Shown: positions 1 through 64,000 of the stretch, piece by piece | How the letters are laid out: each line of letters opens with the position of its first letter | Position numbering within the stretch: position 1 is the stretch's first letter | Assembly (NCBI GenBank): GCA_016190005.1 | Contig: JACPRK010000139.1 | Span: 24,717 to 88,716, forward strand | DNA from: Candidatus Wallbacteria bacterium | Lineage (GTDB): Bacteria > Muiribacteriota > UBA6191 > JACPRK01 | Direction: 5' to 3' | DNA length: 64,000 nt | The notes under the pieces: generated by a model | What the model was told of the DNA's origin: nothing | Seen by the model: only the letters and a program-made list of their open reading frames with translations | The model's database searches: none | Translations under genes and position numbers: made by a program

Positions 1-823
1 GACGCCCAGGCAGCGGTTGCGGGTCTTGAGCGGCGCGCACATGACCGAGTGGATGCGTTCACTCCGGATACTCCCGCTCTGTGCCAGCGACCGACCGGCG
101 TCGCCGGCCAGAAACGGCACGCCCTCTTTCATGACCCGGTTGACCACCGTGGAGCTGACCCGCAGCGGCGTCAGCGCGCCCACGCGGTCCGAGCGCCGCA
201 TCGCGAAGGGTTTCAAGCGGCCTGCCGGCTCCTCCTCGAGGAAGACCACGGCAGTGTCCGCCATCAGCTCGGGCACCACCTCGTCGAAGGCGTTGGCCAG
301 CAGGTTTCTTGGGCTCTCCTCCAGACCTGCCGCGTGCATCAGGCGGCCCAGGGCCCGCGAGCGGCGCTCCAGCTTGGTCGGCTTTGTCGCCGAGGCACCC
401 GGACGCTGGGCGGCATGCATCCAGCTATCCAGATCGGGCGGCGGCATCGGGATGGTTGTCCCTTCGACCGGCTCCCGGTCGAACGTGACGCCGGTGCCTT
501 CCAGGGCCGCCGCCTCCCGCTCCGAGGGCTCCCGCTCGAAGAGCAAGTCGGTGTCGGCGATCGTGATCCGGTCGCCGTGCTCCAGCCGCCGCTCGAACGC
601 CGGCTGCGCGTTCACCTGGGTGCCGTTGCGGCTGCCCAGGTCGCGCAACATGACGTCCTCTCCCCGGCGAAAGATCTCCGCGTGCCGCCGCGAGGCAGCC
701 GGAGAGTCGACCAGAATGGTGCAGCCGTCGCCCCGCCCGATCTCGATTCCGGCCATCCCCACCGGGAAAACGGCGCCGACATTGGAGCCCCGCATCACCA
801 CGATCCGCGCCATGGCCATTTCC
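1..823 (-). CDS. FHA-domain plus GAF-like domain protein; N-terminal part only, the gene runs past the window start
   Basis: Reverse-strand translation from ATG 823 gives MARIVVMRGSNVGAVFPVGMAGIEIGRGDGCTILVDSPAASRRHAEIF...GSRNGTQV (FHA-like), then a GAF-like segment ...RSERIHSVMCAPLKTRNRCLGV. GAGGAA sits 6 nt upstream. There is no stop before position 1, so the gene is absent from the ORF track. Confidence 0.6.
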
Positions 824-1077
824 TCAGCAAACCACGCGCCACGTCCGTCACCAGCGCATGGAGCGCGCAGTGCGCGAGATCCTGTCCCACGGCGACATTC
901 CCCGGTGACCGGCGCCGCCTGCTCGGTGTTTGCCCCCGCCGTACTGTAACGTCTATCGCGATTCGTTGAAAACGGCGCCGCGTTCTGATATCATCCCGGC
1001 TCCACGAGGCCTCGAAAGCGGCGCGATGCCGGTCAGCGGCACGACGGAGCCCGCGCGGAAGGCCGCAAGGAGGAGCA

Positions 1078-3093
1078 TTGGCGAACAGGCTGACGCCACA
1101 CGAGAGTGGAGCGTCGCTTCCGCGACTCTCGCGCACCCGGTCCGGTCCGAGCCTGCTGGCGGGCGCGATGCTGGCGCTTCTGGCGGGGACGGCGCTGGGC
1201 CAAGAGGGGCTGCCGGAGGACCTGACGACGCTCAGTCTGCAGGACCTGCTCAAGGTCAGGGTCACGTCAGTGGCCAAGGTGCCTCAGTCGATCAGTCATT
1301 CGCCCGCGGCGATCTTCGTCATTCGCCAGGAAGACCTGCGCCGCTCCGGAGCCACCTGCATCCCCGAGGCGCTGCGGCTGGTCCCGGGCGTGCAGGTCGC
1401 GCGAATCGACGGCAACAAGTGGGCGATCAGCATTCGAGGCGCCGGCAGCCGTTTCTTCAACAAGCTGCTGGTGTTGATCGACGGGCGCAGCGTCTACGAT
1501 CCGCTCCACGCCGGCGTTTACTGGGATGTTCAGGACACGCTGCTGGAGGACGTCGACCGCATCGAGGTGATCCGAGGCCCGGGGGCGACTCTCTGGGGCG
1601 CCAACGCCGTCACGGGCGTGATCAACGTGATCACGAAGCCGGCCCGCGAGACCCTGGGAGGGCTGCTCTCGGCAGGCGGCGGCGACGAGACCCGCGCACT
1701 CGGGGCGTTGCGCTACGGCGCCCAGCTCGGCGACGATGCCGCCTATCGCATCTGGGGCCGATACTCGGACTGGGACGACCTGGTCCGCGCCAACGGCCGG
1801 CCCGGAGAGGACGAGCGTCAGATGACCCGTGGCGGTTTCCGCGTCGACTGGGCGCGGTCCGCACAGGACTCGGTGACCTTCACGGGGGATATCTACGACG
1901 GCACGGCGTCGAACCTGGCGAGCGTAGCCAGCCCTGCGGCACCCTCGCCCCGGATCGATTCGAGCGACATCGCCGCTTCGGGGAACAACCTGCGCATGCG
2001 GTGGCAGCGCACGCTGTCGCCAAGCTCAGACTGGGCGCTGCAGCTGTACTACGACACGAGCGATCGCACGGAGACAGGCTTCCGGGAGGCTCGCCAGACC
2101 TACGATCTCGACTTCCAGCGCCACGATCAGATCGACGAGACGCACGACTTGCTCTGGGGCGTCGGGTACCGGATGGCTTCCGACCAGCTCGGCAACGCGC
2201 CATTCATCACGATCACACCGGCCAGTCGCGACAACTCCACGGTCAGCGCGTTCATCCAGGACCGCATCGCCCTTCGGCCCCAGCGGCTGGAGTTGACGCT
2301 GGGCTCCCGATTCGAGCACAACGACTTCACCGGCTTCGAGCTCCAGCCGACGGCGCGGCTGCTCTGGACGCCGAGCAAGAGCCAGACGTGGTGGACAGCC
2401 GTGTCGAGAGCCGTCCGGACGCCCTCGCGGCTGGAGAACGATCTCGACACGCTCACACTGGGACCGACCTCGCTGGCCCGAGTGACCGGCCGCGAGCTGA
2501 TCGATTCCGAGAAGCTCCTGGCCTACGAGCTGGGGTATCGGACCCAGGCCTCACGCAAGCTCTCGGTGGATGTCTCGCTCTTCTATGAGCGTTTCCTCGA
2601 CCTGGTCGGCTCCCGCGTCGGAACGCCGGGAATCGGAGCCGGTCCCTCCGGCCCCGTGCTGGTCGTGCCATTCCGCGTGTCGCACCACGAGCAAGGCACG
2701 GCCCGCGGATTCGAGCTCTTCACGAATCTCGACGTGAGCGACCGGTGGAAGCTGGGGCTCGGCTTCTCCACGCTCGATCTGCAGCTCAGCACCGCCGGGC
2801 GCGGGAACAGCCCCAATCACCAGGCGCAGCTGCGGTCGTACCTGAAGCTCAGCGCCGACCTGGAGCTGAACACGTCGCTGGCATTCGTGGAGCGGCTCCG
2901 CGACCAAGATGTGCCGAGTTACTTCCGGCTCGATGCCCAGCTGGCGTGGCACGCAACGCCCGAGCTGGACCTGAGCCTGGTCGGACAGAACCTGCTGGAC
3001 GATCGGCACGCCGAGTTCGGAGCGCCGTCGAACCGCCTTTCGCGTCCGGAGATCGAACGGGGGGTCTATGCGAAGGCGACCTGGCATTTCTGA
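1078..3093 (+). CDS. TonB-dependent outer-membrane receptor
   Basis: Signal peptide. Plug motifs VIRQEDLRRSGATCIPEALRLVPGV, RGPGATLWGANAVTGVINVITK and the long beta-barrel region. C-terminal ...ATWHF with terminal aromatic. The true start may be an internal Met (e.g. MLALLAG). Confidence 0.85.
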   Translation: MANRLTPHESGASLPRLSRTRSGPSLLAGAMLALLAGTALGQEGLPEDLTTLSLQDLLKVRVTSVAKVPQSISHSPAAIFVIRQEDLRRSGATCIPEALRLVPGVQVARIDGNKWAISIRGAGSRFFNKLLVLIDGRSVYDPLHAGVYWDVQDTLLEDVDRIEVIRGPGATLWGANAVTGVINVITKPARETLGGLLSAGGGDETRALGALRYGAQLGDDAAYRIWGRYSDWDDLVRANGRPGEDERQMTRGGFRVDWARSAQDSVTFTGDIYDGTASNLASVASPAAPSPRIDSSDIAASGNNLRMRWQRTLSPSSDWALQLYYDTSDRTETGFREARQTYDLDFQRHDQIDETHDLLWGVGYRMASDQLGNAPFITITPASRDNSTVSAFIQDRIALRPQRLELTLGSRFEHNDFTGFELQPTARLLWTPSKSQTWWTAVSRAVRTPSRLENDLDTLTLGPTSLARVTGRELIDSEKLLAYELGYRTQASRKLSVDVSLFYERFLDLVGSRVGTPGIGAGPSGPVLVVPFRVSHHEQGTARGFELFTNLDVSDRWKLGLGFSTLDLQLSTAGRGNSPNHQAQLRSYLKLSADLELNTSLAFVERLRDQDVPSYFRLDAQLAWHATPELDLSLVGQNLLDDRHAEFGAPSNRLSRPEIERGVYAKATWHF

Positions 3094-3097
3094 GCCG

Positions 3098-3667
3098 ATG
3101 GCTGCACCGAGCTTGTTCGCCGAACGGTGGCTACGCACGCTGATGGTGGCGGCGATCCTCGGCTGGGCGGCCCCGCCGGTACCGGCTCAGATGGTCACGC
3201 CGCTGGCCTACCGCGTGAAGGCCGCCTTCGTCTACAACTTCGCGCTCTTCGTCGAGTGGCCGCGTGTTGCGCTGGGGCCCGAGCATCAGACCGTCGTGCT
3301 CGGCATCGTCGGGGACGATCCGCTCGCCACGGAGCTGGAGCAGGTCGACGGCAAGCGGATCGGCACCCGCACGCTCAGGGTCACGCGGCTGGATACCCAG
3401 CAGGAGCTCGGCGGCTGCCACATTCTCTACGTGGGCGCCTCTGAGCGGGAACGCCTTCCGTCCATCCTCGAGCGCGCGGCCGCTCATCACGTTCTGACCG
3501 TCGGCGACATGGCGAGGTTCATCGACAAGGGAGGGATGATCGGGTTCATCATCGAGGGCGAGAGCGTGCGGTTCGAAGTCTGCGTGGCTCGAGCGCAGAA
3601 AGCAGGCCTGAAGCTGAGCGCCAAGCTCCTGCAGGTGGCCCGGCTCGTCGACTGCGGGACCGACTGA
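3098..3667 (+). CDS. YfiR-like periplasmic protein (DUF4154 family)
   Basis: Signal-like N-terminus. Conserved YRVKAAFVYNFALFVEWP ... ILYVGASE ... GMIGFIIEGESVRFEVC pattern typical of DUF4154/YfiR. Start ATG 3098 lies immediately after the receptor stop. Confidence 0.6.
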   Translation: MAAPSLFAERWLRTLMVAAILGWAAPPVPAQMVTPLAYRVKAAFVYNFALFVEWPRVALGPEHQTVVLGIVGDDPLATELEQVDGKRIGTRTLRVTRLDTQQELGGCHILYVGASERERLPSILERAAAHHVLTVGDMARFIDKGGMIGFIIEGESVRFEVCVARAQKAGLKLSAKLLQVARLVDCGTD

Positions 3668-3913
3668 CGATCGGAGACGGAGGAAGAGGCCGCGGGTTCC
3701 GGCCCGGCCCACGTGAGGCCGCTCGTACGGCCTGAACTGGGGCGTTTCTCCGGACACGCCGTGGCGCGAGCGCGCAAAAACGCCACACCTGCAGTGAGTG
3801 CGACGGACGCGCCTGGCCGCAAGCCACGCCTGTAACCAGGGTCACAACACGGGTTCCGGGCGATCGCCGCCCCTGCGACTCAGCCTGGCACCACTCTTGA
3901 TTGACATCCTGCC

Positions 3914-5188
3914 ATGACAGACGCGAAGAGCCAGGGACGAATGCTGAGGCTCCTCGTCGTCGAGGACAATCCGGTGGAACGAGAGTTCCTGTCGGCGGCA
4001 CTCCGGCGAGCCCGCTCAGACCCGATGGAGGTCACCCTCGCCGAATCCCTTGCCGAAGCCCGCAACTCGATCCGAACCAGTCACTTCGACGCCGTCCTTC
4101 TCGACCTGAGTCTTCCGGATAGTGACGGCATCGAGACGTTCCGCCGGGTTCGCGCCGATTCGCCCGAGCTGCCGATCGTCGTGCTGACGGTCTCCGAGGA
4201 TGAAGCGCAAGCCTTGCTGGCACTGCAGGAAGGCGCGCAGGACTATCTCTTCAAGGGGACCGTCGACCGCCAGGCGCTCGTCAGGTCCCTGCGGTATGCG
4301 GTGGAACGCCACCAGCTGCAACTGGCGCTGGAGAGACAGACCCGAAGGCTCTCGGAGCATCTGGAGGTGCTCCGGGGGGGATTTTCGCGTCTGGCCGCGG
4401 GCGACCTGGGGGTGCGAATCAGCGGCGATCTGGCTCCAGGAAACGAGGCCGACGGGCTGACCGGCCTGCTCGAGGACTTCGACCGGACGGTGGAGCGGCT
4501 GAGGTCGCTGAGCGAGCTGAAGGCGCAGTTCTCGTCGATGGTCTCCCACGACCTGCGCTCTCCGATGAACACCATCCTGATGGCGGTCTCGGCCCTGGAG
4601 GCGTTGCCCGACGAATCGGGCGAGCAGGAGCGGTTCCTGGGGATCATCCGGCGAAAGGCCAGCCGCATCCTGCAGCTTGCCGAGGAGCTGCTCGAGGTCT
4701 TTACGATCGAGGCGGGCCAGATGAGCCTGACGCGCTCGGAGGTCGACTTGAACCAGCTGCTCGCCGCTTGCCTGGAAGATCTCACGCCGCAGGCGCTGGC
4801 TCGCCGGCAGGTGCTCCAGCTGCAGTCACTGCCCGGCCCGTCGCGGGTCGTCTGCGACGCCGCGAAGATAGCGCGCGTGGTGGAGAACCTTGTGAACAAC
4901 GCGCTGAAGTACTCCGTCGAGGGGGACACCATCCTGGTTCGCGCAACCCGGGCGGAGCGTGGCAGGGTCCAGATCGAGGTCATCGACCACGGCAGCGGGA
5001 TTCCGGACGAGGACCTCCGGCGAGTGTTCGACCTCTTCTACCGCAGCCCGGCCAGGGAACACCTGACGGCGGGCGCCGGCCTGGGCCTGGGGATCTGCCG
5101 AGCCTTCGTGAGAGCCCACGGCGGCGAGATCTGGGCGCTGAACCAGCCCGACGGCGGCGCCCGCTTCGCCTTCGAGCTGCCGCAGTAG
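3914..5188 (+). CDS. hybrid response-regulator receiver / histidine kinase
   Basis: N-terminal REC domain (LLVVEDNP...DAVLLDLSLPDSDG...), H-box SMVSHDLRSPMN, and an HATPase_c region with NNALKYS, DHGSGIP and GAGLGLGICRAFV motifs. Confidence 0.85.
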   Translation: MTDAKSQGRMLRLLVVEDNPVEREFLSAALRRARSDPMEVTLAESLAEARNSIRTSHFDAVLLDLSLPDSDGIETFRRVRADSPELPIVVLTVSEDEAQALLALQEGAQDYLFKGTVDRQALVRSLRYAVERHQLQLALERQTRRLSEHLEVLRGGFSRLAAGDLGVRISGDLAPGNEADGLTGLLEDFDRTVERLRSLSELKAQFSSMVSHDLRSPMNTILMAVSALEALPDESGEQERFLGIIRRKASRILQLAEELLEVFTIEAGQMSLTRSEVDLNQLLAACLEDLTPQALARRQVLQLQSLPGPSRVVCDAAKIARVVENLVNNALKYSVEGDTILVRATRAERGRVQIEVIDHGSGIPDEDLRRVFDLFYRSPAREHLTAGAGLGLGICRAFVRAHGGEIWALNQPDGGARFAFELPQ

Positions 5189-5430
5189 CCTTGCCGGTTC
5201 GGCGCGCCCTGAGCGCCGATTTCGAGCCCGGAGGCGGAAAGCGGGGACTGGCTCCGGAAGCCAGCTTGAAACCTGGCAATCGTCCGGTCGGCCGGCCAGG
5301 CTTCCGGTGCCCGTTTTCCAACGACTTTACCGCCGCCCGGAGGCCGCGCTCGCATGGCTTGACATGACGGCGGGCGGTCCCCATAATTACGCGACTTTTC
5401 CAAACCGGGATCTCGCAAGGAGTACACAAC

Positions 5431-5871
5431 ATGAAGATCCGAAAACTGCTCTTGCTCGCCCTCACGCTTGCTCTCCCCGTGGGACTGTTCGCCGCAGACG
5501 CGGCCCCGACACCCCAGGACCCGGGAGCCGCCAATCCGCCCGTCGCGTCTCCCAAGCCCGAAGATCCGCCCCCCGCAGAGCCGCCGCCTGCCGAGCCCAC
5601 TCCGCCCGCCCCGCCCGCAGAGCCTCCGCCTGCGCCCCCGGCGCCGCCCGCGCCGGCTGCCAAGGCGCTATCGTGGGTCGAAGTGACGACCTTCGCCCCC
5701 GGGCTCTGCAACTATGACGATGCTTTCAAGGCCCGGATGAAGGCCACCTGCAAGCTCAAACTGCGCTACCTGCGCCGCCAGTGCAACTTCATCGCGATGG
5801 TCAATCCCGACGCCTCCATCCGCGCCAAGGCCAAGCAGATCGCCGAAGACGCCAAGGTGCTCATCGGTTAG
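5431..5871 (+). CDS. secreted Pro/Ala-rich hypothetical protein
   Basis: AGGAG RBS 8 nt upstream. Signal peptide MKIRKLLLLALTLALPVGLFA, a PPAEPPPAEP low-complexity linker, and a structured C-terminal domain with two Cys. Confidence 0.6.
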   Translation: MKIRKLLLLALTLALPVGLFAADAAPTPQDPGAANPPVASPKPEDPPPAEPPPAEPTPPAPPAEPPPAPPAPPAPAAKALSWVEVTTFAPGLCNYDDAFKARMKATCKLKLRYLRRQCNFIAMVNPDASIRAKAKQIAEDAKVLIG

Positions 5872-5895
5872 ACACGGACAACCCTGCCTCCTACT

Positions 5896-5921
5896 GAAGC
5901 CGCTCCGGCCGGGGCGGCTTC
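5896..5921 (+). terminator. putative intrinsic terminator hairpin between convergent genes
   Basis: GAAGCCGC / GCGGCTTC 8-bp GC-rich stem with a 10-nt loop directly after the 5431-5871 gene, followed by TCCCTTTCC. The next gene is convergent. Confidence 0.35.
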
Positions 5922-5939
5922 TCCCTTTCCCCGGGCGGC

Positions 5940-6437
5940 TCAGAAGCCCTGCATCACGCCCAGCGCCGCTTTCGAGGTCACGTAGCGCTGGTCCAGCAGC
6001 CGCAGCCGGTGGCTCATCTCCCGCATCATACGCAGCAGGATGCGGTTCAGAACGGCAGGCTGGGTCTTCTGCATCTGCGTGAAGGCGTCGCGCCCCAGGA
6101 AGATGAGCCGCGCTTCTCCCTTGGCCTCCGCCGACGCCGCGCGCCCTTTCTCCTCGATGAGGGACATCTCGCCGAAGAATTCGCCCTCGCCGAGCGTGCC
6201 AATCAGATGCTTGCGCTTGGCGGTGTCGAGCGAGTAGATGTCGACCTCCCCCGAGAGCACGATGTACATCCCGTCGCCCGGGTCGCCCTGCTGGAAGATG
6301 GACGGACGCATCGGGCTATAGCTGCGAACCTTGGCCGTGCGCAGGAACTCCACGATGTCGTCCTTTTCCAGGTCGCTGAAGATCGCGAACCGGGCCAGGT
6401 CCGTCACCGAGACCGTCTGTCGCTGGTCTGTGGTCAT
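5940..6437 (-). CDS. cyclic-nucleotide-binding domain protein
   Basis: The cNMP-binding fold is recognisable: ...FQQGDPGDGMYIVLSGEVDIY...LGEGEFFGEMSLIEEKGRAASAEA... Confidence 0.7.
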   Translation of the reverse strand: MTTDQRQTVSVTDLARFAIFSDLEKDDIVEFLRTAKVRSYSPMRPSIFQQGDPGDGMYIVLSGEVDIYSLDTAKRKHLIGTLGEGEFFGEMSLIEEKGRAASAEAKGEARLIFLGRDAFTQMQKTQPAVLNRILLRMMREMSHRLRLLDQRYVTSKAALGVMQGF

Positions 6438-6515
6438 GCCGTGCTCAGCCTATCATGCCCCGCGGACCGAATCAGCCGGGCGGCAACATCGCTCCCGCCC
6501 TGCCGGTAGTCCGAG

Positions 6516-7610
6516 GTGATGATCGACCTTTCGAGCATGCACTTCGCGTCGACCCGCTCCTCGAAGTGTCCTTGGCGCGCGCTGGCCCTGGCGCTGGCCC
6601 TCGCACTTCCCTCCCAGGCGGCGGTGCCCGTCGTGCAGGTCACGAAGCTCCTCGACGACTCTTCGGGGGGCTCCTTCACGCTGGCCCAGGTGGGCGTCGT
6701 CGACGGCAAGAAGGTCTTCCTCAAGTCGAACCGCGGCTCCCAGCGAGGCACCCGCTACTCCAACTTCGAATCCGACATCCTCGCCCGGGCGATCTTCAAG
6801 AAGCTCGGAATTCGCTGCCCCGACGCCCGAGTGGTCCGCCTGGGACCGGGCGGCCCGACCTCGAAATGGATGGGGTCGGTCGTCCTGGCGATGCAGTACG
6901 TGGACACCCGCTTCACGCGCGGCAAGGTCCTGATGGGCCACTGGCCGGGCGCCCGCTACGCCCGGCTCGCCGAGTTCATCGACCTGGCGCTGGTCGACCT
7001 GATCATCGGTAATGGCGACCGCCGAGGCGCCAACTTCTTCGTCATGGTGGATTACGACGACGTCGAGGGCGAGCGCGGCAAGCCCGGAAGCTTCCGGCCG
7101 GTCCCCATCGACAACAACTGCGGCTTCGCCAGCATGGTCGTCTGGTCCTTCCCTACCAGCCAGACGAACTTCTTGCCGACCTACAGCGGCGTCGGCAAGG
7201 GAGAGGTCCTCTGCGACCTGGGCACCCTCGAGAACATCGCCCTCGACAGCGAGATCCTGCACGCCCTGCTGGGCGACGCCCGGATGCGGCCGCGACTGCT
7301 TGCCCGGGCGCGCGAGCTCGGAGCCATTTTGACCGACGAGTTCTTCGGCGCCCAGGTCGACGCCCTGCCGGCCGAGATCCTGCCGCGAGCCACCAAGGTC
7401 GACGCCTCCATCCTCGACAAGATGACGAAGCGAGACTTCGAGCCCTCGGCGCTCTTCGGCCCCATGTCGGGTACGCTCGAAGGGAAGGCTCTCTTCGACT
7501 ATCGCAAGGCCGAGCTCAAGCGCGTCTTTGCCTGGCGTCGCGACCACTTGGCCGAGGCGCTCGAGCAGTACTTCCAGGCCAATCCTCCGGAGAAGCCCGA
7601 GGGCGACTGA
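6516..7610 (+). CDS. secreted hypothetical protein with a PI3/PI4-kinase-like catalytic-loop motif
   Basis: Signal peptide WRALALALALALPSQAAVP. Motif DLIIGNGDRRGANFFVMV resembles the lipid-kinase catalytic loop GxGDRHxxN, with N at +5. A downstream PIDNNCGF segment sits at the DFG-like position. Confidence 0.55.
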   Translation: MMIDLSSMHFASTRSSKCPWRALALALALALPSQAAVPVVQVTKLLDDSSGGSFTLAQVGVVDGKKVFLKSNRGSQRGTRYSNFESDILARAIFKKLGIRCPDARVVRLGPGGPTSKWMGSVVLAMQYVDTRFTRGKVLMGHWPGARYARLAEFIDLALVDLIIGNGDRRGANFFVMVDYDDVEGERGKPGSFRPVPIDNNCGFASMVVWSFPTSQTNFLPTYSGVGKGEVLCDLGTLENIALDSEILHALLGDARMRPRLLARARELGAILTDEFFGAQVDALPAEILPRATKVDASILDKMTKRDFEPSALFGPMSGTLEGKALFDYRKAELKRVFAWRRDHLAEALEQYFQANPPEKPEGD

Positions 7611-7652
7611 CCGGCCGCCTCCGGCGGCGCACCCCCGTGGGCGAGCGCCGGG

Positions 7653-8417
7653 TCAGGCTTCCGGATCGCCTTCGCGCCGGACCTCGACCCGGATGTTGGC
7701 GGGATCGCCAACCCATTTCAGGCTCGCCAGAAAGCCGAGGAGGATGCCGGTCAGCATCCGGCCCAGGAACGGCTTGAGCGGCAGCTCGCGGCCGTCGATG
7801 AGGACACGGACCGTCCTGCCGTCCGGGGAGAGCAGCCCTGCCATCTCCGGCGCCGCGGGTGCGATATCCTCGGCCCCGGCGGGCGGCGACTCGGGCTCTG
7901 CGGCCTGGGGCTCGCCGGCCGCAGTCGCGGAGCGCCATCTCATGACGAGGTCTGCCAGCTCCTCGGCGTCGCCGCCCAGGAAGTTTGGCGTACCTGAAAA
8001 GGGGACAGGCGCCCGCACGGTGGCGATGAGCCGGGACGGGTCCGGCACGCGAGAGAGGACTCCGCCGGGCTGGAGCGGAAAAACCTCGATCTTCGGTAGG
8101 TGCGACTGGCTGAAACCCTCGGCCAGGACCAGATCGACCTCGCCCTGGAAGTAGCGGGCCAGCGACTCCAGGCTGGGCTCCTCGCCGACGTTTCTGCGGG
8201 TGAAGACGCAGCGCGGGCCGCTCATCATGACGAGCTGGCTGCCGGCGCGAGCGTGGCGCCAGGTGTCCTTGCCCTCGCGGTCCGGCTCGGCGCCGTGGAC
8301 GTCGTGCTTGAGCGTGCCGACGCGCAGGCCGCGCTCGCGCAGCCTGGGGAGGAGCTGTTCGATGACGGTGGTCTTCCCTGAGCCGGAGAAGCCGGAGACG
8401 CAGAGGATAGGAATCAT
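7653..8417 (-). CDS. mobB: molybdopterin-guanine dinucleotide biosynthesis protein MobB fused to a C-terminal extension
   Basis: N-terminal P-loop ILCVSGFSGSGKTTVIEQLLPRLRERGLRVGTLKHDVHG is typical of MobB. The ~100-aa C-terminal extension is of unknown function. Confidence 0.7.
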   Translation of the reverse strand: MIPILCVSGFSGSGKTTVIEQLLPRLRERGLRVGTLKHDVHGAEPDREGKDTWRHARAGSQLVMMSGPRCVFTRRNVGEEPSLESLARYFQGEVDLVLAEGFSQSHLPKIEVFPLQPGGVLSRVPDPSRLIATVRAPVPFSGTPNFLGGDAEELADLVMRWRSATAAGEPQAAEPESPPAGAEDIAPAAPEMAGLLSPDGRTVRVLIDGRELPLKPFLGRMLTGILLGFLASLKWVGDPANIRVEVRREGDPEA

Positions 8418-8580
8418 GGTCGTGCGGAGGTCGGTGCCCCGCCAGGAGGACGCCCGAGTCCTCCCGACCGCGTGCGGGACGCGTGGAGAGGCCGCAACTT
8501 TCTGGCCAGAGGACCGCTCCGCTGAGCTGGCGGTCGCTCAGCGCGTACCAGAGCAGCGCATGGGTGTCCAGGAGCAGCCT

Positions 8581-8813
8581 CACGGCAAGTAGTCCGCGAA
8601 GTCCTTCAGGTGATCTTCGTCGTCGGCGACGATGGTGATCATGCCCTTCGCAAAACCCGGCCCAGGCCGCTGCCAGGTTTCTGGACGCTGGCCGACGAGT
8701 TTGGCTACGGGCTGCTGGTCGTCGGTAATGACCAACTCTTCGCCGGGGGCGAGCGTCTCGATCAGCTCCTTCAAGTGGGCTTGAGCTTCCCACAACTCGA
8801 TTCGGCGGGCCAT
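8581..8813 (-). CDS. antitoxin-like protein (Phd/YefM-like N-terminus, DUF2281-like C-terminus)
   Basis: MARRIELWEAQAHLKELIE...ELVITDDQQPVAKLV resembles type II antitoxins. The C-terminal DDEDHLKDFADYLP resembles the DUF2281 tail. Confidence 0.45.
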
Positions 8814-8844
8814 CGACTGACCCGTTCGACAACGAGACAACAAG

Positions 8845-9240
8845 TCAGTCGCGAAGCTGATACGGCGCTACGGCGTCCAGCCCCTTGATCCCTTTGTAGT
8901 GCTTGAGGTTTCGGGTGAGCAAGCTCAGCCCTCGGTTGAGGGCGGTGGCCGCGATCAGGCTGCCAGCCATGCCGATGCCGGTCTCCGGTCTGTGCCTTCG
9001 CAGGAGTTGCCGCGCAAGCACCGAGTCGTGTGCCGTCAGCGGCAGCAGGCTGAGCCGGGCTGCAAATGCGTCCAGCTTCCGCCGATCCCAGCGATTCTGA
9101 CAACCCACCACCAGTTCCATGTCCGTCACGACGGACATGGCCAAGCTGCCGGTGCGTGCCGAATCAAAGAACTCGACTGCTTCCGGTAGCCGCCGGATAA
9201 AGTCCACGCAGACGTCCGTATCGACAAGGAAGCGGCTCAC
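8845..9240 (-). CDS. vapC: PIN-domain toxin VapC
   Basis: GTG start overlaps the vapB stop in a GTGA arrangement. N-terminal VSRFLVDTDVCVDF carries the PIN acidic residues, and the C-terminal ...LLTRNLKHYKGIKGL is PIN-like. Confidence 0.7.
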   Translation of the reverse strand: MSRFLVDTDVCVDFIRRLPEAVEFFDSARTGSLAMSVVTDMELVVGCQNRWDRRKLDAFAARLSLLPLTAHDSVLARQLLRRHRPETGIGMAGSLIAATALNRGLSLLTRNLKHYKGIKGLDAVAPYQLRD

Positions 9241-9500
9241 CGCTCCCAGCGTCTTTCCTCGCGCCGCCGCAGTTCCTGCACCCACTTCACGCTGTCCTTC
9301 ATGTCTTCGCGGTCTTTCCACATGCCGCAGGCGGCAAGTTCGCTGAGGGGCCGCTTCGAGTGGCGAACGGGCGTGATCGACTCGGCCTCCAGATCGTCGG
9401 TCAAGACCCTGACCAGCTTGGCCCGCTGCGCGGGGCTGAGTTTCTTGGCCTGGGAGACGACTTCGGCGAAGTTCGGTTTCTGAACGGTGGCGCGAGCCAT
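9237..9500 (-). CDS. vapB: VapB-type antitoxin
   Basis: MARATVQKPNFAEVVSQAKKLSPAQRAKLVRVL... GAGGAGAGGA RBS 6 nt upstream of ATG 9500. 4-nt overlap with vapC. Confidence 0.6.
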   Translation of the reverse strand: MARATVQKPNFAEVVSQAKKLSPAQRAKLVRVLTDDLEAESITPVRHSKRPLSELAACGMWKDREDMKDSVKWVQELRRREERRWER

Positions 9501-10112
9501 GGCGATCCTCTCCTCGAAGAAGATCATACGTCGAGGGAGCGGAGCGGACAAGAGCCGCCATACTGGCCCGCGACGAGGACATTGCTGCCCTGCGACTTCG
9601 TATAGGTGACGTGCTGTTCACGGAAGGCGGAGACAGGGACAAGCCGGGTCGTGGCTGGGTATGGAATGACGAAGCTGCTGAGTGCATCCATCAGAATCAC
9701 ATTTTCCGCGCAAGGCTGTTTCTGTCCGAAGTCGAACCGAGGTTCGTCTCGCTCCACGGCAACACGTTTGGGCAGGAGTCGCGCTCCGCTGGTACTCTCG
9801 AGGCGAGATTTCTCACGAGTAAGCAGCCGAAACTGCAGGCCTGAACCGGCGGGATTTCACGCTTGCTCTCGCCCGCGAACAGGTTGTCGCCATCGTGGGA
9901 GCGACTCGCTGCTCCGTGGCAGCCGCCTCTGGATGAAGATGATCGACAGGCTCTCATCCCTCTCCGGATACGTCATCTCGCGCATCTTCCGCATCAAACT
10001 CGGGGCGGAGCAGGCTCGGGCCGGGTCGAAAAAGCCAGCGGGCCTACGGGCTGAAATCCCCAAGAGCGAGAGCGGCCTCCGATCTCTCGGAAGCCGCTCG
10101 TGGACTGCGCTT

Positions 10113-10199
10113 TGGTGCCGAAGAGGGGACTCGAACCCCTACGGGATTACTCCCACTGGTCCCTGAAACCAGCGCGTCTACCAATTCCACCACTTCGGC
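10113..10199 (-). tRNA. tRNA-Leu (anticodon CAG)
   Basis: Reverse complement GCCGAAGTGGTGGAATTGGTAGACGCGCTGGTTTCAGGGACCAGTGGGAGTAATCCCGTAGGGGTTCGAGTCCCCTCTTCGGCACCA. It has a 7-bp acceptor stem, an anticodon loop TTCAGGG (CAG), a long variable arm, a GGTTCGAGTCC T-arm and an encoded CCA. Confidence 0.85.
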
Positions 10200-10334
10200 G
10201 GAGCGAGGGGAGGGTAGCAGAGATGGCCCTCTGGGTCAAGGAAATCGACGTGGCGGAGCGCGAAGCCAGGACACCCGGCAGACCTGGACCGGACGGCTCG
10301 GGCGCCCGGGAACGTCCTCGTGACCCGGAGCTGC

Positions 10335-11000
10335 TCAGCCCCCTCGAACCAGCGCCTCCAGACAGGCCTGCAGAAGGGCCGGCGAGCCGCCGGAATCGGC
10401 CAGGTAGCGCACCAGCGCAAGCAGATCGCCGAGCTCGTCGACGTCCCGCAACTCGGGAAGCAGCTCGACCGTCAGCCCGAGGGAACCGCAGCGCGCCAGC
10501 GTCCTCGAGAGCACGGCCGGCGTGCTCCAGGGGATTCCGGCGAAGAGACCCGGGCACGGCGACCGCAACGCCATCAGATAGTAGCCCCCGTCGGTGGCGG
10601 GACCGAGGACGACATCGGCCACTCCCAGCAGCTCGAAGGCTCGCCGGACGAGGGGCGCCCCCAGTTGCGGAGAGTCCGAACCGATGACAGCAGCGCGCTC
10701 GTACCCCCGACGGAAGGCCTCCTCGAACGCGCCTGCCATGCGCAGGCCGAGGTCTCCGCCGGACTGCGGCTCGACTGTCCACCCGGGTGGCGCCAGCCGG
10801 CGCGCGCGCTCGGACTCCTCCGCAGGCGCGAAGTAAAGCGCCCTGTCGCAGCCGGCGCCCTCCCCCAGCTCGATCGTCTCCCGAAGGAACGCCTCCGCGA
10901 GCCGCGCGGCCCGCTCGTCGCCAATGGACGCGGCAAGCCGGGTCTTGCAGCTCCCGGGCAACGGGACCTTGGCGAACACGATGAGGAGTTCCTTCGACAT
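10335..11000 (-). CDS. DUF2064 / TIGR04282-family protein (glycosyltransferase-associated)
   Basis: MSKELLIVFAKVPLPGSCKTRLA... DGGYYLMALR matches the DUF2064 pattern. An alternative upstream Met exists. Confidence 0.6.
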   Translation of the reverse strand: MSKELLIVFAKVPLPGSCKTRLAASIGDERAARLAEAFLRETIELGEGAGCDRALYFAPAEESERARRLAPPGWTVEPQSGGDLGLRMAGAFEEAFRRGYERAAVIGSDSPQLGAPLVRRAFELLGVADVVLGPATDGGYYLMALRSPCPGLFAGIPWSTPAVLSRTLARCGSLGLTVELLPELRDVDELGDLLALVRYLADSGGSPALLQACLEALVRGG

Positions 11001-11102
11001 GTGGGGCTCAGGCCGCATCCGGTGAAAGCGCTCGGCTCCGCTTTCCAAGAAGCCGACCGAAACCGGCAGCCGGGCGCGGTTCCGCGGCAGAAGTGAGGCG
11101 CC

Positions 11103-11790
11103 TCATTCCACGTCTGGCGAGAGCTGCGCCTTCAGCGCCTTCTTGGCGGCGCGCGTCATCAGGACGGCGGCGCCGATCGTGGCGGCCAGCCCCAGCCAGT
11201 AGAGCCCCTGCCCCATGGGACCGGGGACCGAGCGCCGCGGCCGGTAAGAAGCTCCGAGGCGCTGGTGACCACCGAACCCAGATAAACATACATGACAGTC
11301 CCGGGGAGCATGCCGAGGAACGACCCAAGAACGTAGTCCCGGAAGCCAACCCGAGTCAAACCCAACGCGTAGTTGAGCAAGTTGAAGGGAATCACCGGGG
11401 AGAGGCGCAGGAGCAAGACGACTCGGAACCCGTCTCGCTCCACGGCCCTGTCTATCGCCTCGAAGCGCGGCTGCCGCCGGAGCCGGCTCTCGACCCACGG
11501 TCTGGCGATCGACCTTCCCAGGAGAAAGGCCGCTGTAGCCCCCAGAACACTGGCCGGAGACACCAGCAGACTGCCGCCGATCGGTCCGTAGGCGAACCCG
11601 GCGCCGAGGGTCAGGACCGATCCCGGCAGCATCGTGATCGTGGCGGCGACGTAGACGATTTCATAGACAATCGCCCCTTCGACGCCATGCTGGCGGGCCC
11701 ACTCGACGACGAGAAGCAGCGATTGCGAGAGCGTATTGATGGCGGCCTCCTCTGCGATCCGAGACTCTCGACGTCCCGCGCGGTCGAGGG
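11103..11790 (-). CDS. DedA/TVP38/TMEM64-family membrane protein, copy 1, interrupted by an apparent 1-nt frameshift near 11215
   Basis: ...VEWARQHGVEGAIVYEIVYVAATITMLPGSVLTLGAGFAYGPIGGSLLVSPASVLGATAAFLLGRS...RLSPVIPFNLLNYALGLTRV matches the paralog at 41547-42254. After PVPWGRG the homologous C-terminus (GLYWLGLAATIGAAVLMTRAAKKAL) continues in another frame, which is ORF 11103-11498. No canonical start codon was found at the N-terminus. Confidence 0.55.
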
Positions 11791-11860
11791 TAACGCCGCC
11801 GGAGCGTGACCCGGGACCTCCTGGCACGTCTCCTCCTTCGAACCGCAAGGAGCCCCCACC

Positions 11861-14362
11861 GTGACCTACGACGAAAACACGACGTATCACACGCCCCGCC
11901 TGTCCCTGGTCGAAAGGCAAGGAACGGCGCTCGCCATCGACGGCGAGACACCCAACTGGATCGCGACCGACAGCCGCGGCGCCCGGCTGCTCGCGTTGCT
12001 CGACGGAAGACGCAGGCTGGCCGAGGTCGTGCGCGCTTATGGCGCCTCCGAGGGCCTCGATACCGCGCGAGCCTGGACCCACGTCCATGACTTCACGCGC
12101 GGTCTGGAGCGTCTCGGAATCGCGTCCCGTAGCGCCCACGTGACGGCGCCCTACCCAGGCCGGGCCTCGGCGTTGCGGCTGGAGCGTCTGTCGGAGCTCT
12201 GGCTCCACACCAACAACAACTGCAACCTGGAGTGCGCTCACTGCCTGGTCAACTCCGGCCCCGCGGGAGAGAGAGGCCTCCCGGGCAAGGCTCTCCGGGA
12301 CGTCCTCGCTCAGGCGCACGCTCTGGGTGTCCGCCGGTTCTACTTCACGGGCGGAGAACCGTTCGCTCGTCCGGACATCTTCGAGCTCATCGAGGTCGCG
12401 ACGAGGGAGCTGGACGGAGAGCTGATCCTCCTGACGAATGCCACGCTGCTCGAAGGTAAGCGGCTCCTGAAGCTGGGTGAGATGGACCGCCAGCGGCTGA
12501 GGCTTCAGGTGAGCCTGGATGGGGCCAGCGCCCGGACCAACGATCCGCTTCGCGGGCGCGGGACGTTCGACTCGATTTGCGCGGGACTGACCCGTGTCGC
12601 CGGGCTGGGATTTCCGGTGACCGTCACGAGCGTCGTGACGCGCGGGAACATCGATGAACTGCCGGGTCTCGTGGGGCTGGCCCGCTCCCTGGGTGTCTCC
12701 GACATCCACCTGATGTGGCTGCACAAGCGTGGCCGCGCGGCGACGGACGGCGGCTTGCACTTCCCCTCGACAGGCGAGCTCGTCAGGCTCACGCGCCGCA
12801 TGAGAGCCCTGGGACAGTCGGAAGGGATCGTGATCGACAACTGCAGCTCCGCGCGCTACCACGTCAACGGCCGCCCTGGGCTCAGGTACGACCTGGGCAA
12901 CCAGGGCTGGGAAAGCCTCTGCATCTACGCGGACGGCAACGTCTATCCGTCGGCCGCGCTCGCCAACCACCGGCCTCTGCGCTTCGGAAACGTGTTGGAA
13001 GAGCGGCTGGAGCGGATCTGGCGCGACAGCCCCACGGCTCGCGAAATCCGCGGGGCCTCGGTGCAGCGCAAGAGCGGCGCTCATGGAGACTTCCTGAAGT
13101 TCTTCACTGGCGGCGGAGACATCGAGCACAGCTACCTCTTCAGCGAGGCGAGGCTCGGCACGGGCAGCTTCCTGGCGGAGGACCCCTACTACGAACTGGC
13201 TCGGGAGCTGGCGCTGGATGCCATGTTCGAGCTGGCGGCCGAGGGCAAGCAAGCGTCGAACGGACGCTCGGGCTACGGCGCGCCTCCCATCTACCACGCG
13301 ATGGGACACGGGACCGTGGTGTGCGGGGCGGACGACATCGACGTGAGCTCCGACCAGGAGGTCCGAACGCTGCACTCCAACTGCGTCCTCGGCTTCGACG
13401 TCGAGAGGCCGCATCGAATCGTCGAGCAGTTCTACGGCGAGGCCGCCAGCGATCCCAAGCCGGGCCTCTGCTGTCCCGAGAGCTTCTCGAGGGAGGACGT
13501 ATCGCATATTCCGGCGGCGGTGCTGGAGCGGGCGTTCGGTTGCGGCTCGCCCGTGACGTTGGCTGGCGTTCGGGTAGGAGAGACAGTGCTCGACATGGGC
13601 AGCGGCGGAGGCATCGATTGCTTCATAGCTTCCCGCAAGGTCGGCGAGACGGGCGCGGTCATCGGCGTCGATATGACTGAGAAGATGCTCCAGGTCGCAA
13701 TGGAGAACTTGCCTCTGGTGGCCGGTGAACTGGGCTACCGAAACGTCGAGTTCCGCAAGGGGTATCTGGAGCGGGTGCCGGTGGATGCCGGCTCGGTGGA
13801 CCTGGTCACGTCCAACTGCGTCATCAACCTGTCACCGGACAAGCGGGCAGTCTTCTCGGAGATGTGGCGAGTGCTGAAGGATCACGGCCGGGTGGTCGTG
13901 AGCGATATCGTCAGTGAGGGGTCCGTGCCGGCGCACCTCAGAGTGAACTCCACGCTCTGGGGTGAGTGCCTGGGAGGGGCTCTTTCGGAGGACGAGTTTC
14001 TCGGAATGCTCGAGGCCGCGGGCTTTTACGGCATCTCTCTTCTGAAGAAGACGTTCTGGCAGGAGGTAGCCGGCTACCGGTTCCATTCGATCACGGTGCG
14101 CGGGTACAAGTTCGAAAAGAAGGCTGGCTGCGATTTCGTCGGCCAATGGGCGATCTACCAGGGGCCGTACAAGGCCGTCGTCGACGAGGAAGGACACCTC
14201 TTTCCGAGGGGGGAGGCCATCGAGATCTGCACCGATACGGCCGCCAAGCTGGAGAGGATGCCCTACGCGGGCTCGTTCACTCTGATCGGCCAGGCCGTCG
14301 AGGGCCGCACGAGCTCGCAGCAGGACACGCCCTGCTGCGAGCCCGGCGGAAGGTGCTGCTAG
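11861..14362 (+). CDS. radical SAM / SPASM-domain protein fused to an ArsM-type arsenite S-adenosylmethionine methyltransferase
   Basis: AAGGAG RBS before GTG 11861. CNLECAHC radical-SAM cluster motif. The C-terminal domain has ArsM hallmarks: GCGSP, the SAM motif VLDMGSGGGID, SNCVINLSPDK and LWGECLGGAL (the conserved catalytic cysteines). The last residues are Cys-rich (CCEPGGRCC). Confidence 0.8.
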   Translation: MTYDENTTYHTPRLSLVERQGTALAIDGETPNWIATDSRGARLLALLDGRRRLAEVVRAYGASEGLDTARAWTHVHDFTRGLERLGIASRSAHVTAPYPGRASALRLERLSELWLHTNNNCNLECAHCLVNSGPAGERGLPGKALRDVLAQAHALGVRRFYFTGGEPFARPDIFELIEVATRELDGELILLTNATLLEGKRLLKLGEMDRQRLRLQVSLDGASARTNDPLRGRGTFDSICAGLTRVAGLGFPVTVTSVVTRGNIDELPGLVGLARSLGVSDIHLMWLHKRGRAATDGGLHFPSTGELVRLTRRMRALGQSEGIVIDNCSSARYHVNGRPGLRYDLGNQGWESLCIYADGNVYPSAALANHRPLRFGNVLEERLERIWRDSPTAREIRGASVQRKSGAHGDFLKFFTGGGDIEHSYLFSEARLGTGSFLAEDPYYELARELALDAMFELAAEGKQASNGRSGYGAPPIYHAMGHGTVVCGADDIDVSSDQEVRTLHSNCVLGFDVERPHRIVEQFYGEAASDPKPGLCCPESFSREDVSHIPAAVLERAFGCGSPVTLAGVRVGETVLDMGSGGGIDCFIASRKVGETGAVIGVDMTEKMLQVAMENLPLVAGELGYRNVEFRKGYLERVPVDAGSVDLVTSNCVINLSPDKRAVFSEMWRVLKDHGRVVVSDIVSEGSVPAHLRVNSTLWGECLGGALSEDEFLGMLEAAGFYGISLLKKTFWQEVAGYRFHSITVRGYKFEKKAGCDFVGQWAIYQGPYKAVVDEEGHLFPRGEAIEICTDTAAKLERMPYAGSFTLIGQAVEGRTSSQQDTPCCEPGGRCC

Positions 14363-14479
14363 AGTCTCGCGGCGCATCCAGGACACGGGCCGCCTCGAGG
14401 TCCGGCTTCAGCACAGCCGCGAGGTGGCCGATCTCCGGTTGCGGCCGCGCTCCATCGAGGTCCAGTCTTGCCCGCTGGC

Positions 14480-16033
14480 TCAGCGTCTCCAGGCGAGAAT
14501 CGTCGACAGGACCTGCTTGACGAGCGGCGTCAGGCGCGTGCGGTTCCACGCGTCTCCCGCGCGCTTGGCGACCTCAGACTGGGTGGGGTAGGGGTGGACT
14601 GTCGACGCGATCTTGCCGAGCCCAATTCCCTGGGTCATCGCCAGCGTGAGCTCGGCCAGCAGGTCTCCGGCGTGCCGTGCCACGAGGGTCGCGCCAAGAA
14701 TCCGGTCCGAGCCTTCTCGCAGGACGACTTTCAGCAATCCCTCGGTCTCCCCGTCCAGGATTGCCCTGTCCACGCCGTCCATCGGTATACGCACGACGGT
14801 CGTGGCCATGCCTCTGCTTCTGGCCTGCTCCTCGGTGAGGCCGACGTGGGCGAGCTCCGGATCGGTGTAGGTGCACCAGGGTATCGTCAGGTCCGAGACC
14901 TTCTGCCTTCCGAAGAAGAGCGCGTTCTTCAGGACGATGCGGGCCATGGCGTCCGCGGCGTGCGTGAATTGAAAGGCAGAGCAAATGTCGCCGGCCGCAT
15001 AAACGTCGGGGTTGGACGTCCTCAGGTACTCGTCGACCTCGATGCCCTTGGCGTTGTACCGCACACCCGCGGCCTCGAGCGCCAGGCCGTCCAGGTTGGG
15101 TACCCGTCCGGCGCTGACGAGCACGTTGTCGACTTCGACATCCAGCGGCCCTTCGTGCGACGTCGCATAGAGGCGCGTGGTACCGTCTTCCCGGCGCACC
15201 TTCAGATCCTTTCCGCAGCAATGAAGTCGAACGCCGTCGCGGTCCAGGGCGGCGCGCACAATCTCCGAGAGCTCAGCGTCCTCGCGCGGAAGAATCCCGT
15301 GCATGGCCTCGAAGAGATGGACCTCGCTGCCGAAGCGGCGAAACGCCTGAGCCATCTCGCATCCGATGGGACCGGCGCCGATGATGCCGAGCCGCCTGGG
15401 CAACGAGGTGAGCGAGAAGAGATTCTCGTTCGTGAGAAAGCCGGCTTCGGAGAGACCGGGCACGGGCGGGGCACCGGCACGGGCGCCGGTGGCGATGACG
15501 GCCCGGCTGAACAGCAGGCGCTGTCCGGACACCTCCACCGTATCAGGCCCTGCGAAGCGGCCGGCGCCCAGGAACACGTCGACGCCCAGATCAGCAAATC
15601 GTTTCACCGAGTCGTGCGGGCTGATCCCGGCGCGCAGTCGGCGCATCCGCCGCATGATCGCCGGGAAGTCGACCCGAATCGCTTCGAAGGGGACCTCGAT
15701 GCCGAGCGCCGAGGCGTCCCGGACGTCAGCGATGGCCCGGGAGGATCGGAGCAATGCCTTCGATGGAACGCAGCCGACGTTCAGGCAATCGCCGCCAAAG
15801 AGCCGGCGCTCCACGAGCGCCACCCGCGCTCCGAGCGAGGCGGCCCCCGCGGCGGAGACGAGTCCTGCCGTGCCGGCGCCGATCACCACCAGGTTGTACC
15901 TGCCGGCCGGCTCCGGGTTGACCCAGTCCGCGGGGTGCACGTTGGAAGCGAGCGCGCGGTTGTGCTCGTCCAGCGGCTCTAGTTCCGGAACCTGAAGCGA
16001 GAGACTCTCGAAGTCGGATGCGGAAGACGTCAC
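14480..16033 (-). CDS. FAD-dependent pyridine nucleotide-disulfide oxidoreductase (mercuric-reductase-like, no NmerA domain)
   Basis: GAGTAG FAD motif, redox-active GGDCLNVGCVPSK, NAD motif GIIGAGPIGCE, and a C-terminal dimerisation domain TVHPYPTQSE. Confidence 0.85.
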   Translation of the reverse strand: MTSSASDFESLSLQVPELEPLDEHNRALASNVHPADWVNPEPAGRYNLVVIGAGTAGLVSAAGAASLGARVALVERRLFGGDCLNVGCVPSKALLRSSRAIADVRDASALGIEVPFEAIRVDFPAIMRRMRRLRAGISPHDSVKRFADLGVDVFLGAGRFAGPDTVEVSGQRLLFSRAVIATGARAGAPPVPGLSEAGFLTNENLFSLTSLPRRLGIIGAGPIGCEMAQAFRRFGSEVHLFEAMHGILPREDAELSEIVRAALDRDGVRLHCCGKDLKVRREDGTTRLYATSHEGPLDVEVDNVLVSAGRVPNLDGLALEAAGVRYNAKGIEVDEYLRTSNPDVYAAGDICSAFQFTHAADAMARIVLKNALFFGRQKVSDLTIPWCTYTDPELAHVGLTEEQARSRGMATTVVRIPMDGVDRAILDGETEGLLKVVLREGSDRILGATLVARHAGDLLAELTLAMTQGIGLGKIASTVHPYPTQSEVAKRAGDAWNRTRLTPLVKQVLSTILAWRR

Positions 16034-16395
16034 AAGGCCCTTCTTTCACTTACCCGGGGAACTGCGCCGGCGCGACACAGCACTGGTGATGGCCCCGGGT
16101 TGGAGAGACGACGGACATTGCGACTCGTCACGCTTTGAATCCGGGGCCACGACGTACGCTCGGCTCCGGGCGCGGAGCGTTACCCGCCGGTACGCCGCTC
16201 GTCTAGCACCCTGAGAATGACGCACAAGAAGCTGCTGCCGGGCTCTACAGGGAGAGAGCCGGGCAACTGCAGAGGAGTTTAGCAGAGCGGAACCGAGGGG
16301 ACTGCTCGGCGCAAGGGCTTCGCACCCGGCGGCGTTCACGACAACCTCCACCGCTGAAGTCGACGCAGTATCCTGGTCTCCTCGAGGAGGCACCG

Positions 16396-17085
16396 ATGGC
16401 ATCGCAAATTCACTTTGGCCCGCAGCTCTTTCGGTTTCTATCCGACCTTTCCCGGCACAACGACCGGGAGTGGTTCCAGAAGAACAAGCACCGGTACGAG
16501 CAGGACGTGAGAGATCCGATGCTCGCGTTCATCGGCGATTTTGCTCCGTACCTCGAGAAGATCAGCCCGGCGTTCCTCGCCGATCCGCGGCCCAACGGCG
16601 GTTCGCTGTTCCGGATTCACCGAGACGTCCGCTTCTCGTCCGACAAGAGCCCGTACAAGACGAACGCTGGGGCCCACTTCCGCCACGAATCGCACAAGGA
16701 CGCCCACGCGCCCGGCTTCTACCTGCATCTGGAACCGCGTGAGGTCTTTGCTGCCGCCGGCGTCTGGCATCCGGACGGCGCGTGCCTGACCCGAATCCGG
16801 CAGACAATCGTGGCCGATCCGGACGGGTGGCGACGGGCCTCGACCTCGAAAGCCCTCCGCGCGGCTGGAGCCCTCGGCGGAGATTCGTTGAGACGTCCGC
16901 CCGCGGGCTTCGATGCCGACCACCCGCTGATCGAAGACCTCAAGCGCAAGGACTTCTTCGCCATCGCCCGTCTCACGCCCGAAGACGTATGCAAACCTGG
17001 CTTCATCCGTGAGTTCGCGAAGACCTGCGAGGCCTTCTCCGGGCTCACGCGCTTCCTCACGGTGGCGCTGGGGCTGCGCTGGTGA
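16396..17085 (+). CDS. DUF2461 (TIGR02453) family protein
   Basis: LSDLSRHNDREWFQKNKHRYEQDVRDP...RIHRDVRFSSDKSPYKTN matches the DUF2461 pattern. Confidence 0.7.
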   Translation: MASQIHFGPQLFRFLSDLSRHNDREWFQKNKHRYEQDVRDPMLAFIGDFAPYLEKISPAFLADPRPNGGSLFRIHRDVRFSSDKSPYKTNAGAHFRHESHKDAHAPGFYLHLEPREVFAAAGVWHPDGACLTRIRQTIVADPDGWRRASTSKALRAAGALGGDSLRRPPAGFDADHPLIEDLKRKDFFAIARLTPEDVCKPGFIREFAKTCEAFSGLTRFLTVALGLRW

Positions 17086-17128
17086 TGGAACACTCGGCGG
17101 TCTAGACAGAGAGCCGGTCGAGCCCCCA

Positions 17129-18322
17129 TCAGAATGCGGCCTGCATGGCCAGCACGAGCTGGTCATCGCTGGTATGGCCACGCCCATCGTTACGCAGATA
17201 GTTCAGCTGAAGCTTGCTGAAGTGAGCGTCCAGGAAGTAGTTCAGCCCGAACGTGGTCGCCCGCTCGACGGAATTCGGCAGCGACAGATCCCGCTCCAGC
17301 GCCTCTCGCCGCACCAAGGTCTGCCAGCGAGTTGCGAGAGTGTAGCCGGCGGTGGCGAACCAGCCGCGCTCGCGCACCGCCTGGTCCCGAGCCGTGATGA
17401 GCTCTGCCTTGAGCACCCATCGAGGGTCAGGCTTCCACTCGAGGTCGTAGCCCATCCTGTCCTTCGCGCCCAACGTCGGACCCTGCCGGCCCCGATAGGC
17501 GGAGACGCCTACTTCGAAACTGGAACTGGGATGCCAGCTCACGAGTCCCGCGACGTCCTTCGCATCGTTCGTATCGTTCGCGTTCAATTCAGTGCCGTTG
17601 AAGAGAGCGAGCCGGAAGTCGAACTCGTCGGAGGCTCGACGGAATTGCACGCCCAGGTCTCGCCTGTCGCCGAAGATGCGGGAGATCATCGCGCGTTCGG
17701 CGAAATCGAGCCGGCCTGCCGAACCGCGGCCTTCCTTACCGATCGGGATCTTGAACTGGCCGAGGTCGAGGAACACGCGACCGTTGAGTCGAGCTCCCAC
17801 ATAGGCGTCCTGCAAGGGGCGGCTTGCCTGGATGATGCCCTGCGGGCTCTCGACCAACGGCTTGGAAGGGTCGAGCATCGCGTAGTAGTAGACGCTGTCC
17901 GTGAGGTCACCGGATATCTTCAGCTCCGAGCGCCGAACTCGAAACGTGTCCGGGGTTGGCTGACCCGCGGTGAACCAGCTCTGAACGAGACCGCCGATCC
18001 GAAGGATTCCACGCTCGGAGCGCGTAGCGACGTTGGACGCCCCGCGCCTCGGACGCGCGTACTCCTCGGGGCCAATTCCGCCTCGAGGGACGATGGTTGG
18101 CAGCGTTTGAGAGACGGGTTGAGTTGCCGCCTCTTGCCTGGCCTCCGAGAGGATCGCTGTCGCTTCGGCCGAAGACAAGACGCCCTTTTCCAGCAGCTTG
18201 CCGATCAGCTTGTCGACGGCGGTGGAACCCGCGGCGTCTGCTCTGGCGGCTGCGACCAGGGCGAGCGCGAGTACGAAGACTTGGCGAGTACGGAACAGGG
18301 AAAGGGCGTTGTTCGGTAGCAT
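17129..18322 (-). CDS. phosphate-selective porin O/P family outer-membrane protein
   Basis: Signal peptide, a beta-rich composition and a C-terminal ...LAMQAAF with terminal Phe. Similar to OprO/OprP-family porins. It sits beside a PiT gene. Confidence 0.7.
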   Translation of the reverse strand: MLPNNALSLFRTRQVFVLALALVAAARADAAGSTAVDKLIGKLLEKGVLSSAEATAILSEARQEAATQPVSQTLPTIVPRGGIGPEEYARPRRGASNVATRSERGILRIGGLVQSWFTAGQPTPDTFRVRRSELKISGDLTDSVYYYAMLDPSKPLVESPQGIIQASRPLQDAYVGARLNGRVFLDLGQFKIPIGKEGRGSAGRLDFAERAMISRIFGDRRDLGVQFRRASDEFDFRLALFNGTELNANDTNDAKDVAGLVSWHPSSSFEVGVSAYRGRQGPTLGAKDRMGYDLEWKPDPRWVLKAELITARDQAVRERGWFATAGYTLATRWQTLVRREALERDLSLPNSVERATTFGLNYFLDAHFSKLQLNYLRNDGRGHTSDDQLVLAMQAAF

Positions 18323-18380
18323 AGCCAGCGGTAGACGCCCCTGCCCCGTGCAGGTAACGCGCGCCGTTACCGGACGCTGC

Positions 18381-19484
18381 CTATCCAGCGAGGCAGGCCG
18401 CAGCGAGCGCGGAGAGGGTTACGGCCAGAGGCAAGGTGAAGATCCACGCAAGCGCGATGCTGGCGATCATGCGCCAACGGGCTTCACCCGTGGTCGCCCC
18501 CAGGCCGAAGAGTGATCCGCATGAGACGTGCGTCGTCGAGACAGGTAGACCCAGGCGCGAGGCGAAGAGCACGAGTGCCGCGGTGACCAGGTTCGCGGTG
18601 AAACCCTGGCCATGATTCATTCTGGTGATGCGCTCGCTCATGGTTCTGGAGACACGGCCCGCATAGAGCAGACCGCCAATGGCCATTGAGACCGCGATCG
18701 CGGCAAATCCGCTCACATGGCTCACCGTCCCTGCCGCCAGTAACAGGGCAGCAATCTTGGGCGTGTCGTTGAGTCCGCGGGCGAACGAGGTGGCCCCAGC
18801 GCTGACGAAGTGCACCCAGTCGAGCGCGTCTTGCGCCTCGACCGACAGGAGGGTGCCGGCGTACCGGCGCTGGCAGGTGGTCAGGACCGGCAGGGCCGAG
18901 GCTAGCGGCATGGCCTGCCCGCCGCCCGGCGCGCCCTGCGGCACCAGCGGCACCCATCTGCCCTCCACGCAGACGCAGTCCGAGGCGGTGACTCCGAGTT
19001 GCAGGCGCAGCCGGCGCAACACCGGGTAGAGCAGCATCGTGAGCACCAGCGCAACGGCCGGCGACAAAAGAAGCGGCGCCACGAACTTTGCGCCGAGGGT
19101 CGAGAGCCTCAGTTCGCCCCCCAGGGCCAATCCCGCACCCACCAGCGCCCCGGTGAGCGCGTGGGTCGTGGAAATCGGCATCGCCAGGCAAGTGGCCAGA
19201 ATGACCGTGCCCGCGGCCCCAAGGGCGACCGCCGCGACGAACGCCTGCTGACCGACCAGTCCATCCGGTACCAGGCCCGCGCCCGAAAAGCTGCGGGCGA
19301 GCTCTGCAGACAAGGCGACCGCACAGAGCGAGCCGCCGAGCGTGGCTAGAGTTCCCCACGCGAGGGCCGTCCGTTGCGAGGCCGCCCCGCTGCCCGCGAG
19401 CGTGGCGACGCCCTTAGAGTTGTCGTTGGCGCCGTTGGCCGCCGACACCAGCAGGGCGGCTCCCGCCGCAATCCAGTCACTCAT
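18381..19484 (-). CDS. pit: inorganic phosphate transporter, PiT family
   Basis: GGAGAG RBS before ATG 19484. Duplicated PiT signature motifs GANDNSKGVATLAGSGAAS and GLNDTPKIAALLL. Confidence 0.85.
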   Translation of the reverse strand: MSDWIAAGAALLVSAANGANDNSKGVATLAGSGAASQRTALAWGTLATLGGSLCAVALSAELARSFSGAGLVPDGLVGQQAFVAAVALGAAGTVILATCLAMPISTTHALTGALVGAGLALGGELRLSTLGAKFVAPLLLSPAVALVLTMLLYPVLRRLRLQLGVTASDCVCVEGRWVPLVPQGAPGGGQAMPLASALPVLTTCQRRYAGTLLSVEAQDALDWVHFVSAGATSFARGLNDTPKIAALLLAAGTVSHVSGFAAIAVSMAIGGLLYAGRVSRTMSERITRMNHGQGFTANLVTAALVLFASRLGLPVSTTHVSCGSLFGLGATTGEARWRMIASIALAWIFTLPLAVTLSALAAACLAG

Positions 19485-19940
19485 GGGATTCTCTCCTGTC
19501 AGCTCGTCCCCGGCGCGAGCTGTCTCCGGTCTACAGTGCGGCCGGGCTGTTCCGGATTCAAGAGACGACGGACGCCGCGACTCGTCACGCTCTGCATCCG
19601 GCTCGACCACGCCAGCGTAGACTGTTCTGGCCCTTCGCCACTCACGGCAGGGTCGGCGGCACGGGTCTGGGTCTCAGCATGGCGCGCAGCTTCTCCGAGG
19701 CAGACGCAGGGCGCCTCAGCTTCGAGGTCGCTCCCGGCGCCGGAATCCGGTTCGAGGTCGAGCTCCCGATCGATCGGGACGACGGTCCTGGGCACGGCGA
19801 GTGGATATCGCCGCGACTACGAGCCCGATCCGCAGGCCGAACGATAATGAAGCTCACTCGAGGACCGGCCTCGCCCGCCGGCCCTGCGCTCCGTGTTACC
19901 TTCGAACCGGATCGGCGTCGTATCGGACGACGAACCCGGC

Positions 19941-20573
19941 ATGACAGCCACCGACGATTCAGGATACGCCTCTCTGACAGACGAGGAGCTCGTGCGGCGC
20001 GACGGCGACGGCGACACCTCAGCTTTCGACATGCTCATCGACCGGCACGCGTCTCGTATTCTCGGCTTTCTCTTTCGTTCGACCGGGGATCGAGCGCTGT
20101 CGGAGGACCTGTTGCAGGAGACCTTCTTGAAGGCGTTCAGGAATAGACGCGGCTGGCGCGGAGAATCGCGATTTTCCACGTGGCTCGTGCAGATTGCGCG
20201 AAACCTGCTGATCGACAGGTTTCGATGGATGGGTCGCTGGAGAAGCGTCTCGATCGACGAGATGGATACTCAACCTGAACGGGCCATCCGTTCGGGTGAT
20301 CCGAGCCCTGAGGAAGCCGCACTGAGACGCGAGAGACACGACGAGCTGCGGGCAGCCATCCTGCGGCTTCCGGAGCGACAGCGAGAAGTCCTGTTGCTGT
20401 CTCGGTACTGCGACATGAGCTATGCGGAGATTGCCAGGCTGACCGGAGTCACGGAAGATGCCATCAAGCAGCTCGCCTACCGCGGCGTGCTGGCACTCAG
20501 ACGAGACCTGACGGGAAGCGGAGAGGCCAAAGATGGAGTCGAACCGACACCCCTGCGACGGAAAAGGTCCTGA
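19941..20573 (+). CDS. ECF-type RNA polymerase sigma factor
   Basis: Sigma70 region 2 (LLQETFLKAFRN...STWLVQIARNLLIDRFR) and region 4 (EVLLLSRYCDMSYAEIARLTGVTEDAIKQLAYRG). Confidence 0.8.
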   Translation: MTATDDSGYASLTDEELVRRDGDGDTSAFDMLIDRHASRILGFLFRSTGDRALSEDLLQETFLKAFRNRRGWRGESRFSTWLVQIARNLLIDRFRWMGRWRSVSIDEMDTQPERAIRSGDPSPEEAALRRERHDELRAAILRLPERQREVLLLSRYCDMSYAEIARLTGVTEDAIKQLAYRGVLALRRDLTGSGEAKDGVEPTPLRRKRS

Positions 20574-21189
20574 GGTCACGGCCTACGTGACGGGAAACCT
20601 CGACGCCGCCGCCCGAGCGGTGTTGGAGGCTCACATGACGTCCTGCTCGGCTTGCCGGGACTCGGAGCGATCGATCCGCGATGTATGGGCCTTGATGGCC
20701 ACGTTGCCGATGGAGACCGTGCCGCACGTCGTGAGGAGAGGGCTGAAGGCGACGATCGCCGCCGAACGAAGTGCCGTCGCGATGTGGCCGGTGGTCGTCG
20801 AAACCTTGCTTGCTCTGGGGCTGTTGACGATGCTGGGCGTAGTCTGCCCGATTCCGATGGTCTGCGAGTTCTTCCACACGGTTGTTCAACCGTTGCTGGG
20901 AGAGCGCTTCACGTTCTTGGCCCATACCATGGCCGCTGCGATGATGGGGCTGCTTCCTCTCGTGAGCGCGGAGCTACTCACTGGAAGGCTCGCAAGTCCG
21001 CCGACGACCCAGCGCCGTCAGCTCGTTGGAATGGGGTACTTCGCGCTGGTGGCCGTGGGCGTGCCGTTGTTGCGAATCCTCCCGCCCGATCCCGTCGCCG
21101 TCGTGAGCTGGTGCGCCGGCGCGGCGGCGGCGGCGTGGCTCTCGATGGAGATTGCGGAGAAGCTCCAGCCGGCCGCGGTCAGCTCGTGA
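20533..21189 (+). CDS. zinc-finger anti-sigma factor, membrane-anchored
   Basis: Overlaps the sigma-factor stop. HxxxCxxC motif EAHMTSCSACRD, then several hydrophobic transmembrane stretches. Confidence 0.6.
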   Translation: MESNRHPCDGKGPEVTAYVTGNLDAAARAVLEAHMTSCSACRDSERSIRDVWALMATLPMETVPHVVRRGLKATIAAERSAVAMWPVVVETLLALGLLTMLGVVCPIPMVCEFFHTVVQPLLGERFTFLAHTMAAAMMGLLPLVSAELLTGRLASPPTTQRRQLVGMGYFALVAVGVPLLRILPPDPVAVVSWCAGAAAAAWLSMEIAEKLQPAAVSS

Positions 21190-21443
21190 GGACTGCTACT
21201 CGGGCTGGCGGGAGCCCTTGCCACAGCCCTCGACGCCGAAGCTGACGCGAAGGCTCAGCCGGCCTGGGCGGGCCGAAGGCGCCCGGACTCGAGGGTGGCT
21301 CGATCTCCTCAGCGCGATTGGGCCGCGGGGGACGCGGTCTCTTCCGAGACATCGTCCCCCGACGGCCCCTTGGATCGGCGGGTTCGGCGACTACGCCGGC
21401 CTTCGCTACTTCAGGCTCGACCACGTCCTTTCCGCGAGCCCCG

Positions 21444-22301
21444 TCAGCGTGAGCTTCCGCTGCCGCCTTCGCGAGGAGCCTCGTTGAGGGACCAATCGTA
21501 GGAGAGCCACCGCACCTGGAATCCACCAGCCGCGATCGCCGCCTGAGCTTGCGGGGGTCCGAACTTGGCCAAGAAGCTCGCGGCGGCCGCGGACTTTCCG
21601 CCCAGTCCGCCGAAATTGCCGCCGGGTGCATACGCTCTCAGGAAATCATCCGCGAACCAGTCGAAAATCTGCGAGGCATGCAACACCTTCGCCGACAGGT
21701 CGATCCGATTGCGGGCCAAGCTCGTGGCGAAGCTGCGTGCCGCCTCGTCGAGCTGGGCGCCAAGTCGATCGCCAAGAAAGGGCTCCGCGCGCAGTTCGGG
21801 GCAGCTCACCGACGCGCAGTTGATGGCTGCGTGCAGTCGCGGGTCTGCGAACTCCTTCCGAAGCACCTCGTGCTCGATGTGATTGAGAGTGACCGGACGC
21901 CCTGCGGCGGTGAAAGTGATCTTGTCCCAGACACCCGGGATTTGACGGATGCTGCTCCGCGGATAGAGCGAGAACCAACTTCCCTGGATCGGGTAGTGGT
22001 CGATGATGACCTTCAGGGTGAAGGCGTTGTAGGCGTTGATCCAGTAGGCGAACCGGTCGTCTCGGCTCCAGGTCGAGAGGGCCTGCGGAGGGACGGCTCC
22101 GAGGGCGGTCACATAAGTATCGAGCCGCGTCCTTCCGTTCTTGAGCGCGGCGTAATCGACCAGTCCGTTGCGGACATGCGCCTTCAGAACCTGGGCGTAG
22201 AGGCCGTGAGTGCGATCGAAGTCACCGGCGAACAGGCCGGACGTGGCTAGGCACGCGCCGATCAGCGCAAGAGAAACGAAGTTGGGTCTTGTCATGTCCA
22301 T
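21444..22301 (-). CDS. DUF547 domain protein with signal peptide
   Basis: TAAGGAG RBS before ATG 22301. ...RFAYWINAYNAFTLKVIIDHYP...AINCASVSCPELR is the DUF547 signature. Confidence 0.7.
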   Translation of the reverse strand: MDMTRPNFVSLALIGACLATSGLFAGDFDRTHGLYAQVLKAHVRNGLVDYAALKNGRTRLDTYVTALGAVPPQALSTWSRDDRFAYWINAYNAFTLKVIIDHYPIQGSWFSLYPRSSIRQIPGVWDKITFTAAGRPVTLNHIEHEVLRKEFADPRLHAAINCASVSCPELRAEPFLGDRLGAQLDEAARSFATSLARNRIDLSAKVLHASQIFDWFADDFLRAYAPGGNFGGLGGKSAAAASFLAKFGPPQAQAAIAAGGFQVRWLSYDWSLNEAPREGGSGSSR

Positions 22302-22425
22302 GCTCCTTAGTCGATCCCCGGGGCAGCCGGCAACAAGCCGGCGCATCCAGGAGACGTCCGCGCCAGCGAAAGGTAACGGCCCAGGTTGGGTGCGTAGGAC
22401 GCCCGTCGGGCTGTGTCAGTGGGCA

Positions 22426-23394
22426 TCATCGAAGCCCCGCCAGCGACAAGATCAGCGCGGACACGCCCATCAGGAAGAGAACCCAGGGGAGGCTCCGAAG
22501 AGGTCGCCGCGCCGCGCGTGCCGGCAAGGAAAGGCGCAGGGTATCGGTACTTGCCGATGCGGGTAGCTGGGATGGTCTCCGGGCTGCCTGGGCAAGAGCG
22601 CGGCTGACGCGGTCGAGGTCCCCGAATCGATCTCTAGGCCGCCGGGCCAGCATCCTGAGGAGAGTATCGCTGGCGAGGGGTGAGAGTTCGGGGCGCAGCC
22701 GCGCCGGCGGAACCGGCGGCTCGGTCATGCGCGCCACGACTTCATCTGCCGGCGAGACTCGGGCAAAGGGGCGGCTGCCGACGACGAGCTCGTAAAGCAC
22801 GACGCCCAGCGAATACTGATCGGACGCAGACGAGGCTCCGGAGCCCTCGAAGAGCTCGGGAGCTACGTAACCGGCCGTTCCCACGACGATGCCGCGGCGC
22901 GTCACGAGCGCGGAGTCGGCCGATTTGGCAAACCCGAAGTCGAGTAGAACCGGACAGTCGGGCTCCGGCATCAGGATGTTCTCGGGCTTGAGGTCGCGAT
23001 GAACGATACCGTGCCGGTGAATCTCCGAGAGGGCCGACGCGAGCCGCATGCCGATGACGAGAGCTTGCCGGACAGGCAGAGCGCCCCGAACGACCAACTG
23101 TCGCAGCGTGGCACCGGCGATCCAGGGAGTCACCAGATAGGGAACCTGATCCACGACCCCGTGCTCCAGTACCGGCACGATTCCCGGATGGCGAAGCCGT
23201 GCGCCGACGCGTGCCTCGTGAAGAAACCGAGCTACCGCGTCAGGATCGTCCACGTGCTCTTCGGAGAGGACCTTCACGGCCACGTCCCGGCCCGAGGCCA
23301 CGCTCCGGGCCTGCCACACCGTCGCGAAGCTGCCGACCCCGAGAACACGGGCGGGCACGTACCGATCCAGCAGGAGCTGCGGGAATCCGGACAT
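22426..23394 (-). CDS. serine/threonine protein kinase with C-terminal transmembrane segment
   Basis: VAVKVL, HRDLKPENIL, DFGFAKS and GTAGYVAPE Hanks motifs. C-terminal hydrophobic helix WVLFLMGVSALILSLAGL. Confidence 0.8.
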   Translation of the reverse strand: MSGFPQLLLDRYVPARVLGVGSFATVWQARSVASGRDVAVKVLSEEHVDDPDAVARFLHEARVGARLRHPGIVPVLEHGVVDQVPYLVTPWIAGATLRQLVVRGALPVRQALVIGMRLASALSEIHRHGIVHRDLKPENILMPEPDCPVLLDFGFAKSADSALVTRRGIVVGTAGYVAPELFEGSGASSASDQYSLGVVLYELVVGSRPFARVSPADEVVARMTEPPVPPARLRPELSPLASDTLLRMLARRPRDRFGDLDRVSRALAQAARRPSQLPASASTDTLRLSLPARAARRPLRSLPWVLFLMGVSALILSLAGLR

Positions 23395-23400
23395 CGCTCT

Positions 23401-24237
23401 TCACGAAGTCTCGATCCGGGAGAAGTAGCCATCTTCGATCCAGTCCTGAGACCACCTCCGAAGTCTCGCGGAGAGCTCGTCGGGCTCCAGAGCCGCGTCG
23501 CGTTGCACCTTCTTCATCGCCTTGGCAAGGCACCGGCCCTGCACGAGCAGGCTCAGCAACCTGTATTCGTCCTGAGAGAGCTCCCTTCTCCAGACGCTCC
23601 AGTTCTTGCGATAGAGGACCGTGAAACTGGGGGCCGCGTCCGGCAAGGGAACGGACTCTCCACGCTTGACCGCCTGCAAGTAGGCGTTGACCGGGTACCC
23701 GAAGGCGCGCAACTGCAGCGTGGGAGCGGCGATGAAGACCGCGCCGCTCCAGTCGGCCGGACGCAGCGTCGCCAGCCCGCGCGCATCGAACGGACCCGGC
23801 TCCTCTGCGTCAAAGACGAGCGTCATCGCAAGCTCGAGCTCGGCCAGATCCGCGAGTACCGCACAGCTTTTCAGGTCACGGAGTGAACGGAGAAAACGAG
23901 GGAGGTGACGACCGAGCTGATTGAGGTTGGGATGAACAGACGGGTACGCCCGGATGTACTCGTCGACGAGCGACTTCCATGCCTCGGCACCGAGCGCGTC
24001 TTTCAACACGGGATAGTCCGTCGCCAGGGCATCTCGCATCCTGAGGGGGTACATCTGTGCGTAGACGGCCAGGCGATCGACAGGCTGCAGTCTGGCCGCG
24101 GGCAAGACGATCTCCTCAGCGCGGGCATCCAGGTGTCGTCGCGCATCGTCGGAATCGACTCCGCACCACGCGCAGTGAGGATGGGTCAGGACAGCCTGCA
24201 TCCATCCTTGGAGCTGACGAAGGGAGGGCTCAGCCAT
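23401..24237 (-). CDS. DUF2063-family protein, partner of the MNIO enzyme (BufC/MbnC-like)
   Basis: Immediately downstream of the DUF692 gene, overlapping by about 8 nt. N-terminal LRQLQGWMQAVL is typical of DUF2063. Confidence 0.7.
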   Translation of the reverse strand: MAEPSLRQLQGWMQAVLTHPHCAWCGVDSDDARRHLDARAEEIVLPAARLQPVDRLAVYAQMYPLRMRDALATDYPVLKDALGAEAWKSLVDEYIRAYPSVHPNLNQLGRHLPRFLRSLRDLKSCAVLADLAELELAMTLVFDAEEPGPFDARGLATLRPADWSGAVFIAAPTLQLRAFGYPVNAYLQAVKRGESVPLPDAAPSFTVLYRKNWSVWRRELSQDEYRLLSLLVQGRCLAKAMKKVQRDAALEPDELSARLRRWSQDWIEDGYFSRIETS

Positions 24238-25095
24238 GGACGGCCTCCGCTCGCAGTGGGGCCGAATCCGTGAGAGGACGGCCGTGACGCGCCTTCATCG
24301 CCTCGGCCAGGAGCACGTCGAAGGGCGGAATGTCCGCGTCCCACTCGTAGATGGTGGTGCGTCCTCCGCTCAGACGGGTCGCAAGCTCGTGGAGCGCCCA
24401 CACCCCGGGGAGCGCGTGGTCCGAGTGGGTGTCGATCAGGTGGGTGCCAACGTCGGTGTGGCCGGCCATATGGAAGTAGCCGACTCGCTCCCACGGGACG
24501 GCTTCGAGGTACTCGACCGGGTCGAAGCCGCAATTGACACTCGAGACGTAGACATTGTTGACGTCGATGAGGAGGCCGCAATCGGCCTCGTCGCACATCC
24601 GGGCCAGGAACTCCCACTCGGGCATCGAACTGTGCGTGAACGCCAGGTAGGTCGACGGGTTCTCCAGGAAGAGGGGCCGTTCCAGCAGGTCCTGGACGAT
24701 GCGAATCCTCGCCACGACGTGCGCAAGCGTCTGCTCGTCGTAGGGCAGCGGCAACAGGTCGTGGAGGTTTCGCCCCGCGACCCCGGTCCAGCAGACGTGA
24801 TCGGAGACCATCCTGGCGCGCGTTCGATCGGCCAGCGCCTTGACGCGTCTGACGTAGGCGCGATCCAGAAGGTCGGTGCTGCCGATGGAGAGGGAAACTC
24901 CGTGCATCACCACAGGGTAGCGGGCGGCCACCCGATCCAGCACGTGGAGCGGGCGCCCCCCCGTGTCGAGATAGTTGTCGGTGAGGACCTCGAACAGATC
25001 GACGGCCGGCCAGTGCGCGAGGACGTGGCCGTAATGGACCGTCCGGAGGCCGACGCCGACTCCCAGGTCGGTGGCAATGGACTGAATGGAGGACA
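24230..25095 (-). CDS. MNIO (multinuclear non-heme iron oxidative) enzyme, DUF692/UPF0276, BufB/MbnB-like
   Basis: MSSIQSIATDLGVGVGLRTVHYGHVL...TDNYLDTGG...HGVSLSIGSTD...ENPSTYL...HMAGH is the DUF692 TIM-barrel pattern. The ORF track extends it upstream to 25441, but that extension is an alternate-frame artefact of the precursor repeat. Confidence 0.8.
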
Positions 25096-25203
25096 TGAGT
25101 CGGTTTTCAGCGGAAGGAGGGCAGGCGACGGAGCCGGGGGGGATCGAGTGGGGGATGGCCCGCCGCCTGCCTCCAGGTACGGAGCGTTCAGGTGAGAAGG
25201 ACG

Positions 25204-25638
25204 TCAGCCCTTGTGGGGCACGGCACAACCGCCGAGACCCTTGCAGTCGTTCTTGCCCGCGCACTCGTTCTTCTCGGTCTTGCAGCCGCCGAGACCCTTG
25301 CAGTCGTTCTGTCCCTTGCACGCGTGCTTGGCGTCCTGGCTGGCACAGCCGCCCAGGCCCTTGCATTCGTTCTTGCCGGCGCACTCGTGCTTGTCCGTCT
25401 TGCAACCGCCGTGACCCTTGCACGAGTTCAATCCCTTGCACGCGTGGCGATCGGTCTTGGCCTCCTCGCTCGCAGCCTTGCTGGAGCCCTCCCCGGACCG
25501 ATCGGGTGTGCGCTCCGCTGCCGCCGGCGGCTCCTGTGAGCTGCCGCTACCCCCGTCCTGAGAGTAGACCAACCCGGCACCGGCGAGCACACCCGAGGCG
25601 ATCGCGCTGAGCATGAGTGTCTTGTTCCTGCGATTCAT
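25204..25638 (-). CDS. bufferin-like RiPP precursor: Sec signal peptide plus a 12-Cys tandem-repeat core
   Basis: AGGAGG RBS. Signal peptide MNRRNKTLMLSAIASGVLAGAGLVYSQ. The core is HACKGLNSCKGHGGCKTDKHECAGKNECKGLGGCASQDAK + HACKGQNDCKGLGGCKTEKNECAGKNDCKGLGGCAVPHKG, with 12 Cys in CKGxGGC / CAGKNxC repeats. It lies directly upstream of the MNIO and DUF2063 genes. Confidence 0.7.
   Translation of the reverse strand: MNRRNKTLMLSAIASGVLAGAGLVYSQDGGSGSSQEPPAAAERTPDRSGEGSSKAASEEAKTDRHACKGLNSCKGHGGCKTDKHECAGKNECKGLGGCASQDAKHACKGQNDCKGLGGCKTEKNECAGKNDCKGLGGCAVPHKG
25207..25446 (-). repeat. in-frame tandem duplication (2 x ~117 nt) encoding the 6-Cys core unit of the precursor
   Basis: Two near-identical 39-codon units. 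The same repeat produces the spurious overlapping ORFs 25192-25539(+), 25211-25414(+) and the 5-prime extension of ORF 24230-25441(-). Confidence 0.6.
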
Positions 25639-25899
25639 CCGAAGCAGCCTCCTTTGAGAAATCGATGGTTCGGTTCCGCCGAGATACGACGCAGCGGGGC
25701 CGGCAAGGTAACTGCGGTTGCCACAGATTTCGTCGAGGACGGTGGCCAGGTGATTCGCGCCATCCCGTTACCTGGCGCCCACTGGGCCGTCTTCCGGCCA
25801 TGAAGACGATGATGGTCACGAGCAGCCTCGCTCGCGTGCTCCGGGCGCCGAGATGGGCTGACACATCGGTCCTCGCGACGGAGGCGGTGCTGGCCAGCC

Positions 25900-26520
25900 G
25901 TGAAAGACGACAGGAAAGTGGGTTCGGCGGTCTCGGCGGATGACGACGAGGTACTGCGGCGATCGTCGACTCAGGAACCTGAGGCCTTCGGGGTCCTGGT
26001 CGGGAGGCACACTACCGGAGTTCTCCGGTTCCTCATGCGGCGTACCGCCGACCGAGCGATGGCCGAAGATCTCGTGCAGGAAACGTTTCTGAGGGCGTAC
26101 TCAGCTCGACGTGCCTGGCGCTCGGAAGGGAGCGTCCTCGGCTGGCTGCTCACGATCGCACGCCGTCTCCTGATTTCGCGCATGCGGAGGTTACGACGGA
26201 GACTGACCGTGCCCCTGGAAGGCGCATCGGAGCGCGAACTCCAGAGCCGGATCGGTGTTCCGGAAGAGACCGTCCTACGGCGAGAGCGTCACGACGCGGT
26301 CCGGCGTGAAGTGTTGCGTCTGAGGCCGAAACACAGGGACGTGATCGTGCTGTGGCTCCACGGAGAGTTGCACTACACCCGGATGGCCGGGCTGCTGGGA
26401 ACGACCGAGGCTCGGGTGAGGCAGCGTGTCTTCCACGCCAAGGAAGCTCTCGAGGGGCGTTTGCACGAGTTCCGACCGGGCGAGGGAGCCGGCGGCAGGC
26501 GACGAACTGCGAAGGGCTGA
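25900..26520 (+). CDS. ECF-type RNA polymerase sigma factor, divergent from the precursor gene
   Basis: DLVQETFLRAYSARRAW...GWLLTIARRLLISRMR (region 2) and DVIVLWLHGELHYTRMAGLLGTTEARVRQRVFHAKEAL (region 4). Confidence 0.8.
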   Translation: MKDDRKVGSAVSADDDEVLRRSSTQEPEAFGVLVGRHTTGVLRFLMRRTADRAMAEDLVQETFLRAYSARRAWRSEGSVLGWLLTIARRLLISRMRRLRRRLTVPLEGASERELQSRIGVPEETVLRRERHDAVRREVLRLRPKHRDVIVLWLHGELHYTRMAGLLGTTEARVRQRVFHAKEALEGRLHEFRPGEGAGGRRRTAKG

Positions 26521-26533
26521 GGAGGACCTGGCG

Positions 26534-26758
26534 ATGGCGATTCGGATCACGGTCTTCATTCGCGTTCAGGCAGGCGCGCCTGTCATGGCCTGCTGCCCCA
26601 TGATTCCCGGTATGTGTGCCACGGGGACCACAGTGACCGAAGTGACGCGAGAGCTCCGACAGCGCGTGCGAGAAGCGATACTGCAGGACCCCTCCTTGCT
26701 CGGCAGCACGTCAGTGACCTTTCTCGATCTCGACTTCGGCTTCGAACCGACCGACTGA
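26534..26758 (+). CDS. small HicB-like / UPF0150-fold protein, orphan paralog A
   Basis: GAGGAGG RBS. ITVFIRVQAGAPVMACCPMIPGMCATGTTVTEVTRELRQRVREAI aligns with the HicB core (…VIPELVTEADSLAEVTENVKDAL) of the bona fide HicB at 48574. No adjacent HicA. Confidence 0.45.
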   Translation: MAIRITVFIRVQAGAPVMACCPMIPGMCATGTTVTEVTRELRQRVREAILQDPSLLGSTSVTFLDLDFGFEPTD

Positions 26759-26833
26759 GAGAGGTCGCCTCCGAGGACTGTGCATCAATCGGCCTCCTCG
26801 ACGAGTACGGCACTGGCGCTCAGGAAGAGCGGG

Positions 26834-28456
26834 TCAATGCTCCAGCCGCAGGAGCCGAACGGGCTCCGCGGTGTAGTAGTTTTTCAGCAACTCGAAGCTG
26901 CCGATTGGCGATGCCCTTCCGAAGGTCTCGGGATACCGAACGGACAGGCGCGGAAGTTCGGCGCCATCCAGCAACAGCAAGTGCGTCGGAGGATAGCGTC
27001 GGAGCCGAGGACCGATGTACTCCAACGGGCGCCCGATCGGAAGGTTCACAGTCGGCAGGCGGTTCTCCAGCGCCAGGGTGTCGGCGATGCGGCCGCAGAT
27101 CACGGGGCGCGGAGTGTCGGCGCGAGCGCGCCGCCCGATACTGTGCGCCGTTTCGAGAAGGCTGTACCGCGGATGGGCGGCCCAGGCAACGTAGTCGAAA
27201 GCCGAAATCGCGATCGCGGCGCCCAGGGTCAACGCGGCCGTCACTCGGAGAAGAGGCCCCCGCCGCCAGAGCTGTTGCAGGGCGATCGCCGCCAGCCCAG
27301 CCATAGACGGGACAAGGATGAGGAAGTATCGCAACGGCTGATAGGAGAGCGAGGCCACGCCAGCAGTCGATACCAGCAGCCATAGCGCCAGAAACCGCAC
27401 CTCGACGGGCGGCATTTCGAAAATCGTGCCCGGCGGCCCGCGCTGAAAGCGACCGGATACTGCATGCCGACAGGCCATTGCCAGCACCCATAACGAGCCG
27501 CCCAGGCCGAGCGGGAAGAGGATTGGCCAGTGGTGCCAGGGCACGCCGTCCTGCAGGAAGACGGCGTACCCTCGGACCATTGCGCCGACTCCTCCGAGCC
27601 GCTGGCCCAGAAGCCGGGAAGTCAGCCAGGCAGCATCCTCCCCGAACGGTTCTACCCAAGAGGCGAAGAAGATCGTGGCACCGGCGGCCAGCGTGGCGGC
27701 CCAGGTGAAGGCGAGCGCCACGGGGGATAACGCAGCACCGCCTCGATAACGAAATCCGAGAACGACGGCGACGAAGACGGCATCGACGATGACCACCAAC
27801 GTCAGGGATACAGCGGAGAGTTTGAATCCTATAGCCAGCAGTCCAACGCAAGCAGAACCGGCTGCAAGACCGTGACTGGCGTGGCGCCGGGCAACCAGCA
27901 GAAGGGCAGCCGACGTCAACAGGAGCGTGATGTAAGGAATCTCAGTCAAGGCAAGGCGGGAGTACATGACGCTGGTGAAGTCCGTGGCCAGAAGAAGGGC
28001 CCCCACCATGGCGAAGGGGCGGCCAAGTGGCCGTCGTAGAAGTACGAAGAGCACGGCCGGTGCAAGCCCTCCCAGCAGGGCAGGGCCGGTCCGCGCCGCG
28101 ATGAGCGAGACCCCGGAGATCTCGAATGCGACTCGCTGCATCGCCGAGAACAGCGGTGTGATCGCGATCGGATTCAGGTCGCCCGGTTGGGTCCAAGTTC
28201 CCTCGAGCGCGTGGATGCGGGCGTTGCGGCTGTACCAACCCTCGTCGGTCAAGAAGACTCCCGATATCTGCAGATTGCCAAGGCGTCCGAGGCTGGCCAC
28301 GGGCGGATCGGCCTGCAACCAGGCCAGTCGGAGACTCAGGGCAAGGGCGAGCAGAATCGCGGCGACGGCCACGTCGACGGCGAAACCGGAGGCACGCAGC
28401 CGGCCGATCATCCGCAGCAACTGTCCGGCGCCGAGTCCAACCACGCCGCGACTCAT
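26834..28456 (-). CDS. glycosyltransferase family 39 (ArnT / PMT-like) integral membrane protein
   Basis: Multiple transmembrane helices. The N-terminal loop has a DEGWY-type motif (FLTDEGWYSRNA), followed by a large hydrophobic core typical of the GT-C fold. Confidence 0.65.
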   Translation of the reverse strand: MSRGVVGLGAGQLLRMIGRLRASGFAVDVAVAAILLALALSLRLAWLQADPPVASLGRLGNLQISGVFLTDEGWYSRNARIHALEGTWTQPGDLNPIAITPLFSAMQRVAFEISGVSLIAARTGPALLGGLAPAVLFVLLRRPLGRPFAMVGALLLATDFTSVMYSRLALTEIPYITLLLTSAALLLVARRHASHGLAAGSACVGLLAIGFKLSAVSLTLVVIVDAVFVAVVLGFRYRGGAALSPVALAFTWAATLAAGATIFFASWVEPFGEDAAWLTSRLLGQRLGGVGAMVRGYAVFLQDGVPWHHWPILFPLGLGGSLWVLAMACRHAVSGRFQRGPPGTIFEMPPVEVRFLALWLLVSTAGVASLSYQPLRYFLILVPSMAGLAAIALQQLWRRGPLLRVTAALTLGAAIAISAFDYVAWAAHPRYSLLETAHSIGRRARADTPRPVICGRIADTLALENRLPTVNLPIGRPLEYIGPRLRRYPPTHLLLLDGAELPRLSVRYPETFGRASPIGSFELLKNYYTAEPVRLLRLEH

Positions 28457-28948
28457 GGGCCTCCTTCCTCGTGCTCAGGCGAGCGCCGGCGACCTCACAC
28501 CGGGGACCAGGGTACGACTGCGGCTGTCCCGGCAGCCGATTCAACCAGGGGAGACGCCCCCGGATCCGGCTGGTAACGGCCGTAACCGGGCAGCCTCAGT
28601 ACCCCGGCGAGAGCGCAAGCTTCGTCCGCATTTGCCAAAGCTCTTCCGCAAGAAGACCGACGGCGAGGATTTCGGTGCCGATCTGCCCCATGGCCGGGAG
28701 CAACCTAGTCCGTCCGTTGCTCACGATCGACCTCCTTCGGTCTGGCACGACCGCCCGGATACGGCAGTAGATAGGCATCACGCTGCGACGTTCGATGCCT
28801 CGGCGACACGCAGGCAACTCTGACTTCATGCAGTCCAGGCCGGAGCGTCCGATCGCATGTATGGACAAGCACACGGGTTCGGAGCATCGTCTGCACGCGA
28901 CTCGCTCGGGGCTGTTACCTCGCGCGGCGAGCAACGTCTTGAGCCCTG

Positions 28949-30835
28949 ATGCTGAACCTGCTCTTGAAATGCCTCCGAACTCGCGCATCATTACAACCGC
29001 CTCAGCGCCCGGCGTGGTTCGCACTGGCGCTGACCTTCTTGGCTGCAGCGCCGCATGTCGCGGCCGAACCCGTAACCGCATCGCTCGAATTTTCCCGGAA
29101 GGCTGTGCAGCCCGGGCAGACGGTGGAAGGCCTCGTCCGGCTTCGCATCCAGCCGGGCTATCATCTCTACGGCCCGGACGAGACGCAGGGCTTGCCGACC
29201 GCGGTGAAGCTCGTGGTGCCTGCCGGGGTCACAGTGAGCGCGCCGCGCTTCCCGGCGCCGCGAGAGGCCCATTACGAGGCGCTCGGCGGCAAGCTGAGGC
29301 TCTACGAGGATGATATCGCCGTCGGGTTCACGCTCGAGGTAGCGCCGGCGTTTTCCGGCAGCCGCGTAGGTGTGAGCGCGTTGCTCGATTACCAGCCCTG
29401 CACCGATCGCATTTGCGAGCGACCGCGGCAAGGCGTCGAAGCGAGTGCCGGGCTTCCGGTGGTGAGCGTGGCGGCAGCTGCGTCCGCCGACTCGCCCGAG
29501 TTGCCGGGCTCGCCGCTCAGGCAAAACCCTCTACGTGTCGCGCTCGACCGTGGCCTGTTGTGGGCGCTGCTCGCGGCGTTCGGCTGGGGCATCGCGGCCA
29601 GCTTCAGCCCCTGCGTCTATCCGATGATCCCGATCACGGTCTCCTACTTCGGCGGGCAATCGAAGTCCGGAAGCACCGCCCGCAGGGTAGCCCTCGCCTG
29701 TACTTACGTGCTCGGCATGGTCACCACCTACACGGCGGCCGGGGTGGCGGCGGCAAGGATGGGGCGAGACCTGGGAGCCGTCATGGCCAATCCGTGGATG
29801 ATCGGCTCTCTGTCCCTCGTGCTGGTCGCGCTGGCCGGATCGATGTTCGGACTGTATGTGCTTCAACTGCCGCGGGCGCTGACCGGCCGACTGCAGGCCG
29901 ACGACCGCGGTGGCTTTCTCGAAGCTTTCTTCCTGGGGCTGGTCCTGGGCTTCGTGGCGGCGCCCTGCGTGGGACCCTTCGCGGGCAGCATCCTCGTCTT
30001 CGTTGCCCAGTCCGCGGATCCGCTCGTTGGCTCCCTGACGCTGTTCAGCTTCGGCCTCGGGATGGGGATGCTCTTCATCGCCATCGCCGTGTCTTCGGGC
30101 ACCCTTGCGCTGATGCCGCGATCGGGCAAGTGGCTGCTCGCGCTGGAACGCTTCTTCGGGTACGTGCTGATCGGCATGGCGATTTACCTGGTTTCGAATG
30201 TCGTCGCGGCATCGGTGGCGACCTGGTTGTTCGGCGCCTACCTGGTCGCCGGCGGGACGTACCTGGGCGCCTTCATGCCCGTGCCAGCCGGGGCAAGCGG
30301 CTGGACACGGATGACCCAGGCCGCGGCGATCGTCATGGCTTCGACAGGCGTAGCCACCGTCATGTCGGGTACACCGTGGAACGGCGCCTTGCGCGAGGCA
30401 GCACGGCATGAGGCGGCCACGAACGGACGCGTGCTCGCCGAAGAGAGTGAAGGCATCCGCTGGTTCCGTTCACTCGAGGAGGCCAGGACCGAAGCCACCC
30501 GGACCGGCAAGCCGATCTTCGCCGATTTCTACGCAGACTGGTGTGTGCCTTGCCGCCTGATGGACCGCACGACGTTTCGAGATTCCCGGGTCGTGAAGGC
30601 CATGGAAGCGTTCATCGCCCTGAAAGCAGACTGTACGCAGCCGAAGATGCCGGCGGCCCGTTACAAGAATGACGTGTTGAAGTCCCCCGTCATGCCCTAC
30701 CTGGCCTTCTTCGGCCCGGCCGGCAACCCGCTTCCCGCCGATTCCATCGAGGGCTATACCGATGCTTCCGAGCTGCTCGCCGCGCTACATTCCGTCGCTG
30801 GGCGCTTTCAGCCACACCGGCAAGACCGCCAATGA
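28949..30835 (+). CDS. dsbD: thiol:disulfide interchange protein DsbD (alpha, CcdA-like transmembrane and thioredoxin domains)
   Basis: Periplasmic N-terminal domain with ...YQPCTDRICERP. Transmembrane core with SFSPCVYPMIPI and AAPCVGPF Cys motifs. C-terminal thioredoxin motif ADWCVPCRLMD. Confidence 0.85.
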   Translation: MLNLLLKCLRTRASLQPPQRPAWFALALTFLAAAPHVAAEPVTASLEFSRKAVQPGQTVEGLVRLRIQPGYHLYGPDETQGLPTAVKLVVPAGVTVSAPRFPAPREAHYEALGGKLRLYEDDIAVGFTLEVAPAFSGSRVGVSALLDYQPCTDRICERPRQGVEASAGLPVVSVAAAASADSPELPGSPLRQNPLRVALDRGLLWALLAAFGWGIAASFSPCVYPMIPITVSYFGGQSKSGSTARRVALACTYVLGMVTTYTAAGVAAARMGRDLGAVMANPWMIGSLSLVLVALAGSMFGLYVLQLPRALTGRLQADDRGGFLEAFFLGLVLGFVAAPCVGPFAGSILVFVAQSADPLVGSLTLFSFGLGMGMLFIAIAVSSGTLALMPRSGKWLLALERFFGYVLIGMAIYLVSNVVAASVATWLFGAYLVAGGTYLGAFMPVPAGASGWTRMTQAAAIVMASTGVATVMSGTPWNGALREAARHEAATNGRVLAEESEGIRWFRSLEEARTEATRTGKPIFADFYADWCVPCRLMDRTTFRDSRVVKAMEAFIALKADCTQPKMPAARYKNDVLKSPVMPYLAFFGPAGNPLPADSIEGYTDASELLAALHSVAGRFQPHRQDRQ

Positions 30836-31371
30836 GGTAACGGTTCGCGATGTTCAAAGAGTGTACCGTCGAGAAGCGTACCGTAGCATCCGTGACTGTC
30901 CGCGGTAGCAGGATTACCGACTGACGGCGGTGGAGGTGAACACGCGCCATGCAGTGGATTCTCGGGGACTTGTACAGGACAATGCCGGCGCAATGAGGTA
31001 GCCTACGGCGACGGGTTCTTGAGGTTGCCACTAGAGGCGCGCTTCGCCTTCAAGGGTGGCACGGCAATCAATCATTCTTACTTCGGCGACGACCGGTTCT
31101 CCGAGGACTTGGACTTCACAATCCTGGAGCAGAACCCCCTTCGAGACCGTCCGTGACGGACTCGAGCCCCTCTTCCGCACCGACCTTTCGTCCGTCCGAA
31201 AAGCAGGGAGCGTGATCTCTGTTGACAGTACCCTGCCGCAACGGCGCCGGCCGTGCATCCTCGGCTCCCCGCCGAGTTCTTCTCGCCGGCTCCCCGGAGA
31301 GCCCCGGCTGAAGCGCGACCGTGGATCGCCTTTGAGCGGGGCCTCCGGAGAAGACCTTCAGAAGAAGAATC

Positions 31372-31926
31372 TCACGAGCCGGCCTCGCGGTCGCCGCCGG
31401 AGCCGGCGGGATAGTCGTCCATGGAGCGCCTCCTGCGAGGCGGCTCCTCGGCCGGTGCCGTTGCTTCCTCCGGCGCGGGAAGCTGCTCGATCCACTCGCT
31501 GACCTGCCGGTGAGCTGCTTTCCCTTCCATCGCCCGGCGTCCCCTGCTGTCGTAGATGACGAAGTGAGGCAGCGCCCGAATGCCGTACTGCTCGGCGACG
31601 GGGGAGCTGAAATCGATGCTCCGTGAGCCGGGCCGGTCGACGTTGATCGTCCTCACGGCGATATCCGCGCGGGCCTCGACCAAGCGCTGCAGCCCGGGCG
31701 CGATAGCCCTGCAGGGCGGGCAGTTGCGGCTGTGGAAGTCGAAGATGGTCATCTTTCCCGGCACTCGATATCGCTCGATGTCGATCTCCAATCCGGCTTC
31801 TCCGATGGCTCCGATCGCCGCCCGGGAGCCGGGTCTCAGCATCTTCGCAGTGTCACCCGAGAACGCCAGGCCGCCCAAGACGGCGAAACCCGCGATCACG
31901 GTCCAGATAGGAACTCTCATTCTCAT
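31372..31926 (-). CDS. thioredoxin-like (TlpA/thiol-disulfide oxidoreductase) protein
   Basis: Signal/anchor N-terminus. Redox motif FHSRNCPPCRAIAP within a thioredoxin fold. Confidence 0.7.
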   Translation of the reverse strand: MRMRVPIWTVIAGFAVLGGLAFSGDTAKMLRPGSRAAIGAIGEAGLEIDIERYRVPGKMTIFDFHSRNCPPCRAIAPGLQRLVEARADIAVRTINVDRPGSRSIDFSSPVAEQYGIRALPHFVIYDSRGRRAMEGKAAHRQVSEWIEQLPAPEEATAPAEEPPRRRRSMDDYPAGSGGDREAGS

Positions 31927-32065
31927 ACGACCTCCTTGTCGTCGAATTCACCTGTTACGACGCCGACCAGCTTGCGACGTAACGTCCCAATCCGTTGGTT
32001 CGCGAGGGTGCCGGTTTCGTGGCCCAATCCCTGAGCCCGGCGGTCGGAGCGAATCGGCCGGGCTC

Positions 32066-33508
32066 TCATGCGGCCAGTGCGGCCGCGTTGCTCGCCGGCA
32101 GCTCCACCTGAAACTTAGTGCCGACACCTACTTCCGAGGAGAATTCGATGGTGCCACCATGGGCGACGACGTGACTCCTGGCGATCGCCAGACCCAGACC
32201 CGTGCCTGCCGGCTTTCCGTGCGTGACGAAAGCATCGAACAGTCGCGGTCTCACTTCGGATGGAACTCCCTTGCCCTCGTCAGCGACTTCGAGCAGGATC
32301 CGATGAGGTTGCGAGTCCAGGCGGACCAGGACTCGGCTGCCGGACGAGCTGGCCTCGATGGAGTTCTTGACGAGGTTGTAGACCACGCGCGCCATCTTGG
32401 TCCGGTCGGCCCGGAGGGATGCGCAGCCCTCAATCTCCGCGACGAGCTTCACACCCCGTTCATCGGCCAGCGGGCGCACGTCGCCGAGAATGTCCTCGAT
32501 GAACTCCACGGCGGCGAACTCGTCGAGATGGAGCGTCATGGAGCCCTGGCTGAAAGCCAGAATGTCGTCCGATAGCTCCGTGATCCGCTCTACCTGTTTG
32601 GCAAGGAGGTGGGCCATCGACTCTCGTCGGGGCCGTTCCTGCTGATCGGAGAGAATCCTGGTCAAGCCAAGGATGTTGGAGAGAGGACCGCGGACGTCGT
32701 GGACGATGGTGGCGACCATGCGACCCACCGAGGCCAGCCGCTCGTGAAGGTGGACGCTCGCGACGGCTTCTTGCATTGCATGGAAGTGTCGGGCTAACCG
32801 GCCGAGCTCCGCCGGCGCGAACAACGGCAGCGGAGGACCGGCGCCACCGTTCGCCGCGGCGTCCATCGCTTCGGCGAGCTGACTCAAGGGGCGAACCAGC
32901 ACGCTGGAGAGGATGCCGCCGAGGAGGATCGCGACGACGAGCCCGGCCAGAGTGACGGTTGCGAGCTCCAGGGCGTCGCGCCGCAGGATCGACCGGATTT
33001 CGCCGGCCTTGTAGTCGGCCTCGAGCAGGGCCACGGTACGCCCGCTGCTGTCCTTTACTGGAGCGTATGCGGACATCCACTCGCCGTACTGATCTTCGTA
33101 GATGCCTGTGCTGGCTGTCACCCCTTGCTCGAAGATGGCGAGCATCTCGGGCCTCAGCTCGTACGGCATGCCTATCTGGGCTTCGTGGCGGGTCCTCACG
33201 ATGAACCGCGTCTGGGAGCCCTCGCGCACCAGCGTGTAGATCTCGGTGTTCAGGCCGTTGCCTTGCTCAATCCGACGCAAATAGCCGGCGAGCTTCCTGA
33301 AGTTGGCGCAGCTGCGGTCGCGGCACTTGGCGAGCTCGGCATGGGCCTCACCGTCGAGGGCTTCCGCCGCCGTCACGGCTATCGAGAGTAGCCGGTCCTG
33401 GGCGAGTCGCGTGAGATGTTGCGACTCGCGACGCAGGTGCAGCAGCCCGGTCGTGACGGCGAAGAGAAGTAGCAGCCCTGCGCTCAGCCCAACAATCCTG
33501 ATATGCAT
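32066..33508 (-). CDS. sensor histidine kinase, paralog 1, intact
   Basis: Transmembrane helix, periplasmic sensor region, second transmembrane helix. H-box IVHDVRGPLSNI. HATPase_c N, G1 and G2 motifs (VYNLVKNSIEA, DEGKGVP, GTGLGLAIARS). Confidence 0.85.
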   Translation of the reverse strand: MHIRIVGLSAGLLLLFAVTTGLLHLRRESQHLTRLAQDRLLSIAVTAAEALDGEAHAELAKCRDRSCANFRKLAGYLRRIEQGNGLNTEIYTLVREGSQTRFIVRTRHEAQIGMPYELRPEMLAIFEQGVTASTGIYEDQYGEWMSAYAPVKDSSGRTVALLEADYKAGEIRSILRRDALELATVTLAGLVVAILLGGILSSVLVRPLSQLAEAMDAAANGGAGPPLPLFAPAELGRLARHFHAMQEAVASVHLHERLASVGRMVATIVHDVRGPLSNILGLTRILSDQQERPRRESMAHLLAKQVERITELSDDILAFSQGSMTLHLDEFAAVEFIEDILGDVRPLADERGVKLVAEIEGCASLRADRTKMARVVYNLVKNSIEASSSGSRVLVRLDSQPHRILLEVADEGKGVPSEVRPRLFDAFVTHGKPAGTGLGLAIARSHVVAHGGTIEFSSEVGVGTKFQVELPASNAAALAA

Positions 33509-33571
33509 TCTCCTGCTCCTTGGCTGGATGGGAAACCACAGACGATGCGTCGACTCCTAGACCTGCTTCCG

Positions 33572-33853
33572 TCATTGCTCCTCGACCGGCAGGGCACCAT
33601 CCAGAACGACGCCGTTCTCGACCTGATCCGAGAGGACGTCGAGCGTGAGGAACGTCACGCAAGTTCCGTCCAGCAGGGTCGGATCCGCGAGGAGGGCGTC
33701 TCTGACGCGCTGCCGCACCCCGCGGGTGACTTCCGTGACGGTCGCTCCAATGACACAGAGACCGGGAATCGTGGGGCAGCATGCGAGCACGGGCGATCCG
33801 GGCTTTACCCGAATGAAGAGAGGTACGCGTAGAGGTTTGCTCGAAAGGGTCAT
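33572..33853 (-). CDS. small HicB-like / UPF0150-fold protein, orphan paralog B
   Basis: MTLSSKPLRVPLFIRVKPGSPVLACCPTIPGLCVIGATVTEVTRGVRQRVRDAL is clearly homologous to 26534-26758. It lies just upstream of histidine kinase paralog 1. Confidence 0.45.
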   Translation of the reverse strand: MTLSSKPLRVPLFIRVKPGSPVLACCPTIPGLCVIGATVTEVTRGVRQRVRDALLADPTLLDGTCVTFLTLDVLSDQVENGVVLDGALPVEEQ

Positions 33854-33883
33854 CGCCACGGTCGTTTGGCCCTCGGGTCGCAC

Positions 33884-34486
33884 CTATTCGGACTCCTTCA
33901 AGAGGTCTTCGACTATCCCCTCGACAACCTCCGGCCGGTAGAAGTCCAGGTGGCGTAGCCGGCCTTGTCGATCCAGAAGGGCCACGTAAGGGGTCCCTCG
34001 CGCGCCATAGGACTCGAAAGTAGCCGTCAACTTTCGATCGATGGCCACGGGGAAATTGAACTGATTGCGCTTGACGTACGCCTGAATCCTGTCTGGCGTC
34101 TGGCTGGCCTGATGCTCGAAGGCCACTGCGAGACCGATGACCTGGAGACCTTCTCGCCCGTACCTCTGCTGCATCTTCACGATGTGGGGGTGCGCGGCGT
34201 GGCAGCCCGGACAGATGATCTGGAACATGTCGAGCAGCACGACTTTGCCCTTGAGTTGCTCGAGCGTCAACGGGGAGCCGGCGACCCACTGTTGAACCTG
34301 AAGGACGGGGGCCGGAACGGACTCGGGCACGGGCACGTAGATGCTGCCTCCAGTAGGCGGGGCCGCCTCCGGAGGTGACTGCCGTGTCGAGCCGGAGCCG
34401 GCATCCTGGGCCGGCGCCGTGATCGCTAGCAGCAGGCCCAGCAACGTCGCTTGGAGGCCACGAGAGAAAATCTGGTGTGCAATCAC
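33884..34486 (-). CDS. periplasmic TlpA-like redoxin
   Basis: Signal peptide. LLDMFQIICPGCHAAHP CxxC motif within a thioredoxin/AhpC-TSA-like fold. Confidence 0.7.
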   Translation of the reverse strand: MIAHQIFSRGLQATLLGLLLAITAPAQDAGSGSTRQSPPEAAPPTGGSIYVPVPESVPAPVLQVQQWVAGSPLTLEQLKGKVVLLDMFQIICPGCHAAHPHIVKMQQRYGREGLQVIGLAVAFEHQASQTPDRIQAYVKRNQFNFPVAIDRKLTATFESYGARGTPYVALLDRQGRLRHLDFYRPEVVEGIVEDLLKESE

Positions 34487-34731
34487 GGGAACCTCCTCAA
34501 CGGTGAGGAGCAGCTCGGGACAGCCACTCCGGCGCCGGCTCGTTCGGCCTCTGCCGCTCGTGGAGATTGACGTGTTCGCAGTGTCCGAGGTAACGACACT
34601 TCAGCCGACTACCGGTGCGTCCTCCGAGCGGAGTGCGAATCTCGACGCGCGATGCGTAGACGGGCGCGATGCCGTGGCCACAAGGACGGTGCGCGCCATA
34701 CCAGGAGCAACGGACAGCAGTTGGTTCAGTT

Positions 34732-35979
34732 TCATAGGCCGCAGCAAGAGTCCCCCTGCTGGGTCGCGCCAGCTTCCAGCAGCGTGGCCTGGTAGCCGGC
34801 CTGGCGGACAGCCTCTCTGAGAGCCTGGATGTTTGGCTTCGGACCGGCGGCCGCGAAACCGACCCGGGCGGTCTTCGTGGGGTAATCGACTGCGGCATTG
34901 AGGACCCCCGGAACGCTCAGGAGAGCCTTCCGAACGTGGGCGGTGCACGCTTCGCAGGACATGCCGCCGATGGACAGCGCCTGCTGCCCGGCGGCGACAC
35001 CGGCCGCCGGCGCGGCGGGCGCGTCGCTGATTCCAATGAGACTGCCCGCATAGTGGGGAAACGCTGCGCCTACGATGGCAAGGAAAGTGGCGAGCCAGAG
35101 CCCCATGCGCCCGAGGCGCCGGGTCCTGGGCGCGGGGACGGCACATGCCTCACCCGATGCACATGCCCGTTCACGGGAGTAAGCGAAGTAGAAGCCCGCG
35201 GCCAGAAGCAGTCCGGTGAGCGTCAGAAAGAGCGGGCGCCATTGCTCGAAGACGGCCCCGGCTCCGGCAGCAGACAGACCCAGGCCGACGAGCATCAGCG
35301 GCAGCCAGCAACACGCGGAGGCCACGACGGCGGCAACGACGGAGCCGGCAAGCAGCCAGGATGTCTTCGGGCCGGTCTGGGCGCGGGAGTCTGGCGCGAC
35401 GGTAGACGATTCCTGCCCGGAGACACGGCAGCACGCCTGAATCACCGAGGGTTCTTCCGAGAGAGCCACAGCCGGCCCTCGCTGGTCGGAGGCGACGGAA
35501 TCGGAGCGCGGATCTCCGTGAACCGCCAGCTGTTGACGGACGACCGTTCCCACGTTGCCCAGACAGCATGAGCCTTGCGGGTTCTCGCGCTCGCAGGCGC
35601 ACTGTCCCTCCTTGACCTTCTGCCGGATGTCGTCCGGCACGGTGCTCTTTCCCGTACGGAGAACCTCCTCGCCTATCGAGGCCGCCGAGTGGTTGAAGCA
35701 GTAGCAGACCGGGCAAGAGAGATCGCTCTCTTTCTGCCAGACAGGGACGGCCACGTCGGAGCGAAGAAAGCGCGCCCCCTGGACGGCCCCGAAGTAGACG
35801 ATGTCGCAATTCTGGGCTGGACAGAACCGATACACGCCGCTCCCGACCCTGCCTCGGCAGGGCTCCCTCAAAAGGGAGCTCAAGGTCTCGTTTGCGACGG
35901 TCTTCCCTCGGGTGCCGCAACCGGGACAGTCGGCGGGCGGGCCGCCTGGGGCAGTGATGGAGCAGCACTTTTCGGACAT
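34732..35979 (-). CDS. fusion: N-terminal Cys-rich metal-binding domain + MerT-like transporter + C-terminal MerP-like HMA domain
   Basis: The N-terminal ~150 aa hold 17 Cys (CC, CPGC, CPVCYC, CAC, CC). Transmembrane region with a vicinal Cys pair, ASACCWLPLMLVGLG (MerT-like). C-terminal GMSCEACTAHVRKALLSVPGV is the HMA GMxCxxC motif. The protein ends ...GDSCCGL. Confidence 0.65.
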   Translation of the reverse strand: MSEKCCSITAPGGPPADCPGCGTRGKTVANETLSSLLREPCRGRVGSGVYRFCPAQNCDIVYFGAVQGARFLRSDVAVPVWQKESDLSCPVCYCFNHSAASIGEEVLRTGKSTVPDDIRQKVKEGQCACERENPQGSCCLGNVGTVVRQQLAVHGDPRSDSVASDQRGPAVALSEEPSVIQACCRVSGQESSTVAPDSRAQTGPKTSWLLAGSVVAAVVASACCWLPLMLVGLGLSAAGAGAVFEQWRPLFLTLTGLLLAAGFYFAYSRERACASGEACAVPAPRTRRLGRMGLWLATFLAIVGAAFPHYAGSLIGISDAPAAPAAGVAAGQQALSIGGMSCEACTAHVRKALLSVPGVLNAAVDYPTKTARVGFAAAGPKPNIQALREAVRQAGYQATLLEAGATQQGDSCCGL

Positions 35980-36094
35980 CTTCAGAACCTCCTTACCGAT
36001 GCGCCCCGTACAGTACTGGCATCGGCAACATCCACATCCCCGGGTAGGGGATATGGTCGCCGGGATGAAAAAAAGAGGAGAGGGCGGCGGGGGC

Positions 36095-36403
36095 TCATGT
36101 TTGCTTCAACAGAGTTGCGAGGACCTGGCTGACCTTTTCGAGGCGTTCGTCGCGGCCGCCTTTCATGCAACTGTCCACGCACGCCTTGAGCTCATGCTCC
36201 AACAGATTGGCTGCGACCTGGTTGAGCGCAGCGCGCACCGCGGCCACCTGCAGGAGAATCTCGTCGGCGCAGCGGTGAGCCAGCACCATGGTCCGCAGTG
36301 AACGCACGTGGCCCTCGATGCGCGCGAGACGGTCGGCGAGCCGCTTCTGGGCGTCTTCGTCTAGATAGGGTTTCGGAACCGGTTTCAGGTGGGACTTGGC
36401 CAT
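36095..36403 (-). CDS. csoR: CsoR/RcnR-family metal-sensing transcriptional repressor
   Basis: GAGGAA RBS. MAKSHL...LARIEGHVRSLRTMVLAHRCADEILLQVAAVRAALNQV...HELKACV matches the DUF156 fold and its metal-ligand positions (C, H, C). Confidence 0.8.
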   Translation of the reverse strand: MAKSHLKPVPKPYLDEDAQKRLADRLARIEGHVRSLRTMVLAHRCADEILLQVAAVRAALNQVAANLLEHELKACVDSCMKGGRDERLEKVSQVLATLLKQT

Positions 36404-36428
36404 TGCGTTCCTCACATCTTGTAGTATA

Positions 36429-36447
36429 TATCCCCCCAGGGGGGATA
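36429..36447. promoter_or_regulatory. perfect inverted repeat TATCCCCCC-A-GGGGGGATA; predicted CsoR/RcnR-type operator
   Basis: 9-bp arms with a 1-bp spacer, about 26 nt upstream of the csoR-like start codon. The G/C-tract palindrome is characteristic of CsoR/RcnR operators. Confidence 0.55.
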
Positions 36448-36636
36448 GCAACCCCTTCTCCTTTCCCACGAAACCGAACCCGAGCGCCTTGGCGAGGTGG
36501 CCGAGCAAAGGGGCTCATTCGTCGTCGCCGCTGGTTAGTGTCGGCTCCAGGGATCGCGCTCGGGCGTTACCCGCACGACCGAAGCTCGTCAGTCCTGCTT
36601 GGGAACTACCTGGGGCACGCCGAAAGGAGGCGCTTC

Positions 36637-37614
36637 ATGCAAACACCCTCTGAGCAGAGCCTCTCGAGTAGAGTGCGAACCCTGCTTCGCGCCGCCATCT
36701 TGTCGCTCGTTCTGGTGGCAGCCCTGCTGCACAGGTTTGCACCAGGGGCGCTCGCGGTCGGTTTGGATCTGACGGATCTGCGAGTCCCTCGAGCGGAGCT
36801 GAGAGGCGGCGGCCCACCGAAGGATGGGATTCCGTCGCTGACGGACCCCGCGGTCGTCAGCCCCGAGCAGGTGGATTTCCTGCAGGAAGACGACTGGGTC
36901 CTCGGTGTCGAGCTCGGTGCCCAGGCGCGGGCCTATCCGCTGAAGCTGCTGACCCAGCACGAGGCCGCCAACGACGTGGTGGGCGGCCAGCCGATCGTCG
37001 CTACCTACTGACCGCTCACCGAGAGCGGGGTGGTCTACTCCGCGCGGCTCGACGGTATGCGGCTGACGTTCGGCATCTCCGGACTCCTCTACCGCAGCAA
37101 CGTCGTGCTTTACGATCGCAGAAGCGGCAGCCTCTGGTCCCAGCTCGCGGGCGCCGCGATATCGGGCAAGTACAGTGGCCGGCAGCTCGTGGAGCTCCCG
37201 TCCCTGGTGACGACCTGGGCGAGCTGGCGCCGTGCACGCCCCGACTCGTCGGTCGCTCTGGCTGCAAGTCTCCGGTACTCGGCCGACCCATACGCCGACT
37301 ATTGGGGCTCGTCCGAAACGATGTTCGACGTGGGCCCCATCGACACGCGATTGCCGGCCAAGGCATTGGTGTTCGGCGCCGTCGTGGGGAAACTCGCGAA
37401 GGCGTATCCACTGAGCGAGTTTCCGTCGACCAACCAAGTTATGCGGGACCGAATCGGCAACGTGAAGGTTTGGCTTTCTCGGGGCGAGACCTCCAGGGAC
37501 TTTCGGATGACGGACTTGACGGGCCGGCGAGTGAGCGGATCGGTCATGTACTGGTTCGCCTGGTCGAAGTTCCATCCGGACACTGCCCTCTGGGCCGGGC
37601 CGGCCGGGCAATGA
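36637..37614 (+). CDS. DUF3179-family protein with in-frame UGA (putative selenocysteine) at the first Cys of the conserved TYCPLC motif
   Basis: AAAGGAGG RBS before ATG 36637. Signal/anchor N-terminus. ...LLTQHEAANDVVGGQPIVATY-[TGA 37009-37011]-PLTESGVVYSARLDGMRLTFGISGLLYRSNVVLYDRRSGSLWSQL continues in the same frame as ORF 37030-37614. A hairpin follows 13 nt downstream. Confidence 0.65.
37025..37043 (+). other. putative bacterial SECIS-like hairpin (stem GCGGGG/CUCCGC, loop UGGUCUA)
   Basis: Starts 13 nt 3-prime of the in-frame UGA. The loop contains GGUCU. Confidence 0.45.
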
Positions 37615-37874
37615 CGAGGCTCGAGCCAGCTCTCCGCTACCGGCCGCTGAACTCCATTCGGCCGCCGCGGTATCAACCCAAGAGGAGCTTCGCCACCATG
37701 GCGGAGAGCGCCAGCGCCAAGGGCAGCGTGAAGATTCACGCGAGCGCGATGTTCGCAGCGAAGAGCACGGGCCCGGCGGTCACGAGACTGGCTGAGAAAC
37801 CATGTCCCAGGCTCATGGCCGTGATGCGCGGGCTCATCGTCGACTACGCGGCGCCGGCGGCGGCCACCCAGCAA

Positions 37875-38678
37875 TCACTTGCCACCCTTGCCGGTTTCAG
37901 AGCCGGCAAGCCTCAGCGCTCGCAGCGCATCTACCACGTCGGCGGGCTCGGAGCGCTGGGTGTAATCCGCGCTCACGAATCGATAGCGGATAACGCCCTC
38001 GCGATCCAGAACGAACGTCCCCGGCACCGGAAGCTCCCCGGAGCGGTCCGCATTGAACTTCGCGAGATCGATGCCGAAGCCGCGGTACATCTCCGCCAGC
38101 TTGGCGGGCACCTGGAAGACGAGACCGAACCCACGCGCCACCTGGTTGCCCAGGTCGCTGAGGACCTCGAAATCCAGCTTGAGCTTCTCCTGCGTCATGA
38201 GCGCGAAGTCGGGCTTCTCGGGCGAGATTGCAACCAGAGAGCCCCCGGCTGCCCGAATGTCGGGCAGGGCTTGTTGCAGAGCATCCAGCTCCGCGTTGCA
38301 GTACGGTCACCAATGCCCTCGGTAGAACGCGACGACCACCGGGCCCTTCGCCAGCAATTCGACCGAGGATACGGTCTTACCGCTCGCGTTAGGCAAGCGA
38401 AAGCCGGGCGCCCTCTGCCCGACCTTCAGGCTCCGTTCCTCGACGCCCGTGCGCCGAACTTCGTCCAGGGCGGCTCGCGCCACCGCGGCCTTCTCCGCGG
38501 GCATCTTCTTCGCCGACTCGCTTCGCATGGCGTCCAGCTTCGAGGCCAGCGGCCGCGGATCTGCCTCGGCCGCCGCGGCCACTGCGCCGGCCGCCAGTAA
38601 CGCCGAAAGCAAAATTCGACTCGAGAGCCCAGTCGTTGTGTCGGTTCCTATCTGCCTGATGGCTTTCGACATGAACAC
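37875..38678 (-). CDS. periplasmic peroxiredoxin-like (AhpC/TSA-Redoxin family) protein with in-frame UGA (putative selenocysteine) in a W-U-P-Y-C motif
   Basis: Signal peptide. ...GPVVVAFYRGHW-[TGA 38309-38307]-PYCNAELDALQQALPDIRAAGGSLVAISPEKPDF...TFVLDREGVIRYRF. ORFs 38307-38678 and 37875-38198 are the same frame, and the region between them is open. A hairpin follows 12 nt downstream. Confidence 0.7.
38276..38294 (-). other. putative bacterial SECIS-like hairpin (stem GCGGAGC/GCUCUGC with one G-U pair, loop UGGAU)
   Basis: Begins 12 nt 3-prime of the UGA in the Prx-like gene. Confidence 0.4.
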
Positions 38679-39003
38679 CTCGCGTTCCTCCGTTTCTCGG
38701 ATCAGTATAGTCGCGGCTTCGTCAACCGAGTCGGCGCCTCAATCCTCGGCGGCCGTGATATCGGCGTTCGCGATCAGTCGTGACCGGCTGAACGTGTCGA
38801 CGAGCGCGCCTGCCCGAGGTAACGCGAGAACGAGACTCGACCGGCGCCGTTACCCGGCTCGTCGTGCGACGTCTTCGAAGGTGATGCCGGAGTTGCTCTT
38901 CAGATGTGTCACCTGCCTTCTGGCACCCTGGATCCTGGTCGCGGCCGCCCTTAAGGGCCGGTGGTTTGTCTGCGACGGGCTAATGCGCCACGAGTAACTC
39001 CCG

Positions 39004-40476
39004 ATGCAGCGGAGAATCGTCGGGCTCAGCCTGGGTCTGATGACGTTCTTTGCGGTCGCGACTGGGGTTTTTCACTATCTGCGAACGTCCACGGACCTCG
39101 AAGCCTTGGCTGACCAGCGCCTGCGGTACATCGCCGCCACGGCCGCGGCGGGCCTGGACGGCGATGCCCACGCGGAGCTCAACAGCTGCCTGGACAATCA
39201 GTGCCCCAACTACGCGAAGCTCACCGAGTACCTTCGAGCCGTCCAGACATAAAATGATCTCTCGACGGAGGTGTACACCCTCGCCCGAGAAGGCGACCGA
39301 ACGCGGTTCGTCTTGAGGACCCAGCACGAAGCCGACTTCGGAGTGTCTTACGATCTGCGTCCGGAGATGTTGGCGACGTTCGACGAGGGCAAGGTCGTCA
39401 CAACCGGTGTCTACTCGGATCGCTACGGCTCCTGGTTGTCGGCCTACGCGCCCGTCCGGAACAAACAGGGGAGGGTCGTCGCCTTGCTGGAAGTCGACTA
39501 CAAGGCCGAGGAGCTTGCTGCCATTCTCCGAAGAGACGCGGCGCAGTCGGCGGTGGTTTGGCTCCTGGGGCTGACGGTCACGGGTCTGCTAGCCCTGCGT
39601 CTTTCGCGGCAGATCGCCGAGCCGCTGACGCATCTGACCGCCGCGGTCGACGCCGCCGCATCCGGAGATGAAAGTCATGAGCTGCCGACCGATGCACCGG
39701 CGGAAATCGGGCTCCTGGTCCGCCGCTTCGGCGAGATGCGAGACGCCGTTGCCAACGCCCGGCGGCAGGAGCGGCTGGCGGTCGTGGGGCAGATGGCCGG
39801 AACGATGATCCACGACCTGCGAGGCCCGCTCACGGTGCTCATGGGAATGACCGAGCTGATGCAGGACGAAGAGGACGGCATCGCGCGAAAGCAGCTCGGT
39901 GTGCGCGTGTTCGAGCACATCAATCGCATCGAGGCGATGGCCCGAGACGTTCTCGACTTCTCGCGGGGTGTGTCGAACATGGAGCGAAGCCGGTTCCGCG
40001 CCGCCTCGGTGCTGGAGTCCGTGGCTGCGGACCTTGCCTCGATTGCGACTAGAAAGGGCGTCGTTCTGCGCGTAGACCCCGAGTGGGACGGGCTCGTCTG
40101 GGGGGACCAGGAGAAGCTGCTCAGGCTCGCCCACAACCTCGTGAAGAACGCGATCGAGGCGACGCCAGCAGGAAGGCGAGTGGTGGTGCGAACGCGCGCC
40201 GGCGCCGGGCGATGGCAGCTTCTCGTGGAGGATGAGGGCACCGGGATTTCACCGCAGGTGGCAGCGAGGCTTTTCGAGCCGTTCGCGACTCATGGAAAGT
40301 CGGGAGGTACGGGGCTGGGTCTGGCGATGGTGAAGAGTGTCGCCGAGACTCACGGAGGAAGCGTCACTCACGCGGCGCGGCCGGGCGGCGGCACGGTTTT
40401 CAGGGTCGAGCTGCCGATCGATCGACGCGAGCCTGGCGGGCAGAAGCAGGAAGCCCGTGAGCAAAAGGCCGCGTGA
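39004..40476 (+). pseudogene. sensor histidine kinase, paralog 2, interrupted by an in-frame TAA at 39250-39252
   Basis: 39004-39252 and 39271-40476 are co-linear with paralog 1: ...YLRAVQT-TAA-NDLSTEVYTLAREG against ...YLRRIEQGNGLNTEIYTLVREG. The stop falls where paralog 1 has Gly/Gln. Downstream H-box and ATPase motifs are intact. Confidence 0.55.
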
Positions 40477-40608
40477 CGCCGGCAAAGCGTTACCCGGCGC
40501 GCGAGGCGGCGTCGAGTCGGCAACTGATCCCGCGAAATCGACGTCGCCGCCGCAGGCGCCCGAGCCTTGCTTCACCGGCGCCGGTCCCGGCCTTCCGCGG
40601 AGGGAGCA

Positions 40609-41196
40609 TCAAGCCGCGGGACGTTTCCTGCGAAGCCGTTTGCCAGCCTCCGGCTCCGCCCAATCGGACTCCAGCTCCACGCCGAGGCCGAGGGCCAGTC
40701 GATTGACGAAGTTGAAGTACGCTGTCACCGCGGCAATGTCGTGAATCGACCGGTCATCGTGCCCGATCTGACGCAGCAGCTCCACGTCGGCTCTCCTCAT
40801 CTCGGCAGGCGTGCGGGTGAGTTTCACCGCGAAATGCAGCATGGCCAGATTAGCCGGCTCCAGACGTGCGGTGCGGAAGTCGCGAGCGATCGCCTCGACG
40901 AGATCCTCGTCGCGGGTGAGACGGAGAAGGACCTCTCCGTGATGCTGCAGTCAGTAGTGGCAGTCGTTGGCCTGCGAAACCACGACCGCGATCATCTCGC
41001 GCTGGCGGCGCGTGAGCGGCGAGCCTCCGAACATCAATGCCTTGTAGAGCGCCATGTGCCCCTCCATCCCTTCCGGATGGACGCCGCTGACGGCCAGGAT
41101 GGCGGGGGCGCTGGCCTGGTCGCCCAGGAGACGTTTGTACGTCTCCTTCAAACGGACCGGGGCTTCGGATGGTTGAATCTCCGTTATCCACGACAT
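40609..41196 (-). CDS. AhpD-like / carboxymuconolactone-decarboxylase-family peroxidase-related protein with in-frame UGA (putative selenocysteine) in a C-H-Y-U motif
   Basis: ...MIAVVVSQANDCHY-[TGA 40953-40951]-LQHHGEVLLRLTRDEDLVEAIARDFRTARLEPANLAMLHFAV... ORFs 40951-41196 and 40609-40842 share a frame, which is open across the gap. A hairpin follows 10 nt downstream. Confidence 0.7.
40921..40940 (-). other. putative bacterial SECIS-like hairpin (7-bp Watson-Crick stem ACGGAGA/UCUCCGU, loop GGUCCU)
   Basis: Begins 10 nt 3-prime of the UGA in the AhpD-like gene. The loop contains GGUC. Confidence 0.45.
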
Positions 41197-41546
41197 AGTC
41201 TATCCTTTCACTCCGGAGGTGACGCCGCGGGCCCGAGCGCGGCGCTCATCGTGTCCGCAGCGAGCGCAGTCGGCTCACGCTCCAGACGCCCCGAGGCGCT
41301 CGAGGTAACGGCTGTCGGCTCGGCGTGCTACAGACCGTCGCCGCGCGGCATCGGTCCGGCCGGCATCGATATCCTGCTCTCGGAGGCACGGCTTCTGCTC
41401 GCAGGCGTTACCCAGGCCCGAGCCGGGCGTCCAGACCAGTGGAGCACGCGAACCTGCCGTTCCCGGCGGCGATCTCTTCGGAGGCGGGCCCATACGGTAG
41501 AGGAGTCGACTTGAGCAGAGCCAACAGCGACCGTGCGACATTCAAG

Positions 41547-42254
41547 ATGGCCAGCCTGGCGATTGCACTTGCCGCGCTGCTGGCGGTGGCAGCGAGTTTG
41601 CCCATTGGCGCGTGGCTCTTGCGGACAGTGGAGTGGATCCGATCGGCTGGCGTGGCCGGCGCGCTCGCGTACGGCGCGATTTACGTGCTGGCCACGGTCT
41701 TGATGCTGCCGGGTTCCGCGCTGACACTGGGGGCCGGATTCGCTTACGGTCCCCTCTTGGGGACCCTTCTCGTTTCGCCCGCGAGCGTGCTCGGCGCGAC
41801 GCTGGCCTTTCTACTGGGACGGTCCGCCGCTAGAGAATGGGTGGTAGGCAAGATGACGGCCCATCCGCGGTTCGGAGCGGTGGACCGCGCCGTCGGCGAT
41901 CGTGGCTTCTTGCTGGTGATGCTGCTGAGACTATCGCCCTTGTTTCCGTTCAACTTGCTCAACTACGCGCTGGGCGCAACTCGCGTGAGGCTGCGCGACT
42001 ACGTGGTGGCATCCTTCGTCGGGATGCTTCCGGGCACGTTCCTGTACGTTTACCTGGGCTCCCTCGTCACCAGCGCAGGCGAGCTGCTCGGCGGTCAGCG
42101 GCCGGCGGCGGGGCCCTGGGGCAGGGGGCTCTACTGGGTCGGTCTGTTCGCAACTGTCGCTGTCGTGGCCTTCGTGACACGCTTCGCGAGACAGGCGCTG
42201 GATCGAGCTCTAGAATCGGCTGATGCCCGAACTTCCGAAGAGACGAAGTCATGA
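41547..42254 (+). CDS. DedA/TVP38/TMEM64-family membrane protein, copy 2, intact
   Basis: MASLAIALAALLAVAASLPIGAWLLRTVEWIRSAG...LPGSALTLGAGFAYGPLLGTLLVSPASVLGATLAFLLGRS...RLSPLFPFNLLNYALGATRV. Paralog of 11103-11790. Confidence 0.75.
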   Translation: MASLAIALAALLAVAASLPIGAWLLRTVEWIRSAGVAGALAYGAIYVLATVLMLPGSALTLGAGFAYGPLLGTLLVSPASVLGATLAFLLGRSAAREWVVGKMTAHPRFGAVDRAVGDRGFLLVMLLRLSPLFPFNLLNYALGATRVRLRDYVVASFVGMLPGTFLYVYLGSLVTSAGELLGGQRPAAGPWGRGLYWVGLFATVAVVAFVTRFARQALDRALESADARTSEETKS

Positions 42255-42265
42255 ATCCGAACCCG

Positions 42266-42610
42266 GATCACCCTACAAGTTCACTCACGCAGCCGACGTG
42301 ATGGCCCGAATCGTGATCGCCAACGCCCTGTTCGGCAGCCGTGGCTCGGGCAGTGCTCTGACGATCCCGTGGTGCACCTGCATCGATCCCGAGATCGCCC
42401 ACGTGGGATTGTACGAGGCCTACGCGCGCAAGCGCGGCCTCGCCGTAGACACCTACACTCAGCCGCTGTCGGAGGTGGACCGCGCCATTCTTGACGGCGA
42501 GGAGGAGGGGTTCGTGCGAGTGCACGTACGGCAGGGATCCGACACGATCCTGGGCGCCACCGTCGTGGCGCGCCATGCCGGGGAGATGATTTCGGAGCTG
42601 ACGCTAACGA
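42266..42610 (+). pseudogene. C-terminal fragment of a pyridine nucleotide-disulfide oxidoreductase (dimerisation domain only)
   Basis: KFTHAADVMARIVIANALFGSRGSGSALTIPWCTCIDPEIAHVGLYEAYARKRGLA...ILGATVVARHAGEMISELTLT aligns with residues ~365-490 of the 14480-16033 protein. It has no N-terminal FAD/NAD domains, and the frame degenerates after ELTLT. Confidence 0.6.
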
Positions 42611-43262
42611 GGAAGATCTCGTCGGGCCGTGCCTGGACCGGCTGCAACAATTTGCGCCGGGCACGGAGATTCTCGTTGTCGACGGCGGCAGTACCGACTC
42701 CACGCGCGAGCGGGTGTCTGCTCGGCCCTGGACGACGTTGATTTCTGCGGGAAGGCCTCCCCGCGGCATGCAGATGAACGCTGGAGTTCACGTCACGCGC
42801 GGCGACATCCTGCTACTCCTACACGTCGATATGGAGCTGCCCCCGGACGCTGTGACTCAGATCGAGAAGGCGACCGAGGGTCCCCAAGTCGTGGGAGGCG
42901 GGTTCCGCAAGCGCCACCGCGAAGCCCCGCCGTTGCTTGTCCTCCAGGACTGGTGGCTGAACACGTTGCGTTCGGGACTTCAGCGCCATCTGGTCGGGAC
43001 CAACGGCATCTTCGTGAGGAGAAGCGTCTTCGAGCACTTGGGAGGATTCAGAGAGTGGTCACTGCTGGAAGACGTGGAGTTCCCGGACCGACTGCGGGAC
43101 CTCGGTCGGGTCGCGTTTTTAACGGGTCCAGTGCTGGTCTCGGCGCGCAAGTATCTGCGGCATAGGACGCTGAGGCAGCGTCTCACGAATGCCCGAGTGA
43201 TGGCGGGATATGGGTGGCTGGGCATTCACCCCGAACAGCTCGCTTCGATCTGCGGGGCCTAG
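42600..43262 (+). CDS. family-2 glycosyltransferase (TIGR04283-like), N-terminally truncated
   Basis: ...EEDLVGPCLDRLQQFAPGTEILVVDGGSTDSTRE...GMQMNAGVHVTRGDILLLLHVDMELP...GIFVRRSVFEHLGGFREWSLLEDVEFPDRLR is a GT2 fold. The first ~15 residues and any start codon are missing, replaced by the oxidoreductase fragment. Confidence 0.55.
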   Translation, partial: DANEEDLVGPCLDRLQQFAPGTEILVVDGGSTDSTRERVSARPWTTLISAGRPPRGMQMNAGVHVTRGDILLLLHVDMELPPDAVTQIEKATEGPQVVGGGFRKRHREAPPLLVLQDWWLNTLRSGLQRHLVGTNGIFVRRSVFEHLGGFREWSLLEDVEFPDRLRDLGRVAFLTGPVLVSARKYLRHRTLRQRLTNARVMAGYGWLGIHPEQLASICGA

Positions 43263-43466
43263 AACTCGACGACCGTCGCTCCGATTTCCGACAGAGCTGG
43301 CTCCCGGGGAGCTGCGCTATCTGGAGGGTCTGGACATGGCGATGCGGCCTCGAGCTCTCGGGAAGGTGCGGTTGCGGGAGGGGCCAGGCGCGCACACGTC
43401 GGCCCGGCGGTTCCTCGAGGCCGGTCCGCCACGAATGGCGCCGCTCAACGCGCTGATCGCGTGGCT

Positions 43467-44465
43467 CTATCTCGCCGGCCTTTCTGCCGAAAGGATGCGG
43501 TTCATCGATTCGAGAAAGTGCTTCATGAACTTTTCCCGGTGGACCGTCATCACGACGTCGACAGCACGACCGCTGCCGGTCGGATCGATGACGGTTCTCA
43601 ACGTCTGCCCCCACATCTCGATCGACACGGGCAACTTCTGCACCTGTGCCAGCTCCGGGGTGTGCGCCAGCACGCAACCCAGGACGTCTCCCAGGTGCGT
43701 CTCGTGGCTTGCGTGTCGTGCCAGTCGTTCCTCGACCCGGGCCACAGTCCAGCTGGCCACTGGTGTCCCCAATCGGCGCCACTCTTCGAGATGCCGCTTC
43801 TCGACCGTGACCTCGAGCGCTGGAGCCAGACCGCTCATCAGGATCGGCACTCCAGATTCGAATACGAGCGCCGCGGCGTCGGGATCGCAGTTCAGGTTGT
43901 ACTCGCTCTTGTAATCGACGAAAATCGTGCCCCGCTCGGTGACGGGAGGAAAGTGCGTCGCGCCACCGACGACCATGAGCTGGCCGATTCGCTTCGGCAA
44001 CTCCGGATCCTTCAAAATGGCCACGGCGACGTTGGTCAAGGGGCCGATGGCCAGGACTTTCAACCCGGGATGCCGCCGCGCGGCCTGGATCATAAGGTCG
44101 ACGCCGTGCTCGGAGGAGACCGGTGTCCTCGGCTCCGCGTCGAGGTGCTGGCGCAGCTCACGGCTCCAGTCTCTGGGCTGTTTGCGACGGAGCAGCGTCG
44201 TGCCGATACCCGCGCCGACGCGGATGTCCGGCCGGCCGGCCAGTTCGAGCAATCGCCGGGCAATACGCGCGCGGGCCCCCGATTCGCCATGAACCGTCGA
44301 GATCCCGACGAGCTCGAGCTCAGGTGTCGCCAGAATGGTCAGCAGCGCAAGCACGTCATCGACGTCGGAACCGATGTCGGTGTCGAGGAAGACTGGGACT
44401 CGGTCGCCGGCCAGGCAGTTTGCCGAGCTGCATGCGAGCAATGCCACGAGAATCCAGGCTCTCAA
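43467..44465 (-). CDS. inosine-uridine-preferring nucleoside hydrolase family protein (secreted)
   Basis: Signal peptide. N-terminal aspartate cluster VFLDTDIGSDVDDVLAL is the IUNH calcium-binding motif. ...GPLTNVAVA... Confidence 0.8.
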   Translation of the reverse strand: MRAWILVALLACSSANCLAGDRVPVFLDTDIGSDVDDVLALLTILATPELELVGISTVHGESGARARIARRLLELAGRPDIRVGAGIGTTLLRRKQPRDWSRELRQHLDAEPRTPVSSEHGVDLMIQAARRHPGLKVLAIGPLTNVAVAILKDPELPKRIGQLMVVGGATHFPPVTERGTIFVDYKSEYNLNCDPDAAALVFESGVPILMSGLAPALEVTVEKRHLEEWRRLGTPVASWTVARVEERLARHASHETHLGDVLGCVLAHTPELAQVQKLPVSIEMWGQTLRTVIDPTGSGRAVDVVMTVHREKFMKHFLESMNRILSAERPAR

Positions 44466-45568
44466 CTGATGACCTCCCGATGGATGCTGCTGCTTTGCGG
44501 TTCCAGGACCAAGATGGTGGCCTGTCGCAACACCTGGCGACGCTTTTCCTGCGAATCGACGAACGGCGAGTTCGCTGCGCCGATGACGCGCCGGATCATC
44601 TCGAAGCCGGCCATCTTCAAGATCGACTTCAGGAGACCGTCATGTCGCATTTCGTCAAGGTAGGCTCGCAGGAAGGCAGCGTACGGCACCGGACGGGCAA
44701 GCGAAATGGTGAGCATCAGCAGATGCGCAAGCAGCATCCCGGGATCGAACCACGCGGCGCCCGGATCGCAGAGCTCGGCGTCGAGGACAGTGGCGCGACT
44801 GCCCTCCCGCACGAAGATGCTCTCGCCGTGCAGATCCCCATGCGTCAGGACGCTTGGCTCGCCGGACTTGAAGTCACTTTCGAAGCTGCGAGCCTCCGCA
44901 GCAAGACGCTCGCCGGCCTGCTCGAACAGGTGAGCCTGTAAGACGGCGAGGCCTTCCCCACCGTCGCGGGAGCTCCAGATGGCGCGCATCTGCTCGGGAT
45001 GCTCCAGCGGAAGTGTGAGAACGTAGGGCCGATTGGCTGCGGCTGTGGGGTTGTTCCGAAAGCCCGCAGGTACTTCCAGCGAGAGACTCCCTCGGTGAAA
45101 GCGGCCCAGATCGCGGCCCAAGTTCGCGAAGAACTGCGGCTCCGGGAAGGCATCCGACAGAAGGCACCTTTCCAAAGACATCGATGGAGCCAGGTCCTCC
45201 GCGACCAGGACGCGATTTTCGATGTCCTGGGCGAGGATCGAGGGCACCCACCGATCGAGGAAGGCCTCGCTCGAGGCTCGGTAGTAAAACGCCTCGAACG
45301 CGAGGCGGTCCTCCGGAAAACGTATGCTCGGGTATCTCTCGAGGGCACCTCCCGCGGGCACGTGCTTGACGACGCACGACCCCACGACGCGCCCCGACAG
45401 GTCCACGTACGAGACTCGCCGGACACGATTGATGTTGCCGCTGATGTCGTCGACGCGAGCAGTGACCTGCGCGTCGCCGGCAAGTCTAGCCTGAACACCC
45501 GTTCGACGAAGGTACTCCTCGAAGTCTGCTGGCGAACGTAGTTCGCGGGACGAGAAGCAGTCGCTCAA
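44462..45568 (-). CDS. methylthioribose kinase-like / aminoglycoside phosphotransferase-family kinase
   Basis: Brenner/APH-type motifs LTHGDLHGESIF and LDAELCDPGAAWFDPG resemble MtnK. The 4-nt overlap with the nucleoside hydrolase gene suggests an operon. Confidence 0.6.
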   Translation of the reverse strand: MSDCFSSRELRSPADFEEYLRRTGVQARLAGDAQVTARVDDISGNINRVRRVSYVDLSGRVVGSCVVKHVPAGGALERYPSIRFPEDRLAFEAFYYRASSEAFLDRWVPSILAQDIENRVLVAEDLAPSMSLERCLLSDAFPEPQFFANLGRDLGRFHRGSLSLEVPAGFRNNPTAAANRPYVLTLPLEHPEQMRAIWSSRDGGEGLAVLQAHLFEQAGERLAAEARSFESDFKSGEPSVLTHGDLHGESIFVREGSRATVLDAELCDPGAAWFDPGMLLAHLLMLTISLARPVPYAAFLRAYLDEMRHDGLLKSILKMAGFEMIRRVIGAANSPFVDSQEKRRQVLRQATILVLEPQSSSIHREVIS

Positions 45569-45706
45569 TTCACATCACCCGAGCCCATGTCGAGCTGCCG
45601 AGGCTGCGCCTGGCTGGCAGCACGCGCAGTCCGAAAGCGTAGTTGAGCACACCGAATGCTATCACGGGGGAGAGGCGTGGCAGCGGCCCGACTCCGGGTC
45701 CCACGG

Positions 45707-46984
45707 TTACTTGCCGGGAAACTGGTGCAGGAAGATGTAGTCGTTGGAGCTGGCACCGGCGTGGCAGCTCGCGCACATGCCGACGACTCCCTCTGCCATG
45801 ACCGCACCGCCTGGCGCAAACTGGGCCCAGAACCAATCCCCGCCGGATGCATCGTATCCTCTCACCTTGTACATGACCGTGGTCGCCTGGAGCTGCAGAC
45901 CGGTCCCGTTGTCCTTCAGGTTCTCCTTGACGATGACTGAACCGTTGGACATTCCGGCACCTTCTAGACTCGCCACCGCAGCTCCGTTGATCCAGACGCG
46001 GGCCTTGGGACCGTGTGGGGCACCGGAGTTGAAGACACCCTGCCGCTCGGCGAACTGCGCCCAGCCCTGGTAGGGGTCCGTCACCGCAATGAGCTTGAAG
46101 AGGGCCTGCCCATTGGGCTGCACGCTCATCGTTCCCAGCCCCGTCGAAACCGTGGACGAGAGAGATAGCCCCGATCGATCTTCCCGGGCGTTCACCACGG
46201 CGCCGAACTCTACCGTCTGTACGCCCGAGTCCGGTTGCACCTCGACGGCAAAAGAAATCGCCAGGGTTCCCGCGGCGGCCACCATGACCGGGAAAGCAGA
46301 GGAGGTCACGGCGGTGACTCGCGAACTCGACGCGACGAGCGCCGCAGAGGTCACGGTGATCTCCCGGGAGTTGGGGTTGAAGATGTCGAGCCAGGCGACG
46401 AACTCCGAGCCAGGGGCGGTCGTAGTTGGCAGGCCGCGCAGGCCGGCAAGCGAGGCGCTTTTCAGCGACGAGGAACTGCGGCCAGGGTCCGTCCCCGCGC
46501 GCAGTTCGGCAAGGTCGCTCACTCCGTCGTTGTCCGTATCGGCGGACGCCGGATTCGTCCCGATTGAGAACTCGCGAAGGTTTTCGAGACCGTCGCCGTC
46601 GGGATCGGCCTGCGGATCCCCGTCGCCCTGGAAGAACCTCCGTTCCCACTCGTCGGGAAGCCCGTCACCGTCACTGTCGGTGAACAGCCGCACGACGGGC
46701 CTTCGAGCTGTGGCTACCTTGACGAGGTATCCTCTCCCCGTCTCCAGGGAGAAGGGTGGCGTGCCGAGGGACGGGATGTACGGCTTCCACCTTCCTCCCG
46801 AATCGAGGCGAGCCACGAAGTCCGCGCCGGTCTCCAGTGTGAGCTCTCGACTCGTGAGCGCTCCTGTGGTGAGTGACGAGAGAGGGAGACTTACAAGGTT
46901 CAAGCCTGCATGAAGCTCGATCGGTACACTCTGGGCCAAGGCGCGTGAGGGCTGGAGACAGGCGGCGGCAACCGCCAGAACCAT
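45707..46984 (-). CDS. secreted protein with thrombospondin type-3 (calcium-binding Asp) repeats and a C-terminal CxxCH heme-binding motif (cytochrome P460-like tail)
   Basis: Signal peptide MVLAVAAACLQPSRALAQS. DSDGDGLPDEWE, DPDGDGLENLREF and DTDNDGVSDLAEL repeats. C-terminal ...GMCASCHAGASSNDYIFLHQFP. Confidence 0.6.
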   Translation of the reverse strand: MVLAVAAACLQPSRALAQSVPIELHAGLNLVSLPLSSLTTGALTSRELTLETGADFVARLDSGGRWKPYIPSLGTPPFSLETGRGYLVKVATARRPVVRLFTDSDGDGLPDEWERRFFQGDGDPQADPDGDGLENLREFSIGTNPASADTDNDGVSDLAELRAGTDPGRSSSSLKSASLAGLRGLPTTTAPGSEFVAWLDIFNPNSREITVTSAALVASSSRVTAVTSSAFPVMVAAAGTLAISFAVEVQPDSGVQTVEFGAVVNAREDRSGLSLSSTVSTGLGTMSVQPNGQALFKLIAVTDPYQGWAQFAERQGVFNSGAPHGPKARVWINGAAVASLEGAGMSNGSVIVKENLKDNGTGLQLQATTVMYKVRGYDASGGDWFWAQFAPGGAVMAEGVVGMCASCHAGASSNDYIFLHQFPGK

Positions 46985-47643
46985 GATCGTCGCCGACCGC
47001 CCGTGGCGGCAATCGAGCCTCCCGAGTCGCGAACCGTTCTCCGGTGTCATCTCATACCTCCTGGAGTCCCAAGGACTCACCGTCTGCCACCCCGCCTCAG
47101 AGGGGGTGAACCTGGCAAGGCCAGGTGCGAACACGGATCGTTCGCGGCGAGAACCTGCTTCCTCCGGACGACCGCCGTTCAGCGAGTCAGACTCGTTGCA
47201 TCCGCTGAGGTAACGGTCTCTTTCCCCGGACAACACTCATTCGTTACCCCGGTCACGACGGCTGGCTCCGGCCGCCGCCGTTCGGGCACCGACCCCTACG
47301 AGACCAAGACGGTGCTCTTCACCGAATGCATGACGAAAGGGGCGCCGAACAAGCTCGTGCTCGCCCTGCCGCGCCGTACCACGTACTGATCCCCAATCGG
47401 CGCGTACTCTCGCACCTGAGTGAGGAGGATTGCATGCCCGAATCGTAGCCTGCGCCGGGGCGCCTGCGAACGCGGGGGGCGGTCGTCAGACGGCAACCGG
47501 AGCGTCTGGAACATGAGCACCGGCAAGGTCTGACCTCGAGGAAGAGATCCGGGAGCACCTGCGCATAGACGAGTCCATCGCCGGTGAGCACGCCGAGAGT
47601 CGTGCCGACGAGCGCTCGCCCGCGAGCCCGTGACGGCCGCCGG

Positions 47644-48500
47644 TTACTTCTGGTTCTCGCCCCCGCTGGCGATGTGAAGCGGATCGCTCTCGCGAGTCAG
47701 GGACAGCTCGAGATCCCAGGCCGAGATGCCGCCGTCGGTGAGACGCTCCACCAGCGGGAAGACCTTTCCCGAGAGCGCCGGGTCGAGATTCAAAAGGTGC
47801 AGCAACTCCTTTATATTGACCGGGATCGCGGGACTACAGCGGCCCTGGTAGGGGTCGCGCCGCATGCACTCGAGCAGTTTCCCATGGAAGTCGAGCTCCG
47901 GGCTCGACAAGGCCGAGTCCAGCTCGTCGAGCAAGGCGGTCACTACGCCCTCGATCATCATCAGCTCGATGGCAGAGCGCCGATGCAGCTTGGCCAAACG
48001 CCTCGACTGCTTGTCGTACTCTTCGCTCGGCTGGCCCTCGAGCGCACCCTCGCCGGCGCATCGACTAGGAACACGTACAGCGGTCGTCCGGGGGCCGCTC
48101 GAGCGAGATGAGCGAGCTGGCGAGCCAGGCCGTCACGAAAACGAATGCCGCTCGTGGCACCCAGGCCCGGCAATCGTGGCGTCACCTCGCGCAACTCCGG
48201 CGTGGGTCCGGACACCGATACGAAGACGACCTCGACATTGCTCATCGTGAGCCTGCCGCTCGGTTTGGCCGGCGTGGGGACCAGGGCGGAGGAAGAGGCC
48301 TGGCCGAAGACCGAGGACGCAGTCAGGACGGCCACGAGGCAGTTCACCAGCGCGCGGCTGCGCATCCCGATGAGGATGGCGGCCTTCCACGGGCTCGCGA
48401 GGAGCTCGAGGCCTCGAGGCATGAACTCCTGAAGGAGCCGCTCCGAGAAGTCTGCAGACAACAATTCGATAGCCTCGCCCCTCGCTGGGGCCTCCCTCAT
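47644..48500 (-). CDS. hypothetical secreted protein, apparently frameshifted (ORF 47961-48500 joined to ORF 47644-47997)
   Basis: The downstream frame stays protein-like upstream of its annotated start (...EGALEGQPSEEYDKQSRRLAKLHRRSAIELMMIEGVV...). The upstream frame degenerates into Arg/Ser-rich junk after ...PLYVFLVDAPA. This suggests a 1-nt indel near 48035-48045. Confidence 0.3.
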
Positions 48501-48573
48501 GGAGGATATTGCCTGAAGTTCCCGTTTCTCAAGGGATGGCTCTTGCGACGGCCGGGAGCCTGCGCGTGCTACG

Positions 48574-48837
48574 ATGAAAGGGACAATGAGCCGAGTTTAC
48601 AAGATACCGCTCTTGCTCACACCACAGGCCGGCGGTGGATTCACCATCACGAGCCCGGTGATTCCTGAACTCGTAACGGAGGCGGACAGTCTTGCGGAAG
48701 TGACTGAAAATGTCAAAGACGCTCTGTTAGCCGTTCACGAGATCTATGAGGAATCCGGCCGCGAGTTTCCCGCGAACCTGCTTCAGGACACCGACCAGGC
48801 TCCGGTCTGCTTCGAGCTCTTGCTTCCCGCCGCATGA
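48574..48837 (+). CDS. hicB: HicB-family antitoxin
   Basis: ...GGFTITSPVIPELVTEADSLAEVTENVKDALLAVHEIYEESG is the UPF0150/HicB N-terminal fold. ATGA overlap with hicA. Confidence 0.7.
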   Translation: MKGTMSRVYKIPLLLTPQAGGGFTITSPVIPELVTEADSLAEVTENVKDALLAVHEIYEESGREFPANLLQDTDQAPVCFELLLPAA

Positions 48838-49046
48838 GGTATCGCGAGGTTGCCCGCAAGCTGACAAAGGTGGGCTGCCAAGAAATTCCCCGCAAGAGTG
48901 GTGGCTCCCACCGGAAATGGAAAAATGCCAGCTCTGGCATGACGGCGACCGTGCCGGACTGGGGTTCGAAGGATCTCAAGGAAGGTACCGTGCGGGCAGT
49001 GGCTCGACAACTGGGGTTGGATTGGGACAAATTCTCGCAGGCCTGA
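48834..49046 (+). CDS. hicA: HicA-family mRNA interferase toxin
   Basis: MRYREVARKLTKVGCQEIPRKSGGSHRKWKNASSGMTATVPDW...LKEGTVRAVARQLGL matches the HicA/YcfA pattern (GSH..., VP.H). Confidence 0.75.
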   Translation: MRYREVARKLTKVGCQEIPRKSGGSHRKWKNASSGMTATVPDWGSKDLKEGTVRAVARQLGLDWDKFSQA

Positions 49047-49123
49047 TCGCGGGCTCGGGAGCAGGAAGATCCGTTCGTCGGGAATACCATTGGCCCGCAG
49101 CGTGCCGTGGCCACCGAAGCGCT

Positions 49124-49966
49124 TCAACCCTTTCGACCGCTTTTTCCCGGCTCGGGTAACGCCCCCGTGCGCGCACGAACGAGGACATAGCCGCCATGCG
49201 GCTCCCGCCAGATCACGACCTCGCACGGAGATCTCGACGCGGCCGGAGACGCAGGGTGCACCACCCGGCGGCTCGTCAGGGAACCGACGCCGAAATCCTC
49301 GAGCCGCAGTTGAAACAGAGACTCCGGGCCGCCCGGTCCCTGCCAGTACGTGTAGGCCACCGGGTGGCTGCCCAGCCGGCACGAGCGGCCGCCCATGAGC
49401 GTGTGCCCGGGTCCGAGTGCCGGGAAGCTCACGGGGAAGCCCATCGAGCTCGACAAGAACTCGGCGACCTGCCGGGGGTCGGAGCCCTTCACCTGCAGAT
49501 GGGGCGTGTTCATGTGATCCTGGGTCGCCAGCAGGGCCAGCGTCTGAAGCGTGGCCTCCTTGTCCGACCGGAGGCTCGAGATCCCGAACCAGACCATCAG
49601 GACCACCAACGCGATCGACGACGCCAGCGCGAGTCGGCGCCCGGCGAAGAGGCCCAGCGACCTCATGCGTCCAGGCGGTCGCGAATCCAGTCTCTGCACC
49701 TGCGGTTCCGCTCCGGCCTCGGGGGGGGCGCATTGGTCCGCAAGCAAGAGCAGCCGCGGCACCAGTCCGGGGGGCACTTCGACCTGCCTCAGCGCGATGC
49801 GCAAGGCCTCGTCCCCACGGATGAGCTCGAGCCATTCCTGCCGGGCCCACTCCGGACCGCGCGCCACGTCTTGCTCCAGTTGACGGCGCACTGGATCATC
49901 GGGCGGCAAGACCGAAGCCTCGGCCATCGCTTGCCGCAGAAGCTGTCGATCGTCGCGGCCGCTCAT
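49124..49966 (-). CDS. anti-sigma factor-like protein with periplasmic C-terminal domain
   Basis: Overlaps the sigma-factor stop by 4 nt. A central transmembrane helix LALASSIALVVLMVWFGI. Position and architecture are typical of ECF anti-sigma factors. Confidence 0.5.
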   Translation of the reverse strand: MSGRDDRQLLRQAMAEASVLPPDDPVRRQLEQDVARGPEWARQEWLELIRGDEALRIALRQVEVPPGLVPRLLLLADQCAPPEAGAEPQVQRLDSRPPGRMRSLGLFAGRRLALASSIALVVLMVWFGISSLRSDKEATLQTLALLATQDHMNTPHLQVKGSDPRQVAEFLSSSMGFPVSFPALGPGHTLMGGRSCRLGSHPVAYTYWQGPGGPESLFQLRLEDFGVGSLTSRRVVHPASPAASRSPCEVVIWREPHGGYVLVRARTGALPEPGKSGRKG

Positions 49967-50523
49967 GGACTCCTCCGCTTCAAGGTAAGAACGTTACCCC
50001 GTTTGCCGGCGCTGTCGTCAAGCCGCTGTCGCAAGAAGCTACGGGCCCGGTGGACCCGAGAGAGCACCGTGCCCAGGGGCAGGTCGAGCTCTCGGGCCGT
50101 CTCCCGGCAACTGACTCCCAGTAACAGGACCATCAGAAACGGGAGCTTGAACCGATCGTCCATGGCGTCGAGTGCCGCTTGCAGCGGCTCCGAGCATTCC
50201 GAATCACCCTCCGACGCGTCCCGTGTGGGCGTGTCGGCGTCCTGGAGCAGCTCGACACTGTCGTCGACCTGGGGACGCCGTCCGAGATCGCGCAGCAGGT
50301 GCGCGTGGCGGAATCGCAGGATTCGGAATAGCCATGCCCGAGCGGAGGACGGTTCCCGCAGATCCGGCAGCGAACGCCAGGCTTCGGTGAAGGTCTCCTG
50401 GACCAGATCCTCCGCTGTTTCGCGGCGGCCCGTCAATCGGAAGGCGATCCGGAAGAGCTCCTCGGAGTGGTCGCGGACGAGCCGTTCGAAGAGGGGCCGG
50501 AGCTCGTTGGGAACGGTCTGCAT
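49963..50523 (-). CDS. ECF-type RNA polymerase sigma factor
   Basis: DLVQETFTEAWRSLPDL...RAWLFRILRFRHAHLLR (region 2) and FLMVLLLGVSCRETARELDLPLGTVLSRVHRARSFLRQRL (region 4). Confidence 0.8.
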   Translation of the reverse strand: MQTVPNELRPLFERLVRDHSEELFRIAFRLTGRRETAEDLVQETFTEAWRSLPDLREPSSARAWLFRILRFRHAHLLRDLGRRPQVDDSVELLQDADTPTRDASEGDSECSEPLQAALDAMDDRFKLPFLMVLLLGVSCRETARELDLPLGTVLSRVHRARSFLRQRLDDSAGKRGNVLTLKRRSP

Positions 50524-50539
50524 TTCGCCACCGGCCCTT

Positions 50540-51889
50540 CTACTTTTCTCCCGCCATGCAGTCGATCAGCGCCTCACGAACCGCGGCCCCGCGGGCGACT
50601 TGAAGCCGCGTCCAGGCGACGACGGAGTCGAACTCTCGCTCGCGGAGCCGGCCCCTGGCTTCGATGACGGCGTTCTCGGCTTGCAATCTGTCGAGAAACG
50701 TACCCAGTCCCGCCCGGTACTGGCTGTCGCTCACCTTCAGTGCGGCGCGGGCTTGCTCGAGCTCCTCGAGATCGACTTCTTGCTGCTGCCGCAGGTTCTC
50801 CATGTCCGCCAGGGCCTGGTTCACCTCCAGCGTCGTCTGCTGCCGGACGTCCAGCAGGCGCGCTTCGGCTTCGAGAAGCCGGGCCTGGGCCTGGGCGATA
50901 CGCTCGCCGTAAACCGAGCTGACATCCAGGGGCAGCTTGACGGCGACACCGCCTGCCCACTCGAGATCGCCATCGGGGGATCTGGCGGTATTCGCCGCCC
51001 CACCCGAGAGGAAGCCGACGACCTGGGGTTTGCGAGTCGCTCGGACTGCCTGAACCTCGGCTCGGGCCGCGTCGACGGCCTCTTGCGCCGCAACGACCTC
51101 TGGGCGGGCCAACTGCGCGGCCTGAAGCAGACTCGCCGCCGAGGGCAAGGACCGAGGAGCCTGTCGAACCGGAAGCAGCTCGCGTGGAGATGAGGTCGAT
51201 TCGCTGCCGGCGAGCGAGGTTTCACCGAGCGCGCGCCTCAAGGCGCTCCACGCCTGCGACCTGCGATTCTCGGCGGCCGAGACGAGCCCCCGGGCCCGGG
51301 CGACCTGGATCTTCGCGAGGCTCGCGTCAATGCCGGTTCGAAGCCCGGCCCGCAAGTAGCTCTCGGCCTGGGCGGCGAAGGCCTGCCGATCCCGCAGCAG
51401 ATCGCGATAAATGGCGAGCAGGGCATCCTGCTTGAGCATCTCGACGAAAGCGCGGGTCGCTTCCAGGCCGACCTGGCGCCGTGCCGCCTCGGTTTCGCTT
51501 CGAGCCGAGGCGGCCTGGTAGGAGAGCGCTCGATCCCGGCTGCGGAGCTCGCCGGAGTCGTAGAGGCGCTGTGAGATGTTCACGCCGGCGGCGTTGTCGG
51601 CGACGAGTTGGGAGGAGACGATCCCTTGCACGCCCAGGCCAGCGCCCTTGGCGCCGGAGAGGCCGTCGACATGCACGGCCTGCAACTCCACCTGGGGCCG
51701 GGTCGCACCTTCGACCTCGCGGCGACGGGCCTCGACTCCCTTCACGCGAGCCTGCATCCCGGCGACTCGCGGATGGTTCAGCTCGGCCAGCGCGACCGCC
51801 TCGAGAATCGACAGCGGGGGAGCGGCCGCGCCTGTCGGCATGGGCGCCGCGGCCACCATCGCTACGATCGCAAGAGCTCTCCGAAACAT
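50540..51889 (-). CDS. TolC-family outer-membrane efflux protein
   Basis: Signal peptide. Two repeated coiled-coil/beta-barrel halves with the LxxAxxxxPxL and RxxYxxGxxxxLD-like patterns typical of OEP. Confidence 0.7.
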   Translation of the reverse strand: MFRRALAIVAMVAAAPMPTGAAAPPLSILEAVALAELNHPRVAGMQARVKGVEARRREVEGATRPQVELQAVHVDGLSGAKGAGLGVQGIVSSQLVADNAAGVNISQRLYDSGELRSRDRALSYQAASARSETEAARRQVGLEATRAFVEMLKQDALLAIYRDLLRDRQAFAAQAESYLRAGLRTGIDASLAKIQVARARGLVSAAENRRSQAWSALRRALGETSLAGSESTSSPRELLPVRQAPRSLPSAASLLQAAQLARPEVVAAQEAVDAARAEVQAVRATRKPQVVGFLSGGAANTARSPDGDLEWAGGVAVKLPLDVSSVYGERIAQAQARLLEAEARLLDVRQQTTLEVNQALADMENLRQQQEVDLEELEQARAALKVSDSQYRAGLGTFLDRLQAENAVIEARGRLREREFDSVVAWTRLQVARGAAVREALIDCMAGEK

Positions 51890-51901
51890 CGCCTCAACTC
51901 C

Positions 51902-53092
51902 CTACTTCGGTGTGGCTGGCGCGACCGCCTCGACCTGCACCGCTTCGCCGTTTGGAATCGAGTCGGAGGCGCCGAGACCTAGAATGGCATCCGGTGCGAG
52001 CGGTGTGAGCGTGTCGTTGTTCTCGAGTCCGAGGACCTCCACGAACCCGGAGATGTTCGCACCTAGCTTGGCCGGCCGGCGCTGGAGTTTTCCGCTCTCG
52101 ATCAACACCAGGCATGCCTTTTTCGCGACACTGACCACGGCTTCCTTGGGAACGACGAGCGCGTTCTCGCGCACCTCCAACACGAGTGTAACCCGGGCAA
52201 AAGCGCCGCCGGGGATTGTCCCATCCGAATTCTCGACATCGAGCTCCGCTGTCAGGGTCCGGGAGCCAGGCTGCAAGACTTCGGAGAGGCGCGAGACTTT
52301 CGTCTCGAGCTTCTTTCCGGGCACCGCGTCGATCGTCACGCGCGCGGGAGTGCCCAGGTGCACGCGCCGGCTCTCGGATTCAGGCACGGAGAGAGTCAGC
52401 CTCAGACGAGACGTGTCGGCCAGGTGCAGAAGTCGCGCGCCGTCCGAGCGGGATGACCCGGCCGCCGGGACGAAGGCCCCGGGATCGATCCAGCGATCGG
52501 TGATGACGCCGGCGAAGGGCGCGAGCAGCACGGTGAGGTCCTGCATGACCCGGGCACGCTTGGCCCCTTCCCGCGCACTGGAAGCTCGAGCCTCTGCGAG
52601 CTCCACGGCCCGCCGTGCGACTTCGGCCCTTGCCTTGGCTTCCTCGACTGTCTGCAGCGACACGCCCTCGGGTGTCTCCTTGCGGACGGCGCGCAGACGA
52701 TCGTAGGTGATGGAAGCCAGGCCTGCCTCGGCCCTGCGCTGGGCGACCTCGGCCTCCGCTTCGGTGGCTCGAGCCCTTGCGGCGGCGGTGTCGGCCGAAA
52801 GCTCGGGTGCCTCGAGCACCATCAGGGTCTCGCCCGCCTTCACGCGGCTGCCGCGATCGATGCGAATCTCGCGCGCATAGCCGGAGACTCGAGCAAAGAG
52901 GTCGATCTCCTGCCAGGGCCGCAGGCTGCCCGGCAGATCGATCGTGCTCTCGACGGTCATCCTGGAAACAGTCGCCGTCTTGACAAGGGGGCGACCGTCC
53001 TGCGCGTGGGCGAACGTCCCCTGGGCAGCCAGCGTCATCGAGGCCAGCAGCGCCGCCGCGCGGCGTGCTTTCGGTCGGTCAAGGAACAGCAT
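51902..53092 (-). CDS. efflux RND transporter periplasmic adaptor (membrane-fusion protein, HlyD family)
   Basis: Lipoyl/beta-barrel signature ...VESTIDLPGSLRPWQEIDLFARVSGYAREIRIDRGSRVKAGETLMVLEAPEL, then a long coiled-coil. Confidence 0.8.
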   Translation of the reverse strand: MLFLDRPKARRAAALLASMTLAAQGTFAHAQDGRPLVKTATVSRMTVESTIDLPGSLRPWQEIDLFARVSGYAREIRIDRGSRVKAGETLMVLEAPELSADTAAARARATEAEAEVAQRRAEAGLASITYDRLRAVRKETPEGVSLQTVEEAKARAEVARRAVELAEARASSAREGAKRARVMQDLTVLLAPFAGVITDRWIDPGAFVPAAGSSRSDGARLLHLADTSRLRLTLSVPESESRRVHLGTPARVTIDAVPGKKLETKVSRLSEVLQPGSRTLTAELDVENSDGTIPGGAFARVTLVLEVRENALVVPKEAVVSVAKKACLVLIESGKLQRRPAKLGANISGFVEVLGLENNDTLTPLAPDAILGLGASDSIPNGEAVQVEAVAPATPK

Positions 53093-56000
53093 TCGATGCC
53101 TCCGGGGGCAGCTTCGGCTTCAGCAGACGGTAGAGCGCCGGCGTCAGCACCAGGGTCATGATCTTCGCTCCCAGCAGTCCCCCTATCATGGCGCGTGCCA
53201 GCGGCATGGCTGCCTGGCCCTGCGCCAGCGCAATCGGAACCAAGCCGAGGATGGCCGCCAGCGACGTCATCACGATCGGCCGCAACCTTACGAGACAGGC
53301 CTGCTTGATGGCCTGCTCCCGGTGCGCGCCCTCGTGCCAGAGCTGATTCGCGAGATCCACGAGGAGGATGTTGTAAGAGGCCGCCAGCCCGATCATCGCG
53401 ATGACGCCGAGCAAGGACTGGATGTTAAGAGTCGTGCTCGACAGATAGAGTGTTACCAGCACGCCGGAGAACCCCATGGGAACGGTCAGCAGCACCACGA
53501 AGGGGTCGACGAACGAACGGAACTGCACGACCATCACGAGGTAGACGAGCACAAGCGCGAGCAACAGGCCCAGCAGCAGGCCGCCGAACGAGTCGCGCAT
53601 TTGCTTGACCTCGCCGGCGCTTCTCAGTCGCAATCCTTCCGGCAGCCGTTTGCTCTCTTCTGCGAGGATGCCGTCGACGTCGCGGGCCACGGCGCCCACG
53701 TCGCGGCCCAACACGTTCACATAGACGTCGATGACGCGCGTGATGTTGCGATGACGCACCTCGTTGGTCGTGGTCTCCAGGGAGAGAGTCGCGACGTCCT
53801 TCAACACCACGGGCTTCTCGGTACGGGCCGAGACAATGGGAATGTCCTTCAACGAATCGAAATCGCGGATGAGCGTCTCCGGATACTGGGCTCCGACGAA
53901 GTAGTGGTTGCCGTTCTTGTGATCGATCCAGAAGGACTTGGCGAACGACACCGACGAGTTGAGCGCCGTCGCGACGTTCTGCACGACGTCCTCCTGCGTC
54001 AGCCCGAGAGTGGCTGCCTTCACCCGATCGACCTGGAGGCGAATGAGCGGGAAGTCGAGACGTTGCTGGATCCGGACATCGACGGCCCCTTGGACTGCGC
54101 GTATCTTCTCGACGAGTCGCTCGGCGACCTCGCGGCCCGCTCGCATGTTCTTGCCCTCGATCTGGATGTCGATCGGAGAGGGAAGTCCGAAGTTGAGGGC
54201 CGCGGTCATCAGGCCGCCGGTGTCGAAGGCGAGCTCGGCTTCCGGCAGGGACGTCGAGAGGACTTGCCTTAGCTTGGCGGCCCAGTGCTGAGCACTGTGG
54301 GCGCGGTCTCCAGAGAGCTGGATCGCGATGAAGGCGTCGGAGCCGCCCGTGTTCGGCGTGTAGGCGGCGGGCCAGTCGTTGAAGACGCCGATATTGGAGA
54401 TCATCGTAACGATTTCGGCAGCCGGAATGACTTCGCGAATCCTCGCCTCCGCGCGCTTGACGATCTCCTCCGTGCGATGCAAGTCCGTGCCGGAAGGAGC
54501 CCGCAAGAGCACCGTGAATTGGCCCGAGTCTACGGCTGGAAAGAGCTCCTGTCCGATGAACGGATAGAGCAACCAGCTGGAGCCGAAGATCGCCAGGCTC
54601 ACCGCGCTGACGATCCAGGGATGGAGCAGGCAGACGTCGATGACAGGGCCATACAGACGCTCGAGGATGCCGTGCGCGTCCTGACCGTGCGTGGAACGTG
54701 CGCTCTTGGAGGCGGGCGGCGAGAAGTGCGCGACGCACGCCGGGATCACCGTCAACGAAAGGACATAGGAGGCCGCCATCGAGAAGACGACGGCCAGCGC
54801 CAGCGGTGTGAAGAGAAAGCGCCCAAGGCCGGTCAGGAATACCACGGGAGAGAAGACGACCACGATGGTGAGGGTCGCGACAAAGACGGGAGTTGCCAGT
54901 TCGCCCGCACCCAGGGTGGCCGCCTCCGCAGGCGAGCGACCTTGCTCCAGGTGCCGCATGGAGTTCTCCAGGACGACGATTCCGTTGTCCATCAACATGC
55001 CCACGGCCAGCGCCAGGCCGCCCAGGGTCATCGTGTTGATGCTGCCGCCCGTGAAGTAGAGACCGATGAGCGCCGAGAGAATCGAAAGCGGCAGCGTGAT
55101 CAAGATGAAGAGCATGGAGCGCCCGCTTCGCAGGAAAAGTAGAACCATCAACGCGGCCAGCAGCGCTCCCAGCACCGCCTCGTGCTCGAGCGCCTCGATG
55201 GCCGCGCGGACGAAAACGGTCTGGTCCATGTCGATCTTCAGGTCGACACCCTTGGGCAGCCGCTCCAGGATCAGTCCGATCTGTCCGCGGATCGACTCGA
55301 CGACGTTGATCGTGTTGGCGCCGGGCTGCCTGTAGACGGGGATGTAGACCTGACGCCGTCCGTTGATGCGGACGATGTTCGTCTGGATCTCGGCCGTGTC
55401 CTGGGCCGAGGCGACATCCTTCAGGAAGACGGGACCGGAAGCGTCGACGCGCAGCGGGATATCGTCGAGTTCCCTCACGGCGCCTACCATCGCGTTGGAG
55501 TCGACCTGGTACTCGATGCCCCCCAACCGCGCGATGCCTGTCGGAATCAGAACGTTGAACCTGTGAATCCCTCGCACGACATCCATGGGCGACATGTTTC
55601 GCGACTGAAGCTTCCACGGATCGACATACGCGAGGATCCGCCTCAGCTTGCCCCCGAAGACGGCCGGAGTGACTACTCCGGAGATCGACTGGAGCCGGTT
55701 CCGCAGGTCGTAGTAGGCGATGTCGTAGAGCTTGGTTTCGTCGAAGGTCGGGCTCGATACGGTCACGAGGCAAAGGGGCAGCGCTGCCGTGGGGTCGTAG
55801 GGCATGACCATCGGCGGAACGGTGCCGGGCGGCAGGTAGTAGAGATCGGACATCGCCAGGGTGGAGACCTGGGCCAGCGCCGTGTTCGGATCGACATCCT
55901 CGTTGAAGAAGTCCCGTACCACGGATACGCCGACCATGGACTTCGCTTCCTGCCAGGCAATCCCGTTGGACTGCCCCGTCCAACGCTCCAGCCGAGTGGT

Positions 56001-56189
56001 GATGTCCTGCTCCATCACCTCGGCTGGCATCCCGGGATAGAGCGTCAGCACCTGCACGGCAGGTGTCTTGAAGATGGGAAGAAGGTCGACGGGTATCCGG
56101 CTGACGGTGACCGCGCCTAGCACGAGGATGGCGAGGCCCAGCACGGCGACGGCGTGAGGATTTCGAACGGCCAGGCGGGCAAGGTTCAT
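53079..56189 (-). CDS. RND-superfamily efflux permease (CzcA/CusA-like heavy-metal or HAE family)
   Basis: 1036 aa with 12 transmembrane helices in a duplicated 6+6 arrangement and large periplasmic loops. The N-terminal LLPIFKTPAVQVLTLYPG is typical of the family. Confidence 0.85.
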   Translation of the reverse strand: MNLARLAVRNPHAVAVLGLAILVLGAVTVSRIPVDLLPIFKTPAVQVLTLYPGMPAEVMEQDITTRLERWTGQSNGIAWQEAKSMVGVSVVRDFFNEDVDPNTALAQVSTLAMSDLYYLPPGTVPPMVMPYDPTAALPLCLVTVSSPTFDETKLYDIAYYDLRNRLQSISGVVTPAVFGGKLRRILAYVDPWKLQSRNMSPMDVVRGIHRFNVLIPTGIARLGGIEYQVDSNAMVGAVRELDDIPLRVDASGPVFLKDVASAQDTAEIQTNIVRINGRRQVYIPVYRQPGANTINVVESIRGQIGLILERLPKGVDLKIDMDQTVFVRAAIEALEHEAVLGALLAALMVLLFLRSGRSMLFILITLPLSILSALIGLYFTGGSINTMTLGGLALAVGMLMDNGIVVLENSMRHLEQGRSPAEAATLGAGELATPVFVATLTIVVVFSPVVFLTGLGRFLFTPLALAVVFSMAASYVLSLTVIPACVAHFSPPASKSARSTHGQDAHGILERLYGPVIDVCLLHPWIVSAVSLAIFGSSWLLYPFIGQELFPAVDSGQFTVLLRAPSGTDLHRTEEIVKRAEARIREVIPAAEIVTMISNIGVFNDWPAAYTPNTGGSDAFIAIQLSGDRAHSAQHWAAKLRQVLSTSLPEAELAFDTGGLMTAALNFGLPSPIDIQIEGKNMRAGREVAERLVEKIRAVQGAVDVRIQQRLDFPLIRLQVDRVKAATLGLTQEDVVQNVATALNSSVSFAKSFWIDHKNGNHYFVGAQYPETLIRDFDSLKDIPIVSARTEKPVVLKDVATLSLETTTNEVRHRNITRVIDVYVNVLGRDVGAVARDVDGILAEESKRLPEGLRLRSAGEVKQMRDSFGGLLLGLLLALVLVYLVMVVQFRSFVDPFVVLLTVPMGFSGVLVTLYLSSTTLNIQSLLGVIAMIGLAASYNILLVDLANQLWHEGAHREQAIKQACLVRLRPIVMTSLAAILGLVPIALAQGQAAMPLARAMIGGLLGAKIMTLVLTPALYRLLKPKLPPEASNAVP

Positions 56190-56773
56190 GAGCGAGCGGC
56201 GGAAGCGCGATCGGCGATTCCACTACCCATGTAGTGCCCTGCGGGGGGCGAATTATTCCCGAAGCGAAGGAATCAGAGCTGGCGCCAGGCCTGGGCGAAG
56301 GCTGACCAGCACCCGCCGAGCCGAGCGGCGGAAGTGCGGGTGGGATCGAGGTCGGCCTCAGCCCTGCTGATGCCGCCGTCCATCTGCCGCGAGTAGCGCA
56401 GGTCGCGCAGCGGAGCGATACCGATCGGGGTGGACGCCGATGACGTCCCAGGCGAACGGGTTCGCCGGCATCGGGCCGGCAAAGACGGTCTCGGGGGCCG
56501 GTCCCCGGAGGGTGAGCCAGACGGAGGCGTCGTGGCGCGACGTGTAGCTGAGCGCAAGCATCGCAACCTCCTCGGTTGGGTCGATCAGCTAGAAGTCGAC
56601 GTTTTTTTCGGTGATGCGTGTGCCGTCGGCGGCGGAGGCGTCGACGTCGCGACGCTCGGGCAGCAGCCCGAAGGAAAGACCCAACCAACGGCACCGCTTT
56701 TTGGCCGCGATCGCCCGAGGCCAAGGCGTCCTTCCCTGGCGCTCTGGCCGCGCCGGTGAGATGCTGGGCTCCG

Positions 56774-59125
56774 ATGGGCGGCGGTGTGCACGTTCCCGGG
56801 TATCGGGTCCTCTCGAAGATTGCCTCGGGCGCTTCGGGGACAGTCTATCGCGCGCTCCAGGAGAACCTGCAGCGCGAGGTCGCGCTCAAGCTGCTCGCCA
56901 TTGGACTATTCGACGCAGAGGAGACCCAGGCGCGCTTCCTCCGGGAAGCCAGGCTGCAGGCCAGCCTGTCGCATCCAAACCTGCTGGCCGTGTACGACGC
57001 GGGGACTGCCGGTGGCCGGCCCTATCTGGCAGTGGAGCTGGTCGACGGCGGCAGCCTACGCGACCGGCTCAAGACCTCCGGCGCCCTCGCGCCCAGTCTC
57101 GCCGCGCGGCTGGCGGCAGCGGCGGCCGAGGGGCTCGCATGCGCCCACTCGGCTGGGATCGTCCACCGGGACCTCAAGCCCGAGAACCTACTCCTGAGTT
57201 GCGACGGCGTCCCGAAGCTGGCCGACTTCGGCCTTGCCAAGTCGATCTCGTCGCAGCAGAGCGTCCTGACGGCCGGCGGCATCCTCCTTGGCACGCCCGG
57301 CTACATGGGCCCCGAGGTGATCGAAGGTTCTGCGGCGGGGCCGGCTGCCGACGTGTACGCGCTCGGGGTCATGCTGTACGAGATGCTCCGCGGCCAACGT
57401 CCATTCGAGGGCGAGAACCCGAGCGTCGTGTTCCACGCACAGCTGAGGGGCGAATGGACGCCGCTGCCACCCGGGGTGCCTGGAGAGCTGGCGGCTGTCG
57501 TCGCGGATTGCCTGCAGGTAGACCCTGGCCTGCGTCCCGTGGCGGCGTCTATCGCGGCCCGGCTCGGCGAGGCGCTCGGGGCGCTCGACAGACCCGGGGG
57601 CGTGCGGACCATCGCGGCCCGTGCGGTGCCGCGCGTTCCGGTAGCGGAGGCGCCCACGAGGCTCGCGCGGCGCGACCCGCCGCCACCCGCACGGTCGAGG
57701 CTATGGTTGGCCGTACCCGCCGTGCTGGCGGCCTTCGCCATCTGGGTCTTCTCGCGCCCGGAGGAGCCGAAAGCTCCAAAGGCGCCTCCGGCGCTACCGG
57801 CTCCTCCAGCACCCGTTCCGACGACGCGCTTGCCCACAATCGCGCACTTGACCGCGGGCTCGAACGCCGTGCACCTCTGGCTACGCGAACCCGCTCCCCC
57901 CGGCTTGAAGCTCGCTTCCTGGAAGAAGGGCGGCCCCTTGCGCACCGTGCGCGACTTTCCAGCCGGGGCTTCCGATCATCTCTTCCGGGGGTTCGATCCG
58001 GCCGCCGAGTACGAGTGTGAGTTCACTGGCGCCGGCGCCACGGTGCCGTGCTCGTTCATCACACTGGAGATGGCCGGTCCCCAGGGTGGTATCGTCGTGG
58101 CCCGGGGCGGCAATCTCTTCGACACTATCTCGATGGTTCAGAACGGACCATCGCTCGGGCTCTTCTGGCGCCGCCACGACCAGGAACAGGTTCGGGCGCA
58201 GTTCGCTCGTAGCGCCGACGGCGGCGTCACCTGGAGCTCTCCCGAGACGCTCTTCCAGCAGGTCGACCTGTTCCCGGCGATTGCCCTGGGCGACGGATTC
58301 GCCGCCGCCACCATCTCGGGACGCGCTGTCGCCGGTGCGATCGCCGGTCCGCTCTCATTCCGGACTTTGGAGCCGGCGACATGGCGATGGAGCGCGCCTC
58401 GCTTGGCCGGCCAGGCCGCCCGCGATGTCGTGGCCCTCGCGCCAGCCGGTCATTGCTTCGCCGGCGTAGGAACCCCTCCGCACGGCCTAAGGCTCGCCAG
58501 CACGCGCATCGACAAGCCGGAGGTCCCTGCGTTGACACCCATGTTCGGGCTGCCGGCCTTGTCGGGGTCACTCCGCCTGGTCTCTTTCGAGGGCCGCTGG
58601 TATGGCGTGCTGCGTCGACCGATGGCCAACGCACTGGGGATGGAGCTGGCATTCCTGGAATCGGACGGCCCGACCCTGGAGCGTTGGAAGCCCGAGGTCG
58701 TGCTATCGACGCCCGGAATGGACGTGATTGACGGCGACATCTACGCCAGTAGCGCGGGCATCATCGTCTCCTACGAGGCCGAATCTTCCGTTCACACCCG
58801 GATCCGCGCGCGAGGCTCGGGCGGGTTCGGCTCACCCCAGCGGTTGGGCAACGCCAGGATGAGTCAGAGCGGGCCCCGGTTGCTGACACGCCAAGGAGCC
58901 CCGGTCCTCGTGACGGTTCGGACTAACGTGCTCGTGATCACGAAATCGATCGACCTCTGGACGAGCCCCACCGACTTGGGTTTCATCGATCACCGCAGGT
59001 TCCACCTGCCGATGGAACGGCCCGCCGACCTTGCGTACGTGTTCCAGGGGGAAGACATCGTCCTCGCTGGCTACGAGAAGCCCGACAGGCTCGTCTGCTA
59101 CGTGCTGCCGTATCCGAAAGGTTGA
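56774..59125 (+). CDS. serine/threonine protein kinase fused, via a transmembrane segment, to a C-terminal BNR/beta-propeller-like domain
   Basis: Hanks motifs GSGASGTVYRA, VALKLL, HRDLKPENLLL, DFGLAKS and GTPGYMGPE. Transmembrane helix LWLAVPAVLAAFAIWVF. A C-terminal SADGGVTWSSPE BNR-type motif within a ~450-aa beta-rich region. Confidence 0.75.
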   Translation: MGGGVHVPGYRVLSKIASGASGTVYRALQENLQREVALKLLAIGLFDAEETQARFLREARLQASLSHPNLLAVYDAGTAGGRPYLAVELVDGGSLRDRLKTSGALAPSLAARLAAAAAEGLACAHSAGIVHRDLKPENLLLSCDGVPKLADFGLAKSISSQQSVLTAGGILLGTPGYMGPEVIEGSAAGPAADVYALGVMLYEMLRGQRPFEGENPSVVFHAQLRGEWTPLPPGVPGELAAVVADCLQVDPGLRPVAASIAARLGEALGALDRPGGVRTIAARAVPRVPVAEAPTRLARRDPPPPARSRLWLAVPAVLAAFAIWVFSRPEEPKAPKAPPALPAPPAPVPTTRLPTIAHLTAGSNAVHLWLREPAPPGLKLASWKKGGPLRTVRDFPAGASDHLFRGFDPAAEYECEFTGAGATVPCSFITLEMAGPQGGIVVARGGNLFDTISMVQNGPSLGLFWRRHDQEQVRAQFARSADGGVTWSSPETLFQQVDLFPAIALGDGFAAATISGRAVAGAIAGPLSFRTLEPATWRWSAPRLAGQAARDVVALAPAGHCFAGVGTPPHGLRLASTRIDKPEVPALTPMFGLPALSGSLRLVSFEGRWYGVLRRPMANALGMELAFLESDGPTLERWKPEVVLSTPGMDVIDGDIYASSAGIIVSYEAESSVHTRIRARGSGGFGSPQRLGNARMSQSGPRLLTRQGAPVLVTVRTNVLVITKSIDLWTSPTDLGFIDHRRFHLPMERPADLAYVFQGEDIVLAGYEKPDRLVCYVLPYPKG

Positions 59126-59389
59126 GAGGTGTTGACAAAAGGAATCAGAAGCCGCTCTGGATGCGGGTTATCAAGGCGCAAGCCGGTCAGAGCTGGCTGA
59201 GCGCAAGATCCGACTAGATCGGCTCCAGGAGCGGGCTTAGCGCGTGTCGAGTTCCTTACTATGTCAACACCCTCTTGAACGAGATGGACACAATTCTCAA
59301 GGCTCAGACCTGCCGCGGCGTCCAGTTCCGGACGGGATCCATGGCCCTCCGGACGCGTAACTATACTGGCGCTCCTGGTGCCGCTGTTC

Positions 59390-59551
59390 ATCAACGCGTT
59401 GACGCGCACGCTCGACCTGGCGCAGGCGATGGACGTGCGCTGCTACAAGGCGGGCGGTGTCCGAGGCCGCTTCCGGGTCTACCCGATCGCCGAGGCCGAT
59501 CTCGTCGCGCTGGCTGCCGCCAGCGCGCTGTTCCCGCTTCTCTTCCGCTAA
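59390..59551 (+). pseudogene. possible C-terminal remnant of an ECF-transporter T component (EcfT/CbiQ-like)
   Basis: Frame ...LALLVPLFINALTRTLDLAQAMDVRCYKAGGVRGRFRVYPIAEADLVALAAASALFPLLFR-stop resembles the EcfT C-terminus, including the LAxAMxxRGY signature. No start codon or upstream body was found. Confidence 0.25.
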
Positions 59552-59657
59552 TGACGACCAAGGGCCCCTGGAGAAGGCGGGGGAAGTCGAGGGCTACGGC
59601 GGGAGGCCGCGCGCCCCGGCGCACCCTCCCCCGAGTTTCGCGAATCCCGACGGTGCC

Positions 59658-59996
59658 CTACTCGGTCAGCAATCCGGAGGCATCGAGCAGCGAGTCCGCC
59701 CATTCGTGTGCCGTCTTGCACAACTCGGAACGCCTGGACTCCTCCTGCGCGATGGCGTTCCAGTTCGAGGACCATCTGGTCAAGAGGCGTTGACAGTCTG
59801 CGAGCTGAGCTCCTACTTCCGTGTCGGTATCAGGAGCAGCCCACTCGACGAAGTAGCGTGTTTCTTGGAGCACGGCGAGTACCAGCCCGCTACTCTTTCC
59901 GTCCTGGGAGAATGAGGAGATACGCTCCAGATTCGCGGCAATCGCTCCGAGGCGCGTAGACTTGGCAAGCCGCTGAAAACGCTCCTGGCCAGTCAT
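59658..59996 (-). CDS. hypothetical protein
   Basis: 112-aa ORF with protein-like composition (MTGQERFQRLAKSTRLGAIAANLERISSF...). No recognised family. Confidence 0.4.
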   Translation of the reverse strand: MTGQERFQRLAKSTRLGAIAANLERISSFSQDGKSSGLVLAVLQETRYFVEWAAPDTDTEVGAQLADCQRLLTRWSSNWNAIAQEESRRSELCKTAHEWADSLLDASGLLTE

Positions 59997-60014
59997 CCTC
60001 GTGTCACTCCTGCG

Positions 60015-60359
60015 TCAGGAGGTTGCGCGCGATCGATTCGACCATCGCGCGGGTCTTCTCGTCCTGGATGACCATGGAACGGTTCCCCTGACGCGGTCTG
60101 ATGTTGATGGGGCTTCAAAGGAAATCTTCCGGGTACCCGGCTCCCAATCTGCGCCCCAGATATCAACCTGATGACTGCCGTTCTCCAGGAGCAGTTCCTC
60201 GCAGTCGGCATGAAACTCTCCGCCACCGGACAGAATCCCTCTCCGCACATCAACAGCCAGTTTGATGAAACGGACGTGGAAGGAGAGCATCTCCTGAATC
60301 TCCTGGTCGGTAGCCTTGGAGCGAATCAAATGAATTCTCACGCTGGATTCGACGCTCAC
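60015..60359 (-). CDS. hypothetical protein, locally low-GC
   Basis: MSVESSVRIHLIRSKATDQEIQEMLSFHVRFIKLAVDVRRGILSGGGEFHADCEELLLENGSHQVDIWGADW. The Ile/Lys/Phe-rich composition is unlike the neighbouring genes. The C-terminal ~30 residues look degenerate, so a frameshift is possible. Confidence 0.4.
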   Translation of the reverse strand: MSVESSVRIHLIRSKATDQEIQEMLSFHVRFIKLAVDVRRGILSGGGEFHADCEELLLENGSHQVDIWGADWEPGTRKISFEAPSTSDRVRGTVPWSSRTRRPARWSNRSRATS

Positions 60360-60683
60360 TCAGTGATGATGTTGCCTGACCGACTGCAACTCAGCTGCGG
60401 TTTCCAGAACAAGTCTCGCTCGAGCCTTCATCGTGATCGCCTCGCTTTCCGGCGTTCTCGACCTCAGCCAGCATACCGCAAGATGTTGGCGGCGCTCGAC
60501 GGCTTCCGTCACGCATGGAGATCCGGCGACCTGGAGGCCATAGCGACAACCGCCGCCCGGCTTGCCAAGGACCGGCTCGCGTCTGAGCCGCTGCTGGCGA
60601 CCTTCGCCGACGTCGCCAGACGGGCGCTGGAGAGGCGCTCGAAAACCTGTTGAGGCAGCCCCTGCTCGATTTCTCGATCCGGC

Positions 60684-61940
60684 TCAGTCGAGGGCGGCCT
60701 GGCCAAGAAGAGCCGACAGTGGGATTGCCCAGATGCGCTTGCCGATCTGCTCGGCGACGCGACCGCAGTGGAGGACGACGCCGTGGGGTGCGAGGGAGCC
60801 ATACTGTTCGAGGAAGACGCGCATCGATCTGAGATCGTCTTGCCGCACCCGAGAGGCCGACTTCACCTCCACGGGAAGAACCCGATCCGACGTTTCGACG
60901 ACCAGATCGACCTCTTCGCCCAGCGTCGTCCTCCAGTACATCGCTTCCGGCCTGGGAACCTGCTGTTCACGCCAGGACAACAGGTCGGAGAGGACGAGGT
61001 TTTCGAGTAGAGGCCCGATCAGATTGCTTCGGGCAAGCTCAGTCTCGCTGCGAGCGCCCGCGAGAAACGCCGCCAATCCGGAATCGCAGAAGTAGAGCTT
61101 GGGGGCCTTGATGAGCCTCTTCGTGCGATTCACCGCAAAGGCAGGGAGCCGGTATACCAGAAACGATGTTTCCAGCAAGTCGAGATACCGGTGCGCCGTC
61201 GCCTGCGGCAAACCCACGTCCCGGGCCATCTCGGACTGGTTCAGAACACAGCCCGAGCGAAGAGCGGCCGCTCTCATCAAGCGCCGGAAATCGACGAGAT
61301 TATGAATCGACGCAAGGGCGTGCAGATCGCGCTCTATATAGGTCCGAACATAGCCGTCGAACCACTGCAGCCCCTCGGAGGCGTTCCTTGCCAATGCCGG
61401 CCTGGGGAAACCGCCGGCCAGGACGGCAGCAGCGATCGCATCGGCCGGTGGGTGCTCGCCCTCCATGCGCGAGGGATCTTCGAGGAGCGTCTGCCAGGCC
61501 CCCGAGCTGGCCTTCCCTGCCCGTTCGCCGTGTGTGAGTGGGTGCAGTGTGAAGTAGGCAGCGCGGCCAGCCAGCGATTCGGATACGTTCCGCATCAGGG
61601 ACAGGTTCGCCGAGCCGGAAAGCAGGAATTGCCCGGGCCACCCACGCTCGTCGACCACCCGCTTGATGGCCAAGAGCAGCTCGGGACTTCGCTGGATCTC
61701 ATCGAGCGTGAGCGGCCGGCCGGTGGATACGACTGAATCCGGATCGCTCTTGACTCGTTCGAGCAGGTCGAGATCGTCGAGCGTGCGGTACTCACGGTGT
61801 GGCGGCCCGAGCAAGAAACGAATCAGCGTGCTCTTTCCAGTCTGGCGCGCTCCTGTGACGACCACTACCGGAAAGGCGGCCAGCGCCTGCTGGATCGGCC
61901 CGGCAAGCGCCCTGGGGAGCTTCCGTGTCAATTTATTCAC
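60684..61940 (-). CDS. AAA-family ATPase with C-terminal DUF4143 domain
   Basis: Walker A VVVTGARQTGKSTLI, Walker B/arginine region, and C-terminal ...KLYFCDSGLAAFL typical of DUF4143 proteins. Confidence 0.8.
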   Translation of the reverse strand: MNKLTRKLPRALAGPIQQALAAFPVVVVTGARQTGKSTLIRFLLGPPHREYRTLDDLDLLERVKSDPDSVVSTGRPLTLDEIQRSPELLLAIKRVVDERGWPGQFLLSGSANLSLMRNVSESLAGRAAYFTLHPLTHGERAGKASSGAWQTLLEDPSRMEGEHPPADAIAAAVLAGGFPRPALARNASEGLQWFDGYVRTYIERDLHALASIHNLVDFRRLMRAAALRSGCVLNQSEMARDVGLPQATAHRYLDLLETSFLVYRLPAFAVNRTKRLIKAPKLYFCDSGLAAFLAGARSETELARSNLIGPLLENLVLSDLLSWREQQVPRPEAMYWRTTLGEEVDLVVETSDRVLPVEVKSASRVRQDDLRSMRVFLEQYGSLAPHGVVLHCGRVAEQIGKRIWAIPLSALLGQAALD

Positions 61941-62222
61941 GAAGTGAAGGATATTCCTTCATTAACTGATTCTCAAGGAAAGCAGACCGATTCCGCAGCG
62001 AGCCGGGACCGAATGTCACGTTGCCCGGCGCGGTGAGGCCTTGGCAGCGATGCAGCTCCGCTGGGTCGTGATCGACTTTTTGGGGGCCATCCCGGAGGTC
62101 GCCTCGCGCCTCGTGTCGCAGCCGGGCTGACCCATCAGAAGACGCCCTTCGAGGCGGAGGCGCCGATCTCGTCCCGGCGAAGAGACATCGAGTGTGCCCG
62201 ACGCGCTATGCTTGTGCGCCAG

Positions 62223-64000
62223 TGAGCGTCGAGGGAGTCAACGGCACCGGTTACCCAGACTCGCTCTCCGAGCTGATCGCCCGCTGCGAGGCCGTCATGG
62301 AGAGCGCTTCGCCGCGGGCCAAGATGGCCTTCGGCGCGGCGATGTGGCAGCTGGTCCGAGGCGCCGGCTCCGAGAGCGTGCCAGCTTCGACGGCCCGGGT
62401 CGACAAGAACGTCTTCCCCGCGGGCGCCGCAGCCGACGCTCTCCTGAAGGCCCTGGCCGTTTGCGGCGGCGTGCGCGAAACCGAGGACGACAGCGGCAAC
62501 GCCGCCTGGGCGCTGGCCTCGCCGGCCATCATGACCGACTGGCCGCGCCTGCGCGAGTTCATCCGCGCCAACAGCGCCCTCCTGAAGACTCGCGACGAGG
62601 TCGCGGAGAAGGCCCGAATCTGGACGTCGCGCGGCGTGCAGCCGCAGGATCTCATCCCTCCGGGCCCCGTCCTCGAGGCATGCCGGGAGCTGCTTGAGCT
62701 GATGAAGGGCCGGCTGCTGCCAGCCGAGGTCGACTTCATCGAAGCCTCTCTGTCCGAGGAAGACCGGCAGCTCTCGAAACACCTCAGCCACCGCATCAAG
62801 AAGCGGCTCCGACCCCTCGTGCGGTTCGCCAGGTCCCACCCTTCCCTTTGTCTCTTCGGAGTGTTCTTGCTGGTCCTCTCCCAGGTCTGGCCACTCTTGC
62901 CGCTCGAGGCCATCTCGGACTTGCTTCGTCGGCTGCGCAAGGACTTCAGCGCCCCCAGCAGCGGCGGTCCGGACCCGACGCTGGCCGATTTCGTCTCCCA
63001 GACCCGACGCGGCCTCTCGAAGCTCCCCAAGCCGAAGAAGGCGCCCAAGCCCGGCGACGGCGACGGTCAAGAGGAACCCGAGTCGGGTGGCAAGAAGTCC
63101 TCGTCCGACAGCGGGCCGGATCCCGCGGATGGCAACGACCCGGAGTCCCCGGAAACTTCCACCGCCGGGCCGGCAAAGAAGGCGGCCGAGCTCCACAAGC
63201 CCACCGCCGACGAGCTGGCCCGAGAGGCGCTGAAACGAATCGACGCCGCCCGCAAGGACCGCCGGGAGCCGGACGCGGCCGCCAAGATGATGCTTCGGGT
63301 CAGCCTCTCCATGGGTATGGACCAGGGCGCCGTCTGCACCGGCTCCGTCGCCGTCGAGTGCGCTTCCTTCAGCCCCTCGGGCGCTGTCGTCCTGACGGGG
63401 GACCGGGACGGCTGGCTGCGCGCCTGGAGCAACGCCCCGCAAGGACCGCCGGCGCTGGTCAGACAGACGCAATCCGGGCTAGGGCCGATCACCTTCCTGC
63501 GAGTCGCCAGGAGCGGAACCACCGTCGCCGTGAACGAGCGGGGCAGCTTTAGGCTCTTCGACTCCCGCGGACAACCTCAGGGGCCCGTCACGACAACGGT
63601 GGGGAACGGCGTGGTAGTCGCGTGCGTGGCGGCATCCTCCGACGCGCGATGGCTGGCGCTGGGCAGCGAGGCGGGTGCGATCCGGGTCGAGCGAACGGGC
63701 AGCACGACTCAGCCGACGCGGCTGCAGGCCAGCTCGGGATCGGCCACGGCGCTGGCAATATCCGACGATGGCGCCTACCTGGCATGCGGAGGCGACGGCG
63801 GACAGGTCGAGATCTGGGACGTCCGGGAGAAGCTGCTGAACAGCTCGCTCGACATCGGCGCGCGGGTCCGGGCGCTGGCGTTCACGGCCGGCGCGGAGCG
63901 GCTGATCGCGGCAGCGGCAGACGGCACGGTGAAGAGCTGGAAACGCGAATCGCCGAGCGACAGGCCAGCGCACAACCCGGGCAGATCGCCGCTCGCCTGG
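62223..64000 (+). CDS. hypothetical protein with N-terminal helical domain, transmembrane segment and C-terminal WD40-type repeats; 3-prime end beyond window
   Basis: Open frame from about 62193 or 62223 (GTG) to the window end. Hydrophobic segment HPSLCLFGVFLLVLSQVWPLLPL, a Pro/Lys/Asp-rich linker, then repeats (...VLTGDRDGWLRAW..., ...LACGGDGGQVEIWDV..., ...AAAADGTVKSWK). It has no in-window stop, so it is not in the ORF track. Confidence 0.55.

What the first reader, a model, noticed from the sequence alone, without database searches (positions are those of the whole stretch)
6516..7610. Secreted protein carrying a lipid-kinase-like GNGDRxxxN catalytic loop
Signal peptide plus the motif IIGNGDRRGANFFVMV, with a later IDNNCGF segment. 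This mirrors the PI3K/PI4K catalytic loop (GxGDRHxxN) and DFG region, but with His replaced by Arg and DFG replaced by DNN. It could be a divergent atypical kinase or a pseudokinase exported to the periplasm or outside the cell. Bacterial proteins with this fold are often effectors. A cNMP-binding protein is encoded convergently next door.
Basis: partly seen in the sequence, partly recalled or inferred. Interest (0 to 1): 0.55.

Follow-up and report, generated by a model that had tools for sequence, protein, structure and literature searches.

The report
Exported atypical kinase of uncultivated bacteria
The gene encodes a signal-peptide-bearing enzyme with a protein-kinase-like fold and a full set of conserved catalytic residues; it belongs to a rare, unnamed family related to actin-fragmin kinase, CtkA, CotH and type II PI 4-kinases, and its substrate is unknown.

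Summary
ORF 6516-7610 (+) is a real gene: GC3 is 0.90, and dN/dS is 0.12 against a Candidatus Wallbacteria MAG. It carries LIIGNGDRRGANFF and PIDNNCGF behind a signal-peptide-like N-terminus.

The kinase reading is supported.
- Two AlphaFold models (pLDDT 81 and 92.5) give a bilobal fold. Its best PDB matches are all kinases: CotH, CtkA, PI4KII-alpha/beta and HipA, at TM about 0.45-0.55.
- A 53-sequence family profile hits actin-fragmin kinase (E 7e-7), CtkA and FAM20A by sequence.
- Lys70, Glu85, Asp168, Arg169, Asn173 and Asp199 are kept in 52-53 of 53 relatives. This argues for an active enzyme, not a pseudokinase.
- "DRR/DNN" is a subfamily variant of "DRH/DHN" seen in more distant relatives, and the two positions co-vary.

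The query matches no Pfam or NCBIfam model. The family is tiny: 56 clusters among 1.84 billion representatives, and 3 of 185,579 species genomes. It has no conserved gene neighbours. Nearly all full-length members have signal peptides, and some relatives are fused to phage MuF head proteins.

MobB is the convergent neighbour.

Substrate and site of action are inferred, not shown.

The parts
6516..7610 (+). Gene for the exported kinase-like protein (364 aa from GTG 6516; likely true start ATG 6519 or ATG 6537)
   Evidence: ORF; GC3 0.904; dN/dS 0.12 against the Wallbacteria MAG copy L008; 11 close and about 45 distant homologues
6537..6620 (+). Predicted Sec signal peptide: n-region MHFASTRSSKCPWR, h-region ALALALALAL, c-region PSQA, with cleavage predicted before AVP
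   Evidence: Hydrophobicity and charge scan of the query and all relatives. The predicted cleavage position aligns just before the conserved (D/E)LP that opens the domain. AF2 gives an unpacked, low-confidence helix at 20-29. No SignalP run was available.
6666..6680 (+). Glycine-rich nucleotide-binding loop equivalent (GGSFT, residues 51-55) between the first two N-lobe strands
   Evidence: G52 is kept in 50 of 53 relatives. It lies in the loop between strands 42-47 and 57-62 of the model. The functional role is inferred.
6714..6728 (+). Beta3 strand VFLKS with Lys70, the predicted ATP-phosphate-binding lysine
   Evidence: K70 is kept in 52 of 53 relatives; strand 65-71 in the model
6762..6776 (+). 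Start of the alphaC-equivalent helix (NFESD) with Glu85, the predicted ion-pair partner of Lys70
   Evidence: E85 is kept in 52 of 53. Helix 84-96 in the model. This segment aligns to N-I-E-S-E of actin-fragmin kinase 1cja.
6885..6905 (+). Beta5 and hinge segment LAMQYVD (residues 124-130)
   Evidence: L124, A125, M126, V129 and D130 are invariant in the close family; strand 122-127 in the model
7008..7034 (+). Catalytic loop GNGDRRGAN (residues 165-173): Asp168 is the predicted catalytic base, Arg169 the PI3K/AFK-type structural Arg, Asn173 a predicted Mg ligand
   Evidence: D168, R169 and N173 are kept in 53 of 53. The loop aligns with the catalytic loops of AFK, CtkA, FAM20A and PI4KII. Role of the Arg is taken from PMC1261164.
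7104..7127 (+). DFG-equivalent segment PIDNNCGF (residues 197-204): Asp199 is the predicted metal-binding Asp
   Evidence: D199 is kept in 53 of 53. Position 200 is N in 25 and H in 26; N201 is kept in 48 of 53. It aligns to 'VPID' of AFK.
7128..7226 (+). Long conserved loop after the DNN motif (ASMVVWSFPTSQTNFLPTYSGVGKGEVLCDLGT). It sits where an activation or substrate-binding segment would be.
   Evidence: P213, F219, Y223, G225, D234, G236 and T237 are invariant or nearly so in the close family. No regular secondary structure but high pLDDT. The role is inferred.
7482..7580 (+). Long C-terminal helix (residues 323-355) with the family signature R330...WRRDHL
   Evidence: R330 and R341 are kept in 53 of 53, R342 in 51 of 53. 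Helix 323-355 in the model. It aligns across both clades in hhalign.

Best explanation
[quoted passage not shown] The window encodes a TonB-dependent receptor, so the organism is probably diderm. The first destination would then be the periplasm, with possible onward release.

The mature protein of about 330 residues most likely binds Mg-ATP and transfers the gamma-phosphate to a hydroxyl group. The predicted roles are:
- a Gly-rich loop (G51-G52) and the Lys70-Glu85 pair hold the nucleotide between the two lobes
- Asp168 acts as catalytic base
- Asn173 and Asp199 hold the metal
- Arg169 braces the catalytic loop, as in PI3K and actin-fragmin kinase

Most of its nearest characterised relatives are protein Ser/Thr kinases (actin-fragmin kinase, CtkA, CotH, FAM20, HipA). 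The most likely substrate is therefore a protein outside the cytoplasm: envelope or surface proteins, or proteins of another cell.

Shown: the gene, fold, homology, residue conservation and signal-peptide-like N-terminus. Inferred: catalysis, substrate class and final location.
For: Real gene under purifying selection: GC3 0.904; dN/dS 0.12.

Fold: AF2 pLDDT 80.9 with 12 sequences and 92.5 (pTM 0.88) with 53 sequences. Foldseek against PDB gives CotH 5jd9 at E 9.7e-6 (TM 0.45), PI4KII-alpha 4hne at 5.9e-5, CtkA 3akk/3akl at 6e-5 (TM up to 0.55) and HipA 3tpv at 1.9e-4. All top 50 matches are kinases.

Sequence:
- The family profile hits AFK 1cja at E 7.3e-7, from alphaC through the catalytic loop to 'PID'. 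It also hits CtkA at 9.6e-4 and FAM20A at 1.1e-3.
- The distant clade alone hits AFK at 1.4e-5 and CtkA at 3e-4.
- The close and distant clades are linked by hhalign at probability 100%, E 5e-49, over the whole domain.
- Distant members pass Pfam cut-offs for PI3_PI4_kinase (40.4 and 42.3 bits against 27.1) and HipA_2.
- One close member passes the CotH cut-off (25.3 against 23.8).

Catalytic set: K70 and E85 in 52 of 53; D168, R169, N173 and D199 in 53 of 53. The Asp-Arg pair is the PI3K/AFK hallmark (PMC1261164).

Export: signal-peptide-like N-termini occur in almost all full-length relatives. Some have a lipobox instead, such as P0017 LAGC. A TonB-dependent receptor is encoded at 1078-3093.
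Against: - No biochemical data exist for any member.
- The query itself matches no Pfam or NCBIfam model. The close-family profile alone finds no kinase in PDB sequences.
- Structural matches are only moderate (TM 0.45-0.55), so no solved kinase is a close model for substrate binding.
- ATP is generally thought to be scarce outside the cytoplasm (my own background knowledge), which makes an exported ATP-dependent kinase awkward unless it acts inside another cell or uses released ATP.
- The signal peptide was judged by simple rules, not by a trained predictor.
- No conserved neighbour hints at a substrate.
- PI4KII (a lipid kinase) and NahK (a sugar kinase) are among the structural matches, so a non-protein substrate is possible.
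Confidence: 0.6

Rival explanations
1. It is an exported lipid or small-molecule kinase, acting for example on an envelope lipid, a sugar or a secreted metabolite, rather than a protein kinase.
For: The catalytic-loop motif is of the PI3K/PI4K type. Type II PI 4-kinases are among the best structural matches (4hne at E 5.9e-5; 4wtv), as is N-acetylhexosamine kinase at lower TM. Distant relatives pass the Pfam PI3_PI4_kinase threshold. Per PMC1261164, AFK and PI3K are flat-faced enzymes and specificity has switched between lipid and protein in this branch.
Against: The best sequence match (AFK) and most structural matches (CotH, CtkA, HipA, FAM20) are protein kinases. No lipid-binding or membrane-anchoring element was seen beyond the signal peptide. 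There are no neighbouring lipid or sugar metabolism genes.
Confidence: 0.2
2. It uses the kinase fold for a different nucleotide-dependent reaction, such as AMPylation as in SelO or another ATP-dependent modification. Alternatively it is a non-catalytic binding protein (pseudokinase).
For: That several kinase-fold families catalyse non-kinase reactions is my own background knowledge, not tested here. The His usual in DRH is replaced by Arg, and the position after the metal-binding Asp differs from the relatives.
Against: Every residue needed for canonical phosphotransfer is conserved in 52-53 of 53 relatives, and spacing in the catalytic loop is canonical. Pseudokinases typically lose one or more of these residues. 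The Arg/His position varies freely in relatives (H in 28, R in 20, also T, S, N, L), so it is not part of the essential set. SelO did not appear among the matches.
Confidence: 0.12
3. The hydrophobic N-terminus is not a cleaved signal peptide, and the enzyme works in the cytoplasm or as a membrane-anchored protein facing the cytoplasm.
For: No dedicated signal-peptide predictor could be run. The start codon is uncertain (GTG 6516, ATG 6519 or ATG 6537). A few relatives lack the hydrophobic N-terminus (P0016, P0021, P0023) and the MuF fusions have none.
Against: The n/h/c layout, with a small residue at -1 just before the conserved (D/E)LP, recurs in nearly all full-length members of both clades, across sequences only 25-55% identical. 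Some members have lipoboxes instead. A positive n-region would orient even an uncleaved anchor with the domain outside.
Confidence: 0.08

Closest known systems
Actin-fragmin kinase of Physarum polycephalum (PDB 1cja)
   Same: It is the best sequence match of the family profile (E 7.3e-7). The match runs from the alphaC 'N-x-E-[AS]-E' segment through 'D-x-x-x-x-N-x-D-R' to 'PID'. Both share the Asp-Arg catalytic-loop pair that PMC1261164 describes as specific to AFK and PI3K.
   Different: AFK has a unique insertion between the DR and the Asn of the catalytic loop (PMC1261164); here the spacing is canonical. AFK is not among the top 50 Foldseek matches. From my own knowledge, AFK is a cytosolic eukaryotic enzyme. 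This protein is bacterial, has a signal peptide and ends in a family-specific WRRDHL helix.
Helicobacter pylori CtkA (PDB 3akj/3akk/3akl)
   Same: Bacterial single-domain atypical Ser/Thr kinase. Foldseek E 6e-5 and TM up to 0.55 normalised to CtkA. Profile hit at E 9.6e-4 over 'D-x-L-[IL]-G-N-x-D-R-H-x-G-N'. From my own knowledge, CtkA also acts outside the producing cell.
   Different: Only about 12% identity. The sequence match is restricted to the catalytic loop. CtkA has DRH, not DRR.
CotH spore-coat kinases (Pfam PF08757; PDB 5jd9/5jda)
   Same: Top Foldseek hit (E 9.7e-6, TM 0.45). Six of 12 close family members give weak CotH hits over the catalytic region, and one exceeds the curated cut-off (25.3 against 23.8 bits).
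   Different: The query itself has no CotH hit. Matches cover only profile positions about 170-298 of 322. Identity is 12%. The CotH sequence is only a marginal hit of the family profile (E 2.3).
Type II phosphatidylinositol 4-kinases and the Pfam PI3_PI4_kinase family (PF00454)
   Same: GxxDRxxxN catalytic loop followed by a 'D-N/H-x' metal-binding segment. Foldseek hits to PI4KII-alpha and PI4KII-beta at E 6e-5 to 6e-4. Distant relatives pass the Pfam threshold.
   Different: The query and its close family fall below the threshold (best E 0.027). TM is only 0.3-0.37. It is not known to act on lipids.
HipA / HipA_2 toxin kinases (PF07804, PF20613)
   Same: Distant relatives reach the HipA_2 threshold (32.8 and 27.8 bits against 27). 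HipA structures are matched at E 2e-4.
   Different: There is no HipA N-terminal domain and no HipB-like neighbour, and a signal peptide is present.

Membership tests
Protein-kinase-like (PKL) superfamily | Bilobal fold: beta-rich N-lobe with an alphaC helix, and a helical C-lobe | tested here: met
   AF2 models at pLDDT 80.9 and 92.5. All top 50 Foldseek PDB matches are kinases, at probability up to 1.00.
Protein-kinase-like (PKL) superfamily | Conserved beta3 Lys, alphaC Glu, catalytic-loop Asp and Asn, and metal-binding Asp | tested here: met
   K70 and E85 in 52 of 53; D168, N173 and D199 in 53 of 53
Protein-kinase-like (PKL) superfamily | ATP-dependent phosphotransfer activity | not testable with these tools
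   Needs biochemistry
PI3K/AFK branch of the atypical kinases | Arg immediately after the catalytic Asp, replacing the His/Tyr contact of typical kinases (PMC1261164) | tested here: met
   R169 is kept in 53 of 53. That it makes the structural contact itself was not checked, because no model coordinates were available.
Pfam PI3_PI4_kinase (PF00454) | Score above the curated cut-off (27.1 bits) | tested here: not met
   No hit for the query. Close members score 11.7-14.8 bits. Only distant relatives pass.
Pfam PI3_PI4_kinase (PF00454) | DRH in the catalytic loop and DFG as the metal-binding motif | tested here: not met
   The query has DRR and DNN. Relatives have DRH and DHN.
Actin-fragmin kinase | Significant sequence similarity over the catalytic core | tested here: met
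   Family profile against 1cja: E 7.3e-7, 31.6 bits. This holds at family level only; the close-family profile alone gave no hit.
Actin-fragmin kinase | AFK-specific insertion within the catalytic loop after the Arg (PMC1261164) | tested here: not met
   D168 to N173 spacing is canonical, and the alignment to 1cja needs a gap at this point.
CotH (PF08757) | Score above the curated cut-off (23.8 bits) over most of the model | tested here: not met
   No hit for the query. One homologue reaches 25.3 bits, but only over profile positions 170-298 of 322.
HipA toxin kinases | HipA N-terminal domain and an adjacent HipB-type antitoxin | tested here: not met
   The protein is a single domain starting right after the signal peptide. 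Neighbours are a cNMP-binding protein and MobB.
Sec-exported proteins | N-terminal positive n-region, hydrophobic h-region of 10-15 residues, and small residues at -3/-1 | tested here: met
   Rule-based scan of the query and relatives; the -3/-1 reading is by eye. The feature is conserved across the family, but no trained predictor and no experiment were available.

The most novel reading that the evidence does not exclude
This is a founding member of an undescribed family of Sec-exported kinases of the PI4KII/AFK type that phosphorylate targets outside the bacterial cytoplasm: the envelope, the cell surface or neighbouring cells. Sister domains are carried in phage heads as MuF fusions and presumably injected. 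If so, extracytoplasmic or inter-cellular phosphorylation would be a recurrent strategy in uncultivated bacteria and their phages.
Probability: 0.3. Interest if true: 0.6.

Novelty: new variant of a known kind. Interest (0 to 1): 0.42.

Why it matters
Atypical kinases that leave the producing cell (CotH, FAM20C, CtkA, Legionella effectors; my own background knowledge) have repeatedly turned out to have unexpected substrates and chemistries. This family matches no curated model and is confined to uncultivated lineages (Wallbacteria, Riflebacteria and others).

It combines an intact catalytic core with a conserved export signal. That raises a concrete and testable question: what does an ATP-dependent enzyme do outside the cytoplasm of a free-living groundwater bacterium?

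The link to phage MuF-fused versions suggests the domain is also used as a delivered effector. It is a good candidate for biochemical characterisation, but it is not a conceptual surprise. The fold, the motifs and the idea of secreted kinases are all established.

Tried and rejected
- Direct Pfam, NCBIfam and PDB-sequence searches with the query alone gave nothing meaningful. The only hits were spurious (LBR_tudor, CYLD).
- The close-family profile (12 sequences) against PDB sequences also found no kinase. Only after adding distant relatives did AFK, CtkA and FAM20A appear.
- I looked for a conserved gene neighbourhood in four other loci. There is none; contexts include GidA/GidB, hydrogenase, xanthine dehydrogenase, and a PTP plus a Pkinase gene. 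The upstream secreted Pro-rich ORF in the window is unrelated to the upstream ORF in L001. An operon partner or substrate hint, including the cNMP-binding gene, is therefore rejected.
- The PADLOC defence models gave no hit for the query and only weak catalytic-loop hits for relatives. A defence-system role is not supported.
- PHROGs gave no hit for the query, but phrog_3162 (unknown function) matches distant relatives.
- A profile search of the word-indexed protein collection added nothing new.
- Cluster look-ups gave only 'hypothetical protein' names.
- The promoter and terminator scan found nothing.
- The antisense 364-aa ORF (6453-7547) was rejected as a GC-driven shadow ORF.
- Literature searches for MuF or polyvalent-protein kinases described different kinase domains, not this one.

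Full report
**1. The observation**

The window is about 66% G+C. ORF 6516-7610 on the plus strand encodes 364 residues. Its third-codon-position G+C is 0.904. The equally long antisense ORF 6453-7547 has its G+C peak at position 1, so it is a shadow ORF.

The stated motifs are present:
- LIIGNGDRRGANFFVMV, with GNGDRRGAN at residues 165-173 (nt 7008-7034)
- PIDNNCGF at residues 197-204 (nt 7104-7127)

The pattern GxGDRxxxN occurs once in the six-frame translation of the whole window. A nearly identical gene (97% protein identity, no gaps) lies on a Candidatus Wallbacteria groundwater MAG (L008). The two copies differ by 29 synonymous and 11 non-synonymous changes, giving dN/dS of 0.12. The gene is therefore real and under purifying selection.

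The N-terminus has a basic stretch, a ten-residue Ala/Leu core and PSQA|AV. NCBI gene models of the MAG copies start at the residues equivalent to ATG 6519 or ATG 6537.

One detail of the finding is wrong. The cNMP-binding gene (5940-6437, minus strand; Pfam cNMP_binding at E 1e-22) is transcribed divergently from the kinase-like gene. The convergent neighbour is mobB (7653-8417, minus strand).

**2. Relatives**

The query alone matches no Pfam or NCBIfam model and no PDB sequence. A word-indexed search of 5.8 billion proteins found 11 homologues at 46-98% identity, all unnamed or 'hypothetical'.

An exhaustive phmmer scan of 1.84 billion cluster representatives found only 56 proteins at E of 1e-3 or better, and 15 at 1e-30 or better. 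One of the 56 (P0032) is a spurious repeat-protein hit. Only 3 of 185,579 species-representative genomes carry a close relative: the Wallbacteria MAG and two 'uncultured bacterium' MAGs. Other members are labelled Riflebacteria or Wallbacteria. The family is rare and confined to uncultivated lineages.

Within the close family the invariant residues include G51, G52, K70, E85, D130, N166, D168, R169, R170, N173, D199, N200, N201 and W340-R-R-D343.

The more distant relatives (23-31% identity) are often longer, at 400-1100 residues. They carry the canonical GNGDRHxxN and PIDHN. Several exceed Pfam's curated cut-offs for PI3_PI4_kinase (P0045 40.4 bits, P0049 42.3 bits, against 27.1) or HipA_2. 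A profile-profile comparison of the close family (A1) with this distant clade (A3) gives probability 100% and E 5e-49. The alignment runs from the signal peptide to the C-terminal WRRDHL helix.

Across all 53 aligned sequences:
- K70 and E85 are kept in 52 of 53
- D161, D168, R169, N173, D199, R330 and R341 are kept in 53 of 53
- Position 170 is His in 28 and Arg in 20
- Position 200 is His in 26 and Asn in 25

Positions 170 and 200 largely co-vary: DRH goes with DHN and DRR with DNN, with a few DRH/DNN intermediates. They are not a loss of catalytic residues.

**3. Fold**

AlphaFold2 with the 12-sequence alignment gave pLDDT 80.9 and pTM 0.81. With the 53-sequence alignment it gave pLDDT 92.5 and pTM 0.88.

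The secondary-structure order matches a kinase:
- three N-lobe strands (42-47, 57-62, 65-71)
- a helix (84-96)
- two more strands (104-109, 122-127)
- a helix (151-164) leading into the GNGDRRGAN loop
- two short strands (174-178, 193-197) leading into DNN
- a long ordered loop, then a helical C-lobe ending in a 33-residue helix (323-355)

Foldseek against the PDB returned only kinases in the top 50 for both models:

| Match | E-value | TM |
|---|---|---|
| B. cereus CotH (5jd9) | 9.7e-6 | 0.45 |
| PI4KII-alpha (4hne) | 5.9e-5 | about 0.36 |
| H. pylori CtkA (3akk/3akl) | 6e-5 | up to 0.55 (normalised to target) |
| HipA (3tpv) | 1.9e-4 | about 0.3 |
| PI4KII-beta, N-acetylhexosamine kinase | weaker | lower |
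| Typical protein kinases | weaker still | lower |

The TM-scores are moderate, so this is a distinct family within the superfamily.

By sequence, the 53-member profile hits these:
- actin-fragmin kinase 1cja at E 7.3e-7, aligned from the NxE[AS]E alphaC segment through the catalytic loop to PID
- CtkA at 9.6e-4
- FAM20A at 1.1e-3
- HipA at 0.05
- PI4KII-alpha at 0.06

The distant clade alone repeats the AFK and CtkA hits. Scheeff and Bourne (PMC1261164) describe the Arg directly after the catalytic Asp as a feature shared only by AFK and PI3K. The invariant D168-R169 fits that branch. AFK's unique catalytic-loop insertion is absent here.

**4. Export**

Nearly every full-length relative, in both clades, starts with a positively charged stretch and then a hydrophobic run (Kyte-Doolittle maximum 2-3.5 over 10 residues). 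By my reading of the listed N-termini, a small residue then precedes the conserved (D/E)LP that opens the domain. A few have a lipobox-like Cys instead, such as P0017 LAGC.

Exceptions are a few members with non-hydrophobic N-termini and four proteins in which the domain is fused to the C-terminus of a phage MuF/'minor capsid protein 2' module (P0049, P0055, P0062, P0065).

The best BFVD structural matches are likewise phage proteins. They are annotated as a PI3/4-kinase catalytic domain protein, a head-morphogenesis protein or an ADP-ribosyltransferase.

The window encodes a TonB-dependent receptor (1078-3093), so the organism probably has an outer membrane. A Sec substrate would then first reach the periplasm. 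No trained signal-peptide predictor was available, so export is a well-supported inference, not a demonstration.

**5. Context**

The neighbours in the window are:
- a hybrid histidine kinase
- a small secreted Pro-rich ORF
- a cNMP-binding protein (divergent)
- MobB (convergent)
- toxin-antitoxin genes
- tRNA-Leu

Four other loci with homologues have entirely different neighbours. The upstream ORFs are unrelated. The gene is a stand-alone unit, and context gives no clue to its substrate. No promoter or terminator consensus was found.

**6. Most likely mechanism**

This is an exported, catalytically competent Mg-ATP-dependent phosphotransferase of the PI3K/AFK/CtkA branch of atypical kinases. 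The residue roles below are inferred by homology:
- the G51-G52 loop, K70 and E85 bind the nucleotide
- D168 is the catalytic base
- N173 and D199 are metal ligands
- R169 braces the catalytic loop

The conserved 202-237 loop and the WRRDHL helix are family-specific and probably shape the substrate site.

Most of the nearest characterised relatives phosphorylate proteins on Ser/Thr, so a protein substrate is the best guess. A lipid or small-molecule substrate is the main rival, given the PI4KII and NahK matches. A non-kinase reaction, or a cytoplasmic location, are less likely rivals. A pseudokinase is unlikely because the whole catalytic set is conserved.

The chief difficulty is the source of ATP outside the cytoplasm. 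That ATP is scarce there is my own background knowledge. The MuF-fused relatives suggest that the domain can work after delivery into another cell.

**7. Comparison and novelty**

It works like an atypical protein kinase and belongs to the protein-kinase-like superfamily. It fails the curated thresholds of PI3_PI4_kinase, CotH and HipA families, and it lacks AFK's defining insertion. It should therefore not be filed as a member of any of them.

It is best described as a new, rare, signal-peptide-bearing variant within the PI3K/AFK/CtkA-like group. I found no paper describing it, but the library searched is incomplete.

**8. Verdict**

Interest is moderate. This is a solid lead for enzymology of exported bacterial kinases, but it is not conceptually new.

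Noticed in passing
proteins P0049, P0055, P0062, P0065 (relatives from metagenomes; not in the window): The same kinase-like domain (GNGDRH...PIDHN...WRRD) is fused to the C-terminus of phage MuF/'minor capsid protein 2' head proteins. It also matches phrog_3162 (unknown function). The best BFVD structural matches are such phage proteins. This suggests a head-packaged, injected kinase effector.
   Followed up: partly
alignment A2, query positions 170 and 200: The residue after Asp-Arg in the catalytic loop (His or Arg) and the residue after the metal-binding Asp (His or Asn) co-vary between clades. DRH goes with DHN and DRR with DNN, with a few DRH/DNN intermediates. This hints that the two side chains are neighbours in the active site.
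   Followed up: partly
window 6453-7547 (-): A 364-aa antisense ORF almost exactly overlaps the kinase-like gene. Its GC1 is 0.90 and GC3 is 0.64, which marks it as a shadow ORF of a high-GC gene, not a gene.
   Followed up: yes
window 5431-5871 (+): A 146-aa ORF with a signal-peptide-like start (MKIRKLLLLALTLALPVGLFAADA) and a Pro/Ala-rich PAEPP repeat region. It has no Pfam hit and is unrelated to the ORF upstream of the homologue in L001.
   Followed up: partly
window 3914-5188 (+): A hybrid sensor kinase with an N-terminal receiver domain followed by HisKA and HATPase_c, preceded by a YfiR/HmsC-like protein (3068-3667) and a TonB-dependent receptor (1078-3093).
   Followed up: no
window 8440-9690 (-): Toxin-antitoxin remnants. 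There is a Phd/YefM-like antitoxin (8580-8843) followed by what looks like only the first ~20 residues of a PIN/VapC toxin (LLLDTHALLWYALSDRQLS) before mobB starts. There is also a separate PIN-domain ORF (8845-9687, PIN at residues 154-262, so its true start is probably much later).
   Followed up: partly
window 10113-10199 (-) and 50130-50216 (-): tRNA-Leu(CAG) and tRNA-Cys(GCA) genes. The long ORFs overlapping 10100-10700 on both strands are probably artefacts of high G+C.
   Followed up: no
L006 1509-4078 (-): In one homologue's locus, a protein-tyrosine-phosphatase-like gene and a Pkinase gene lie just upstream of the kinase-like gene. This is not seen in the other loci, so it is probably coincidental.
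   Followed up: no

Follow-up and report, generated by a model that had tools for sequence, protein, structure and literature searches.

What could a bacterium make with a radical SAM enzyme and an ArsM-type arsenite methyltransferase joined in a single polypeptide chain? The question is raised by an 833-aa protein encoded in the window, i.e. the whole stretch of 64,000 nucleotides of Candidatus Wallbacteria DNA analyzed here. As the preliminary description stated, both parts belong to one open reading frame, located exactly as shown in Table 1, and the Pfam search matched all three expected domains, Radical_SAM (aa 118-266), SPASM (348-399) and Methyltransf_31 (573-721). The motifs quoted there were all found as well (CNLECAHC, GCGSP at 560-564, SNCVINLS at 651-658, WGECLGGA at 700-707, and the terminal CCEPGGRCC); the radical SAM part comprises about 510 aa instead of the ~560 proposed, and its first ~95 aa form an RRE/PqqD-like domain. 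The gene starts with GTG, 9 nt downstream of an AAGGAG Shine-Dalgarno sequence, has a marked coding signal (GC3 0.85 vs GC2 0.48) and ends with TAG, therefore no selenocysteine read-through is involved. A 100% identical protein (P0001), encoded in a metagenome-assembled genome of Candidatus Wallbacteria at NCBI, is annotated only as a "methyltransferase domain-containing protein," and no description of a radical SAM-ArsM fusion was found in full-text searches of the literature. In the AF2 model (pLDDT 84, pTM 0.84), whose best structural matches are ArsM crystal structures together with CteB, anSME, SkfB and PqqE, the two modules are predicted to be confidently packed against each other.

Table 1. 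Features of the fusion gene and its neighborhood (positions in the window)
Feature	Position	Strand	Evidence and remarks
TIGR04282 (DUF2064, CofC-like) "arsenosugar biosynthesis glycosyltransferase"	10335..11048	-	200.3 bits vs 134 cut-off
DedA/VTT-domain membrane protein	11159..11830	-	PF09335 9.4e-31; divergent from fusion; start codon approximate
Fusion gene, 833 aa	11861..14362	+	RRE-like domain, radical SAM core, degenerate SPASM domain, ArsM, Cys-rich tail
RRE/PqqD-like winged-helix domain, N-terminal, aa 1-95	11861..12145	+	Predicted fold, structural alignments
Radical SAM core, aa ~105-300	12173..12760	+	PF04055 1.3e-19 (aa 118-266)
SPASM-fold domain, aa ~335-470	12863..13270	+	PF13186 30 bits, PqqE alignment
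Complete ArsM/AS3MT module, aa ~510-811	13388..14293	+	Motifs, fold, Methyltransf_31
Disordered Cys-rich tail	14294..14359	+	pLDDT ~33; ends CCEPGGRCC
MerA-like FAD pyridine-nucleotide-disulfide oxidoreductase (PRK06370.1-3)	14480..16033	-	781 bits vs 620 cut-off
Phosphate-selective porin O/P family protein	17129..18322	-	PF07396 6.3e-18; adjoins PiT
PHO4/PiT-family phosphate (arsenate?) transporter	18381..19610	-	PF01384 3.7e-60
ECF sigma factor and zf-HC2 anti-sigma factor	19893..21189	+	
DUF547 protein	21444..22346	-	PF04784 2.2e-24
TIGR04283-like GT2	42606..43262	+	157 bits vs 182 cut-off (on fragment); 30 kb from fusion

The radical SAM half consists of three parts. The N-terminal domain, with a predicted fold of three strands followed by three helices, is taken in by the structural alignments to SkfB, CteB and SuiB; the Pfam PqqD profile matches it weakly, below the threshold (E 0.03), and scores above the threshold (26-40 bits) in the standalone relatives P0156, P0229 and P0230. 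The following core possesses the CX3CX2C motif (C121/C125/C128, nt 12221-12244) and the GGE motif (TGGEP at 163-167), both invariant in 28 homologues, and belongs to the radical SAM superfamily also by its profile score, exceeding the curated threshold, and its partial TIM-barrel fold. Judging from these residues, the module has an intact SAM-cleaving cluster site. As to the additional Cys clusters in which a SPASM domain had been suspected, the domain itself is present by profile (PF13186 at aa 348-399, 6.5e-7, 30 bits vs the cut-off of 21.5) and by fold, being covered by the structural matches to anSME, CteB and PqqE, but the canonical motif CX9-15GX4C ... CX2CX5CX3C ... C, which provides seven cysteines for two auxiliary [4Fe-4S] clusters, is absent according to the PqqE alignment and the comparison with relatives. 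The protein has YPS in place of the YPC of its relatives and LKFFTGGGDIEHS in place of their CxxCxxxxxCGGGC, and the only cysteines left in this region are C354, C488 and C508. The motif is kept in the relatives from loci L129 and L020 and in P0189, P0201 and P0212, fusions with the reversed order of domains. We infer that the radical SAM half derives from an RRE-rSAM-SPASM ancestor and that the ligands of the auxiliary clusters were lost stepwise. The three remaining cysteines were considered as a universal As(III) site, an idea weakened by the lack of C354 in a long subfamily and in L129 and by the non-universal occurrence of C488; only C508 (H..CVL) is universal.

The second half is an ArsM-type module, composed of an N-terminal Cys region (C537/C538, C561), a SAM-binding fold matched by Methyltransf_31 with an E-value of 3.8e-30, the As-binding C653 and C703, and the ArsM C-terminal domain. 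The four cysteines of CmArsM needed for catalysis (C44, C72, C174 and C224; PMC8552651) correspond to C537/C538 (LCCP), C561 (GCGSP), C653 (SNCVINLSP) and C703 (WGECLGGA). All of them are invariant across the family, and the earlier claim of their retention is thus borne out, no member of the Cys triad being missing. The NCBIfam model PRK11873 scores 240.6 bits, just below its cut-off of 263, with positions 49-233 of 272 aligned; nevertheless, since the cysteine set, the Rossmann SAM-binding motif and all three domains of the ArsM fold, the C-terminal one among them, are in place, we treat the module as ArsM-type. None of the residues on which As(III) methylation is known to depend is missing from it. 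In the tail the family consensus is CCxPGxxCC, and 90% or more of the sequences have C826 and C832.

The preliminary description likened the radical SAM half to ArsS, the enzyme that appends 5'-deoxyadenosine to arsenic; ArsL with ArsM makes up a second radical SAM/ArsM pair (bioRxiv 10.64898/2026.04.29.721666; 10.1101/2024.02.01.577332; PMC8552651). This kinship has to be abandoned. On the ArsS model TIGR04167 the fusion scores 58.7 bits vs the cut-off of 300, true ArsS proteins of L029, L034 and L038 score 425-449 bits, and hhalign aligned the fusion with ArsS only at aa 104-255, that is, over the generic core, with 21% identity. Orthology with ArsS is therewith ruled out: the half is of the SPASM/anSME/PqqE/CteB type, an outcome named beforehand as incompatible with ArsS kinship, and the protein is therefore not an arsS fused to arsM. 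It is an independent radical SAM lineage that may have taken over the role of ArsS, and, as only the generic core is common to the two, an identical reaction has to be argued from context alone. Like ArsS and ArsM of Synechocystis sp. PCC 6803, which both act on one arsenic atom, the fusion combines a radical SAM enzyme with an ArsM methyltransferase, and it has accessory genes in common with them (TIGR04282, TIGR04283, DedA, MerA-like, DUF547 and PiT). Unlike them, it has both predicted activities in one polypeptide, which may channel the chemistry as the preliminary description supposed, bears the RRE-like and SPASM-fold domains instead of the C-terminal Cys/Sec-rich half specific for ArsS, and has an ArsM domain of a different clade, the ArsM domains of the fusions standing apart from the ArsS-associated ArsMs.

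The other comparison is with ArsL and ArsM of arsinothricin biosynthesis (Burkholderia gladioli, Pseudomonas aeruginosa), also a pathway of two activities, in which radical SAM formation of a C-As bond and ArsM methylation concern the same arsenic; there, the radical SAM step can precede methylation (bioRxiv 10.64898/2026.04.29.721666). ArsL, however, transfers a 3-amino-3-carboxypropyl group, binds arsenic via C-terminal cysteines and is encoded separately from ArsM in an ars resistance operon, and no ArsL model is among the 25 best NCBIfam matches of the fusion. With the RRE-rSAM-SPASM/twitch maturases and their relatives (CteB, SuiB, SkfB, ChlB, anSME, PqqE, MftC) the fusion has in common a structural likeness to CteB, anSME, SkfB and PqqE, and differs from them in the loss of the canonical seven-Cys motif, in having no associated precursor peptide gene and in being joined to ArsM. 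Fusions of ArsM with a second domain have precedents (ArsM/AhpD and ArsM/DUF2284 selenoproteins in NCBIfam, ArsM-SelD in Naegleria; PMC13188914; PMC5552862), but none of these partners is a radical SAM enzyme. Radical C-methylation, put forward earlier as an alternative, received no support and was dropped: the Pfam scan (E≤0.1) reported no cobalamin-binding domain of the kind that class B (cobalamin-dependent) radical SAM methylases have at the N-terminus.

At least 722 homologues were found, the best 120 of which are all about 830 aa long, and the radical SAM half retrieves only 149 clusters of 50% identity at E≤1e-30 among 1.84e9 representatives. Among the phyla in which the family occurs are Acidobacteriota, Gemmatimonadota, Nitrospirota, Elusimicrobiota, Zixibacteria, Planctomycetota and Thermodesulfobacteriota. 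Its radical SAM part is nearly always joined to ArsM, in both domain orders: only two of 163 loci carry this radical SAM type without an ArsM after it, and in the reversed fusions, where ArsM precedes the RRE, radical SAM and SPASM domains, the methyltransferase is ArsM-type too (P0212 scores 236.9 bits on PRK11873). Among the homologues compared, overall identity is 51-74%, yet CX3CX2C, GGE and many other residues of the radical SAM half are invariant, a sign that radical SAM catalysis is under strong selection.

The gene neighborhood adds the context. In the window the TIGR04282 gene lies divergently upstream of the fusion; the distant TIGR04283-like GT2 gene lacks a canonical start codon upstream of 42714, follows the remnant (123 aa, 42223-42741) of a second MerA-like gene and may be decayed. 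Across 102 fusion loci from many phyla (81 counted as fusions plus 21 truncated at the end of a contig) the recurrent neighbors are the TIGR04282 and TIGR04283 "arsenosugar" transferases, DedA, the MerA-like flavoprotein, PiT and DUF547. Any of five accessory families occurs in 50 of the 102 fusion loci, three of the four ArsS+ArsM loci and only four of 53 plain-ArsM loci (Fisher p=1e-7, an approximate value since the loci are phylogenetically non-independent and the controls come mostly from other phyla). TIGR04282 was found in 18 fusion loci vs none of the plain-ArsM loci, DedA in 21, the MerA-like flavoprotein in 17, PiT in 20 (often directly next to the fusion on the same strand) and DUF547 in 10 as well as in the ArsS locus L038, and, of the 22 loci that have a GT2 of the TIGR04283 type, about 17 are fusion loci with a true TIGR04283 gene. 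In L165 PiT, the fusion, GT87, TIGR04283, TIGR04282, DUF547, DedA, the MerA-like gene, AhpC and patatin form a single co-directional operon with a sigma factor gene divergently upstream; sigma factor genes occur in eight loci of the first set, including the window. L038 and L065 contain the same accessory genes with a true ArsS (432.8 bits in L038) and a separate ArsM, and no separate ArsS was found in the window or within ±10 kb of the fusions at the fusion loci. The arsenosugar link proposed earlier has real support in this context, from the divergent TIGR04282 gene and from the accessory genes common to the fusion and ArsS+ArsM loci; it should be kept in mind that TIGR04282 is a "hypoth_equivalog" model and that the names of both transferase families are guilt-by-association annotations. 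Porin O/P (0/102) and DUF2461 had no or bare recurrence and were discarded as cluster members; the same applies to a nucleoside hydrolase (43467-44465) and an MTR-kinase-like gene (44462-45568) of the window, considered as conserved downstream enzymes, which did not recur in 163 other loci. A separate system, with its own maturase, is formed by the bufferin RiPP genes (23.4-25.4 kb).

As the neighboring genes are those otherwise found beside ArsS and ArsM, the fusion is probably an uncharacterized route to organic arsenic compounds. More specifically, and tentatively, at a little short of an even chance, we suppose that it is a bifunctional enzyme of organoarsenical biosynthesis whose radical SAM half replaces ArsS non-orthologously, most likely adding a 5'-deoxyadenosyl group. 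Arsenate or arsenite would enter the cell, possibly via PiT and the porin, the ArsM domain would convert As(III) to methyl- or dimethyl-As(III), and this oxygen-sensitive trivalent product would be handed to the radical SAM domain, which would cleave a further SAM and form an additional C-As bond. Most likely, the 5'-deoxyadenosyl radical would attack dimethyl-As(III), giving, as with ArsS, 5'-deoxy-5'-dimethylarsinoyl-adenosine. The CofC-like TIGR04282 protein, the GT2 TIGR04283 protein, DedA and, in some genomes, a GT-C could then turn the arsenoribose into a glycoside or a lipid-linked product. Several observations count against this scheme: it gives no role to the RRE-like domain; the accessory genes are wanting at about half of the fusion loci; the basal members (L129, L020 and the reversed fusions) have SPASM clusters predicted to be intact, which may point to a reaction dependent on auxiliary clusters, whereas simple adenosyl addition would not obviously need them; and one would expect an adenosyl-arsenical to be processed further by a nucleosidase and a ribose kinase, but genes for these are not recurrent around the fusions, the single PNP_UDP_1 gene among the fusion loci (L164) being uridine-phosphorylase-like.

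Another possibility, unlikely in our estimate, is that the fusion makes organoarsenicals by non-ArsS radical chemistry, in which another SAM-derived fragment is transferred (cf. the 3-amino-3-carboxypropyl of ArsL) or hydrogen abstraction from an As-methyl group leads to a longer alkyl chain, the product being a new organoarsenical or arsenolipid head group. Consistent with it are the lack of kinship between the radical SAM half and ArsS beyond the core, the full auxiliary-cluster motifs of the basal relatives, typical of enzymes of hydrogen abstraction and oxidation, the separate clade of the ArsM domains, the lipid-flavored context of L129 (pgsA-like, flippase-like and DedA genes), the GT-C and patatin genes of L165, and the precedent of ArsL and ArsM with its radical SAM step first (bioRxiv 10.64898/2026.04.29.721666). 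The absence of ArsL among the 25 best NCBIfam matches speaks against it, as do the accessory genes common to the ArsS and fusion loci, which suggest the same intermediate. A more elaborate version, also doubtful, would have the radical SAM half catalyze a C-As bond-forming or As-alkyl-elaborating reaction distinct from those of both ArsS and ArsL, with the partners (CofC-like nucleotidyltransferase, GT2, DedA flippase and GT-C) coupling the product to a carrier, polyprenyl-phosphate or a lipid, and exporting it, and the RRE-like domain repurposed to hold a partner such as the Cys-rich tail or a carrier protein.

It is rather improbable that the protein is mainly an arsenic-detoxifying methyltransferase of anoxic habitats with a supporting radical SAM half (redox support, regulatory or vestigial). 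Methylation needs ArsM alone, the SPASM ligands are decaying in the fusion lineage, thioredoxin genes lie near the fusion in nine loci, and the accessory biosynthetic genes are missing from about half of the fusion loci (e.g., L081-L083), including half (24) of the 48 loci of 10 kb or more; against it stand the invariance of the radical SAM residues, the joining of ArsM to this lineage in both orientations and the specific association with TIGR04282/TIGR04283, which plain ArsM genes do not have. The fusion could also be a RiPP or protein maturase, in which the RRE domain would bind a leader peptide, the radical SAM/SPASM part would cross-link or oxidize the peptide and the methyltransferase would methylate it, the ArsM likeness reflecting ancestry only. 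We give this little chance: no conserved small ORF or precursor peptide gene was found within 1.5 kb of 25 fusion genes across phyla, neither the four As-binding cysteines nor the ArsM-specific C-terminal domain varies, the canonical SPASM ligands have disappeared, the neighbors are transferases and transporters common with ArsS clusters rather than RiPP genes, and the bufferin genes, served by their own maturase, are not conserved with the fusion. No more credit is due to a metalloid or soft metal other than arsenic (Se, Te, Sb or Hg) as the substrate. Activity on other metalloids is known for ArsM-type enzymes and their relatives, the MerA-like flavoprotein and DedA are among the neighbors, and the long subfamily, which includes a protein of the cultured Hydrosulfovibrio ferrireducens CB1MN, carries DUF5714, similar to the "metal-binding double selenoprotein MbdU" model; nevertheless, the PiT and phosphate-porin neighbors fit arsenate, the Cys set of the ArsM module is the arsenic-binding set of As(III)-bound crystal structures, and the accessory genes are those of the ArsS loci.

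To our knowledge, ArsS and ArsL are the only known radical SAM routes to C-As bonds, each with a separate ArsM, and the fusion family, if our reading is true, would be a third, evolutionarily independent lineage. The conserved operon offers candidates (TIGR04282, TIGR04283, DedA, the MerA-like flavoprotein, DUF547 and PiT) for the later steps of arsenosugar or arsenolipid synthesis, and a family in which SPASM ligands were lost step by step provides a natural experiment on the need for auxiliary clusters. If attachment to a carrier takes place, many uncultivated soil and sediment phyla would make envelope-associated organoarsenicals of a class not known before. Should the fusions make adenosyl-arsenicals or related compounds, arsenosugar and arsenolipid synthesis would be far more common in bacteria of soil, sediment and groundwater than the cyanobacterial and algal paradigm implies, with a bearing on the speciation and mobility of arsenic in paddy soils and aquifers.

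The open reading frame that the preliminary description had assigned to the fusion was recovered exactly in its coordinates, plus-strand orientation and length of 833 codons, and all the motifs quoted there are present in its translation. The gene begins with GTG, has an AAGGAG Shine-Dalgarno sequence 9 nt 5' of the start, and stops at TAG, which excludes selenocysteine read-through; its codon-position GC content (GC3 0.85, GC2 0.48) is usual for a real gene in a sequence of 66% GC. The translation is 100% identical to P0001, a protein from an NCBI MAG of Candidatus Wallbacteria that is named only 'methyltransferase domain-containing protein'; the fusion carries such generic names in source databases, and a full-text literature search found no description of a radical SAM-ArsM fusion. 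Pfam places Radical_SAM at aa 118-266, SPASM at aa 348-399 (30 bits, cut-off 21.5) and Methyltransf_31 at aa 573-721, while among solved structures SkfB matches aa 1-279 and PqqE aa 118-407. In the confident AlphaFold2 model (28 homologues; pLDDT 84.2, pTM 0.84) the N-terminus forms three strands and then three helices, i.e., the winged-helix topology of RRE/PqqD. Among 28 aligned full-length homologues, which share 51-74% identity, the cysteines C121/C125/C128 and the TGGEP motif are invariant; the consensus of the disordered tail is CCxPGxxCC.

The C-terminal third of the fusion matches the arsenite methyltransferases of NCBIfam (PRK11873, 240.6 bits against a cut-off of 263), as well as the arsinothricin-type ArsM model, the latter match extending into the C-terminal domain. 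Residues 510-813 align with ArsM of Chlamydomonas (1.7e-41), human AS3MT and CmArsM, all of solved structure. ArsM catalysis needs four cysteines (PMC8552651), and the four positions (C537/C538, C561, C653 and C703), the last three of which lie in motifs quoted in the preliminary description, are invariant across the 28 aligned homologues.

As to the radical SAM half, its nearest NCBIfam models are the Rv1681 family, MftC, NirJ2 and PqqE. The SPASM domain suggested earlier is supported by the profile match, but not by its cysteines: in comparison with PqqE, both hairpin cysteines of the CX9-15GX4C motif align to other residues, and an invariant P363-S364 stands in place of 'PC'. The domain is thus degenerate, and the window fusion is not a canonical SPASM enzyme. 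The motif is graded across the relatives. It is kept in full (YPC, then CxxCxxxxxCGGGC) in a standalone homologue (locus L129), in the fusion of locus L020 and in fusions of reverse domain order; three of the four cysteines of the second element are kept at loci L002, L010 and L013, and none in the window protein, in L001 and in the long subfamily (LKFFTGGGDIEHS). C354, C488 and C508 are still conserved in the subfamily of the window protein; a dedicated As(III) site made up of these three is a weak idea, since only C508 is universal.

A word-indexed search gave at least 722 matches at E<=1e-10, the best 120 of which are all about 820-890 aa long with full coverage; their source names are Wallbacteria, Nitrospirae, Zixibacteria, Latescibacteria, Elusimicrobia, Nitrospinae and Deltaproteobacteria. 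Scanning of GTDB genomes added Terriglobia, Vicinamibacterales, Thermoanaerobaculia, Gemmatimonadota and Planctomycetota, and revealed a second, long subfamily (960-1125 aa, 35-37% identity) with a C-terminal DUF5714, a Cys/His-rich domain similar to the model of 'metal-binding double selenoprotein MbdU'. Long fusions, which lack the first ArsM cysteine pair (IVNP instead of LCCP), were found in L017, L019, L021-L024 and about 14 metagenome loci, including the cultured Hydrosulfovibrio ferrireducens CB1MN (L021, 9827-13102). When the radical SAM half by itself was the query of an exhaustive HMMER search, no more than 149 clusters (50% identity) out of 1.84 billion representatives reached E<=1e-30, and in the 80 metagenome loci anchored on this half the ArsM domain follows directly wherever the contig continues. 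Altogether, 163 loci include 61 short fusions, 20 long ones and 21 cut by a contig end, and a radical SAM protein of the fusion type without ArsM after it occurs in only two. Three proteins of 680-711 aa (P0189, P0201 and P0212) have the reverse order, with ArsM ahead of an RRE-like domain, a radical SAM core and an intact SPASM motif; their ArsM cysteine motifs are present (236.9 bits on PRK11873 for P0212), and they lack the C-terminal domain of ArsM. That ArsM is found joined to this radical SAM lineage in either order is strong Rosetta-stone evidence for a single process in which both activities take part. In two MAG contigs (L006, 7473-10421; L016, 9965-12497) the fusion is interrupted in its radical SAM half and reads as two overlapping ORFs, probably because of a frameshift introduced in assembly and not as a natural split.

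The preliminary description had likened the fusion to the arsenosugar pair ArsS and ArsM, which are two separate proteins, whereas here a single polypeptide is found. The radical SAM half does not belong to the ArsS family: it scores only 58.7 bits on TIGR04167 (cut-off 300), and in profile-profile comparison with four true ArsS proteins only the generic core (aa 104-255) aligns, at 21% identity. In a neighbour-joining tree of ArsM domains, approximate as it lacks bootstrap, the short fusions form one clade with two standalone ArsMs as nearest relatives, the next clade outward is that of the long fusions, and the ArsS-associated ArsMs fall into a distant, separate clade. The partnership therefore arose independently of ArsS/ArsM. 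An ArsS was found neither in the 64 kb of the window nor in the 10 kb flanking each fusion examined on either side.

Features of the window, with positions and strands
Feature	Position	Strand	Remarks
VapC-like PIN toxin	8845-9551	-	with small upstream antitoxin-like ORF
tRNA gene	10116-10199	-	immediately downstream of TIGR04282 gene
TIGR04282 'arsenosugar biosynthesis glycosyltransferase'	10335-11048	-	200 bits, cut-off 134
DedA/VTT membrane protein	11159-11830	-	
Fusion gene	11861-14362	+	ORF, 833 codons
MerA-like flavoprotein	14480-16033	-	PRK06370.1-3, 781 bits
DUF2461	16396-17085	+	
Phosphate-selective porin	17129-18322	-	
PHO4/PiT transporter	18381-19610	-	
ECF sigma and anti-sigma pair	19893-21189	+	
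DUF547	21444-22346	-	
Bufferin-type RiPP maturation pair	23401-25441 with 22426-23394	-, -	MNIO enzyme BufB and DUF2063/HvfC-like partner
Sensor histidine kinase	32066-33508	-	paralogue of 39271-40476, 45% identity across 382 aa
Sensor histidine kinase	39271-40476	+	
Fragment of a second MerA-like gene, and TIGR04283-like GT2	42223-43262	+	overlapping
RihA/RihC-like nucleoside hydrolase and kinase	43467-45568	-	4-nt overlap

Some neighbours of the fusion recur at other loci. By tblastn against 102 fusion loci, TIGR04282 was found at 18, DedA at 21, the MerA-like protein at 17, PiT (frequently adjoining the fusion on the same strand) at 20 and DUF547 at 10. One or more of the five occur at 50 of the 102 fusion loci and at three of four ArsS + ArsM loci, against 4 of 53 control loci with plain ArsM, none of which has TIGR04282; the Fisher p-values for fusion versus control loci (1e-7 for any accessory gene, 4e-4 for TIGR04282) should be read as approximations, given the lack of phylogenetic independence among the loci and the origin of most controls in other phyla. 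A GT2 with TIGR04283 scores of 230-253 bits (cut-off 182) occurs at 22 loci, about 17 of them with the fusion, three with ArsS (L034, L038, L065) and one being L129; a GT-C (GT87) occurs at seven. Loci L038 (Marinamargulisbacteria; ArsS of 432.8 bits) and L065 (Methylophilaceae) combine the same accessory genes with a true ArsS and a separate ArsM. The clearest case is an elusimicrobial locus (L165), where PiT, fusion, GT87, TIGR04283, TIGR04282, DUF547, DedA, MerA-like, AhpC/TSA and patatin genes form, in this order, a tightly packed co-directional operon. Roughly half of the fusion loci, the long-read MAG chromosomes L081-L083 among them, have no accessory neighbour, so that the enzyme is evidently able to stand alone.

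Two further arrangements were observed. On metagenome contig Ga0082335_1000415 (L129, 9971-15565) the RRE-rSAM-SPASM homologue stands alone (509 aa, with 36% identity to the radical SAM half of the window protein). After it come genes for DedA, the flippase-like TIGR00374, TIGR04283, TIGR04282 and a CDP-alcohol phosphatidyltransferase of pgsA-like type; within 10 kb of the homologue no ArsM was found, and the context is lipid-flavoured. At L068 (9971-12746) the genes for ArsM, for DUF547 and for an unfused radical SAM protein (about 320 aa) stand in a row, and at L079 (9971-12651) ArsM is paired with the same kind of protein, which is Rv1681-like (84-92 bits), neither ArsS nor of the fused type. 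In the window itself, the bufferin pair (BufB: NF050167, 334 bits, cut-off 310), adjoined by a Ser/Thr protein kinase gene, is a system apart, not conserved alongside the fusion.

Four possibly relevant genes lie at 42.2-45.6 kb. The MerA-like fragment (123 aa) is 60% identical to aa 352-474 of the MerA-like protein next to the fusion, and the overlapping GT2 has no ATG/GTG/TTG start before 42714; together they resemble a partial duplicate of the organoarsenical cluster that has decayed or undergone a frameshift. The other two encode a nucleoside hydrolase and a kinase with a 5-methylthioribose-kinase-like stretch. An adenosyl-arsenical pathway would next require a nucleosidase and a 5-substituted-ribose kinase, for which these are plausible candidates; the link is suggestive only, since neither gene turned up again at the other fusion, ArsS and ArsM loci compared.

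From its architecture and context we infer that the fusion is a radical SAM + ArsM organoarsenical system outside the ArsS family. A different radical chemistry on arsenic, for which the basal members with intact SPASM clusters leave room, is rather unlikely, and less likely still is detoxifying methylation with the radical SAM part in an accessory role, given how strongly its catalytic residues are conserved and how specific the gene neighbourhood is. The fold and the RRE-like domain would suit a RiPP or protein maturase; however, no conserved precursor ORF was found near the fusions, the arsenic-binding cysteines are invariant and the neighbours point elsewhere, which makes this reading quite improbable. 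That another metalloid is the substrate has even slighter probability. As for radical C-methylation, raised earlier as an alternative, it finds no support because Pfam shows no cobalamin-binding domain in the fusion.

The radical enzyme ArsS adds a 5'-deoxyadenosyl radical to dimethyl-arsenic species, giving 5'-deoxy-5'-dimethylarsinoyl-adenosine, the entry to arsenosugars, and ArsL moves a 3-amino-3-carboxypropyl group onto As(III) before methylation by ArsM (bioRxiv 10.64898/2026.04.29.721666; 10.1101/2024.02.01.577332; PMC8552651). In both known radical routes to C-As bonds, then, a radical SAM enzyme is paired with ArsM; the window protein fits as a putative third, independent lineage so paired, and it occupies the place that ArsS + ArsM take in related clusters. 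On the strength of this pattern and the shared position we propose that the ArsM domain would make methyl- or dimethyl-As(III), to which the radical SAM domain would add a further carbon substituent, most likely 5'-deoxyadenosyl, both this specificity and the order of reactions being our proposal. The product would be processed by the CofC-like TIGR04282, the GT2 TIGR04283, DedA and, in some genomes, GT-C. DedA proteins include lipid or undecaprenyl-phosphate flippases, and those of COG0398 are often fused to pyridine-nucleotide-disulfide oxidoreductase domains (PMC10127716). Fusion into a single polypeptide would hold back the oxygen-sensitive and toxic trivalent intermediate.

Follow-up and report, generated by a model that had tools for sequence, protein, structure and literature searches.

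Copper-binding ribosomal peptides of the bufferin class, which is very large and was recognised recently, have mostly been studied in Pseudomonadota. The founding buf2 operon, buf2ABC of Caulobacter vibrioides (CCNA_02999-03001), encodes in this order a precursor that has CKG/CAGKN-type Cys motifs behind a signal peptide, an MNIO enzyme and a DUF2063 protein; it has no DoxX gene and is copper-induced via SigF, an ECF sigma factor, and its peptide shows -4.03 Da shifts at the central Cys residues (PMC11626156). The heterocycle in 6-Cys Buf2 has been identified by mass shift and by its UV resemblance to Buf1 (PMC12452194), and MNIO-PME1 pairs broadly install 5-thiooxazoles, to which earlier products have been reassigned (PMC13097082). 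Six Cys are conserved in 90% of Buf2 precursors, and the others have 12, in a domain that is present twice (PMC12452194); a chemically characterised 12-Cys Buf2 product, or its metal specificity, is reported in none of the bufferin/MNIO papers (PMC11626156, PMC12452194, PMC13097082). An MNIO and a DUF2063/PME1 partner also act on a Cys-rich precursor in bufferin 1 (the DUF2282-type bufABCD system), oxazolin (HvfABC) and fontiphorin, whose products are described as copper-linked thiooxazole peptides (PMC11626156, PMC13097082), and in methanobactin biosynthesis an MNIO-family oxidase likewise modifies Cys to give a copper ligand.

We analysed a 64-kb stretch of DNA (the window) from a metagenome-assembled genome, labelled Candidatus Wallbacteria, of an uncultured lineage. 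It contains four minus-strand genes, separated by 6 to 107 nt or overlapping, that code in succession for a precursor, an MNIO, a DUF2063 protein and a Ser/Thr kinase; a 261-bp intergenic region lies between the precursor gene and a divergent ECF sigma gene (Table 1). The first-pass annotation had described a bufferin-like MNIO RiPP operon of three co-directional genes with a divergent ECF sigma gene, and every ORF is present where it had been placed, save that the MNIO gene, given as 24230-25095, is one base longer and ends at 25096. The kinase gene, which had been put about 7 nt behind the DUF2063 gene, is indeed adjacent to it, with a measured gap of 6 nt.

Table 1. Features of the buf locus and its surroundings, in coordinates of the 64-kb window.
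Feature	Position	Strand	Remarks
bufA2, precursor	25204-25638	-	144 aa, 12 Cys
bufB, MNIO (DUF692) maturase	24230-25096	-	288 aa; ATG at 25096
bufC, DUF2063 partner (PME1 type)	23401-24237	-	278 aa; overlaps bufB by 8 nt
Hanks-type Ser/Thr kinase	22426-23394	-	322 aa; starts 6 nt past the bufC stop codon
ECF sigma factor	25900-26520	+	GTG start; divergent from bufA2
AAGGAGG ribosome-binding site of bufA2	25648-25654	-	9 nt before ATG; read from upstream sequence
GTTACC-N15-CGTC ECF-type promoter-like motif, bufA2-directed	25688-25712	-	49 nt before ATG
GTTACC-N15-CGTC ECF-type promoter-like motif, sigma-directed	25767-25791	+	108 nt before GTG
Same promoter motif before the next gene, DUF547 (21444-22346)	22353-22377	-	motif search
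Small conserved ORF, 74 aa	26534-26758	+	14 nt after the sigma gene
Second ECF sigma and membrane anti-sigma factor (20533-21189)	19893-21189	+	zf-HC2; paralogy

The products of the first two genes pass the curated thresholds for BufA2 and BufB and the DUF2063 partner is present, so the earlier call of a bufferin-like operon stands; we regard the locus, with high confidence, as a Buf2-type bufferin biosynthetic operon of the BUF_6/12Cys family (the 'captophorin' class). BufB scores 334 bits against PF05114 and 335.8 bits against NCBIfam MNIO_BufB NF050167 (cut-off 310), bearing out its earlier assignment, and falls below the cut-offs of the HvfB, MbnB, ChrH and ApyH models of NCBIfam. Its closest solved structure is 3BWW, where identical residues align to H65, D99-H100, E144, D175, N178, H208, H212, D222, H224 and E259 of BufB. 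BufC matches PF09836 at 68 bits, in keeping with the DUF2063 assignment made at first. Its AlphaFold2 model (mean pLDDT 93.3) has its best PDB match in the MNIO partner TglI (8hi7_A; E 1.4e-6), and over its C-terminal ~70 residues it matches TbiB1, an RRE protein, with a probability of 0.97. Going by this confident model, BufC is a DUF2063 partner with a predicted C-terminal RRE-like domain.

BufA2 begins, by manual criteria, with a Sec-type signal peptide (residues ~1-26): a basic MNRRNK is followed by an 18-residue hydrophobic stretch (hydropathy peak at residues 10-24) and by VYS/QD, where VYS/Q fits the -3/-1 rule, a layout shared by its homologs. A Ser/Thr/Glu-rich linker (~27-62) leads to two tandem 6-Cys Buf2 domains of 39 aa each, which share 74% identity at the protein level and 79% at the DNA level. 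The protein contains exactly 12 Cys, at positions 67, 73, 79, 86, 92, 98, 107, 113, 119, 126, 132 and 138, and its motifs are CKGHGGC, three copies of CKGLGGC, CAGKNEC and CAGKNDC; the precursor is therefore as first described, with a signal peptide and 12 Cys in two duplicated units. Against NCBIfam BufA2 NF050166 it scores 62 bits over two matched stretches, a narrow margin of 2 bits above the cut-off of 60. Of the DUF2282/bufferin precursor models that had been proposed for searching, a bufferin model (BufA2) applies; the precursor is not DUF2282. At E<=1e-3, BufA2 matches 1297 cluster representatives (clustering at 50% identity).

Most of 80 related genome loci have the same trio of precursor, MNIO and DUF2063 genes: DUF2063 stands behind the MNIO in 74, and ~62 yield a match to the precursor, whose gene in most of these immediately precedes that of the MNIO. 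Duplicated precursors with 12-14 Cys occur in ~25 of the 80. This recurrent position argues against the view that the Cys-rich protein is a secreted disulfide-rich or metallothionein-like product left unmodified by BufB and BufC, a reading that we consider highly improbable together with its companion, in which the heterocycle would be a methanobactin-like oxazolone-thioamide. The assignment of thiooxazole versus oxazolone-thioamide has been debated in the field, but BufB passes its equivalog threshold where MbnB fails (TIGR04159, 65.5 bits against a cut-off of 325), and the reassignment of MNIO-PME1 products to 5-thiooxazoles (PMC13097082) points the same way.

Methanobactin MbnABC was rejected as an identity for the cluster on the MbnB score and on the partner, which is DUF2063 and not MbnC, and the comparison with methanobactin drawn in the first-pass annotation falls with it; unlike the methanobactin precursor, BufA2 (144 aa) is far larger and has a signal peptide, and the cluster holds no methanobactin transport genes. 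Oxazolin HvfABC was also rejected: the HvfB and HvfC models give 244 bits (cut-off 360) and 68 bits (cut-off 142) respectively, and the precursor is without the EGKCG repeat. The same lack of EGKCG repeats, a precursor outside DUF2282 and the absence of DoxX separate the locus from the bufferin 1/oxazolin/fontiphorin group as a whole.

Both 12-Cys duplicated precursors and DoxX-less clusters have already been described in the Buf2 family (2024-2025), so the core cluster is a member of a known family. The novelty first implied was overstated, the duplicated 12-Cys form being a known minority of Buf2 and the lack of DoxX normal for buf2. That lack, as reported earlier for DoxX/BufD-like genes, is borne out by the annotated neighbours and by a tblastn search with the DoxX of locus L034, which found no match across the 64 kb. 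The locus agrees with Caulobacter vibrioides buf2ABC in gene order, signal peptide, Cys motifs and absence of DoxX, and probably in ECF sigma control, with a -35 element of GTTACC here versus GTAACC for SigF. It differs in its duplicated 12-Cys core, the long Ser/Thr/Glu-rich linker, the Ser/Thr kinase in the operon and a sigma gene that is immediately divergent and without an NrsF-type anti-sigma, and also in its host, which is uncultured and not a proteobacterium. Two Vicinamibacteria loci (L034/L071) resemble it in the 12-Cys core (55% identical), the MNIO (63%) and a divergent ECF sigma gene; unlike it, they have DoxX before the precursor, NrsF beside the sigma gene, two extra linker Cys and no kinase.

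For the pathway itself we propose that BufA2 would be made in the cytoplasm, where BufC would bind it via the RRE-like domain and hand it to BufB, a predicted multi-iron oxidase that would form 5-thiooxazoles from the central Cys in both 6-Cys domains. By analogy with Caulobacter Buf2, the two outermost Cys per domain would be left for a disulfide, giving a predicted product with ~8 heterocycles and 2 disulfides and a shift of about -36 Da. The signal peptide would direct Sec export to the periplasm, and the thiooxazoles would chelate copper and buffer metal stress, with transcription of the operon expected to proceed from the ECF-type promoter GTTACC-N15-CGTC. The operon itself contains no copper-specific pointer.

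This promoter motif has 15 exact sites in the window, and 21 with one mismatch, versus 2.8 expected from shuffles, and its spacing is strict: 15 of 24 GTTACC hexamers have CGTC at exactly 15 nt. It resembles the Caulobacter SigF site, GTAACC-N16-CGAA (PMC3511200). The divergent organisation is kept in the one sister genome found (contig L091), where the sigma ortholog is 62% identical and likewise divergent from the bufA2 gene; the bufA2 promoter there reads GTTACC-N15-CGTT at the equivalent place, and the sigma promoter, also at the equivalent place, is an exact match to the motif pattern. At the sigma promoter the two genomes share the blocks CCGTTACCTG and ACTGGGCCGTC exactly, amid sequence that has diverged. 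The small ORF downstream of the sigma gene has no family match and is 74% identical over all 74 aa in L091 (3916-4137); it is a possible member of the buf system.

The 15 motif copies fall within 30 kb, mostly before thiol, redox and metal genes, and the motif fronts, inter alia, genes for DsbD, thioredoxin-like, AhpC/TSA, AhpD-like (CMD) and DedA proteins and a pyridine-nucleotide-disulfide oxidoreductase. Since it is found at the bufA2 and sigma genes and is repeated before these thiol, redox and metal genes, the buf operon is probably part of a local ECF stress regulon that includes two paralogous sigma genes. The sharing of the motif by many unrelated genes at the same time means that the operon is not tied to the adjacent sigma in particular. 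The earlier nomination of this sigma as regulator is thus plausible from the divergent arrangement and the conservation of both motifs in L091, but its specificity is not upheld, given the paralogous pair and the motif at no fewer than 13 other sites in the window besides those of bufA2 and the sigma gene.

The divergent ECF sigma (Sigma70_r2, 57.6 bits) has no recognisable anti-sigma gene beside it, and its region 2.2 reads MAEDLVQETF, as in its L091 ortholog. The second ECF sigma is 41% identical to it, has its likely true start at ATG 19941 and a promoter motif at 19895-19919, and resembles the SigF/NrsF-type sigmas beside the 12-Cys buf clusters of L034 and L071 more closely than the divergent one does; its partner is a membrane anti-sigma factor with an HxxxCxxC zinc-finger motif. 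This pair is a candidate alternative or upstream regulator of the buf operon. SigF/NrsF-type control with NrsF near the cluster was considered and rejected, as NrsF was not found in the window (tblastn with the L034 NrsF) and the anti-sigma is of the zf-HC2 type, not NrsF (PF06532). In a published survey, Buf1 clusters had sigma factor genes and Buf2 clusters had none (PMC12452194).

The same neighbourhood bears on the function of the peptide. It encodes DsbD, thioredoxins, peroxiredoxins, a CopZ-MerT-HMA fusion, a CsoR/RicR-like repressor and MerA-like proteins, the CopZ/MerT/HMA and CsoR-like genes lying 9-11 kb from the buf operon. It might be argued from the redox genes behind the shared motif, the MerT/HMA and MerA-like neighbours and the redox-type HxxxCxxC of the paralogous sigma's anti-sigma that this bufferin-type peptide serves a role other than copper buffering, either by binding a different thiophilic metal (Hg, Au, Cd, Zn) or by buffering the periplasmic redox state as part of an oxidative/thiol-stress regulon. 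We think this unlikely: Buf1, Buf2, oxazolin and fontiphorin are all described as copper-linked or copper-binding (PMC11626156, PMC12452194, PMC13097082), and the CsoR/RicR-like repressor, of a copper type, and the CopZ-type domain are nearby.

The kinase encoded behind bufC (Pkinase, 145 bits) has intact catalytic motifs (GxGxxA, VAVK, HRDLKPEN, DFG, APE) and a single C-terminal transmembrane helix (~302-320, hydropathy maximum at 302), and is without an extracytoplasmic or sensor domain. Between 25688 and 22377 there is no promoter motif and no terminator-like site was found; the motif at 22353-22377 likely marks the downstream end of the buf-kinase transcription unit, and the kinase gene is probably the last of the buf operon. 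In L081 an ortholog, 64% identical, follows bufC at a distance of 9 nt. Gene content past the kinase is different there, so that the buf-kinase linkage survives a break in gene order. Among 5.8 billion proteins no further close ortholog of the kinase occurs: the others reach at most 49% identity locally, and at most 42% over most of the length. An adjacent kinase is found in none of the 80 other related loci and a kinase within 6 kb in three; the sister genome keeps both the kinase and the divergent sigma, a combination seen in none of these more distant loci, and the clusters L082 and L087 (BufC 45-47% identical) also have no counterpart of the kinase. The linkage is thus real but limited to two related genomes. 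A second kinase gene at 56828-57709 in the window indicates that a kinase gene is no rarity in this genome. Elsewhere, a dual kinase is encoded two genes downstream of the buf cluster on the same strand in L086, and a PTP-like phosphatase two genes upstream in L083. Kinases are not mentioned in the bufferin/MNIO surveys (PMC11626156, PMC12452194) or the thiooxazole paper (PMC13097082).

A precedent for kinase input is offered by Ser/Thr-kinase-activated ECF sigmas and by PknB acting on zinc-finger anti-sigma factors; in the phospho-activated sigma EcfP, STTA replaces the acidic DAED motif of region 2.2 and activity is kinase-dependent (PMC8999054). Like the ECF43 systems (EcfP/PknT, EcfK/PknS), the locus has an ECF sigma without an adjacent anti-sigma near a gene for a membrane Ser/Thr kinase. 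Unlike in these, the kinase gene is in the neighbouring target operon and not beside the sigma gene, the kinase has no extracytoplasmic sensor, and the sigma keeps MAED in place of Ser/Thr, on which ground a phosphorylation-activated ECF43-like sigma was rejected. The membrane-anchored kinase, probably co-transcribed with the buf genes, is a lineage-specific addition whose role is most likely regulatory. Tentatively, it could be a working part of the system that phosphorylates the orphan sigma or the zinc-finger anti-sigma, thereby affecting expression, or else, prior to export, BufC or the precursor at its Ser/Thr-rich linker, making this clade a kinase-coupled bufferin variant. The tight, promoter-free junction with bufC, the uniquely close ortholog in the same position in L081 and the phospho-signalling genes near related clusters speak for such coupling; the restriction to two genomes, the kinase-less L082 and L087 clusters, the retained MAED, the missing sensor domain and the second kinase gene speak against it. 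Rather doubtful, in our estimate, is the fuller scenario in which the bufferin pathway of a small uncultured clade gained its own phospho-signalling arm, a tail-anchored kinase co-transcribed with bufA2BC that either turns on the ECF sigma circuit (through the orphan sigma or the zinc-finger anti-sigma) or phosphorylates the precursor linker before export.

The kinase and the divergent sigma with its promoter are the less ordinary features of an otherwise ordinary Buf2 cluster. In modest terms, the locus leaves knowledge of the family unchanged, with the kinase in the operon as its one unusual feature, and what it adds is in regulation: a conserved ECF-type promoter, a set of genes sharing that promoter over 30 kb and a kinase gene conserved in the sister genome. 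It extends 12-Cys Buf2 clusters that lack DoxX to the uncultured lineage given as Candidatus Wallbacteria, and offers a compact candidate for asking whether a duplicated core bears eight thiooxazoles.

The precursor, MNIO, DUF2063 and Ser/Thr kinase genes and the divergent ECF sigma factor gene that the first-pass annotation had read as a bufferin-like operon are all recovered by the ORF list and direct translation; the MNIO gene runs one base beyond the end coordinate, 25095, that it had been given. The source is a metagenome-assembled genome labelled Candidatus Wallbacteria (contig of 99,956 bp), and NCBI entries from this genome match the bufC product, the kinase and the sigma factor with 100% identity in every case. 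Searches for the exact sequences of the MNIO and P0001 returned no record. HMM searches bear out the bufferin-like reading: Pfam models recovered MbnB_TglH_ChrH/MNIO in the bufB product (334 bits), DUF2063 in the bufC product (68 bits), Pkinase in the kinase (145 bits) and Sigma70_r2/r4 in the sigma factor, and the NCBIfam models assigned the precursor to the 'BufA2 family periplasmic bufferin-type metallophore' (62 bits against a cut-off of 60, in two stretches) and the bufB product to the 'MNIO family bufferin maturase' BufB (335.8 bits against a cut-off of 310). Membership of the methanobactin, oxazolin/Hvf, chryseobactin or ApyH groups can be set aside, as the scores with the curated models are all far under their cut-offs: for the bufB product 244 bits against 360 for HvfB and 65.5 against 325 for MbnB, with ApyH and ChrH likewise under theirs, and for the bufC product 68 against 142 for HvfC.

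The nearest solved structure to the bufB product is 3BWW, with which it shares H65, D99-H100, E144, D175, N178, H208, H212, D222, H224 and E259 as identical positions in the alignment; the iron ligands among these conserved H/D/E/N residues of the barrel are presumably assignable from the MbnB structures. A PDB sequence search with the bufC product gave no match, and it was the fold search alone that gave one: its confident AlphaFold2 model (50 homologs, pLDDT 93.3) is predicted to adopt a partner fold best matched by TglI, which partners the MNIO TglH (8hi7_A, E 1.4e-6), with the final ~70 residues of the model matching the leader-binding RRE protein TbiB1. Thus, the Pfam, NCBIfam, 3BWW alignment and bufC fold results together recover every sequence-level defining feature of a Buf2 (bufferin 2) cluster and, as judged from sequence, the locus is an ordinary representative of a family already covered by curated annotation models.

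The bufA2 product has exactly 12 Cys, arranged in two 39-residue units (protein identity 74%, DNA identity 79%), both of which show the pattern HAC-KGxNxC-KGxGGC-Kxx(K)xEC-AGKNxC-KGLGGC, and it also has a long Ser/Thr/Glu-rich linker. Its N-terminus, MNRRNK followed by an 18-residue hydrophobic stretch and VYS|QD, looks like a Sec-type signal peptide by hand reading and hydropathy. The 'RR' at this terminus prompted consideration of Tat export, which we reject because the residues NKTL that follow misfit the twin-arginine consensus and the nearest 12-Cys homologs have RK at the N-terminus. The bufA2 ATG is preceded, at a distance of 9 nt, by a strong ribosome-binding site (AAGGAGG); scans of 21000-27000 for sigma-70 promoters and intrinsic terminators found none.

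Coordinates of the genes and motif sites discussed (window positions unless a contig is named)
Feature	Coordinates	Strand	Remarks
bufA2, precursor	25204-25638	-	144 aa
bufB, MNIO	24230-25096	-	288 aa; 107-nt gap after bufA2
bufC, DUF2063	23401-24237	-	278 aa; 8-nt overlap with bufB
Ser/Thr kinase	22426-23394	-	322 aa; 6 nt past bufC
Divergent ECF sigma	25900-26520	+	206 aa; 261-bp intergenic region to bufA2
ORF74	26534-26758	+	74 aa; starts MAIRITVFIRVQAGAPVMACCPMIPGMC...; L091 3916-4137
Paralogous ECF sigma	19893-20573	+	41% identical to divergent sigma
Membrane anti-sigma factor	20533-21189	+	follows paralogous sigma; HxxxCxxC zinc finger
DsbD	28949-30835		envelope thiol/metal cluster
Thioredoxin-like protein	31372-31926		envelope thiol/metal cluster
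HAMP histidine kinase	32066-33508		envelope thiol/metal cluster
Redoxin	33884-34486		envelope thiol/metal cluster
CopZ-Nterm/MerT/HMA fusion	34732-35979		envelope thiol/metal cluster
CsoR/RicR-like repressor	36095-36508		envelope thiol/metal cluster
AhpC/TSA, N-terminal part	38307-38678	-	adjacent ORF of pair
AhpC/TSA, C-terminal part	37875-38198	-	adjacent ORF of pair
Radical-SAM + SPASM + class I methyltransferase fusion	11861-14362	+	833 aa
ORF directly after bufC in relatives	L086 1478-2305; L087 1932-2834; L088 929-1831
GTTACC-N15-CGTC, exact (position of each site followed by its strand)	11770-, 16179+, 18334-, 19895+, 22353-, 25688-, 25767+, 28553-, 28914+, 36566+, 38799-, 38849+, 40489+, 41285-, 41407+

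Bufferins were defined by Leprevost et al. 2024, where the second-largest precursor cluster, 'BUF_6/12Cys', has Caulobacter vibrioides BufA2 as its founding member, the buf2 operon has the order precursor-MNIO-DUF2063 without DoxX, and both buf operons are copper-induced and under the ECF sigma factor SigF as part of its regulon (PMC11626156). In a 2025 survey, Buf2 precursors number in the thousands and are 51-367 residues long; 90% conserve six Cys and the others twelve, the 12-Cys form being modelled as a duplicated domain (PMC12452194). Accordingly, the 12-Cys core and the lack of DoxX, earlier regarded as unusual, are both documented features of the family. In the same survey sigma/NrsF genes occur in Buf1 but not in Buf2 clusters, and other conserved genes are present in very low proportions only (PMC12452194). 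A 2026 paper describes >24,000 MNIO-PME1 loci, argues that they install 5-thiooxazoles broadly and proposes the class name captophorins (PMC13097082).

Scanning a genome collection with the bufB enzyme gave 80 loci at 53-65% identity, the majority of them belonging to Acidobacteriota and Planctomycetota, and in 74 of the 80 a DUF2063 gene follows the MNIO gene; a precursor match was found in ~62, about 25 of the 80 have 12-14-Cys duplicated precursors resembling bufA2, and DoxX is present in seven. A full HMMER scan with the precursor recovered 1297 representatives of 50%-identity clusters (E<=1e-3), while a metagenome scan with the bufC product yielded one short locus only. Planctomycetota and Verrucomicrobia relatives within the loci L004-L080 (e.g. 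L009, L017, L021 and L061) carry a different class of precursor, of 135-180 aa with 9-10 Cys and often a lipobox Cys, which combines a twin-arginine-like N-terminus, S/N-RRDF-x-K/R-L, with a helix, WKKARKxFExxMKKAGKKFGxAP, conserved at the C-terminus; neither 'Tat' nor 'twin-arginine' appears as a word in the MNIO landscape paper.

The gene identities, family membership at curated thresholds and operon geometry are direct observations, onto which a pathway can be projected by analogy with the characterised homologs. BufC would dock the precursor and BufB would turn the four central Cys in every 6-Cys domain into 5-thiooxazoles by oxidation, leaving the outer pair to form a disulfide; in Buf2 each central Cys shows a shift of -4.03 Da and the first and last Cys are unmodified (PMC11626156). 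Sec export and signal-peptide cleavage would then release a ~118-residue periplasmic peptide with ~8 thiooxazoles, which is predicted to bind copper.

The kinase gene, which the first-pass annotation had placed a short gap beyond the DUF2063 gene, adjoins bufC in none of the 80 loci and lies within 6 kb in three; the word 'kinase' is absent from both PMC11626156 and PMC12452194. The nearest BufC in a large protein collection (66% identity) is encoded on the Logan contig L081, from a sister genome in sample SRR22387933, and there a kinase gene follows bufC by 9 nt, its product being 64% identical to that of the window over the full length and having the same C-terminal hydrophobic tail. The gene beyond it is a cytochrome P460 on the opposite strand in L081, as against DUF547 in the window. 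Apart from this ortholog, none of 5.8 billion proteins reaches more than 49% local identity to the kinase, or more than 42% across the greater part of it. Thus, given the L081 ortholog and the lack of an adjacent kinase in the 80 loci, the kinase is a genuine conserved member of the operon that is confined to a very narrow clade. Its catalytic motifs (GxGxxA, VAVK, HRDLKPEN, DFG and APE) are complete, and its single transmembrane helix is at the extreme C-terminus, leaving it without an outside domain. A functional link to the bufferin pathway is plausible; a bufferin pathway coupled to the kinase is, in our estimate, rather doubtful. Clusters with 45-47% identity in BufC, those of L086 and L087 among them, vary: L082 is without a kinase, and in L083 a PTP-like phosphatase is encoded two genes upstream. 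In a sister Buf2 clade (loci L086, L087 and L088) bufC is directly followed by a conserved ORF of unknown function (~275-300 aa, 52% identical between loci, no Pfam match), after which L086 encodes a 658-aa protein with two kinase domains.

The contig L091, from the same sample as L081, encodes a 62%-identical ortholog of the divergent sigma factor, again divergent from a gene, the sister bufA2, whose product starts MNRRNKTMLLSAIAAGVLAGAGLVYAQEGG...HACKGLNACKGLGGC. Thus, from the sigma-bufA2 pair of L091 and the bufC-kinase pair of L081, the module of the sigma gene and the divergent bufA2-bufB-bufC-kinase genes is common to two genomes, with flanks that differ on both sides. No anti-sigma gene adjoins the divergent sigma gene. 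ORF74 was considered for this role and rejected, having neither a transmembrane segment, a zinc-finger motif nor a family match (Pfam and NCBIfam families searched), and lying 2.7 kb from the sigma gene in L091 rather than adjacent to it; being 74% identical in that contig, it is a real small gene. Between the two in L091 are a HAMP histidine kinase and a redoxin, directly after the sigma gene and like those of the window in size and domain content, and two small ORFs. The paralogous sigma factor, which is paired with a membrane anti-sigma factor, is nearer than the divergent one to the SigF/NrsF-type sigmas beside the 12-Cys clusters L034 and L071; the GTG assigned to it mechanically as a start (19893) runs into the promoter motif at 19895-19919, which makes the ATG at 19941 its probable true start. 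By inference, a two-step cascade is possible, in which the sensor pair would act first and the orphan sigma second. Activation of the orphan sigma in the style of ECF43, through phosphorylation of region 2.2 by the kinase, is rejected, as region 2.2 reads MAED in place of a Ser/Thr motif and lacks the loss of acidic residues that defines that type.

A GTTACC-N15-CGTC motif is present on either strand of the intergenic region between bufA2 and the sigma gene, 49 nt upstream of the bufA2 start codon (ATG) and 108 nt upstream of that of the sigma gene (GTG). When this region is aligned with L091, the two sites are the best-conserved blocks, the sigma side of L091 having the exact pattern and the bufA2 side GTTACC-N15-CGTT; motifs and module are thereby conserved in one sister genome. 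The motifs have an ECF promoter geometry and are similar to the Caulobacter SigF site GTAACC-N16-CGAA (PMC3511200). The window has 15 exact copies and 21 with one mismatch, where shuffles expect 2.8 with a maximum of 7; CGTC follows at exactly 15 nt in 15 of 24 GTTACC hexamers, never at 12-14 nt and once each at 16 and 17 nt, and a single copy is present in 905 kb of the other related loci, the two sister contigs excluded. All the exact sites are intergenic or at 5' ends, most with a recognisable same-strand gene close downstream. Such a frequency would suit a lineage-specific general promoter of the organism, a less likely reading given that all 15 are confined to 11.7-41.4 kb of the window (11770-41431) and that the genes downstream of most of them are thiol, redox, metal or envelope genes and the two ECF sigma genes. 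The genes after them encode DsbD, an AhpC/TSA protein, an AhpD-like CMD protein, a DedA/VTT protein followed by a disulfide-oxidoreductase fragment, a HAMP histidine kinase, a phosphate-type porin, a glycosyltransferase, DUF2461, DUF547 and DUF3179 proteins, both ECF sigma factors and BufA2; a one-mismatch site precedes a thioredoxin-like gene. The same stretch encodes the CopZ-MerT-HMA fusion, the CsoR/RicR-like repressor and a MerA-like flavoprotein. We read this as a putative local ECF stress regulon (thiol, redox and metal stress) to which the bufferin operon would belong, echoing the SigF regulon of Caulobacter.

An envelope thiol/metal gene cluster (28949-36508) adjoins the buf locus. 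Beyond it, the two adjacent ORFs matching parts of AhpC/TSA may be one peroxiredoxin gene (37875-38678) that a frameshift or an assembly error has broken in two. On the other side, a one-mismatch copy of the motif (11806-11830) lies upstream of the radical-SAM/SPASM/methyltransferase fusion gene.

In this otherwise routine Buf2 locus, it is only the co-operonic kinase and the group of motif sites, which looks like an ECF stress-regulon island, that merit follow-up.
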